Positions 1-46,440 of a DNA stretch of 46,440 nucleotides are shown piece after piece (positions within the stretch are counted from its first letter, which is position 1; the number at the start of each line of letters is the position of its first letter). The stretch comes from Elsinoe ampelina (taxonomy: Eukaryota). The position numbers and the translations under genes were made by a program. The notes beneath the pieces were generated by a model, which was given only the letters and a program-made list of their open reading frames with translations, ran no database searches and was not told where the DNA came from. The stretch lies in the NCBI GenBank assembly GCA_010093995.1, contig ML992504.1:1909250-1955689 (forward strand), in the 5' to 3' direction.

Positions 1-632
1 TTTAAGTTTATAATCTTTATTAGAAACTTAAGATAAAGATCTTTAACTAGCTTATCTATATACTTCTACCTAGTAGTAATAATCCTAAAGTTATTAATAT
101 ATATAAGAACTATATAATACTTATTAATAAAGAGATAGGTATTACTATAGAATTTAATAAAACTAAGTAATAAAAGTGCCTTAACTATAGTGTTATACTA
201 GAGAGTAGTAGCTTACTTAAGCCTATATAAGTCCTTTATAAGAATAATAAGCTTATTCTATTTACTAGGAATTAGTACGCCTTCTAGATAGGAGATATAG
301 TTCTTAATATTAATATCTAGTCTAAGGAATATAGTAACTATATTAGCTATTATAATAACCTAGTTATAATAAAGAGTATATATAAGAATTACTCTTCTAG
401 TTTTAGCTCTTAGTATTAGTATAAAGGTTCTAACAAAGTTAATATCTACTCTTTAAGTAAAGCCTCTTATAGTCTAATAAGCCTTATATCTTTTAACTTT
501 GCTATTAGTAAGCCTCTTAGTCTTAAAGACCTATTTGTCTATTATTAGCCTAACACCTCTTAGTGTCTATAATTTCTTAATAATTAAGAAAGTTTTAGAG
601 TTAGTTAGAGCCTTCTACTCTACCTCTATTAT

Positions 633-830
633 TATAACAAAGATAGAATATTAGAGCTAGAAAGATAAGTATATAGGAGTAGAATAGGTATTATACTAGT
701 ATACTCTTAATTATTATAAGACTAATCTCTACTCTATCTATTCTATAGGTAAGGAGTGTTTTATTCTTCTATAGAGAATAGTATCTCTAGAGTAAGCTAG
801 CGTAGTATACTTACTACGTTAGTTCTTATA
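633..830 (-). repeat. 3' LTR of the chromovirus
   Basis: Ungapped match to 7709-7906 with about 19 differences by manual count, all transitions. Ends TA..TA, consistent with RIPed TG..CA. Confidence 0.93.
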
Positions 831-1488
831 ATTATTCTTCCTCTTTAAGGAGTACGCTCTTACGCTTATAAGCCTTAATAAAACCTAAAAAACCTAGTAT
901 AGGAGAAAACTAGAAAAGAGTATCTTACTAGCGCCTCTTAGGCGTAGTATACTCTTCGTATATATAGCGTACCTATAGTAGCCTATACTATTCTTCGTAT
1001 ACTAGATATAGTAATAATAGTATAATCTTTATATATAGAATATAGCGCTCTTATATTATTATCTTTATATATAAGAATTTACTTATTATTATATACTACT
1101 ACCTATTATTCTCCGGATTAGTCTTAGCTTAGAGCTAGATATATATCTTTCTCTTCTCTTTCTCTTCTTCTTTTCTTCTTTATAATACTTCCTTTACGTA
1201 AGTATTCTACTTAATACTAGCTCTATACTTATATAGGTCTAATACTATACTAGTAATCTATTTTAGGTGCTATATAGTATAGACTAGGTCTTACTAGCCT
1301 AAGGGCTAGTAGGGGAAGCTTAGTATATATACTAAGCCTATACTACTATAGATCTAGCTATTAGGCTTATCTATTTAGTTGTTTATTTACTAACTTAGTA
1401 TAGTATCTACGTAGTAATTTTTTTTTTCTCTTTATTATTTTAGCTCTATACTAGCTTACCTTCTATACGCTTATATACTTTAATAACT

Positions 1489-2359
1489 ATAGCCTCTAAA
1501 GTTTCTAAGGAGTAAGTATTATATATAGTACTTACGCTACGCTAGTACTAACCTTTTATAGACCTTATAAGAGCAATTTTACTAACTAGAACTAGTACTC
1601 TATACTATACTCGCGCTATACTATTACTATTAATAAGTACCTCTAGCTTAAAAATAGTATACTCTCTATCGAGAATTCTCTCTACTAAATTACTAAGGCT
1701 AAAGCTACCTACTATAATTATTATAGTTATAGTAATAAACACTACTACTAGGTATACTCTATATCTATGCTATATCTACTTTATACTAACCTTAGTAGTC
1801 TACTAAGCTTAACTCTAAGAATTAAGCTACTACTAAGAAGCTCTAGGATAAATACTTTACTATATATATACTACTCTATAATAACACTATTACTCCTAAG
1901 AAGAATATTATTCTCCTAAAGTGCCAAATTACTACCTATACTAACTATATACGCGAGAAGGCTAGCGCTAAGTATATATAGAGTAAGTCTAATACTAAGA
2001 GTAAGAGTAAGGTAGTTAATAAGAGTAATAGTAATAGTATAACTTCTTTACGCTATAATAGCGCTATTACTATGCTCTTCGCCTCTAAAGTTAATACTAA
2101 GTAGCTAGTAAAGGCGCTACGCCTAGGTATAATTAGTAATACTAGCTTTATACTTAAGGCTTTAGTCTATTATATAAGTCTAAAAGTGCGCCTCTATAAC
2201 GCCTAAGCTATACTAACTTTCTTATAGGTAGTTACTAAGAATAAGTAAGCTACTACTACGTAGGTAATTAATAATGCTATAAGAGCGCTAACTAGGTATA
2301 TTAATAGTATTAAGAAGAATAATAAGGATAAGACTAAGGTAGATAATATAGATAGTTAA
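1489..2359 (+). pseudogene. RIP-degenerated spliced gene antisense within the chromovirus 3' region (exons 1489-1511, 1562-1751, 1796-2359; ~258 aa)
   Basis: Start context taataactATAgcc de-RIPs to caacaaccATGgcc. Intron 1512-1561 reads GTAAGT..TACTAAC..TAG and intron 1752-1795 reads GTATAC..TACTAAC..TAG. Exon phases join into one frame whose few stops are all TAA/TAG (RIP products of CAA/CAG/TGG). K/N/S tracts de-RIP to E/D/G-rich tracts. Confidence 0.72.
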
Positions 2360-2589
2360 AGTAGAGAGAGCTAGGGCACTATATCTATACTATACTCTCT
2401 TTACTTTAGTATAATTCTATAGTTTTTACTACGCTAGTATTCTCCCTATATAAGCTAATAATACTCTAAGCTAACCTAGTACTACGCCTAGGTACTCTTT
2501 ACTTTAAAATTTATACCTTTAACTTATTAATTCTAAGTATATCTAGAGTGTTTAGCTAGCACTATACTTATACTAAGCTACCTTATATT

Positions 2590-5500
2590 TATATAGTAAT
2601 TTCTTAGCGTTTATAAGGTTTTTTACTAGCTCCTATATACTTTCTTTTATAGAGTAACTCTACTACTTTACTAGGTAGTATAGCGCTTTTAAAGTACTAG
2701 TATAGCCCTTACTAAAGATATATTTAATAATATATTCTTCTTACTCTTCTACCTCTAGGGATAGTAGATATATACCTTTACTACGCCTATATAGCTCTAG
2801 TAGCGTAACATTAAAGACGTTATAGATTAGCTTTATTTTGTCTAGTAAGCGTAGCTTATACGCCTACGTACTAATTCGTTATATAATTATAAATAGGCTA
2901 ATATACTTAGCTAATAGCTTACGGCTAGGTCTAGCGCTACGAAGGTTCTTAGTACTAAGTATAACTTTATTACTATTATAGAAGACTTTTGCTTATTAAC
3001 CTCTATTATAGGCTAGCGCTTAGTCTTTCTATACTTTATATAGGTGTTAGGCAAGCTCTATATACGTTTTAGTAATAGATTATACTTAGTTATTAACCGA
3101 TAAGTTATACGCTAGTATATAGCTAGGTAGCGCTAGTGCCTTAATATTATTAAGTAGGTATATCTTCTATATAAATAAGAACTACGCTAGCGTAGCGTAT
3201 AGTAACGCTTAATATATGTTATTATATACGAATTGCACCTACTTAACCTAGTATAGCTAGTCTATCTAGTAATAGTTAATAAAGTAATATAGGTACTACT
3301 CTAGCGTCTAGTTTTGTCTTTTAGTTTAGCTATCTATCTATAGATAGAAACTAGTACTAAGCTTATATTATGCCTTCTAGCGCTAGTATAGCGCACTCTA
3401 GAATTTACTTATAAAGATAAACTCTCTATCTAAGACTAGTGTCTTTAGCGTTCTAAATAACGTTATAATATCTATTTTAAATAAATTAGTAAAGTCTCTA
3501 GTATTAAGCTTAGTTAATATTAGTATATAGATACTAAACTTAGACAAGTAATAGACATATATAACAATTGTATCTATAATAACACTAGGCTAGAGCTTTA
3601 CTAGGGGTAAGCTAGTAATAAAATTAAGTAACTAGTATTATAAGGCCTTAAGTGTTATAGGAGGCTATAAGGTTTATACTATATTACCTTATGTCTTTAG
3701 TAGCTATTATAGCGCTTAATATATACTTTCGTAGCGACGGATATACCTAGCTACTAGTACTTTCTCCTTATATTAAAGTAGGTCTTTATATAGCTAAAGT
3801 AACTCCCTAAGGAGTTATTATAATTATGCTATATAAGCTCTACTCTTAGAGTAGTTTCTTCTAGAATATATACTCTATCTCCGTTCCGGAGTAAGCTATT
3901 ACTAGATAGGCTTTACTTAGGGGTAGTACTATTACTAGTTAAGGTTCTCTCTTTTAGAAGTTTCTATTTCTTACTATAAGTAAAGGTGTCTCTTTACTAT
4001 ACTATATAGATAAGGTCCTAGAGCGATATAGGAGTAGAAGAGATATATATAGTCTTATCTACTAGTACTTACGTAGTATAAAGATACGTAATTTACTAAC
4101 TCTAGTTTAAAATTATAGTAGGCTTTTTACTAGAGGTATTCTAGAGTTATACGAGTATTATACTATCTTTATACTCTTAGCTCTCTATTATTTCCTAGGC
4201 GAGTAGTAGCACGTCCTAGAATACTAAAGTAGGTATATATCGTTCTAATTTAATATTACTAGTTAGGCTTAGAGAGAGATTTATATAAGTACTCTCTAGG
4301 TACTACTCTTTTTACTCTAGAGGCTCTAACTCTTCTTAGTATAGCTATAGTACTCCTAAGGTAATAGGTAGACTTATAGGTACTATTCTAGAGGTATATT
4401 AGAATTATATAAGCGCGTTATATTAGAGAGTAGTTTAAGACATATAAGCTATACTAGCTTTATTACTATCTTCCTAGGCTCTACTAGCCTTAGGTTCCTT
4501 ATCTATAATAGATATAGGTATAACTCCTTTACTTCGTATTTATAATACTTACTCTAAGAGAGAAACTAATATATAGTACTTTTCCTATATATCTTCTTTA
4601 TGCTTATAGTAGTTAGGCCTACGTAATAGGCTATTAGCTAAGTTAGTCTTCCTACTATAGTACTAAATAACAATATTAAACTATACTAGTACCTCGGCGT
4701 AGTAGGCCTAGCGCTATAAAAGCTTCTTAGTAGTTAGAAAATACCTAAGGTTATTATAGTTAGAGAGAACTTTAATTAGAGTAGTAGTACTAAGTAGATA
4801 CTAGCGCTAGTACTACGCTACTTCTATAATAGTAAGAAGCTCTTTATCGTAGGTAGTATAGTTTAGTTCTATACCTTATAGCTTCTAGGACTAGAACGCT
4901 ATAGAGTACTAGTATTATATAGAGGTATTACCTTTATATTACTAGAAGATTACTCCGGAAAGTATAAAATCTAAAGTATTAGTCTCGAGCTAGAGAGGCT
5001 TACTTAATAAAAAGTAGTATAGTATAGATACTTATGTAAAGGTAGCTTTAAGCCTATTAAAGGCCTATACTATATCGTCGCTCTATAGAAATAGGCCTAC
5101 TTACTTCTCTTAGACTAACTCTTATATAAGTATAGTTAGTAGTAGTACTACGTAGAAGAAGCTCTTAATAAATTAATAGTAGAAATTAGTAAATCTAAGA
5201 AAGGTTTATAACTCCTTAAGACTAGTAGAGGTAGACTAGTTAGTAATAGCTTATACCTAGAGCTACTCTATTATAACACTATTACTACTAATAATATAGC
5301 TTAGAAATACTACCTATATTACCTCGAAGATATACTTCTTTAGTTTTATATAGAGGCTATTCTTACGTAGGTAGTCTAGTACGCTCCTAATAGCCTAGTA
5401 ATACTTTTACTTATCGCTAGCGTAGATTAGAATATCGTCTAGATATATAATATAGTAGTAGTCTACTAAGCTACTTAAGTACTAATATATATAAGCTTAG

Positions 5501-6430
5501 AATATAGCTAGAGCGTTAGTAAGGCTAAAAGGTATAATAGTATATTTAAAGTAGCTATAGTAATAGTAGAACGCTATCTTCTATTTATTACTACGCTAGA
5601 TATATACCTTATAGTAGGCATCTATAAGGTCTAGCTTACTAAATAAGTATATACTCTTAATATAATTAAGTATCTTAGTAATTAGAGGTAAGAAGTAATA
5701 GTTCTTAATAGTAATATTATTTAGCCTATAATAGTTAATATATAGGCATAGCGAACTATTCTTCTTAGAAATAAATAGGATAGAAGACTCTATAGGGCTA
5801 GTACTATACTAGAGTTAACTCGTTGCTAAGCTATTATCTATATACTCTCGAAGTACCTAAAGCTCCTTTTTACTAAGGGGGTAGATAAGTCCCTAGAGTA
5901 GCTATTTTCCCTCTTTAATATCGATAGAGTAAGTAAAATTGTTACTTAGTAGTGCTATTACTACGCTCTTATTAAAAACATCTACGTAGTTATTAAGCTA
6001 GTATAGTAGAGTTAAAGCGCTAGGTTTATCCTAGTATATATATACTAAGTAGAGCTAGGCATTAGGCTAATTTAGCTCCTAGGAGAAGGAGAGTATATCT
6101 AGAATTAACACCTATATAGCGCTAGTATAATACCTCTATATACTAGCGCTCTACTAAATCTTAGAGTTATAGAATAATAGCTATAGTAGGCCTAATATAA
6201 GATTATAACTAGTTATATTAACGCTTTTAAACCGCTAGCGCGACACTTATATTATTTCTTTACTATTCTTAATAGTAAAAGCTAACTTAGTATATCTATA
6301 GGTAGTTAATTTATATTTGTCTAAGCTATATACTTAGTATACTACTAGGGGGTCGACGGCGATATAATAGCGTATAGCAAAATACTAGCTAATAAAGTTA
6401 CTATTAGCGCTACTATCTATTAGAGCTACC
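2590..6430 (-). pseudogene. Gypsy pol relic: protease, reverse transcriptase, integrase, chromodomain (boundaries approximate)
   Basis: ALIDSSANSNFIS (=LIDSGA) ~6390-6426. YLDDILIY 5422-5445. LNFITSLP ~3605-3628. KLSTSFYL*IDS*TKRQN*TLE*YL (=STxFHPQTDGQTERQNQTLEQYL) ~3290-3364. YYLVK**SY..KESI*EL..NL (=YLVKWxGY..ESTWEP..NL) ~2615-2680. Confidence 0.92.
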
Positions 6431-7708
6431 TCTTTAATAGGCTCTTTAGGTAGGTTAACTATAATATTAGTACAAATTTAGTATATATCTTATATTATAC
6501 TAGAGCTACTTAGAATTAGTAAATATAAGAACACTATTCGTTTTAAAGAGTTCTTCTAGAGATAGTTTAGCGCCTAATAGTCTAAGCTCTTATAGATGTT
6601 ATAAGAGTAAGTAGCGCTAGGTTAGAGAGCTATAGGAGTAGCGTTAGCGCTACTCTACTAGTCTTTTTAGCTCTTATAGTCTTTGTTATAGTAAGGCCTT
6701 TTAGTAAAAGTATTAGTCTTCTCTTTAGCGTTATACTTATACTACTCTTATATAGAGTCGAAGTAGCCTAGTAGGTTCTACTCTAAACGAGATAGATATA
6801 CTAGGAGTTCTACCTTAATTAGAAGTAGATTTCTCTAATAAAGTACTTCTAAGCGTAGCTCCGGCGTAGTATAGGTAATAAGCTATATATAGTAGGTATT
6901 ATCTAGGAGTAGTACTATCTTAATATAAAACTTATAACTATCGAGAAACATATAGAAATTAGTAATTAACTATTCTCTATACTAGTATAACGTAAAGAAC
7001 TTTACTACGTAGCTATTACTATAGTTTTTAAGACTCTAGGCTTAGTCCTAAAGCTAGAACTATATTAGGCTCTATAAGGGTATAACGCTAGCGCTCTTAG
7101 TATATAAGTCCTAATTATAGCTAAGCTAATCTTTTAAGTAGCTAGTAGCTATATAGCACTAAGTAACTTCTTTAAAGTAGATATTTAGTACTATCTTAAA
7201 GATATTATTATACGTATATATAAATTCCTTAACTCTTACTATAATAGTAAACTCTAAGGCCTTAGAGTAGTGTAAGTTTAGTATATACTCTCTTATAATT
7301 TATAGGTTTATTAGGTAGATATCGTCGAGTTATACGTTATTAAAACAACTATATAGCACCGGCGCTATAACTAGAGAGTAACTACTAAGTATATTCTTAA
7401 GCTAAGTAATATAAGTAAGAAGTACTTTATATATAGTATTATTTTCTATGTCGGCTATACTTCCTATAGGAGCTATATTAGCGCGGTATAGCCTTAGCGC
7501 TAGCTCTTCCTTAGCCTAGCAATCTTTAATAGAAGTTGTCTCTAAAGTTATAGCTAATTTAGTAAATGTCTTACTAATAGCTAAGCTATTAGAGAGTTAT
7601 CTATACTAGTACTACTCTAGTAGTAGTTAGTCGTTTTACTAGCGCTAAGTATAGAGTACTATCTTATCTATATAGCTCTATCTAATAGAATATAAAAGAG
7701 ATTAGAAT

Positions 7709-7906
7709 TATAATAAAGGTAGAATATTAGAGCTAAGAAGATAAGTATATAAGAGTAGAATAGGTATTATACTAGTATACTCTCGATTATTATAAGACTA
7801 ATCTCTACTCTATCTATTCTATAGGCGAGAAGTGTTTTATTCTCCTACGGAGAATAGTATCTTTAGAGTAAGCTAGTATAGTATACTTACTATATTAGTC
7901 CTTATA
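7709..7906 (-). repeat. 5' LTR of the chromovirus
   Basis: Direct repeat of 633-830, followed by the ATTAT TSD. Confidence 0.93.
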
Positions 7907-9198
7907 ATTATAGCTTACTAGTAATAACCTTTAGGAGAGAATAGTATATCTCTTACTATTTATAGGTCTAGCTTAAAATTAATAGCTATAGATCTAATAA
8001 TCTTACTATTATTAAGTTTCTTATAATTAATCTAGTAATATATTCTAAGGGACCTTCTAATAGTTTCTTATAGTAAGAGAAATCTCTTCCTTTTACTAGT
8101 TAAAGGTTATATATTAAATAGTGTAATAAGAAAGTTAATATTCTTATTTTATATATATATTAGTAGTTAATTAATATTAACTATAGGATTAAAGGTTAAA
8201 TATAGTTCACTAATAACTTTAGGTAGTAGTATTATAAGGTCTTTACTTTTATAATTAGTAATAATAAGTTACTTCTCTTATTTATTAATAGATTAAGGAT
8301 CTAGCTAAGAATATTAGTATTACTCTCTCTATTCTTTAATAGAGGTAGATAGTTATTATTTATATTTAGAGATTAAAGAGTAGTTAGATATTAGTTGTTT
8401 AGCTTAAGGTTATTTAGCCTAAGTAGTTTATAGATTCTTATAACTAAAGGGTAGTTAATTATAGCTATAGTCTTAATTATAATTACTACTAAATATCTAC
8501 TCCCCCTAAAGCTATAAAGCCTTAGGTTATTATACCTATAGGATATATAGCTATTTAATAACTTATGTTACCTAGTCTTTATAGACTATATTCTTATTAA
8601 ATATTATATAGAGTAATATAATAATCTTTCTCTTCTAGGCTTACTAAGTATAATACTAATAGAGTATCTAGATAAGGTAATTAGTTATTAAGTTATTCTA
8701 TATACTAATATACTAACTAAGTAGTACTCTAGCTTAGAATTTATATAATTTAGAAATATATTAGTTATAGATATAGGCTCTATAGCTAAAGCGTCTAATA
8801 TAAGCTAATAAGACTAGTCTATTATTATTAAGAAGATTCTTTCTTAGCTCTTATATAGGGATCTTCTTAGTTTTAGTATAGGTAATTCTATTACTAATAT
8901 AAATTATAAACTCTATAACTATATATTAGAGTTTAAGGGGTGCTCTATAATTAATAAAGATATACCTTATTCTAAGAATAACTACTTTATTAGTAGCCTT
9001 AGATTTACTATTTTAGTATAAAGTATTAGATATAAAGATATCCTATCTCTACTCTTTAAGATAAATAGCTATTACTAGTTTATAGTTCTTAAATTTACTT
9101 TCTCTATTAGAGATAAAGATAAATAAAAGCTTATTATAGACTATTTTATTCCTTATATAGATAAGTTTAATTACTACTAGTATATTACTCTTAAGGAA

Positions 9199-9778
9199 NN
9201 NNNNNNNNNNNNNNNNNNNNNNNNNNNNNNNNNNNNNNNNNNNNNNNNNNNNNNNNNNNNNNNNNNNNNNNNNNNNNNNNNNNNNNNNNNNNNNNNNNNN
9301 NNNNNNNNNNNNNNNNNNNNNNNNNNNNNNNNNNNNNNNNNNNNNNNNNNNNNNNNNNNNNNNNNNNNNNNNNNNNNNNNNNNNNNNNNNNNNNNNNNNN
9401 NNNNNNNNNNNNNNNNNNNNNNNNNNNNNNNNNNNNNNNNNNNNNNNNNNNNNNNNNNNNNNNNNNNNNNNNNNNNNNNNNNNNNNNNNNNNNNNNNNNN
9501 NNNNNNNNNNNNNNNNNNNNNNNNNNNNNNNNNNNNNNNNNNNNNNNNNNNNNNNNNNNNNNNNNNNNNNNNNNNNNNNNNNNNNNNNNNNNNNNNNNNN
9601 NNNNNNNNNNNNNNNNNNNNNNNNNNNNNNNNNNNNNNNNNNNNNNNNNNNNNNNNNNNNNNNNNNNNNNNNNNNNNNNNNNNNNNNNNNNNNNNNNNNN
9701 NNNNNNNNNNNNNNNNNNNNNNNNNNNNNNNNNNNNNNNNNNNNNNNNNNNNNNNNNNNNNNNNNNNNNNNNNNNNNN
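9199..9778. other. Assembly gap (N run) within Copia-A
   Basis: Run of N characters. Confidence 1.
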
Positions 9779-11162
9779 TAACTATACTAACTTCTATATT
9801 AAGTAGCTTCTTTATACTAATAGCTTATTTAAATTTAAAAATACTTTTATATACCTTAATTGTTAAGAACTATAACCTATCTTTAATATAGTGCCTTAAT
9901 ATACTAGAGTTATAGATTACTCTATTCTTACTATAGGTTAAGAATAATAATATAGATACTACTACTACTCTATAGACTAGTATAATAATATTAATATTAG
10001 TATTAGAGTATTTATCTAATTTACTTACCTTAGTAGGTTCTTTAGATTCTTTAATAGCTACTTAACCTTTAACTTTCTTAGTCTTTAACTTATTACCTTT
10101 ACCTTTAGCCTTTATACCTTTATTATTTAACCTATCTTTATTATTCCTTTTACTTTAACTCTTTAGTACTTTCTTAGGGTACTACTTAAAGTAATCTATA
10201 TTAGAGTAGATATAATAAGTATACTAAGTATATTAATTCTTAATATAACTAGCTACTCTATAAATAGAGTTTAGATTAGTTCTTCTATTATATAGAGGCT
10301 TCTATATTCTAAGAGAGTCTATTATCTCTTTAAGACTCTTCTTATAGTTAAGGCTAGATCTTTAGCTCCTTAACTATTTAGTAGTCTTTATTCCTATAAT
10401 AAACATAGTCTTAATATAGTATAGAGAGAGCCTAAACTTATCTAGTTTAGCACTAATAGTACTTACTCTTTACTCTATAGTAATAGTATATTAATAATAG
10501 TACTTTATGAAATCTTTATAGTACCTTTAGGTATTATAACTTATTATAATTACCTTATTAAGGTTATAGATAGCTATATATAGCTTATATAAAACAATAG
10601 GTTTAAATATAGCTTTAATAGTGTCTAGAAGTTTCTTTAAAGTCTTCTAAGTTATACTATAGTAAGGTCTAATAGATTTATAAATCCTTATTATAATAAT
10701 ACTATAAGTAATTCTATTATTCTTATACTAGGTCTTATTCCTAACCTTATAGACTACCTTAGTGCCTTTACTAGTATCTAGGGCTAGTTCTTTAGGCTTT
10801 ATAACTGCTAGTATCTAGTCGATGCTATAAATTATATATCTAAGTATATCCTTTTTAAGAAGAGCTACCTTAAGAGTTAATCTCTAAGTATTATAGTTAC
10901 TCTCTCTCTTAAGAATCTAAGTCTTAAGCATTTTTACTAATCTAGACATAATAATAGTAATTAGCTAAAGGCTTATTAATTTAATTAATATAATTAACTT
11001 ATTTAAGCTGTTTAAGCTGTTTAATTAAAGAGTTAATATAGGCTACTATAAGTGTTTATCTTAATATAGCTAGTCTAGAATTTAGTATAGGCAGCTTAGT
11101 AATTCTTTTAATAATAATACACTTAATTTACTATAGCTTTAAGTACTTTTATAGAAGCGCTA

Positions 11163-11477
11163 GGCTTATAACCTATTATAACTAGCAAATCGAATCGAGA
11201 GATATATATTTTATTTAGAGAGTTATAATAACTAATTTATCTACTATACGTGTACTAATTTATTAGTACTAGTTCTTTAGTACTAGAGAAGCTATACTAG
11301 CCTTCTATTATAATAGATCTATTACTATTCTTCGTTCTTACTCTAATTTTATCTACTAGAGAACGAAAAGTATTAAGTAAGTAAGCGCGATAGTAGTAGT
11401 TTTATATTTCTTAATTAAGTAAGTAGAATTAAGAGACACACGAGATAGAATAACTCTCTATATCGAGGGGTTTAACA
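11163..11477 (-). repeat. Putative primer-binding site (11163-11173) and 5' LTR (~11174-11477) of Copia-A
   Basis: Minus strand reads GGTTATAAGCC (=GGTTATGAGCC, the Ty5/copia half-tRNAiMet-type PBS) directly after a TAATA end. The outer end is taken at minus-strand TGTTAAA. No second LTR copy in the window confirms it. Confidence 0.65.
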
Positions 11478-11560
11478 TCTTTCTAGTATAACGCTATAGT
11501 ATAGTGCCTTATAGAATATACTAATTATAAACTCTCTATTATAGTACTAAGCCTAAGCTA

Positions 11561-13213
11561 TCTCTCTACTTATAAAAGTTTATTAATTTTTTAACGCGTT
11601 ACTCTAATACTAAACTTACTTCTTATAAATAAATCTTTAAACTACTCTAAATCTACTAATTTTATTTTAACTACTTCTATACTATTATAGCTTATAGAGC
11701 TAAGCTTACTAAACATGTCCGTTATTAAATTATTTATAAAAAGTTTAGTAGTAAGCGTAAGTAAGTTAATATTATAACTAACTTTAGGCTTAAGCCTTCT
11801 ACTATCTATAAGGTTATTAAGCGTGTAAAATTATATTTAATAACTAACAATTTAAATAATCTAATAGAGGCTACTAATATAATGCCTTATAAAGGCTATC
11901 TATACCTTATAAAGCCGAGTTCTATTAAGAGTAATATAGTATATACAATAGTTAAGAAGCTAAAGTACTATAACTAAGTTATTACTACTAACGAGGTTAA
12001 TAATTAGAAGGTTCTTTAAGAACTTAATATTAATATCCCTTAAATAATATATAAGTAAGTTAAGGCTATTCTTATAAGTAAAGAGTATAACGCTAAAGAC
12101 TATAATTACTAGCTAATTGTTATTAAGAAGAATATTATTAAACTCTCTAGATATAACACTTAAGAGCGCCTCTTCTACTACTTTAATAGTAGTAAACTAT
12201 ACTTATATATTAAGGAGAAGACTATTCTTATTATCTATAACAAAAAGAAGTTTAGATTTAGTTAATCTTTAAAGCGTAAATTAAGCGTTAGATCTAGCTA
12301 AAAGACATACATTAATAAGAGCTATTAACACTTTATAAGGAAGTAATAGGCTATAGTAACTACTTAAGACTTAGTAACAATAAAGCTATATATTATCTAG
12401 AACCTCTCTAATAAAAAGATCTTTAAGCTAGAGAAGCGTTTAGCCTTAATTAACGTAGATAGGCTATAAGAGATAGAGGAGCAGTAGTAGCGAGCTAATA
12501 ATAAGCCTTCTTCTATAGAGTTTAAAAAACTTTATAACTATAACTAGTTAGTAGACTAATATAATTACTATTAAGAGAAGAGTAATAAGAGAAGCCGACG
12601 GCGCTATTAGACTATAAAACAAGCCTTTAAATATAAGCCTATTAAGGCCTTCTTAAAGAAATTAGACTTTCTCTAGTATAGCTTTATTATATATAAAGAC
12701 TACCTTTTTCCTTATATCTAACACCTCTAGAAGTATTATTTAAAGAAGTATATTATCGTTATTAAGGACAATAGTACTATATACTATAAGGCTAGAGCTA
12801 TACTATTGTTAAAGATTAAGAAGCTTAGTATCTTATTTACTAAATATCTAGCCTTCTTACTAGATTTAAACCCTTATAAGACTCTTTATTATAAAGAGAA
12901 GAAGCTACTTCTTAGCTTTATTATTAACGTTAGAGATGCTAAAAAGGTAACTGTTACTAAGGCTAACTAGCGTCTAAAGTAAGTCTAGTAGTTAAAAGCC
13001 TTTAATAAAGAGGTTACTAAGTACTATAGCTATAAGGCATTTAATAACCTTAGAATTAAATGTAAGAGTAATAAGGGTCATAACCACTTCTTAGATTAAT
13101 GACAGCTTCATATATCAAGTGTTGAATGAATAAACCACCTCTAAAGGCTTCAAATCGCTTGGTGGAGCGGATAAATTCGCCAAGAAATTGACAAACTTTT
13201 GCGAGTGGAGAGG
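11561..13213 (+). mobile_element. Complete Tc1/mariner-superfamily DNA transposon (1653 bp)
   Basis: 36-bp TIRs at 11561-11596 and 13178-13213 differ at 10 positions, all C>T or G>A in the left copy. TA flanks both ends (11559-11560, 13214-13215). Contains a transposase relic. Confidence 0.93.
11687..13099 (+). pseudogene. RIPed DDE transposase (~470 codons)
   Basis: One frame carries an HTH-like N-terminus (KLTKHVR..II....LKPSTIYKVIKR), YNKKKF (=xDEKKF) with the D codon at 12239, KDNS (=EDN) with D at 12767, and YLAFLLDLNPYK (=HPAxSPDLNPxE) at 12845-12880. Confidence 0.88.
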
Positions 13214-13433
13214 TACATCGCTTCTGTCGCAGATCTCCAACATGACCCCTTCTTGCTGCACGCCAACTCTTGGGTCAATATGTACAGCCAGCACTCGCGT
13301 CCTTCTGCTACATCTGTCCCCTGTTATCGCGCGTGCAGCTTCACCTGCCTCGGCTTCAACGTACTGTGCCGCACTCTTATAATTGAGCCGGTAGCCTCTC
13401 CACAGCGGTGCCATTGCTTGCCAAACAGCAGCT

Positions 13434-15183
13434 ATGGCGTTCCAACTAGAGAAAGAAAAACCGGATGTAGCTTACCTCGAGTACGCCTCACGACAGGTAA
13501 CGCTCGACGACTCGAGAGACAAGTCACCACTCGATGACCAAGGGCGCGATCATGTTGATTCCAAGGAGTCACTCTGGCAAGCTTCAAAGCGGTATCCCAA
13601 AGTGGTGCTATATGGGTTCGGCTTGACCTTTGGAATATTGCTGTACGGCTACGACACTGCTGTTGTCGGTAATGTATCATCCATGCTGCCCTTCATGTAC
13701 GCGGTTGACTGTGAGCTGTGGATGTCTTACCAACGACTGGCAGGCGCGACTTCGGCTCAGTACTCAATGGTCGTCCACTCATTCCAGCCACCTGGCTTGC
13801 ATTGTGGAAAGCTGTCGGTCCGGTTGGTGCAATGCTTGGTGCAACTATTGCGGGACTTGTACAAGACAAGGTCGGCAGACGACTCTCTCTTGTACTCGGT
13901 ACCATCATTGTGTCTGCCGGAGTTGCCATCTGCTTCACCTCTAACCTACCTAAAGACATTGTAGGACGTCGCACCGCCTTTCTTGTCGGGAAAATCGTGC
14001 TTGGCGTTGGCGTTGGTCAGATCATCACGACGACTCAGACATTCATGTCGGAGATTGTCCCGACTCGTCTGAGAGGACCCATCATGTCTCTCATCCCAGC
14101 ATTCACTCTGCTCGGTCAGCTCATCGGAGCAGTCGTGATTGCCACCCAGCGATACTCACGCAGCTCAACTGCCTATTTGATCCCGCTTGCGTCACAACGG
14201 GCTTTTGCTGCAGGTCCTTTGGTCGTTTGTGCCATTATGCCAGAAAGTCCAATCTGGTTGATTCGAAAAGGCCAGACAGAGAAGGCCATGAACGCCATTC
14301 GTCGCCTGCGGAAGAAGGACGAGAATGTCATGTTGATCTACGAAGAGATGTGTCAGACCGTCATAGGCGGCGATCATCGGTCTGACCAGAACAACTCTGG
14401 CGAAGACGCACGACCGCCAAAGTTCCAGGACTGCTTTTCACCTACCGAGAAGCGAAGGACACTGGTGTCTCTCTGGGCATACACAACACCTCAGCTCTGG
14501 GGCGTGACGCTGCTGGCGAACTCAAGCTATTTTGTCCAAATGGTTGGCATGGACGCTGCAAACAGTCTGCTCTTCCTGGTTGTCGGTATTGTTCTGGGCT
14601 TATTGGCCAATCTGATCAGCATCTGGTTGATCTCCAAAGCCGGACGTCGTCCTCTCATGCTAAGTACGTTCTCGGTCCTGACTATGCTCTGGCTCGGGAT
14701 GGGCATCTCGGGGTTTTTCCAAGGCACCGTCGTCATCTGGTAGGTCTAGATTGGATGCAACATGCCACTTTCTATGGACTGACTACAACAAGGTACACTG
14801 CCATCACCATGATGATTGTCATAACGGTTGCCGGTCTTGGTGTGTGGCCCGCTTCGTACGCTGTAGGAGCAGAGGTCTCTTCGATTCGCTTGCGAGCAAA
14901 GGCCCAAGGTCTAGGCTGGCTGACGTCTAGTCTATGGACTGGAGTCTTCGCCATGGGTCTACCATATGCCTACAATCCAGACGCCGGTGATCTCAAAGGC
15001 AAAACAGGTTTCATCTTCACGGCCTTGTCAATACTGGGCATGGTGACAACATATTTCATCGTGCCGGAAATGAAAGACCGGAAGCCGACCGAGATCGACC
15101 GCATGTTCGAATTGGGTCTGTCAGCACGCAAGTTCAAAAGCTGGACTGGTGTGCAACCAGACGGGACAAGACTAGCAGTCTAG
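13434..15183 (+). CDS. MFS sugar porter, maltose/alpha-glucoside permease-like (exons 13434-13696, 13744-14739, 14793-15183; 549 aa)
   Basis: Motifs LYGYD, DKVGRR, SEIVPTRLRG, PESP, GRR, EVSSIRLRAK and PEMKDRK. Two GT-AG introns (47 and 53 bp) join three ORFs in frame. Confidence 0.92.
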
Positions 15184-16231
15184 ACTGCTGTTCATCTGTC
15201 CTTGGGAGTTGGGCTGGGCAGATAACGGATAGTCAGAGCTCAACAACGTTCAATTCTTGTCGTGCAACGGTCGTCGTGCGAATGCCGCCTTGTGCCTGGC
15301 TGCCGTGACAGCACCTCGTCCTCAGCAACGGAGATGCTCGTCGATAGAAGCTATCGTTGGAAAAGCCACCCACGTACAGTTCATGGGGACATGCAGCGGC
15401 GATGATTGAAGCGCTTCACTGCTTGTGAGTTGTGACTAATGACAAAGTAGCTAGAACGGGGACGAATGGTGAGTTGGATTATCAATTGTTCTGGACTTGT
15501 GACTCTTCATAGCAGATCCTTCCAAGCTGAAACCGGAGCGAGTGTCGCCTTTTGTAGATCAAACCTCCTCGTAACTGGCGATGGTGCTGTGGGGATGACG
15601 AAATCTCTTCCCGCGGTCGTCGACTTCACCTTCTCCATCCATCACCTTGCTGGATCAACCATCAGACAATCCCGAATTCGCTCACGTTCCATCTCGCCTT
15701 ATCGTAGTAATTGATCCTAATTCCATTCAACAGAGACATGAAAATGTTGAACATGAGAGACAGCTTCGAGAAGATACAGCGACAACTGCCGTTCAAGGCT
15801 GTAGGGCTGTCTTCATCACCCCGAATGAGGCCAATGGATACCAAGGTATACAACGCTTTTCTTCCCGTGAGACACATTGACGACAATCTAAACGAGTACC
15901 CACCATCTGCGCCCTTCTCAAGTGTCTCAATCGATCTTGCAGATGGGCCACAAAAGCCTTCTTGATGGCCGCCCGTTGTGACCGTTGGTTACTATCAGCG
16001 GCGGACAGACGACCGACACTTCTGAAAACCCCCATGGCTGGATCTTTCTGCGAGCCGTTGTCCATAGCTCACCGGCTATATTCGACGGGCGGCAGTTGAA
16101 GCATACAACGCTCACAAGGTAAGAGTCTCACCAGGTCATTCTCGAGGCCTTCATAATGCTTTTCTTCCCGGCTGGTTTGGGCTCCTCACCTTGGTCACCT
16201 TTACCCATTTCAACTTTTGGTCAAGGCAATC

Positions 16232-18850
16232 ATGCGTGTACTTGCAGGTCTCCTGCCCGTCCTCGCCACTTTGGCGCAGGTCAAGGCTCAAGAAAATCAA
16301 GCCGAGGATGGTGAATTGGATATGGACAAAGTTCCAGCCGATCACAGGGATTTGAAGGACATCCCAATCACCACCACTGAGCCGTGGGACGTTGTGGTCA
16401 AAGCCTCGGCTGCTTCCCTCTGGTCATCCTTCAGCTCGGTCAAATCTCAAGAACGAGTGAACAATGGTGTACGAGGCCCTGAGGCGACCCCAACAGCCAC
16501 TTTGATCAAAACTACAAAGTCGAAGAAGGCCAAGACGACTACGACCACTACCACCACAACCAAAAAGAAGGGCAAGAAGACAAAGACGACCACGACGGCC
16601 ACCAAGAAGAAGAAGGCCGCTGCAACCACCAAGGCCAAGAACGTCAAGCAGCAAAAGCGTCAACTCAGCACTCTGCCAGTCCCAGCCATCAATGCGGTGG
16701 GAAACAACACAGGTTGTACTATCAAGCCTCAAGGTATTCTCAACCCGTACCAGTCGTCACCCAACACCCCGACAGGTTTCTACAACGACGCCAACTTGAC
16801 TCGTCTGGCGGCTGCCGAATGGCTGCCACCTGCCGGCTATTGGACAAGTTTTCAGAATCAGCTTGCTCAGGTACAGAAGACTGGAGCTGTTCCTGGAGAT
16901 GCCGGACTTTACATCATGTACTTTCAGACACCTTCGTACACGCCTTCGCTCTGTGCCAAGGCCTGTGATGTACGGGACGAGTGCCTCGGCTTCAACATAT
17001 ACTTCAGTCGTTCGCCCCAGTGGGAACCACAATATCGTAACACCACAAACCCGAATGGTGTCTGCAGTAACCCTGTTGCTCAAGCTGAAGTCGGCTGCGG
17101 TCTCTACTTCCAGTGGATCTATTCCAGTTACGCAACCAACACCGGTCAATGGAGAGCTGACTTTGCTCTCCTGACCGTCGGTAACAATGGTTACAACAAG
17201 AATCCAGTCCCGGCCAGGCAGACCAATTACACCAAGGCAGTTGCTCTCCTTGGTGCCGTGAATGGTTTCAGCGCGCCAGAGTACATCACATACAATTATT
17301 GGACCACCGCATTCGATGATTCGAGATGCGCCGCTGCGTGCACAGCGTACAGCAACAGCCAGCGCGCTGCAGCCATCTCTAACAGACTCAGCACCTACGA
17401 AGCCTGCAACTACTACAACACGTTCAACGTCACCTACCAGGGTACCTACCAGGGTCAATACTGCGTGTTATACAATGACACCTCTGTCCTCTCCAACGGT
17501 TACATGACCTACTCGTCACAGACTTACAACGGCCAGACCTACATCTATAACTTGACTAACAGCTTCGGCACTGAGTTATATGGTCACGATCCTGGCACTG
17601 TCTCTCCTGCGTGGTCTCCTGCCCCAACTGGCGCTGCTGCTTCTTGTGAGGCACTTGGATCTACTGGTACAACCGGGTTCACTCTCCTGGACATTCAGCG
17701 CAACAATTACACAGTTGCTTGCAACTATGATTTGCAGAATGCATTCGACGTTGGCAACTCCACGGCTCCCGACTTCTACTCATGCTTCGATCTGTGCGAC
17801 AATTTCAGCGGCTGCAGTGGGTTTGCTTGGCTGCCATACACGCCATCCAACACCTCAGCGGGTGTCTGTTACTTCAAGGACCTTTCCACAAGTATCCGTA
17901 ATCCAACATCATCCACCAATGGCGCCGACCTTGCCTGGCTGACAAGCAAGTACGCCGGTTTCAAGGCAGGTAACAAGGTCGCCACTGTTACTTACACAAC
18001 CTACACTACGGCTTGGACAGGTGCCAGCACGGTCACGGCCACCTCATTCAATGATCTCACTGGTTACATCATTGTCCAAACGCCTGGCTTGAGGACAAGT
18101 TCGACTACGTCTGGTGCCACCGTCACCACCACGGTGTACACAGACTCGGGTACACTCACCAGCATCAGTACCACCACTTCTGCGGCTGTTTCCCGTACCG
18201 TCACGGTCAAAATCTTCTATCCTACCCCCACCTGTGGTTCGACAATTGGTGCCATCTCCTACGCGATGTACACCAACTCGTTCATGGGTGGACAGAATAC
18301 CAACTCGTACCCTGCCTTCAACCCTACCATTTACAAGACCATTGCTCCGGCTGCCACTGGTGTGGCCAACTACCTTGCGGAAGACAATGCCGATACTGCA
18401 TCCACCACCATCTACGGAAGGGCTGGTATCGACGGTCGCAGCTTGGTCATGCAGCACACCTTCTACTTGTATGCGGGTCGCGGTACTGGTCGTTACTACT
18501 TCCAGTTTCCCTACTCGGACGATATTTCCCTCCTTTGGGTCGGTGACAAGGCCGTCTCCGGCTGGAACCGTACCAACAACGATTTGCTCCAGTTCTGGAA
18601 CGGTCAACCCCAGACTCCTACCACTGCTTCTTTCTTCCTCTCAGCCAACACCTGGACACCTGTCCGTGTTCAGTGGGGTAACGGTGGTGGCCAAGGTGAT
18701 CTGCAATTCTCTATCATCGACCCTAACGGAAATTACCTGGCCTACTCTACGCCGTTGGCCAACTCGGGCTACTTGTCGCCTCAGATTCTCAAGTCTGTCT
18801 GTTCGTCGGCGAATGCAGGTGTATTCCCGGCATGGGGAAGAGAAACGTAG
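16232..18850 (+). CDS. Secreted adhesin-like protein: signal peptide, Lys/Thr-rich region, Cys-rich PAN/apple-like repeats, Thr-rich linker, C-terminal GLEYA/PA14 domain (872 aa, single ORF)
   Basis: ATG at 16232 opens MRVLAGLLPVLATLAQVKA. Cys modules CAKACD..CLGFNIY, CAAAC..CNYYN and CFDLCD..GCSGFAW..CYFK. C-terminal YSDDISLLWVGDKAVSGW..PVRVQWGNGGGQG is typical of GLEYA. Confidence 0.85.
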   Translation: MRVLAGLLPVLATLAQVKAQENQAEDGELDMDKVPADHRDLKDIPITTTEPWDVVVKASAASLWSSFSSVKSQERVNNGVRGPEATPTATLIKTTKSKKAKTTTTTTTTTKKKGKKTKTTTTATKKKKAAATTKAKNVKQQKRQLSTLPVPAINAVGNNTGCTIKPQGILNPYQSSPNTPTGFYNDANLTRLAAAEWLPPAGYWTSFQNQLAQVQKTGAVPGDAGLYIMYFQTPSYTPSLCAKACDVRDECLGFNIYFSRSPQWEPQYRNTTNPNGVCSNPVAQAEVGCGLYFQWIYSSYATNTGQWRADFALLTVGNNGYNKNPVPARQTNYTKAVALLGAVNGFSAPEYITYNYWTTAFDDSRCAAACTAYSNSQRAAAISNRLSTYEACNYYNTFNVTYQGTYQGQYCVLYNDTSVLSNGYMTYSSQTYNGQTYIYNLTNSFGTELYGHDPGTVSPAWSPAPTGAAASCEALGSTGTTGFTLLDIQRNNYTVACNYDLQNAFDVGNSTAPDFYSCFDLCDNFSGCSGFAWLPYTPSNTSAGVCYFKDLSTSIRNPTSSTNGADLAWLTSKYAGFKAGNKVATVTYTTYTTAWTGASTVTATSFNDLTGYIIVQTPGLRTSSTTSGATVTTTVYTDSGTLTSISTTTSAAVSRTVTVKIFYPTPTCGSTIGAISYAMYTNSFMGGQNTNSYPAFNPTIYKTIAPAATGVANYLAEDNADTASTTIYGRAGIDGRSLVMQHTFYLYAGRGTGRYYFQFPYSDDISLLWVGDKAVSGWNRTNNDLLQFWNGQPQTPTTASFFLSANTWTPVRVQWGNGGGQGDLQFSIIDPNGNYLAYSTPLANSGYLSPQILKSVCSSANAGVFPAWGRET

Positions 18851-19206
18851 TCCGGCGGCAACACTCTTTTCTTCTCATCCTGTACACAAGTTTCCTTTGT
18901 CATCGGTGGCGGTGGGGATCAAGCATGGAGCGAGGGTATGGACGGATGTATTATATCGCGGTCCTGAGATTGCATTCCGGAAGCTAATCTTCTTCTACAT
19001 TCTACATGTGGCTTCGATGAAGTCGCTCAAAAGGTCGACTTTTCCTAGTCGTTCTATTTTTGTGTGAGGATATATTACTAGAATAGGGTACCACAGCTGT
19101 ATTCACATTGTGTTTTACTTCGTGTTCCTCTTGCATCTTTGGGAAAACTTGACCAAATGAGATCCTCTACTTTCCACACTATACTATTCTTCACCCCCCC
19201 CCAACC

Positions 19207-19800
19207 ATGTCGTCCATGGCTTCTCCAGAGGGCAAACTCGCCCCTATAGTCAACAACATCATCAGCAACAAGGTCATCGACGACTCAGACGACCACTGCG
19301 AGTACGTAGACGAAAAGGCTCGCAGCCCAGACGACATTGCCGACCTCAGCGGTATCGAGGCCACAGCCGCATCAAAGGCAGCATGGCTCATCTCCCTCAC
19401 CGTCTCCATTGGTGGTTTCCTATTCGGGTACGACACTGGATACATCTCGTCCGTGCTGGTCACCATCGGCGAGTCGTTGGGTCGTCCGTTGACCTCGAGT
19501 GAGGAAGAGCTGGTCACCACCCATCACCTCTGGTGGTGCCTTGATGGGCGCCGTCATCGCCGGCCTGACTGCCGACAAAGCCCTCTTCCGCATCTGCCGC
19601 CAATGCACACCACAATAGCGCGCCGAAAATACATATCAAAGCCATCGAAATGTCCATCGAAGAAGCCCTCCACTCCACGCAGAAGGATCACAGGCATGAG
19701 AAGAAGGTGGTGGTGCAGAGTTTTGGGCACTCGGGCGGGAGTGGTAGATTACTGGGATACTTGGAGCAACTCGACAATCACTGCACGTCACCATCTCAAT
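19207..19800 (+). pseudogene. Truncated, frameshifted myo-inositol-transporter-like MFS pseudogene
   Basis: IEATAASKAAWLISLTVSIGGFLFGYDTGYISSVLV, then a +1 frameshift at ~19519-19522, after which ITSGGALMGAVIAGLTADK resumes in another frame. Clear similarity stops at ~19579 with no splice donor; the right boundary is approximate. Confidence 0.85.
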
Positions 19801-19938
19801 GTCACCACAAGGGAAGCCATTCGTGAAATCAAAGACATTGAACATTAACCATCTACCCAAATCCCTCCAAGTACGAGGTATCTAATCTATAATCATCAAT
19901 CGCAAGTCATCAATCAATCAGTCAAAGGACACCCCCGC

Positions 19939-22900
19939 TCAAGCCTCGGACTTGATCACCACCCCAGCAGTCAGATTATACAACTGCAAACTATTCCCCG
20001 CCCCACAATACGTCCCCTGATCACCCGGGCACAACATGGCGCACTTTGTCTGGTTCAAAGGCACGGCCGCGGGGTCGAGCACGTTACCCATCCAGCATTC
20101 CGTGGCGTACTCGAGGCCGAAGTACTTGTATTTGAGTGTGGCGGCGCGTTGGGCGCAGAGGGGCACGGACATGCTGGTGTTGTAGTAGAGTTGGGGGAGG
20201 GCGCGGGCGTTGGGTTTCTCGCTGTAGCAGCCTAGGGAGGTGTAGTTGCCCATTGTGGAGTTGTAGATGAAAGGGACTACGGTGGGGTTTGGCTTGCTGG
20301 AGGTGGTGGTGCGGAGGGTGGTGGTCGTTGTGGTAGTTGTAGGAGAGGCGGTTGTGGTTGGGGGAGGAGTTGTTGTGGTAGTCGTGGTGGTTGTCGGGGC
20401 CGGAGTCGTTGTGGTAGTGGTTGTCGTGGTTGGGCTGGGAGTGGTGGTAGTGGTGGTAGTGGTAGTCGTCGTAGGAGCGAGACTCGTCGTGGATGTAGTG
20501 GGAGAGGTCGTCGTCAGACTGGATGAAGGAGTAGGGAAGTTGGCAGGAGCCCCAACCGAGGTGGTTGTCGAACTCGACGTGGTGGTAGTTGTTGTCAAGG
20601 TAGATGCAGCCGTTGTTGGCGTCAAAGAAGACGTGGCCGTCGTGGTCATTAGAGAAGTCGTCGCTGACGTCGTCGTCGTCGTCGTGGTCAAGCTAGTCGT
20701 CGTCGTACTGAAAGTCGTGGAGGAGCTGAGTGCGAGCGTCTCGTTATACTTGTACAAAGACAGACCATTCGGTCCACCGCAGATCTGCCATTGATCCGCC
20801 GCGCACCCCATATTGCATCGACCATCTGTGGCAGGAGCAGAGTCTTTATGCAGAGTATTGCCGCAGAAACACTCGTTCGTGTACTGAGTAGCAAACCATG
20901 TATACCCGGCGCAGAATTGACCACACAGCTGGTTGGTATTGCTGGAATTAGCGAAGGTCATCTGTGGAAGGGCACGACCAGGAACTTCAGTCCAACAGCC
21001 CTGGTAGCTGTAGAAGCCTACGGTTGGCGGATTGGAAGGTCCTGTTGGGGTCGGCGAAGCTGAAGTGGTGGTTTTCGACGTGGTGGGAGGTGCTGCAGGG
21101 TCAACTGAAACAAGAGAGGTCGAAGTGCTCGAAGCAGCGCTAGTGGTAGTCGTGGTAGACGGCGAAGGAAGACTGGCCAGACGATAGACCTGCATCCTGC
21201 TGCCGGAACCACAATATTGGCTGTTATTCCCTTTGCAGGTCATGCCGCAGTCTGAGTCGTTGACTAGCTTAGCCGACGTATCGATGGTCGTTCCACAATA
21301 GCACTCATTGGCATACTGTAGACCGAACAAATTGTATCCCTTGCAAAAGTCCTTGCAGTATTCGGCAGTGAGGATGTTGGTATTAGTCCCCTTCTGATTG
21401 AACGACTTCGGACCATTCTCAGCGTAACAACCAGCATACTTGTAGTCGCCGACCGTCTGCAGGAGCGTCAAGGGCGGAGAGATCTTGTTCCCATCAAATT
21501 TAGCTGTCTCCACGAAGAGTGACAACATGGTCTGATTGTGAAAGACACCGTTACCACCACACGTCTCATTCTGAGCACCTGTGCAGCGATAGTTGCAGTC
21601 ATCCTCGGACCCTGCAATGAGCGGTAAAGAGTTGCCACACCAGCACTGGCTTGTGTAAGCAGTACCGGCGAACTTGTAGCCTCTGGAATCGCAAGTGGAG
21701 ATACATCGAGAATTGCTATTGTTGTTATCCCCGTACGGTTGATCGGCCAATTGTCGAGCAGGCGTGAGATCCTTGTAGCAGCCGACATAGCCATACTTGG
21801 CTGTACCATTACTGAGAAGCGGACCAAGTTGTTGAGCGACGGCGTTGCACTCAAAGACGAAATCATGCTTGCCCAGCACTGGATCATTGGTGTTGATAGT
21901 CCACTGAGCGTAGCCCTTGAAGCTGGGCGTATTGACCTGCCGTTCGGGCACTGCACAGAAGACTTGCGCAGTCTTGCTCTGACCAGCGGCGATGACTTCT
22001 CCTTCAGCCAAATCGATGTTGTTGGCCGCACCGACGATTCCAGGCACACCGAAAGGTGGCTTCGACACAGTCATGGAAAGCGGAGCAGCGGTGGAGGAGC
22101 CATTATTGGTGACCCTGAAGGTCAAACGACGAGTCGAGCCCTGAATGACATCTCCGAAGCTGAAGTTCTGACCTGGTGTGTAGGGAACCCAACTTTGACC
22201 ATCGACTGATTGGAACTCGAAGAGGGCTGTAGGCTGGCTACCGGCTGTTCCAAAGACATCAAGAATCTTGTTGCCACCATCCGAGTAGGCCATGATATAC
22301 ACAGCATGGTTGCCGGCCTGATTTGGAACATACTTGATGCTGACTACAGCGTTGCTGTTGGCAGGTATAGTGGTCGGCACACTAGAGAAGGTGAAGAAGC
22401 CAACTTGAACAGACCCGTCTGATGTAGTGTTGGGTGTGATCCATGGTCCTTGCTCCGAGACGATCGAGTAGCTGACATTGGCCAATGTGAGAAGGCTATC
22501 TCCACTGTTCGCAAAGATGGCAGTCTGCGTGCTCTCGCCTGGTCCGGCAATTGTGTTGAAGGATACTGTATTCGGTGTGACGAACAAAAGAGGCTTCGCC
22601 GAGTTGGCGGTGCCAATCAGTGAAACGGGCGTATTTGCGGAGTACCCTGCGACGTTGCTGGATGCTGTGATGATTACATCACTTGACAGAAGACCAACAG
22701 TCTGTGGTGCAAAGGTGGCTTGGAACGAGAAGGTTGCGCCTTTCGCAAGTTGTACCGGTAGCCCAGGAACGCTAGCGATCTTGAAGTTGGCGTTGCCGGT
22801 GAGGTTGACGTTAGTGATGGTGGCGGCTACATTGGCAACGCAAGAGACTGTCAAGGCAGCGGATGTGCTTCCGATCGGCGTGTTGGCGAAAGTATAAGGC

Positions 22901-24591
22901 GAAGAGCAGTTCAGAGGGACGTTCACGGGAGAGCCAAAGGCATACAAGTACCCCTGAGTCGTTCCGATATATGCACGACCATCGCCGAATACTGGGCGAG
23001 AGAACTTGGTGACGCCAGGAATGTTAAAGCCCTTCAGCTGTCTGAGCTCTGAGCTACCAGCAGGTGGGATGGCATCATAGATCCTGAGGTTCTGGCCTTC
23101 GACGTCTGTGGTCCAAAGAAGACCAGTACCCTCCCTGCCCTTGAGAGAAGTGGTAGCACCATGTCCAACGCCAAGGATGTAGGCATTCTTGTTCGCGGTA
23201 TCTGCGACGTATGTGAATGCAGCTCTTCCAGCGGCATTGCAGCCGAATTTGAAGACGTGTGTCTTGAATTGAATGACGTTGATGTAGATGAAACCTCCAG
23301 CCAATGGCATGACTCCAGCGCCAGCATAGACCGAATTCTCGTTCTGGTAGACTTGAATGACATCGTCGAGCTTGTTTGCACCCATTTGATAGCCTCCGAG
23401 ATTGTCTAGATTGAGCCAGTATGTCTTACCAGATTTGCCGGTCACCACTCCTATACGACGATCATTCGGACAGGAGAAGACGTCTGACGGCAAGATCTGC
23501 AGTGGCGACGTGCCTAGATCCTTGTCAGCACCATCAAGCTGAGTCTTTTCCCAAGGCATGAAGAAATCGACGGGTTGTATCGTGCCGTTATCTGCTATCT
23601 TCATGTTGACTGCAGCCTCTTCGAGGGAAGTCGGTGGATTGCGGCCCTGAACAGAACGACCGGTCGCGGGTAGTTGAGAAGCATAGCCATTGCCGGTGGA
23701 AAAGTACATGCTTCCCTTGCCGTCGTATGCAAGACCACCGCCACTCATCCAGATGCCGGCGCCCTCTACGGTGATGGGCTCAGGTCCACCCTGCATGGCG
23801 TACGCTTCGATGACGGCACCAGTGGTCCTGTGGAAGCCGATGATGGCGCCAGTGAAGTTGTACTTGACGCAGTGAGAGGCCCAACCGGTGTAGATGTAGT
23901 CGCCGACCTGTAGCAGACCTGGCCGTTGGTGGGTGTCACCCCCAATAAACATGCGGCGCTGGTTGTTGCGGAAGATGGTTCCGTCGATGAGGGTTGGAAA
24001 GTTGGCGGCCTCGGTCAAATCGTTTGTGTTGATGGCATGGAAGTAGTAGCGTCCATTCCGGCGACCAGGGGTAGCTGTTGGGCTGAATTTGCCATCCTGG
24101 AATTGTGGTGCGTACGTCTTTGCAGTGAAGTACCAGAGTCCGGTAGCAGGATCAATGACACCAGTGCCAGTGACACCAATCGTTGGGCTGATATCAACGC
24201 AGCCATCAAGATCTGCAGTCAAGAAAGGAACATGAAGATTTCGGCTGGCGACAATATCTCCAGTCTTTGCATTGATCTTGTAGATATTGTTCTGGGTGGT
24301 GGCGACGAAGACATATTGAATGCCGTCGGCCAGGGTGTATACCAGTGGCTGCGAGAAGATCTGCTCTGCACCCATGTTGTTGAAATTACCAGGTAGTTTC
24401 GACCTCCAGATCTGGCCAAAGTCTGCACTGCTGACGACGGCGGGATCCATGTTGTGATTCGTCTCGTAACCAGTTCTTGAGTTGTCGCCGCCCCAGGTTA
24501 TCGTATCTGTGTCGGCGAGAGCTTGGGAGAGTTGAACGAATGTGAGCAATACAGAGCATACTAACAACAGGGTAGCACGTAAGGAAGCCAT
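19939..24591 (-). CDS. Large secreted protein: PQQ-type beta-propeller-like domain, about three Ig-like domains, four WSC domains and Thr-rich linkers (1550 aa, single ORF)
   Basis: ATG at 24591 opens the signal peptide MASLRATLLLVCSVLLTFVQLSQALA. Four YxGC(Y/W)..C(W/Y/F)(C/M)G..C..C..CG WSC repeats. Beta-rich modules with xNxGxxxLx(I/M) patterns. Propeller call rests on pattern recognition. Confidence 0.88.
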   Translation of the reverse strand: MASLRATLLLVCSVLLTFVQLSQALADTDTITWGGDNSRTGYETNHNMDPAVVSSADFGQIWRSKLPGNFNNMGAEQIFSQPLVYTLADGIQYVFVATTQNNIYKINAKTGDIVASRNLHVPFLTADLDGCVDISPTIGVTGTGVIDPATGLWYFTAKTYAPQFQDGKFSPTATPGRRNGRYYFHAINTNDLTEAANFPTLIDGTIFRNNQRRMFIGGDTHQRPGLLQVGDYIYTGWASHCVKYNFTGAIIGFHRTTGAVIEAYAMQGGPEPITVEGAGIWMSGGGLAYDGKGSMYFSTGNGYASQLPATGRSVQGRNPPTSLEEAAVNMKIADNGTIQPVDFFMPWEKTQLDGADKDLGTSPLQILPSDVFSCPNDRRIGVVTGKSGKTYWLNLDNLGGYQMGANKLDDVIQVYQNENSVYAGAGVMPLAGGFIYINVIQFKTHVFKFGCNAAGRAAFTYVADTANKNAYILGVGHGATTSLKGREGTGLLWTTDVEGQNLRIYDAIPPAGSSELRQLKGFNIPGVTKFSRPVFGDGRAYIGTTQGYLYAFGSPVNVPLNCSSPYTFANTPIGSTSAALTVSCVANVAATITNVNLTGNANFKIASVPGLPVQLAKGATFSFQATFAPQTVGLLSSDVIITASSNVAGYSANTPVSLIGTANSAKPLLFVTPNTVSFNTIAGPGESTQTAIFANSGDSLLTLANVSYSIVSEQGPWITPNTTSDGSVQVGFFTFSSVPTTIPANSNAVVSIKYVPNQAGNHAVYIMAYSDGGNKILDVFGTAGSQPTALFEFQSVDGQSWVPYTPGQNFSFGDVIQGSTRRLTFRVTNNGSSTAAPLSMTVSKPPFGVPGIVGAANNIDLAEGEVIAAGQSKTAQVFCAVPERQVNTPSFKGYAQWTINTNDPVLGKHDFVFECNAVAQQLGPLLSNGTAKYGYVGCYKDLTPARQLADQPYGDNNNSNSRCISTCDSRGYKFAGTAYTSQCWCGNSLPLIAGSEDDCNYRCTGAQNETCGGNGVFHNQTMLSLFVETAKFDGNKISPPLTLLQTVGDYKYAGCYAENGPKSFNQKGTNTNILTAEYCKDFCKGYNLFGLQYANECYCGTTIDTSAKLVNDSDCGMTCKGNNSQYCGSGSRMQVYRLASLPSPSTTTTTSAASSTSTSLVSVDPAAPPTTSKTTTSASPTPTGPSNPPTVGFYSYQGCWTEVPGRALPQMTFANSSNTNQLCGQFCAGYTWFATQYTNECFCGNTLHKDSAPATDGRCNMGCAADQWQICGGPNGLSLYKYNETLALSSSTTFSTTTTSLTTTTTTTSATTSLMTTTATSSLTPTTAASTLTTTTTTSSSTTTSVGAPANFPTPSSSLTTTSPTTSTTSLAPTTTTTTTTTTTPSPTTTTTTTTTPAPTTTTTTTTTPPPTTTASPTTTTTTTTLRTTTSSKPNPTVVPFIYNSTMGNYTSLGCYSEKPNARALPQLYYNTSMSVPLCAQRAATLKYKYFGLEYATECWMGNVLDPAAVPLNQTKCAMLCPGDQGTYCGAGNSLQLYNLTAGVVIKSEA

Positions 24592-25971
24592 GGTCGACTG
24601 TGGTTGCCAATGGCCGTTGAGGAAAAGGGAAAGGGTCGGTTGAGGAGTAACGTGCGTTCGACTCACCTGACGGTGCTCACCTGGATATATAAGAAATGCA
24701 GCGGTCTCGATGCTCGATCACCCTGGAACGAACGACAAGCCTTGTCGGAGGATATCTCAACGGGACAGAAACTAAAAGGAGGAAGAGAGATGGACGCGAG
24801 AGGGTAGACCAAGAAAAGCCACACCATGTGAGACCGAGACAGTTTAAGGCGACTTGCCCGCCGCGCACCGGTCGGGGAACCAGAAGACGTTTCCGCCTCA
24901 CGCAGGAGGTGTCTTTTTATCCAACCCGTTTGTGACGACGCGAGACCGGTATCGAGGCACCCCGAGTCGTGCCATACTAGTTTGTGCCGTCTGCAACGCG
25001 AGTCTGGCCGTCCAGCAGAACACCATCTGATAAACGGAATCGATAGGTGGTCTCAAGTGCGTCCTTATCGAAGAATAGTCGTGCCTGGATGGAGCAAAAG
25101 CGCCGCGATGGTGGCTGAAGCTATGCTGGAAGCGGAACACCAAGGATCGTGACAGATTACCGCATACCGTAAGAAACATGCATGGCCACCGACGCGAACT
25201 GCAGCTCGCTGGGAGGAGGAAGTCAACGACAGACGACGGACAATGTTTGGTAACGCAGTCGTTAGATGGATGACCTTGACGACCTCGTGCATGAGATATC
25301 GAAGTCTACAATCCCATCACTTTCGCCGTGGCGCTCAATCAGTCACGTCAGTGTCTATTCCCGCGTTCCATGATGCAAGGGCACGTGCGGCGAGATTAGA
25401 TGGCGTGTCGATCTGTGGATAGGGACACATCAAAGCCGCAGGACAGGCATTATTATCCGATCACAGCTTATCTGCAGGTCCTGTCTCTCAGCTTGCAGAG
25501 CTTCACAACCGCTGTGCGCACCGCTGCAGCCGCATACACGTTGTAGCGGCATCTCCAGTACAGTAGCTTACAGCTTGCAGCGCCCCTGCGGCTTATAGAC
25601 GACCGTTTCCCATCGTCTGAACCCTGCCTCCCTGCCGTCATTCCCATCCTCGCGTCTTGCAATCAGGCGCGTCCCTTCACTTCACGTCAACCTCACGTAT
25701 ACACTTTACTCCGACCACGGGTCATGACTCGGAATGCTAATCCCTGTATGTAAGGGAGAACGCATGCCCGTTTGTGACCAAACCGCCCCGGCCTCTTCCA
25801 CTACCCTTGATTATTCGTGTGCTCTCCAGACGACAGCATGCCAATGCAGGATGGACCCACTTCGTCGCAGTCGCTGCTGCTCGCCCCTTTGTGGAACTCT
25901 GTGTCAAGCACAGGATGGTCGCGCGAGACGGACCAAGTCCTTGTGGGTGTGATTGCATCGATTTTGGCCTC

Positions 25972-27208
25972 TCAAACGCTTCCAGCTCCTCCTGGCACTC
26001 GGGGGCAAGTGTCGCCATTGTCGTGAAGGTAGTCAAATGCCTGCAACACGCCAATCATGTGAGTGATGCCAGCACATATCACAGCGACATGCAGAATCTG
26101 ATGGCTGCAACCGAGTATGTCGAATCTCCTTGGCCAAACAGCCTCCGGGAACTTGAAGGCGTACGCAGAGGCTCCTGTAGTGTTGAACGCCAGCGTCGCA
26201 AAAACCCAAATGAGGCCCATACGTTTCTGTTGAATATTCCATCCATAACGGACAATCGCATGTATGATCGGTACCAGACTGGAGCAAGCGAAACCTCCGA
26301 ACGTCAAAGCCCTTAGCATTTTCAACGACGGATCTTTGAAATTCGGCTGTAACGTGAAGACCGAGGCGGCTACTGCCAGGCCTGTCTGCACGCCCCAATA
26401 GATCCATCGGAGCTTGGGGTCACAGATGAAGCCGTAATATATCAGTGGTACTGTAGCTCCCCACATCAGTAACAAGACACCTTGGAAGTCCAGCTGCATT
26501 CCGAGCTGGGTGGTCTTGCGCTCGCGATGACAGAGTAGTGTGTGAAACCTGTTTGGGCGTCAGCATGCTCAAGATAAGCAATCGTATGGCTTACACGGTT
26601 GAGAAAGCAAAGCATATCGATACACCCGCGAAGTAGATGGCGATGACCGCTTTGTCCCCAGGAGTGGCGTACGACCAACGTGGCGGTATACGCTGACTCA
26701 TCACGATGAACGGAAGGATAGCAAAAAGAGCAGAGCCGAAGACGTGTGAGAATATGTTCACTGCCGACCTTGATCAGTCCATGGACTTCCAGATCGTAGT
26801 AGTGATGGAGTACCTGTTTCATTGTGAAGGTAGATCCAGGTCGAGTAGCATTCTTTTACGGATGCTGCGGGTGGTCTGCGATGCTTCAGCCTTCCCGAGG
26901 ACATGTAGGATAGAGATGGCAGCCTACCGATAGCCACTTTGTATGTATGAATTGCCATCCCTGCACTCGTCAGTCCCTCAATTTCTGCGCCACCAGGCTG
27001 GTGTATTTACTGTTGAGATAGTGCTAAAAATGCCATCAGTAGAGACAATGGACCATGTCATTGATCACCTACGCAATTCCGACCAGTCCCATAGCCTTGA
27101 GGTGCCCATCCTTGGTGTCTTCCTTGGTGCTACTGCCTGCTGTGAATCCGCCGCGGGTTTTACCACGCGGCGGGTCATGCCAGCGGTGGTGATTGTGTTG
27201 GTAGCCAT
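25972..27208 (-). CDS. PAQR/haemolysin-III (IZH/mPR-like) membrane protein (exons 27208-27073, 27023-27011, 26960-26928, 26875-26814, 26760-26595, 26548-25972; 328 aa)
   Basis: Spliced product has the PAQR motifs YIQSGYR, YLHNETVNIFSH, STVFHTLLCH, LD, and PE..WP.RFDILGCSHQILH. Five 46-53 bp GT-AG introns keep the frame. Confidence 0.92.
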
Positions 27209-27823
27209 TGTGAAGTTGTGCTCAGAATGCCAGCAAACAGAAACGGTATAGTTAGAGCCCCCATGGCCGGCGAGTACCTTGTTTATATCATGTGGTACTG
27301 TGCGAAGACGCAGAGATGCGGCGCGGTTAATTACAGTGGTGTGACAAGGACCCCGAAGCGCCGGGGGGAATTGACCAGGCACCAGGGTCAAGTGACCGTA
27401 CTGTGGCTTCATCCCACGCTTGCAACTCATTTTCAGTCGTGTACGATCCAAATCAAACAATACCGAGCAGTCCATCATGCTTGTACTACCGGTGAGATGG
27501 ACTAAGGCGAGACCTCTTCATCGACGCTTGAGCACTCGCTGAGTGTACGTGGACAAATACAAAGTGCTCTCGGGAAGACCTCAAGTCTCAGGATGGACAC
27601 AGCGGCATGAACTGCGCCACTGGCTTGCATACTATAGAAACCACGTCTGATATTATTGGGCGATTAGTCGCCCTGTCCTTCCCCTGCTTATCGACTCTGT
27701 ACCGCTGTTGCAATCCTTCTGTAGGCTGATCAAAGAAGAAGCAGGCTATCAAGATTGATTTGACATGATTGATTTCCTTCTTTCTCTGCCTGTACCGGAA
27801 TTCCATTATTCACTCATCAAGAA

Positions 27824-29578
27824 ATGCCTTTCCCTTTGCCAGCAACCACAAATGGCACCCAATTTGTTGGATGGGTGGACAATCCTGCTGGACGAGGCAC
27901 CACGGAGCTGCTCTTGTCATGCTTGACAACGCTGACTATATGTGTTTGGAGTGCATTGCACCTGAACATCCCAGGTCAGGGCGAGAGCCAGATACAGTGG
28001 TGGACACGACACTTCCGATGGGTAATAGTAGGCGTCGTCTGTCCAGAACTGGTCCTACTGGCAGCATGGCGGCAAGCCATGTCCGCTCGCGCCACGAATT
28101 TGAAAATGCGACAACTGGGAAATGGTCATCAATCTGGCCCTGCACCCCCTGCCGCTTCGAAAGATCCCGTAAAGAAGTGTGCCTGGTCGATCATCCATAG
28201 CTATTATGCTGGGATGGGAGGCTTCGCCATAGAACTACGTCCGGACCAGAAAGATTTCCTCGAGACGCCACACACGCGTTTTACGCTTACTGCTGCCGGT
28301 GTGCTTCTTATTGCACAGTGCGGACACTTACCTGATATCGAAGCAGCGGAGATCGAGGACAAGTCCAAGGCAGACGCGCTGGCGAAGACATTGGTGCTTC
28401 TTCAGACTGGCTGGTTCATGGTCCAGTGTATAGCCAGAAGTGCAGTCGGCCTCCCGGTGACGCTTTTGGAAGTCAACACGGTCGCACATATCGTCTGTGC
28501 AGGGTTGATCTTCGCATTATGGTGGTACAAACTACGCAATGTTCAAGAGCCGACGCTCTTGAGAGGCGACTGGGTAAGTCGAACCAAGACCGCAAGGACG
28601 ACGCACCCACTGATTTAGCGCCTGACAGACACCAAACCTCTGCGCATTCATGTACATGAGCAGCCGTGTGAGCGGCCGAAGCAAAGGAGGTCTTTTCCAG
28701 GACCAGTCCGGGGTCAAGCCTGAACTCAGCAGATTCAGGTGGGAGACCGATACGCAGGAGTTTGAGGAATTGCCACCACCGTTGGTGAAGCGCCCAACTC
28801 ACCACGCTAGATACATGTTCGGCTGGCTGGCCAGGGCACTGGATCCCAGAGCCCGATTCTCGAATGGATGGTCCAATCGCTCGCCTGGGAGTAAACCAGT
28901 TGAGATGCAGCCGATGCACGACATCGAGCCTGCAATAGACAGCGNNNNNNNNNNNNNNNNNNNNNNNNNNNNNNNNNNNNNNNNNNNNNNNNNNGCACAG
29001 ATGCAGTTGTGTGCCAACGTAGGCTGCACAGAGCAGCACTGGCTGTCCGGACATATGATGCCGTGAAAGAGAGGATCCTCCGGACTGAGCCGAAATCCGA
29101 GCAAAGATCCGTCCAAGTCGAGCAGGATCAGCTGCTGGTCACCTGTATCAGCGACTGGCCAGATGATAGCCTCTTGGGAAAACCGAAGGGACAAGTCTTG
29201 GGTATGGTCTTATGGTTCGCGTCCGTGATACACGGCGCTATCCACCTCTTCGCATGGAACTACTATTTCCCCTCGAAGGCGGAAAAAGTGCTCTGGCGCT
29301 TCTCGGCTGGCTACATCACAGGATCCGGCCTGCTCTGGTTTGCTGGCAATCTGGTGGCGCATCTCGATTCTACGTGTGCGCGTTGGTATCAGCGACTGGA
29401 GAAGCTGAAGATCCCAGCATGGCAGACTGCTCTTATTGTCAGCGGGGAGATCATTTGCGGAACTGCATACGTATTCGCCAGGATGTTCTTGGTGGTTGAT
29501 GCTTTTGCCAGTTTGAGGCGGATACCGCAACAATCCTACGACACGCTCCAATGGTCCGAAGTAGTACCTCATTTCTGA
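27824..29578 (+). CDS. Uncharacterised fungal multi-pass membrane protein (intron 28574-28628; CDS spans an assembly gap)
   Basis: Motifs GW..P.GRGT..LL.SC, WSALHLNIP, HSYYAGMGGF, IEDKSKAD, LPVTLLE, HLFAWN..FPS..E..LWR and AR.FLVV..F.SLR resemble a widespread fungal family with no function known to me. The frame change across the N run is attributed to the estimated gap length. Confidence 0.82.
28945..28994. other. Assembly gap (50 N) inside the membrane-protein gene
   Basis: Run of N characters. Confidence 1.
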
Positions 29579-30489
29579 GGTTCGATATTGCCGCGGGATG
29601 GCCGAGATGTACAGACAACTACAAGTCCATGTAGCTAATTAAAAAGGTATCGTGCCAAAGGTTTCGCCAAGAGGTTCGCATTGACCACGGTGAGCCAGAT
29701 CTACGATAAGTGATGGACACATATGCTGGCCTGTTTCTCTGGACTATCGTGCTGTATCTGATTGTCGAACTTGCCTGGGAACATTATCAACCAGACTAGA
29801 CCAAACGATGTTTGGCAATGCCTGCAAACAGCGTGGACTCTCTTGCTATCTTCTGAGGCCAGGAGAAGGACGTGTAGCGGAGGCTGGGCAGCGGCGCTAC
29901 ATATTGGAAAACTTCCAAGGCCATCTTCTCGCCGACGCGCTGCAACCTCAAATGTCTTGCCAGCCTGATGGTCGATCTTGCCACGCTTGATCCAGTTCTT
30001 GCTGCCAAGCCCGCATGTCTCATCAAAGGCATGCAGCTTCGCTGCCGACGCTATTTCCCTAAGGACTGAGGTGGAGACCAACCTCGGCCGAGATGGAGAC
30101 GAATTGCATACCTCATGTAAACCTTCATGCGAGTTGCACCCTCGGACTGATCTTGCTTTCCACGTCTCGTGTGCGACCTGTCCTTAAGTAGAAGGTGTTA
30201 TCCTCACTCCGTCTGCCCTAACCCTGGTATACCTCACTCTGGAATACCAAGACCTTTGCCAAGGTGCACATTTTTCAGTCCGCTCCACCGCGAGGCGTAT
30301 GCTATTAGCATGGAACCTTGTGATAAGGACTATACGACTTTTTGTGCGGACGGAATGCTTGATTTTGTGTCAGTGAGCGTCGGCAAACTGCGGTCATGCG
30401 AAATGAGAGGTTAGTATAAAGACGTGGTAAGATTCGCCGGTTCGTGATCAACCACTGCTCACATACTCCGTTTACCCAAGGCTGCCACG

Positions 30490-32258
30490 ATGGTTCGCTC
30501 CGTCTTCTACGCAAGCGCTGTTGCGCTGCTTGCAGTCGCCATCCAAGGCAAGGAGGCTGAGCCCAATGCTGAGCTTGCGGCTTCCTACTATGATTCTGGT
30601 GTTGCTCACAACACGCTCATGCAGATGAAGATGGTAAGATACTTGACACTTCACCTGGAGACACCTCCTGATTTTTGCTAGGACTCCTGGAAGAGGGCAG
30701 AAGAAGCTGGTGTCATGGTCAGCTCTCGATATCCCGAGCTGGGCTACACAAAGTGCGTCAACGGCTTCGCAGAGGCCATCCCAGGCGATCGTAACAACAC
30801 CTTCCGATGCAACAACATCGATCTCTACCATTTCCTGTCTCACGCCGCGCTGGGCGACGACGTTGGTGAAGGCTCATCATCATGGGGCTGGACATCTGAT
30901 GATGGTCGCGAGTTTGTGGCAATTGGACAATTCAACGGAACAGCTTTTGTCGAGATTGGCGAGGACGGCCGCATGAGCTACCTCGGACGTCTTCCGAAAT
31001 ACGGGGATGCCCTTGGTAGCTTCTGGCGTGAGATTAGGACCTACAAGAGCTACATTGTGATCGGGTCCGAGGCTGTCGACCATGGTATCCAGATCTTCGA
31101 CCTCCGCAAGTTGCTCACGATTGACCCGAAGAGCCCCGTCACCTTCACAATGGCCGACATGACCGCCTGGACACGAGCTCAGCTTCCACGTGGCAGCGCA
31201 CACAACGTGGCTATCAATGAGGAACTCGGCTACTTCACTGCCGTGGGTGCACAGCCACGCACAGATCCCTTTTGCAGAAGCGGTCTTGTGTTCTACGACT
31301 TGAAGGATCCCTCCAACCCTGTTCCTCTCGGCTGTGCTGCTGGAGACGGCTACGTCCACGACACTCAATGCCTCGTGTACCGCGGACCCGACAAGCGTTA
31401 CCAAGGTCGGGACATCTGCTACGGCTACAACGAGGACACGTTGACAATCTACGATGTCACCAACAAAGCCAATGTGACTACCATCATTTCTCGCACCAGC
31501 TACGAGGGCGCTTCGTTCACTCACCAAGGCTGGGTCCTCGACGTGAACAATCAGGAGTTCTTGGTCATGGACGATGAGCTGGACGAGGTTAACGCTCGCG
31601 GTCAAGCAGCAGCCGGCTACTCAGTCACCTACATCTGGGACATCCGCGACCTTGAGGCGCCAAAGCAAACTGGATCCTACAAGTCAAAGGTCAAGGCCGT
31701 CGACCACAACCAGTACGTCATTGATGGCTTCAACTACCAGTCCAACTACTGCGCCGGTCTGCGTGTCTATGATGTTCGATCTATTCCCGAAGATCCCTCA
31801 GGCGCAGGTGTCTGTGAGGTCGCCTGGCTGGATATCTATCCCGAGGATGACTTCCTACCCGGTGGTGGCGGGCTCGAGTTCTTCGGCACATGGTCCAACT
31901 ATGCTTTCTTCAAGGTATTTCCATTGACACTAAAAAGCTCTTTGACTAACAAACACTTCAGTCAGGCTACATCTTCATCAACACCATTGAGCGCGGTGCC
32001 TTTGTCGCCAAGCTCACGGGTAAGAGCTGCCCGAAGCCCCCCGTCTGCAACGCCGACAACTGTCTGCGTGCTTTCAGAGCCAACACTATCCCTGGTAGGC
32101 TCGAGGAGTCGCAAAAGTTTTGCTCCACCTTCACCAACTACCCAATCACTGCACCTACGTCGCTGCCCAAGTATGCTGTTGATGGTTGCAAGGGTGATTC
32201 CGTGGCGAGGGCAAGCAGTGCTTGTTCCTGTCTGCCGACTGCTACGCCTGCGCCATAG
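30490..32258 (+). CDS. Secreted choice-of-anchor-B/LVIVD-like beta-propeller protein with a C-terminal Cys-rich module (exons 30490-30633, 30682-31914, 31962-32258; 557 aa)
   Basis: Signal peptide. Motifs SSWGWT..DGRE, WREI, HGIQIFDL, AHNV, GYVHDTQC..Y.GPD, HQGW, DDELDE, DHNQY, YQSNY.AGLR and GTWS.Y.FF.SG...NTIERG. Introns of 48 and 47 bp restore the frame. TATAAA at ~30415. Confidence 0.87.
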
Positions 32259-32443
32259 ACGGGGTATGGCGGTCATGGACAGATCAGAGATGTTAGAAAT
32301 GAGTAAAAGTGCGTTTCCCGCTATTGTCAAAAAAAGTCTATCTACCGTGGAAGTGAAATTCTACATCACCAAACATTATCCAACACAGCCCAACTAGCTC
32401 AACCCATTCCCGGCTATGCCCATGTCCAAAGATGGTTTCCTGC

Positions 32444-33630
32444 TTATATCTTTCCGAAACCCGCATTCTTGGTCACGGAAGCAACGACACCACTCGCCGC
32501 CGCCGCCGAAGCGATATTCTTCCCCTTGAAGTTTGCAATGAAGCTCGTGCTGGACGTGCCCGTGAAAGCGCTCGATCCACCGTATGCATTGAGCTGACAT
32601 GCCCTGCCTAGGGACGCGGTGCAGACAGCATTGGCACTCGTCGACGGGCTAGTGAAGATGTTCCCCGCGGGATTCGCCTCCATGCAAGTCTGGACGTTCT
32701 GGAACGCATTGCCCTCCACGACGATGTTGGAGCCGGCGCCGACCTCGAAGGCGTGTCCTGCGCTGGTGTGGAAGTAGTTGTTCACGACGTGGAGGAGGGT
32801 GCTGCCTGCCACCTTTGGGGCACGGCCGGAGATGTGGTGGATCAGGTTACCCTTGAGGGTGATCATGTCGTTGGAGCCGGTGAAGTACATGCCCCAGTAG
32901 TGTTGACCGTTGCAGGTGGCGGAGTATGGGGTCGAGCCGTCGATTTCCGAGTTGGAGATTGTGACGCGGTTAGAGGCTTTGTAGCCGAGGACAATGTGTT
33001 GACGGGCAATGAGGGAGGTCTGTAGCTGGTTAGTGGTGTGCTAGTCTAAGCGAATGCTCAAACTACCTTGACATGGTCAATCCAGACGAGATCAGCGCCG
33101 TTGAGCGTGATGGCATCACCACCCCAGACGGCATGAGGGTTCAGATTGGTAATGTGGATGTTCTGGATGATGACATTGGTCGCGCCGCTCGCGAGACTGA
33201 GACCCTTGCCCTTGATGACACCGCTGCTGCCGACACCAATGATGGTCTTTTTCGACGCCACGGTCAGAGGAGTGAGGCCAGCATTGTCGTATGTGACCGA
33301 CACCTTTGGTGCATTTGGCTGATAGTTGTCGCACCACTTGTCCTTGTTGATGGCTACCTGACAGCCAGATTTTGTGCCGAAGGGAGCGCATCCAGTGCCA
33401 GCGGTCTTACCTTCTGTACCGGTGAAATCGAAGGTCTTGGTGAGAACGATAGTCCGAGCCGTCGCATCCTTGAGGTAGGACGCGAGCTGAGCATTTGTAG
33501 TTGGGGTGACAACAGAAGCGGACCCGCCGCCAACAACACCCTTCGCAAAGCCCTCAGCAGCTCCGACGACAGCTAGGGCAGAGACAGAAGAGAAGGAAGC
33601 CGCTAGGGCTGGGAAAAGGTTCAGCTTCAT
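32444..33630 (-). CDS. Secreted pectin lyase, polysaccharide lyase family 1 (exons 33630-33067, 33019-32444; 379 aa)
   Basis: Signal peptide. Motifs [41 protein letters not shown] and SGRAPKV. 47-bp intron at 33020-33066. Confidence 0.95.
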
Positions 33631-34487
33631 GACGAGGGCTGAATATCAAGCAAGTGGTTGCAAAAGAGTGACTATGAACGAAAGACTTTGGGTGAGCAAC
33701 AGTCGAACATGAACAGTACCTACGAGCAGTATTTGATCCTGGCCTGAGCGGAGCATTCTTTGCGAGTGGACCCGGGAGAAAATGAGGATATGGCAGTGGC
33801 GTCGCCGGAACACAGACAAGAGCATGTCGCAGAAGATAAGCATACCCACCAGGCAGAGAAGCTTCGCACTTTGTGGATCTCCCACAAGATGAGGCCATCC
33901 GGTCGCCAGTAGTGTGACCGCGTGGAAGTGCATGACACGTGAAGTGACATGGTCGTGGGATGGCCGCGTGTGTGTGAAAGTCAAAATGTATGGCCCGAGA
34001 AGCTGAAACATGATGTTTCTCGAAACGAGATGAGGAAAGAGCCCTATTTGTCTCTAGGGGTTCTGGAATTTGCGATCAGTCAGCGTTGGAATTGACTTTG
34101 CCGACATCGGCGAGATGGCCGCCGGTCATTTACCGCGCGTCTAGCTGATTAGATTTCAAATACTTTGTCGTCACGACCGGCGATTAGCCGAGGTCCGCCA
34201 TGATATTACTTTTAGTGGACTGAGAATCTACTCACCCCGAGGTCCTGACCACTGATATTCCAGTCTCTGGTGGGACGAGATACAGACGAATATGACAACA
34301 ATAGAACCCATGACCTCACATATCAATCACTGGACGGTAAAGGAAGATTGAGTAAAAGACTTTTAGTCCTTGACAGTGTGTGTGCGAATAATGTTGGAGT
34401 CGCAGGTATCATAATGAATAATCTATGCGCTACGTCCTCAACCTATGACCTTTCACCCCATGATATGAAACCGTAAATCGTGACCGT

Positions 34488-36379
34488 CTAGAAGTGGGGA
34501 GCATTAAGAACAATGCCCATGATGACACCAGCGAGGGTTCCAGCAATGGGGATAGTCATGATCCAAGAGAAGACGAGAAGGCCGACACGCTGCCAGTTGA
34601 CCGCCCTCCAGGTACCGTTCATGAGACCGACACCGACGGTGGCGCCAGTGATGCACATGGAGGTTGAGACAGGAAGGGAGAACTGGGAGAAGACGAGGAC
34701 GGTGATGGCCGCGCCCATCTCCATCGAGCAACCACGAGAAGGAGAGTGCCAGGTGAGCTTGGAGCCCATGACACGCATGATCTTGTAACCGTAGGTGATG
34801 AAACCGATACAGAGGACAATGGCGACGACAGCGAGTTGCCAGGTGTCGACAGTGGCCTTGGACGCCTGAGCGCTACCAGTAGACCAAGCCCTGTAGATGA
34901 CAGCCCAAGGACCGACAGCGTTACCGATATCGTTGGCACCGTGGGCGAAGGAAGCAGTGCAGGCGGTCAAGACCTGGACAAAGGAGTACGAGTGCTCGAC
35001 CTCGTTGGGGTACTGGATAGCGTGGCTGTAGACACGGGCCATGCGATCACCCTCGACGGTGCCCTTGATACCGGCCTGAGCAGCGTGGATGTCGTAGTGC
35101 ATGCCATAGAGGAGACCAACGGTGATCTGGGCCGGCAGACGCTTGGCCGCCATGGCGAGGTTGTGGAATTCGTAGATACGGCCGCGACCCATGGGATTAT
35201 CGCGGAGGAAGCGGAGGGCCCAACCGATAGGAGACTTGGACTGGCAGAGCTTCTCGTTCACCTTGGCGTCAGCCTCGGCCTGGAGCTGTTCCTGTGTCTT
35301 CTCTGGAGCGTCGACCATGGCCAAGCTCTTCTCGTTGTCCTCGCTGCCCTTGACAGCGGCTGAGCGGGTCCTGGTCTCCTTACCCTCATAGTCGAGAGAT
35401 TCGGAGGAAGAGGTCTGGGCCTCGGGCGCAGGGGTGGTGGTAGGCAAATCGTCGTCCTGAACTACAGCGTAGTTGGGGACAGCGGCGTGGGTGGCGTCAG
35501 CGGGAGCCGGGCGAGACCAGAGGGCTGGGCCGTAGAGAATCATCCAGGGGCGAACAGTGTAGTCCTTCTTGATGACCTTTGCGTGGATATATGGGACGAA
35601 AAAGATGGCGGAGAGCACGGCGACACCGAAACCAGTGCCCAAAGTGACGCTGGCAATGTACCATGCTGGCTTCTTGTTGAGACCGAGGTTAGGGGATCCC
35701 TTGTAGACGACGCTGAGCGTGCAAACGGTGGCGGCGATCAGGAACCAGAGGGGGACGGTATAGACGGCCCAGGGGACTGGATTCTTGCGAACGTGTACGA
35801 CGTACTTGATCAAGCCGAAGATGATGGCACCGAAGCTACCGGCGATCGTGGGAGCCATAATGAGGCCGGAGAAGATGGCACCAAGACCCTTGCCGCCATT
35901 CCAACCCCACTGAACCTTGGAAGCTCCGACAGTGGCAACACCGACACCAGCGACAGCTGAAATGAGAGAGTAGGTGGAGGAGACATGAGCGGAGTGCTTT
36001 GTGCACCACATGACCCAGATGGAGGCACCAGCAAGAGCGCAGGTGAAGGCGAGCATCTGGACGCCGGCGTTGCCCTGGAAGGCGGAGTTGGGGATGATGC
36101 CGTTCTTGATCGTCTCAGCGGTACGAGCACCGACTGTTGTGGCTCCTAAGATTTCGAATATGGTAGCCAGGACCATGGCCCATCGGTATGAGATGGACCT
36201 GGAAGAGACCGAGGTAGCCCACGCGTTGGCGACATCGTCTGGGAGGAAATGTTAGATGCGTACTCGGCAAATCTGTTGCTTAGCTGTGTGAACGTACTGG
36301 CACCGTTGTTGAAGGCGTCGAGGAATGCGAAGAATGTGCCAATGGCGAAGATGTAGTCGAACTGGGATAGCTGAGGCAT
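34488..36379 (-). CDS. PHO89: PiT-family Na+/phosphate symporter (PHO89/pho-4-like; exons 36379-36298, 36238-34488; 610 aa)
   Basis: Both PiT signatures are present: GANDVANAWATSV (across the 59-bp intron) and HGANDIGNAVGP. Also SPSRG and LPVSTSMC. Confidence 0.94.
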
Positions 36380-36746
36380 GTTGACTGCTTCTGCCGCTGC
36401 TGTTCCTGACAAGAGACGGGATTGCAGTGGTCAAGCGATGTCAAGAAGAAGTCAAGACGGGATGTGTTCGTGGCGCCGAGAGAGAGCGATGGAGGGAAGA
36501 CGATCGATTATATGTGATGGAAGAATTGGCTTCGCAAGCCCACATCGCCTTCCTCGTTCGGGTGGAGCAGCACTAGAGGTGGTGAGGACCCCCAACGAGT
36601 AGAGGCGCGTTTCGACATGTCGACATCTGATTCGGCCCCGTTCTTTGGCAGCCGGCGGCCACGCCGGGACGCATTTCAAAGTGATCCAACGGTCTTTTGG
36701 CAGAGTTTGAACGAGAGTGGGCAAGAGTGAGCGGCGGTTGGCGTTA

Positions 36747-38065
36747 CTTGGCGGACGAGGGTACGAGGCTCGAGGGGAGAGAAGGCGAAGGGGAGGACTT
36801 GGCATTTGGAACGTCAGACGTCTCTCGTCCAAAGATTCGTCCCACGTGTTGCTCTTCTCTCTTCTCGCTGGTTCGCCCGCATCAAACCTTAACTTCTTCC
36901 CACTCGCCTTCGCCTGTTCGAGTTCCTTTCCAACCTTTCTTTTTGGCCACTCACGACCCGTCACAGACGGCCCAGCACGCAACACGTGCTTGTTCTTTCT
37001 GTCCGACTTCTTCTCATGAGCTTGTCGCAAAATCCTTCTCGGCCGATGTCCAGACGAGCTGAACAGCTCTGGGACGATGCAGTGCTTGCCCAGCTTGGTA
37101 CCTTGACAGTCTCGTGATGGTTTACTCCATCTGGGTCTCAGTCATTTGTCACAATATGCACCACATGGCCATGTTCAATTTCTGCATCTCCTAACACATG
37201 GTATAGCTTGATGATCAGATTGTTCTGCCAAAGCATTCACTTTCCACAACGGCTCAGATTGAAGAATTTTCATCTCAACGTGGGACGTTCAGAACAAGCC
37301 TCGAACAGTTTCAACGCCTCGTGAGATTCGCACGGGCGCCGCTCGGAGCCGCCTCATTGAGCCCTTGTCCAGTGGTCGTTCAATCTCCACGCCTCCGGAG
37401 TTCCGACCCCTCATAAGAGCCCTCATAAGCACGTGGGTTTGTTCTCTCCCACCCAGGGCGCGGGCACGTCCAAAATGCTGCACAACCTTTCGCGACTATA
37501 CACACAATTACGTGCCGCACCCGAGCGTATGGATGCCGGGTCATTCTAGACGACTTCCATCCCTCAACCGACAGGGTGTATTGGACGAACCCACGCGACA
37601 CCACATGCACGAGGTCGGTAGTCTTGCATCCACAATCTCGCGGAAGCCCAATAGTACCCACGAAATGGCCCAAGCATCCTTGTCAGACTCGCTGCGGTTG
37701 CTGCAATTTCGGTACTGGCCTCGCTCAAGATGGATTGTCTGTATGCTGTATGGACAGAGCACTACAGCTGTTCATGCACACGCGGGTAGCCATTCCGTCT
37801 GGGCTCTGCAGCTGTGCGGCGATCCAAGGATTCGGGTGCATGTAATGACACCCTACCTCACACATCTCGGGTGGGATGGCTGTTGCTCTGAGAGGTCGAT
37901 CGCTGGATCATTCAAGCTCTACGGCCTAGCGAGCCCAGAAGTCTTGATCGTGCCGTGTCAGGTCGATCTCTTCTAGAAGGTGAGGCTAGGAGAAGTCGAG
38001 AACAACAATGTGAGCATCTGCTTCGTTCATCGTGATGCTGGGCTGGCTTCCTGGAGTTGCACGTG
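36747..38065. promoter_or_regulatory. Putative Pho4/NUC-1 boxes and PacC sites upstream of PHO89
   Basis: CACGTG at 36843, 36983, 37430 (in GCACGTGGG) and 38060. Minus-strand CACGTT at 37277-37282. Minus-strand GCCAAG at 36747-36752 and 36798-36803. Confidence 0.65.
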
Positions 38066-38313
38066 TTGGCTCATCTCCTGAATTGGAGACACATGAGCGC
38101 TCGAGACCCTCGTTGCCCTTGTTGTGCTGTTGGCGTGGGATGAGCCATTTTCCGTCCATGTACTACAGTACCGACGTTAGAGCCACTGGTCAGCGCCACG
38201 AAATGGCTCGGACACAACTTCAGCAAAGCTTCGTAGGGGTGTGTCTGTGCTACTGCAGTCCTTGCTCGTATCCGTGGCTACACCCTCTGTGATGATGATT
38301 GCCTCTCAACGTC

Positions 38314-39909
38314 TCAGCCATGGTTCATACCAGGCAGGTCCCCAATCAGACTCTCTTCAACCTCCTCCCAATGCATCGCGCTTGGTGCCAGTTTCCTCTC
38401 TCTTGTGCGATTTCTCCCAGGTGTCGGGGTGATCGTCCCCTTCTCCAGTCCCTCTATGATGAGCTGCGCAACCTCACACTTCTCGACATGTCTAAGGAAT
38501 CGATCTCGACTCCTGCATACAGTATGCTTCATCTCCGACATAGCATCATCGTAACGATCATCGTGACCAGCTGCCCTTCCTCCTGTGAGCCGAAACAGAA
38601 TGCAGCCAAAGCAATAATACCCGTAGTCCAGACTCCCGTCGTTCGTCACTGTGGGCAGAGGCCAGGACGCGAGGCCGCGGAAGTCGTCGTGGTGGCTTTC
38701 GTAATTGAGCAAGCTACCCTCTGTCGATCCATGGCTGTGACACATGAGGGCGATTTGGATCTGGTGGTCCGTCATGCTCTTCATGCGGAAGGGGATCTGA
38801 TCGATAAATGCCTGGTGATATTGTTTCATAGTCTTGCCTTTGCTCAAAGCCATTTTCTTCGCGGCCTGCAAGGGGATGAGTTTTCTCTCCTTGAAACGGT
38901 CCAATGACGTATAAGTATCACGTTGCCATCGACAAGGCACTGTGAGATAGAAACCAATCTGCCTCAGGTCGCCCGCGGTGAAGTTGAATGCCTTCCTCAG
39001 GGTCTCGGCGTTGATGAGACGAAAGTCCTTCTTGATGCTGATGCACTTGAAGCAGGCTCGCTCAAGAGTAGGTAGGAAGACCCACTGCCCAAAAGATCTT
39101 CGGCATCGCGAGCAGCGCCCGTTCATCATTGCTTCGCCCGCCTGGAGAAATTTCACCTTGCGACGGCAGCCCACGGCTCGTAAGCCTGAGACAAGCCAGA
39201 GAAGCTCCTTGAACATCTTTTCGATATTTGGCAAGCGGTGCACCATGAGATTCGCACGTCGACAGGTCTGATGTAGTCGAAAAAGGCTTGCTGGGTCGAG
39301 CTTCGTGACGACCATGTCCATGATCTCGGGCGGGAGCCGATCGAGCATTCCCATATCCGAGGAGGCTTCCCCATCTACCCAAAGCACTTTGCACTTTTTG
39401 ATGTCCTCCTTTGGCACATCTGGATAGCTTCGCACTTCGTGTGGAACCCAGCTGAGTAGGTCCAAAATTTGTTCATCAGACAGCTTGTTGCTTGCGATTG
39501 ATCCGGTGGCCATAGTCGAGCTTGATCCAGCTCCTACTGGCGGACGCTGTCTAACTTGTTTGTGGACACTCCGTTTGACGGGAGGACCATCCTCATCATC
39601 TGACACCAGAGGGCGCTTCTTGTTCGGGAAAAGCCACGGATAGTCTTGACGAAGGCCAGTGTCTTTGGGCGGAGGCGCATCTTCATCCAAGACACTGTCT
39701 TCAGAAACGGAGGATTCCTCGTCGGGAAAGCCATCGTCGGGGTTCGCAAGTGATGTAGTTGATGCATCAGAATCTAGATGGTCGCGAAGGTCGTAGGCCA
39801 GAATTTCGTCTGCCGTAAGGTGCCTGGTCGAGCTCCCAGACCCATAGAGATGATTCGAGTATAGTGGCGCACCGGTCCTAGAGTTGATAGAGGTAGCCAT
39901 GTCACACAT
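38314..39909 (-). CDS. F-box domain protein with acidic disordered N-terminus and Cys-rich region (531 aa, single ORF)
   Basis: F-box GMLDRLPPEIMDMVVTKLDPASLFRLHQTCRRA, followed by CSRC..FG..VFLPTLERACFKC and a later CFGC..H..KC. Confidence 0.85.
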   Translation of the reverse strand: MCDMATSINSRTGAPLYSNHLYGSGSSTRHLTADEILAYDLRDHLDSDASTTSLANPDDGFPDEESSVSEDSVLDEDAPPPKDTGLRQDYPWLFPNKKRPLVSDDEDGPPVKRSVHKQVRQRPPVGAGSSSTMATGSIASNKLSDEQILDLLSWVPHEVRSYPDVPKEDIKKCKVLWVDGEASSDMGMLDRLPPEIMDMVVTKLDPASLFRLHQTCRRANLMVHRLPNIEKMFKELLWLVSGLRAVGCRRKVKFLQAGEAMMNGRCSRCRRSFGQWVFLPTLERACFKCISIKKDFRLINAETLRKAFNFTAGDLRQIGFYLTVPCRWQRDTYTSLDRFKERKLIPLQAAKKMALSKGKTMKQYHQAFIDQIPFRMKSMTDHQIQIALMCHSHGSTEGSLLNYESHHDDFRGLASWPLPTVTNDGSLDYGYYCFGCILFRLTGGRAAGHDDRYDDAMSEMKHTVCRSRDRFLRHVEKCEVAQLIIEGLEKGTITPTPGRNRTRERKLAPSAMHWEEVEESLIGDLPGMNHG

Positions 39910-40027
39910 TTATCTGCTAAATAGCGCCGGTTGAGGTCTTGCGAGGAGTTCAGCGATGGCTGGAGCTGCGCGTCAGACGCGGCAAAGCTGGTGCGAAATA
40001 GACGCGCTTCACGTGATCAGCTCTGCA

Positions 40028-41736
40028 TGTCAACCGAGGCATAAGCAGGAGCGCTAAGAAGACCCTGATTCAGTTTATCCTAAGGTTGAACTGAACACTT
40101 ATCTACTACTCTACTAATTCATGATTAAATTAGATAGTTATTGTCTTAATCTATTATTACTTAGAAGTTCTATTAATTTATCTATCTCTTAGTTTATTAG
40201 GTTAAGTATTTATATAGTTATAATCTACCTTAGTTTAGTAGAGTAGGCAGTAATTAATTCTTTTTCCTCCCCTATATAACTTAATAGTTATAAGCCTAGT
40301 ATAACTATCCCTATATAAGTATATTACTTAGTTACTTTCCTACTCTATTTATTAGTTAATTCTCTACTATCTTACTTTTTAAGTATTAAAATCTATTAAG
40401 AACTGCCTTAACTACAACTATAGGATTTAGGTGTTACTAAAGGGATAAATAACTATAGATACTAACACCTTAATAGCTAAAACTCCTATTATTCTTACTA
40501 TATTAGCTAAATAGGCTAGCTAGCTATATATTATTAAGACAAGAGTATTAAATACTAAGATATAGAACCTTATTAATCCCTAGAAGACTATTAAACTAGA
40601 AGAGCTCCCTAAGCCTTAAAGGCTAGAGGTAGTAAATACTAACTTCTTAGTACTCTTCTAGATATATAAGGAGGAATAAGTATAATATAACAAATAGTAT
40701 AAGGCCTTAGCTAATTTAGCTAGCCTTATTTAGTTATTAATTACACTATAAGTTCTTACTATTATCTAACTAGAAGGGGATCCTTATCTATAGACTATCC
40801 TTAAGGCATTAAAGAACAGATTTACTCTATCTAATATAGCTATTTAGCTCAAGGTTAAAGCACTCTAGAGGAAGTAGCTATCTAGCTCTTCCTTATAGAA
40901 TATAGACTATTAGCTTTAGTAATAGAAAGAGGTTATAGATAAGGCTAAGAACTATAATCTACTAGAAGCTTAAGGCTTAAGGCTATAGAGAGACTTCTTA
41001 CTTTCTATCTTAAAGACTAAACTAGTATTTACTAATAAGTACCTTATTAATCTAGATTTACTAACTCTACTAACTATACTTAAACTAATTACTAAGTTTA
41101 GANNNNNNNNNNNNNNNNNNNNNNNNNNNNNNNNNNNNNNNNNNNNNNNNNNNNNNNNNNNNNNNNNNNNNNNNNNNNNNNNNNNNNNNNNNNNNNNNNN
41201 NNNNNNNNNNNNNNNNNNNNNNNNNNNNNNNNNNNNNNNNNNNNNNNNNNNNNNNNNNNNNNNNNNNNNNNNNNNNNNNNNNNNNNNNNNNNNNNNNNNN
41301 NNNNNNNNNNNNNNNNNNNNNNNNNNNNNNNNNNNNNNNNNNNNNNNNNNNNNNNNNNNNNNNNNNNNNNNNNNNNNNNNNNNNNNNNNNNNNNNNNNNN
41401 NNNNNNNNNNNNNNNNNNNNNNNNNNNNNNNNNNNNNNNNNNNNNNNNNNNNNNNNNNNNNNNNNNNNNNNNNNNNNNNNNNNNNNNNNNNNNNNNNNNN
41501 NNNNNNNNNNNNNNNNNNNNNNNNNNNNNNNNNNNNNNNNNNNNNNNNNNNNNNNNNNNNNNNNNNNNNNNNNNNNNNNNNNNNNNNNNNNNNNNNNNNN
41601 NNNNNNNNNNNNNNNNNNNNNNNNNNNNNNNNNNNNNNNNNNNNNNNNNNNNNNNNNNNNNNAAAGGAAAAGTACTCTTCTTAGTTATACTAAAGTATAA
41701 CTAATATATTCTTAAGAATAACTCTAAAGTTCCTAA
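40028..41736 (+). mobile_element. Copia relic (Copia-B): putative 5' LTR ~40028-40286, PBS-like site, gag relic
   Basis: TGTCAA start at 40028 and GTTATAAGCC at 40287-40296. Gag-like relic (ELPKP*R.EV..YKEE) ~40600-40720. RIP density rises from ~40100. Continuation past the gap is inferred. Confidence 0.65.
41103..41662. other. Assembly gap (N run)
   Basis: Run of N characters. Confidence 1.
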
Positions 41737-44700
41737 TGTTACTACTATAGTATTAAGGGATAATAATAATTGTCTACTATTACTAAGAATATAGCTCTCT
41801 CTAGATAATTAGGCCCGAAGGTTACATAACTATAGGTTATATAATACTAAGTCCTAGGGATTTATAGCTATTCTTTCCTTCGGTAGATAGACTTCTTAAT
41901 TAATTAACTCGTCTATTACCTAACTAGTGTACGGATTAGTTCTATATAATACTCTACCTCTAAACGTGCCTTCTACTTAATAGGTTATAAGCCTAGAGCT
42001 TATAGTATAAGTATAGGATTATATATATAGTAGTTAGCCTACTACTTAAATAAAACGGAAGCGGAATTATAATATCCCTACCGCCTTATAGTTAACTATC
42101 TAGATACCTTTAGTAAGCCTAGTAGACTATACTATAAGTCGTAAAAGATTATACTACTTAGAACAACAAGTAGGAATAGTACTTCTATTTAGCATAGGTT
42201 TAACTCCTATAATTGTTCTACTATAGCTACTATTTATTAGCTAGATTAACTAAACATATTCGATTTATTAACTTCCTCTAAGGCCTAGCTAGCCTTATAG
42301 ACAACTATTAACTAGAGGTTATTAACTAAACTTAACCTTTATCTATTTATTTAATTCTCTTCTCCTTAGAGAACTTAATTCCTAACTATAGAAGATTAGT
42401 TCTTATCTTTAAGAAGACTAGTTATTAAGCTTAATAGACTTAACTAGAGAGAATAGTTCTACTAGATAGAAATATACCTTATAAGTAAGGATACCTTCTA
42501 GACTATTTATAGTTAGACTATCCCTTTAGTAATACTATTATCTAATAACACCTCTAGCTTCTTTTTAGTCCTACCTATTAAGTTAAAGAACTAGCAAAAG
42601 GCTAATGTAACTACTAAGTACTAGGTTATCTAGTATATCTTATAAGATAATAAAGAGTTACTATATAAGGAAGAGCTTATATTAGAATATTAGAGATTAC
42701 TTAAGTCTAAGTACAAAATAAACCTTAAGGTAAGCGTAAGGGAGCTAGTTATCCAATTTGTAAACTATAAGATAGATAAGTAAGACACTATTAATAAAGC
42801 TTAGTTCTACCTTACTAGCCTAGAAAGATAGATCGCTATTATCTACCTAGATAAGAGTTATTAGAGGGCAGTAGAGAGATTATAGTAGCTTCTCTCTTCT
42901 CTTCCTAACGACTATAGGTTTATAAGGTAAGTAATTAAAGTAAGAGGATTAACTAATATAGATAAGGTCCTTCTTATTCTTAAGGAGAAAGAGAGACGCC
43001 TTAGTAAGTATAAGATTACTATATTTACTAGGGGGAGACTAAATTAAGAACCTAGTAGAAGTATAAGCTATATATATATTCTCTACTTATAGGCTAGTTA
43101 CACCGTAACTAGATACTCTTAACTTTAAAGAGTATAGAGGTATATTTAGCCTTTCTATAGGATTACTAAGAGCTTACTAAGGAGAAGAAGATCTCTATTA
43201 GCTTCTAATAATCTAGTTACCCTTATTAGACATCTTACTAAGAAGGTTAATAGACTAGAAGCAGCATCTAAGTTAAAGAAAGGCAAAGCCTTTACTACTA
43301 CTAAAGGCCGGTCTAAACCTTCCTCTCTAATCTTAACTCTACTACCTAAAGTTCTATTAGGTAAAGAGAAACTTAAGACTATAAGCTCTATATTAGAGAT
43401 ATAAGGTAAGCTTCTACATTATTAGTAGATACTTAACTCTAGAGTATTTAACTATATAATAGATAAGCTAACTCTCTTTAGGGGCCTATTAAGCAAGATA
43501 CGTACTTAATAGATCTAGGTTAGAGGGGGTTACTTTTAGTTATAGTTAATAGGAACTACTATTATTAAGACTAAGAAGGGAGATAAGATAAAGATATAGG
43601 CTCTTTATATATCTAATCTTAGTATTAATTTAGTCTTCTATTATAAGCTATATATAGATTTAAGAGTTTCTAGAGTTCTTAATTTAAATTCTTTTCTTAT
43701 TCTTAATTTATAAAAGTAGCTACTACTTAAAGCTAGAATTCGAGGGGAGGTATATATTATCTAATCCCTCTTTAAGTAGTTAGCTAATTAAAAGCCGCAT
43801 TCTAGATCTAAGCCTAGCTTAATTCTAGATTTAGCTAATTAGGACATAGCATTCCTTACTACTTAGCTAGTAATTATATTATACACTAAGTATGTATATC
43901 TAACCTAGGATAAGTAACATAAGAATCTTATTAATTTAAGACTCGACAACTCTAATATAGAGTACTAACTCTAGTATAGGAGATTTACTTACCTTAGAGT
44001 TAAGAAGCTTAGGGATCTTTATAAGGTTATAACCCTTAAGAAGCCTATTAATTTAAACTATAATTTGTTAATCCTATATAAGGTCTATTCCTTAATAAAG
44101 ATAAGAAATAGAAGAGGTAAAACTTTATAGAGAAGACTAGAGGTTCTTTAGCTTATTTATACTAATATCTATAGCCTAATTAAAGTAAGTAGGGAAGGAT
44201 TTAGATACTTCCTAGAGCTTATAGATAGCTATTTAAGAATAATATAAATTATACTACTTAAGACAAGAGATAAAGCTCTATAGAGGCTTATTAAGTAGAA
44301 GCTAAAAGTTAAGAAGGAAAGTAATACTAAAGTTAAGGTTACTAGATTAGATAATACTAGTAAGCTTAATAAGATTCTAAAGTAGTAAGAGCGCTAAGAA
44401 GGTATCTATTATATAACTACTAAGCTATATAATTTAATCTAGAATAGACTAGTAGAGAAAGGTATCTAAACCTTAGAGAATAGTATAAGAGTAATACTTA
44501 AGGACTTAAAGATACTAAATAAGTTCTAGCCTAAAGTAGTTTAGGTAGATATATATCTAAGGAATAGAATAGTAACTAGACCTATAATTAATAATAAGCA
44601 AGTTATACTAATTAAGGCCTATATAGGTATTAAGCTATTAGTTAATTATATTAGAGTCTAGAGCTATAAGGTATATACCTATATAAACCTAAAGTCCCTT

Positions 44701-46440
44701 TCTATATATAGAAGAAAAGATAAGCTTATAGATAGAGAGAGAGTAGAAGTATTCCTTAGCTATATAGATAGAACTAATAGGATATATAAGATATAGGCAC
44801 CTAATAGGAAGATAGTAATTATATTACTAAATATTAAGTTTTCTAAATTTAAGAAAGGTAGGAATATTAATCTTAGTATTAAGATTAGCACTACGAGTAA
44901 TTAAGCACTAGTTAGGAGACTAATTAGTAGACTAACCTAGATCCGAGCCTAGCTTAATCCTAAGGTAGACTAATTAGATTAGCCTATTTAGCAAGAAGCG
45001 CCTATAGAGAGAATCTTCTTATATATCGAGATTCTAAGGGTTAACTCTATTAACCTTATAGAATTCTAACGTAGAGAAGAGCTAATAGTTTAATCTATAT
45101 TACCTAATTATATAGGTTAATTACTTAAGAGATTAAGAGATAAAGAATCTAATAATAAAGAGCCTAAGGTAAAGCATTATAGAGTATTTATTACTAAGTA
45201 TATTAATTAGTAAGATAAGGTTAATAAGATTACTATAATAGCCTCTATTAAGTAATATGTTCTAATTCTAAGAGACTACTATAAGGCTATTACTAATCTA
45301 GTTTAGGGAAGTAAGTAGTAGAAAGTAATTAATGTAGAGCTTAATACTCTAGGATTAAATAACATATAGGAAAAGGTTATTCCTCTAAAAGGATTAAACT
45401 TAGTAACATCTAAGTAGGTCTTTAATATTAAATACAACATAGATAGCTCTATTAAGAAGTTTAAGGCTAGACTTATTACTAGAGGCTTCTTATAGAAGTA
45501 TAATATTAACTATAAAGACATATTTGCACTAATAGTTAAAGTAGATACACTAAGACTATTCTTTACTATCGTATATATACTTAACCTTAAATATTATTAG
45601 GTAGATATTAATAATACCTTTATAGAATTATTCCTTAGGGAAGTAATTTATATAAGGCTACTACCTAGACTTAAGATCTAATCTAGTATTGCCTTCTATA
45701 TTCTTAGGAGCTTATATAGACTTAAGTAAGCTACTAGAGATTAGAATTAGTACTATATCTCTAAGCTTTTAAAGCTAGGCTTTACTTAGAGTAAAGTAGA
45801 CCTCTATCTTCTTATATACTATAATAAGAAGATTATTCTTTTAGTTTATGTTAATAATATACCATTTATAGCACAAAGTAAAGAGAACATCTAGTAGTTT
45901 AAGTAAGAGCTTAGTAGAATCTTTAAGATTAAGAATCTTAGTAAGGTTAGTAAAGTTCTTAGGGTTAAGGTTATAAGGGACAGACAATAAGGAACCTTAA
46001 GGCTTAACTAGACCTACTATGTAGATAATATGCTATAGAAGCTTAATATAACCTCTAATAAGGCTACTCTAATAAAGTAGCTAATAGATAATAAGCTTCC
46101 TTAGAGAGCTTAGACTAAAGATATAAGGTTTAGTAGAACTAAGTACTTATATGCTATTAGAAGCTAGATATACCTTAGTACTCTAATAAGACTAGACACT
46201 ACCTTTACCTTAGAAAGGCTTAGTTAGTTTATAGTAGATCTAATAGACAGTTATACTATTAAGATAAAGAAGATATTAAGATATATTAGATTAACTAAAG
46301 ATCTTAGTATAGTGTTTAGGAGGAATAGTAATAAGACTCTTAAGAGATATTCTAATTTAGACTATGCCTTAGACAAGACAGATAGAGTCTCTATTCTTAG
46401 ATACGTCTTTATACTTATAGGTAGTTCTATTAGCTAGATA
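41737..46440 (+). mobile_element. Ty1/Copia relic (Copia-C), running off the right edge; putative 5' LTR ~41737-41982
   Basis: PBS GGTTATAAGCC 41983-41993. *ILNSRV (=WILDSGA) ~43426. L*YRRFTYL (=LWHRRFAHL) ~43970. LIYTNIYSL (=HTDICGP) ~44153. RLDN ~44344. K*VFNIK and KFKARL ~45412-45475. YVNN (=YVDD) 45847-45858. YSNLDYA (=YSDSDYA, RNase H) ~46350. The LTR left end is tentative. Confidence 0.9.

Follow-up and report, generated by a model that had tools for sequence, protein, structure and literature searches.

The window, a 46,440-nucleotide stretch of contig ML992504.1 of Elsinoe ampelina, harbors at 631–7911, on the minus strand, a single copy, killed by RIP, of a Ty3/Gypsy chromovirus of high copy number. 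The spacer between its pol gene and its 3' LTR probably once contained, on the plus strand, an accessory gene some 1 kb long, placed tail-to-tail with pol and interrupted by two or three introns of 44–54 nt. The identity of the encoded protein is unreadable from this copy. Overall, the sequence-only reading of this DNA, which had seen here an antisense cargo gene with a possible zinc-cluster motif, is partly supported.

The element and its spacer

Two LTRs flank the order reverse transcriptase–RNase H–integrase on the minus strand, the arrangement that marks a Ty3/Gypsy element. The mismatches between the LTRs are exclusively transitions: once bases are reduced to purine or pyrimidine, the two repeats show 100% identity. 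The features of the element and its spacer are:

631–835, minus strand: 3' LTR, a direct repeat with 7707–7911 (91% identity over 205 nt)
836–847, minus strand: polypurine-tract-like run AAAGAGGAAGA, seen in the sequence next to the 3' LTR and presumably acting as the polypurine tract
1140–1180, plus strand: CT-rich tract seen in the sequence upstream of the antisense model, which, going by general knowledge of fungal promoters, we take to be possibly a promoter-type pyrimidine box
1380–2365, strand not assigned: once-coding tract with a strong 3-base periodicity of TA dinucleotides, from a phase map and per-position list
1489–1511, plus strand: exon 1 of the sequence-only reading, beginning with ATA, probably a RIPed ATG
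1512–1561, plus strand: putative intron 1 of 50 nt, GTAAGT ... TACTAAC (1546) ... TAG
1562–1751, plus strand: exon 2, rich in Tyr (13 of its 63 codons)
1752–1795, plus strand: putative intron 2 of 44 nt, GTATAC ... TACTAAC (1784) ... TAG
1796–2359, plus strand: exon 3, comprising 188 codons, 10 of them stops, and finishing where the periodicity does
2174–2227, plus strand: possible third intron of 54 nt, with RIPed donor ATAAGT ... TACTAAC (2211) ... TTTCTTATAG, discerned in the sequence together with the phase list
2580–2740, minus strand: probable chromodomain at the pol C-terminus, spotted by eye in the translation
2788–2968, minus strand: integrase C-terminal SH3 domain (SH3_Tf2-1; Pfam E 1.8e-10, with X at stops)
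4680–5736, minus strand: reverse transcriptase and RNase H (RVT_1 E 7.2e-10, RT_RNaseH_2 E 8.6e-13, RT_RNaseH E 3.6e-12)
7707–7911, minus strand: 5' LTR, partner of the 631–835 repeat

RVT_1, RT_RNaseH and SH3_Tf2-1 all score over the Pfam cut-offs, and 433 database proteins match the RT/RNase H region at E<=1e-5, with the integrase zinc finger (Integrase_H2C2) appearing on the minus strand at E 0.17, below the Pfam cut-off. The Pfam Chromo model had no match to the RIPed pol reading; the RIPed reading of 2555–3202 aligns with relatives as far as their chromodomain-bearing pol ends, and Chromo is present in 10/10 of the closest intact Pols. The pol end lies at ~2540 on the minus strand and that of the chromodomain at ~2540–2580, from where ~1.7 kb extend to the 3' LTR. 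The LTR pair, the Pfam domains and the minus-strand orientation thus bear out the initial description of a fungal chromovirus with a spacer of this length. No second copy of the element was recovered from the window by a purine/pyrimidine-collapsed self-search.

Run X1 contributes 4048 contig pieces, which leave none of the 30 bins uncovered and reach a depth of 12,000–20,800 over 847–2575 and 12,400–21,400 over pol, contig-derived depth being a rough guide only. In run X3, which comes from another organism, 571 pieces likewise cover all 30 bins, and the differences are mainly transitions. Among the 40 listed of 1372 differing sites, none lies at the second position of the six exon-2 codons considered below as former Cys codons. 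Two further runs, guessed to be RNA, yielded one partial piece and zero pieces, respectively. Thus, with the even contig depth of X1, rough as it is, and the cover of 30/30 bins in X3, most family copies contain the spacer. Because its coverage is even with that of pol in two organisms, it is a component of the family and not a private insertion.

A once-coding tract and its strand

The periodic tract shows a single phase change, by 2, near 1750–1797, and its signal ends at ~2365. Within exon 3, one codon phase accounts for 80/128 TA dinucleotides, as against 115/278 in the RT-RNase H region; as the 3-base periodicity exceeds that in pol, 1380–2365 was once coding. The joined exons 1489–1511, 1562–1751 and 1796–2359 give 777 nt, i.e., 258 codons and a stop, in agreement with the coordinates of the two putative introns originally proposed (50 and 44 bp, each with TACTAAC and TAG) and the phases by which they join three exons. 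The 44-nt intron (2 mod 3) coincides exactly with the codon phase shift of 2, and the periodicity stops at the stop codon of the model, exon 3 ending ~180 nt from the pol end in a tail-to-tail arrangement. The frame of exon 1 departs from the periodic frame of the same stretch, and an alternative intron at 1512–1595 (84 nt) would keep that frame while eliminating two TAG stops. We further propose the third intron at 2174–2227, which would keep the phase, remove two of the stops and coincide with a dip in the periodicity.

The gene is dead in the window copy, which lacks a start ATG (the sole ATG of the model is internal) and has 14 in-frame stops. The start described earlier as Kozak-like does lie at 1489, but its codon is ATA. 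All 15 stops of the model, 14 of them internal, are TAA (5) or TAG (10), as had been remarked; however, CpA/TpG is nearly gone from the copy and exon 3 retains just 4 TG, so that this restriction is a trivial outcome of RIP and uninformative.

The motif TACTAAC occurs six times on the plus strand of 846–2540, where 1.2–1.7 are expected (P 0.002–0.012), and zero times on the minus strand; the spacer's minus strand has neither TACTAAC nor CTAAC, and the plus strand is enriched 4–5 fold over its own composition. Five of the six copies have a YAG within 12 nt (0.6–0.95 expected), and two of the six fall within the exons of the sequence-only model. The full donor–branch–acceptor pattern was found three times in the 1.7-kb spacer versus five times in the 31.8 kb (both strands) of other RIPed DNA in the window. 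Frame openness is no guide to the strand, given that the minus frame in codon-for-codon register is just as open: its 251 codons include 12 stops, and the plus frame has 15. By exon, there are 10 stops on plus and 11 on minus in exon 3, and 5 and 1, respectively, in exon 2; a codon-usage strand classifier was powerless on pol controls.

This equal openness leaves room for a coding signal on the minus strand, namely a third, pol-sense ORF downstream of pol and in its codon phase, with the plus-strand introns being chance motifs. The minus frame over 1770–2430 shares its TA phase with the integrase/chromodomain frame, and two relatives (L037 and L065) possess sense ORFs of 404 and 194 aa, respectively, that start near the pol end and show weak WCCH matches. 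The top RIP-aware alignment scores also fall on minus frames, though these are low-complexity in appearance. Such an ORF is nevertheless improbable: in 10/10 of the closest intact Pols the protein ends just after the chromodomain (3–37 residues), the stretch 2370–2550, which separates pol from the periodic tract, runs in a different phase, and the splice motifs are absent from the very strand it would occupy and enriched on the other. Moreover, it needs an unexplained frameshift at ~1750, precisely where the plus strand offers the 44-nt intron. The plus strand is favored since the splice signals are strand-specific and this intron sits at the frame shift; an antisense gene with short introns, its coding strand opposite to gag-pol, is the best reading of the spacer. 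Of the intron-bearing antisense gene proposed at the outset, the coding past and the plus-only splice motifs stand, while frame openness provides no choice of strand.

Such a gene would have been transcribed from its own promoter in the ~550 nt adjoining the 3' LTR. Its introns would lie antisense to the genomic RNA of the element and, for that reason, would never be spliced from it, being copied faithfully with each retrotransposition.

The clean start and stop of the tract and a periodicity that surpasses that of pol also weigh against the notion that the family simply transports the spacer as non-functional ballast, be it the remains of a gene captured long ago or a piece of another element, with no working protein specified. 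This is what one might suppose from the failure of every search to return a homologue and from the variation of spacer content between lineages. The downstream stretches of two other loci (L001 and L035), which proved to be DNA-transposon genes, also speak for it. Yet the even coverage across many copies in two organisms, and a layout matching that of intact relatives with measurable selection on the antisense frame, make it highly unlikely.

The proposed zinc-cluster reading of exon 2

A sub-hypothesis of the antisense-gene explanation is that the gene encoded a transcription regulator with a Zn(II)2Cys6-type (Gal4-like) DNA-binding domain, the Tyr residues of exon 2 representing RIPed Cys (TGY to TAY). 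For the window copy we consider this unlikely, albeit with several points in its favor. The TAY codons at 1608, 1617, 1683, 1713, 1722, 1743 and 1746 are all present as listed earlier, and Tyr is concentrated in exon 2 (13/63 codons; the remaining 196 codons of the model contain 11, and 1 Cys). Two canonical halves, Y1608-x2-Y1617-x6-Y1638 and Y1713-x2-Y1722-x6-Y1743, can be discerned, and Cys reads as Tyr at 48% of the aligned pol positions of the element. In addition, antisense ORFs of intact relatives display the exact Zn2Cys6 spacing in the same position.

On the other side, the loop between these halves is 24 residues, as opposed to the canonical 5–12 and the 8–11 of the relatives, and the strictly canonical C-x2-C-x6-C-x5-12-C-x2-C-x6-8-C is absent from the plus strand even with Tyr read as Cys. 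The spacing originally put forward (x2, x21, x9, x2, x6/7) violates the defining x6 second gap and arises in 828/5000 shuffles of exon 2 and 288/5000 of the whole model, i.e., in 6–17% of shuffles. Two canonical halves separated by no more than 30 residues, a limit chosen after the data were seen, arise in 176/5000 and 36/5000, respectively. Within the pol of this element, Tyr mostly goes back to Tyr, Arg or His, with Cys a minority source. Exon 2 and six other readings gave no match to Zn_clus at E<=10, a result whose weight is limited by RIP. A profile of the relatives subjected to simulated RIP and a substitution matrix learnt from pol returned only low-complexity matches. The phylogenetic distribution is also adverse: all elements with zinc-cluster ORFs belong to a 61-row clade that lacks the window, and the lineages in the window's own tree set (L014/L015 and L016) carry different, mutually unrelated antisense proteins. 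The zinc-cluster assignment is thus not supported for this copy; exon 2 may have encoded a metal-binding domain rich in Cys/His.

Direct searches with the cargo were blank throughout, and it should be borne in mind that homology searches are weak on RIPed sequence. The plus-strand exon-3 reading drew 104 candidates in a homologous-protein search, 0 of them at E<=0.01. A minus-strand reading of 1390–2800 had 0 matches in HMMER against 1.84 billion representatives, which says little because the query's own chromodomain was missed too. Pfam returned nothing for seven cargo readings beyond BBS2_N at E 0.13. Six-frame tblastn of the cargo against 79 loci, including those with antisense zinc-cluster ORFs, gave 0 matches at E<=1, where the positive controls matched 49/79 and 79/79. 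Only noise emerged from blastn against RIP-simulated spacers of nine relatives, and a RIP-simulated HMM of the zinc-cluster family did not score the cargo frames above other RIPed DNA. An empirical RIP-aware matrix produced three outliers (z 3.1–5.9), all low-complexity on inspection.

Antisense genes in intact relatives and known elements

The result for the window is a modest one—a dead element copy with a probable antisense accessory gene in an architecture known from Boty/brtn and plants. The more interesting by-product is a conserved antisense ORF with Zn2Cys6 spacing in intact relatives, alongside another lineage's spliced antisense gene. A scan of both strands of 79 loci uncovered 10 stretches with exactly the canonical spacing given above, of which 9 are opposite to the pol strand and 7 directly follow the pol end. 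Among the 44 assessable metagenome loci, 7 have an antisense ORF with this exact spacing tail-to-tail with pol:

L022, L028, L033, L040, L048, L049, L071, antisense: relatives with zinc-cluster ORFs of 163–197 aa

In the alignment of these ORFs (A3) the six Cys form the only invariant columns, and the best PDB sequence matches of the family are GAL4 (E 0.0047), LAC9 and HAP1. Five of the 7 tested match Pfam Zn_clus, the best at 15.8 bits, under the cut-off of 21, and the fungal-specific transcription-factor middle domain was not detected in them. The family has 434 database proteins at E<=0.001, including two named as Zn(2)-C6 fungal-type domain proteins in UniRef. All 18 listed Foldseek rows are Zn2Cys6 proteins, none at E<=0.001. 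The predicted architecture comprises a two-helix cluster, a long helix (65–144 in the AF2 model, pLDDT above 90) and an acidic tail. Many contigs of 1–1.7 kb also carry the zinc-cluster ORF.

The lineages closer to the window tell of other proteins. In L015 and L014, which are intact and belong to the window's 13-row tree set, antisense exons are joined by a 47-nt intron. The synonymous:nonsynonymous counts are 32:31 and 26:4, the model frame is free of stops and all five other frames fare worse, which indicates a spliced antisense gene that, judged from sequence comparison, is under purifying selection. Exon 3 of the L015 model is unsupported by the substitution pattern (5 synonymous versus 29 non-synonymous). 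Exon 1 of L015 aligned with the zinc-cluster family at an hhalign probability of 0.3%, and in the ESM Atlas its scores reach 0.82, supplying an IBR-like lead only. BLASTP found no match between L015 and L016, the latter model being a single sequence without comparator, and each matches solely its own lineage. Spacer content is thus not conserved between lineages. The placement itself comes from an unfinished quick tree, in which the window's branch is very long and compositionally deviant, and the nearest row, L067, is RIPed as well and stops short of the spacer. Antisense genes at the corresponding position do occur in intact relatives, in favor of the initial idea in general. As for an element-encoded regulator, the intact relatives do have Zn2Cys6-spaced antisense ORFs there, while homology with the window's cargo was not found.

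These observations could be joined in a bolder proposal, which we regard as rather unlikely in its entirety: a large undescribed group of fungal chromoviruses would encode an antisense mini Gal4-like factor tail-to-tail with pol, with a Zn2Cys6 domain, dimerising helix and acidic tail. It would bind to the LTR of its own element or to promoters of the host, tuning transcription in the manner of HBZ. The window's cargo would then be a RIPed divergent member, with its exon-2 Tyr once Cys.

The layout would correspond to the 'aORF-3R' architecture, as in plant Tat-type elements and the brtn of Boty. According to the papers citing Zhao et al. 2011 (Virology 417:248), Boty of Botrytis cinerea and Sclerotinia has, in the interval from pol to the 3' LTR, an antisense gene named brtn (PMC7264820, PMC8365987, PMC4227169; also PMC5987419). 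A Monilinia transcript is described as matching a truncated Pol and BRTN, fitting a gene that adjoins the pol end. Boty, as so described, would match the window's element as a fungal chromodomain Gypsy element with an extra opposite-strand gene in this position, and the supposition that such an arrangement had not been described for fungal chromoviruses is wrong as far as architecture goes. Its host class is probably other than the window's, and the likeness drawn here is one of layout. In plants, per the account in PMC7264820, antisense aORFs lie between pol and the 3' LTR in Grande1, RIRE2, Retand and PvRetro13. They share position, and probably orientation, with the window's gene and are present in most family copies, but come mostly from the non-chromovirus Tat/Retand lineage, and no sequence relation to them is known from earlier work or emerged here.

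With the Gal4-type domains (GAL4, LAC9, HAP1, PHO7 and LEU3) the ORFs of the relatives share the six-Cys spacing, and their predicted two-helix cluster is followed by a long helix that would recall the dimerising coiled coil of Gal4, and by an acidic tail. They differ in scoring below the Zn_clus cut-off, in being only 163–197 aa long and in being retrotransposon-borne, and the window copy does not show the canonical spacing. A search for literature linking zinc-cluster proteins with fungal LTR retrotransposons found none; the original brtn paper may bear on this point. Should the zinc-cluster proteins of the relatives bind DNA, they would represent fungal transcription factors encoded by retrotransposons. 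A parallel might be struck with HBZ of HTLV-1, a dimerising bZIP factor whose spliced antisense gene is located 3'-terminally in its retrovirus. HBZ belongs to an animal deltaretrovirus and is a bZIP protein instead of a zinc cluster, without homology to the fungal ORFs; by analogy, both might nonetheless represent antisense genes of retroelements that are transcribed from the 3' end and specify a transcription-factor-like product.

A RIP-degraded chromovirus and its surroundings

Two AT-rich blocks of the window (1-13000 and 40000-46440; GC ~0.22-0.31 outside N runs) flank a gene-rich block with a GC of 0.49-0.60. In the AT-rich DNA, CpA and TpG are nearly missing while TpA is plentiful, the hallmark of repeat-induced point mutation (RIP) in fungi. 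An N run at 9199-9778, i.e., an assembly gap or masked stretch, lies within an AT-rich block, and a second may be present in the bin 41001-42000, where GC is 0.12. More RIPed repeats occupy 7922-13000 and 40200-46440; their similarity to the element at 631-7911 was undetectable, the LTR pair excepted. A Pfam search of the element's translations, with stops read as X, recovered domains on the minus strand only:

631-835 and 7707-7911, direct repeat: LTR pair, 205 nt, 91% identical
5736-5322, minus strand: RVT_1 (Pfam)
5067-4680, minus strand: RNase H (Pfam)
3852-3687, minus strand: integrase zinc finger (Pfam, sub-threshold)
2968-2788, minus strand: SH3_Tf2-1 (Pfam)
~2740-2580, minus strand: chromodomain-like stretch, downstream of SH3_Tf2-1 in the pol reading

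The LTRs become 100% identical once reduced to purine/pyrimidine space; hence, every difference between them is a transition, as expected from RIP. The reading 2555-3202 can be aligned with intact relatives as far as their pol ends. Together, the LTR pair, the Pfam domains and this alignment bear out the chromovirus anatomy claimed by the sequence-only reading, with a spacer of ~1.7 kb (836-2540) separating pol from the 3' LTR.

Fragments of the element, spacer included, recur in two sequencing runs: contigs from the same organism gave 4048 pieces on 600-8000 and those from another organism 571, each covering 30 of 30 bins, and the differences from the window are mostly transitions. Contig depth in the former, a rough measure, was 12,000-20,800 over the spacer vs 12,400-21,400 over pol. 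This even cover indicates that the spacer is inherent to an element family present at high copy in both organisms; an independent insertion was rejected, as spacer and pol are covered together in both.

Past coding and probable strand of the spacer tract

In the spacer, the sequence-only reading had placed a plus-strand gene with exons at 1489-1511, 1562-1751 and 1796-2359. Its exons do join into 258 codons and a stop, both introns (50 and 44 nt) carry the splice signals claimed, the TAY codons lie where it put them, and all 15 in-frame stops are TAA or TAG, TGA being absent because TG is nearly absent; the claimed start, however, is ATA rather than ATG.

Past coding was tested by counting TA by codon phase, RIP placing TA preferentially across codon boundaries. 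The element's own pol gives 86/77/115 in RT-RNase H and 39/47/63 at the integrase end, and the model 18/3/23 in exon 2 and 21/27/80 in exon 3. A sliding map finds one TA phase over ~1410-1740 and another over ~1797-2365, after which the signal is gone. The spacer tract was thus once coding, to an extent beyond chance. That it is inert baggage is an improbable alternative. Being strand-symmetric, the periodicity is proof of past coding but does not give the strand. A sense-strand ORF is the alternative, and in openness the codon-for-codon minus frame is equal to the plus frame (12 vs 15 stops in ~251 codons). Nevertheless, this alternative is unlikely in the face of the splice signals, which are the evidence that discriminates strand and exceed chance; moreover, pol ends 3-37 residues past the chromodomain in all ten of the closest intact Pols, with no run-on into the spacer.

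The plus strand of 846-2540 contains six copies of TACTAAC (1388, 1546, 1580, 1784, 1939, 2211) and the minus strand none; Markov simulations of orders 1-3 with the plus strand's own composition expect 1.2-1.7 copies there (P 0.002-0.012). A YAG follows within 12 nt in five of the six (0.6-0.95 expected), and the donor-branch-acceptor pattern is found three times in the spacer's 1.7 kb vs five times in 31.8 kb of RIPed DNA elsewhere in the window (both strands). The 44-nt intron (2 mod 3) sits exactly at a codon-phase shift of 2. To the antisense model we propose two changes: a further candidate intron at 2174-2227 (54 nt, RIPed donor), which falls on a dip in periodicity and whose removal would drop two stops, and an alternative first intron at 1512-1595, which would preserve the periodic frame and drop two more.

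Antisense genes in related chromoviruses

The RIPed RT-RNase H still matches 433 proteins, and an alignment of ten of these retrieved 79 metagenome loci. In a quick tree, in which the window's branch is very long and compositionally deviant, the window adjoins an equally RIPed locus, L067, within a 13-row set (99% SH-aLRT) that includes L014, L015 and L016. L067, the locus most closely related to the window by RT, is an 11.9 kb contig (GC 0.24-0.41) with two pol copies (~3919-5032 and ~9091-11760); it stops before the second copy's spacer. L014 and L015 have ~2.1 kb downstream of pol, which holds:

L015:6922-7763 and L014:7101-7868, minus strand of the loci, between pol and 3' LTR: two-exon antisense gene with a 47-nt intron

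The model frame has no stops in either locus, and synonymous to non-synonymous differences stand at 32:31 in exon 1 and 26:4 in exon 2, with the remaining five frames all worse; a third exon proposed for L015 has no support in the substitution pattern. This gene is under purifying selection, as exon 2 shows, and comparing the two loci gives direct evidence that elements of this group can carry a selected antisense gene with an intron in the space from pol to the 3' LTR. Both share a layout with the window: a post-pol gap of 180-325 nt, a gene of ~1 kb and 550-740 nt to the LTR. Their antisense protein is Cys-rich and matched no family.

A different family of antisense ORFs is seen in the other clade of 61 rows, which excludes the window and includes all the loci with Zn(II)2Cys6 ORFs. 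Across the 79 loci (both strands, all frames), ten stretches match the Zn(II)2Cys6 spacing exactly, and nine of these are opposite pol; the ORFs that hold them span 174-221 codons stop to stop. Of the loci, 44 have at least 500 nt downstream, and in seven of those (L022, L028, L033, L040, L048, L049, L071) the ORF lies immediately after the pol end, abutting or overlapping it. These seven ORFs of intact fungal chromoviruses are tail-to-tail with pol and encode 163-197 aa from the first Met (e.g., L033:6608-7198, minus strand); their products have an acidic tail and are predicted to form a long helix. Only the six Cys are invariant in their alignment. Pfam Zn_clus gives a sub-threshold match in 5/7 tested (E 0.015-3.9); in a profile search with the family, the top matches among PDB sequences are GAL4, LAC9, HAP1 and GAL4 (E 0.0047-0.04), Zn2Cys6 proteins making up 8 of 21. 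In an AF2 model (mean pLDDT 76), the cluster contains two short helices, and a long one spans 65-144; 18 of the 18 Foldseek matches listed are Zn2Cys6 DNA-binding domains, none reaching E 0.001. The protein database contains 434 family members at E<=0.001. UniRef gives two, one from Cercospora kikuchii and one from Sporormia fimetaria, the label of Zn(2)-C6 fungal-type domain proteins. Many members come from contigs either 6-7.4 kb in length, which are whole elements, or 1-1.7 kb, which are possibly transcripts. A marginal match to the profile of these zinc-cluster ORFs (E 0.0013) at L003:578-1102, minus strand, lies upstream of gag on a contig with terminal repeats; a circular permutation of the assembly, or another location of the gene, may explain this.

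Where both ends could be placed, the pol-to-3' LTR distance in relatives spans 54 to ~2100 nt. Another clade has sense ORFs that begin close to the end of pol and encode 404 aa (L037:13299-14510) and 194 aa (L065:13296-13877), both on the plus strand, with weak WCCH-motif matches (E 0.004-0.01). Post-pol DNA in L001 and L035 was rejected as cargo, being neighbouring transposons: L001:5515-7062 and L035:5171-6100 encode pieces of PiggyBac-like (DDE_Tnp_1_7) and Tc1/mariner-type (HTH_Tnp_Tc3_2) transposases.

The zinc-cluster question and known systems

The sequence-only reading had taken exon-2 TAY codons as RIPed Cys of a Zn(II)2Cys6-like cluster. Its spacing is not above chance (828/5000 shuffles of exon 2, 288/5000 of the whole model). 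Taking Tyr as Cys yields no canonical Zn2Cys6 match on the plus strand; the best arrangement, two canonical halves 24 residues apart, arose in 176/5000 shuffles of exon 2 and 36/5000 of the whole model, under a loop limit picked after the data were seen. A RIP matrix learnt from pol gives C->Y 48%, H->Y 50%, R->Y 24%, W->stop 67% and Q->stop 40%; neither local alignment of the zinc-cluster family to the window's cargo with this matrix nor a profile of in-silico RIPed members found anything past low complexity. No search recovered a homologue of the cargo, such searches having little power on RIPed sequence: a cargo-containing query against 1.84 billion proteins came back blank and missed even its own chromodomain. 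No pairing of the L015 protein, the L016 protein and the zinc-cluster family has any similarity; these antisense proteins are lineage-specific, so a matchless cargo is uninformative. Thus, the antisense zinc-cluster idea is realised in the element's relatives, but we could not show here that the window's cargo belongs to their family, and a zinc-cluster identity for this copy is a hypothesis of low probability. The original observation is real, and beyond chance in both past coding and splice motifs.

Full-text literature searches found nothing linking zinc-cluster proteins with fungal LTR retrotransposons, a point to which the original brtn paper and closed supplements may be relevant. The architecture is already published, going by secondary accounts: Boty, a fungal chromodomain Gypsy element known from Botrytis and Sclerotinia, has an antisense gene, brtn, placed after pol and ahead of the 3' LTR (Zhao et al. 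2011, via PMC7264820, PMC8365987, PMC4227169 and PMC5987419). The spacer is best explained, and with reasonable probability, as a RIP-dead, intron-bearing antisense accessory gene of this brtn/aORF-3R kind (aORF-3R, antisense ORF between pol and 3' LTR).
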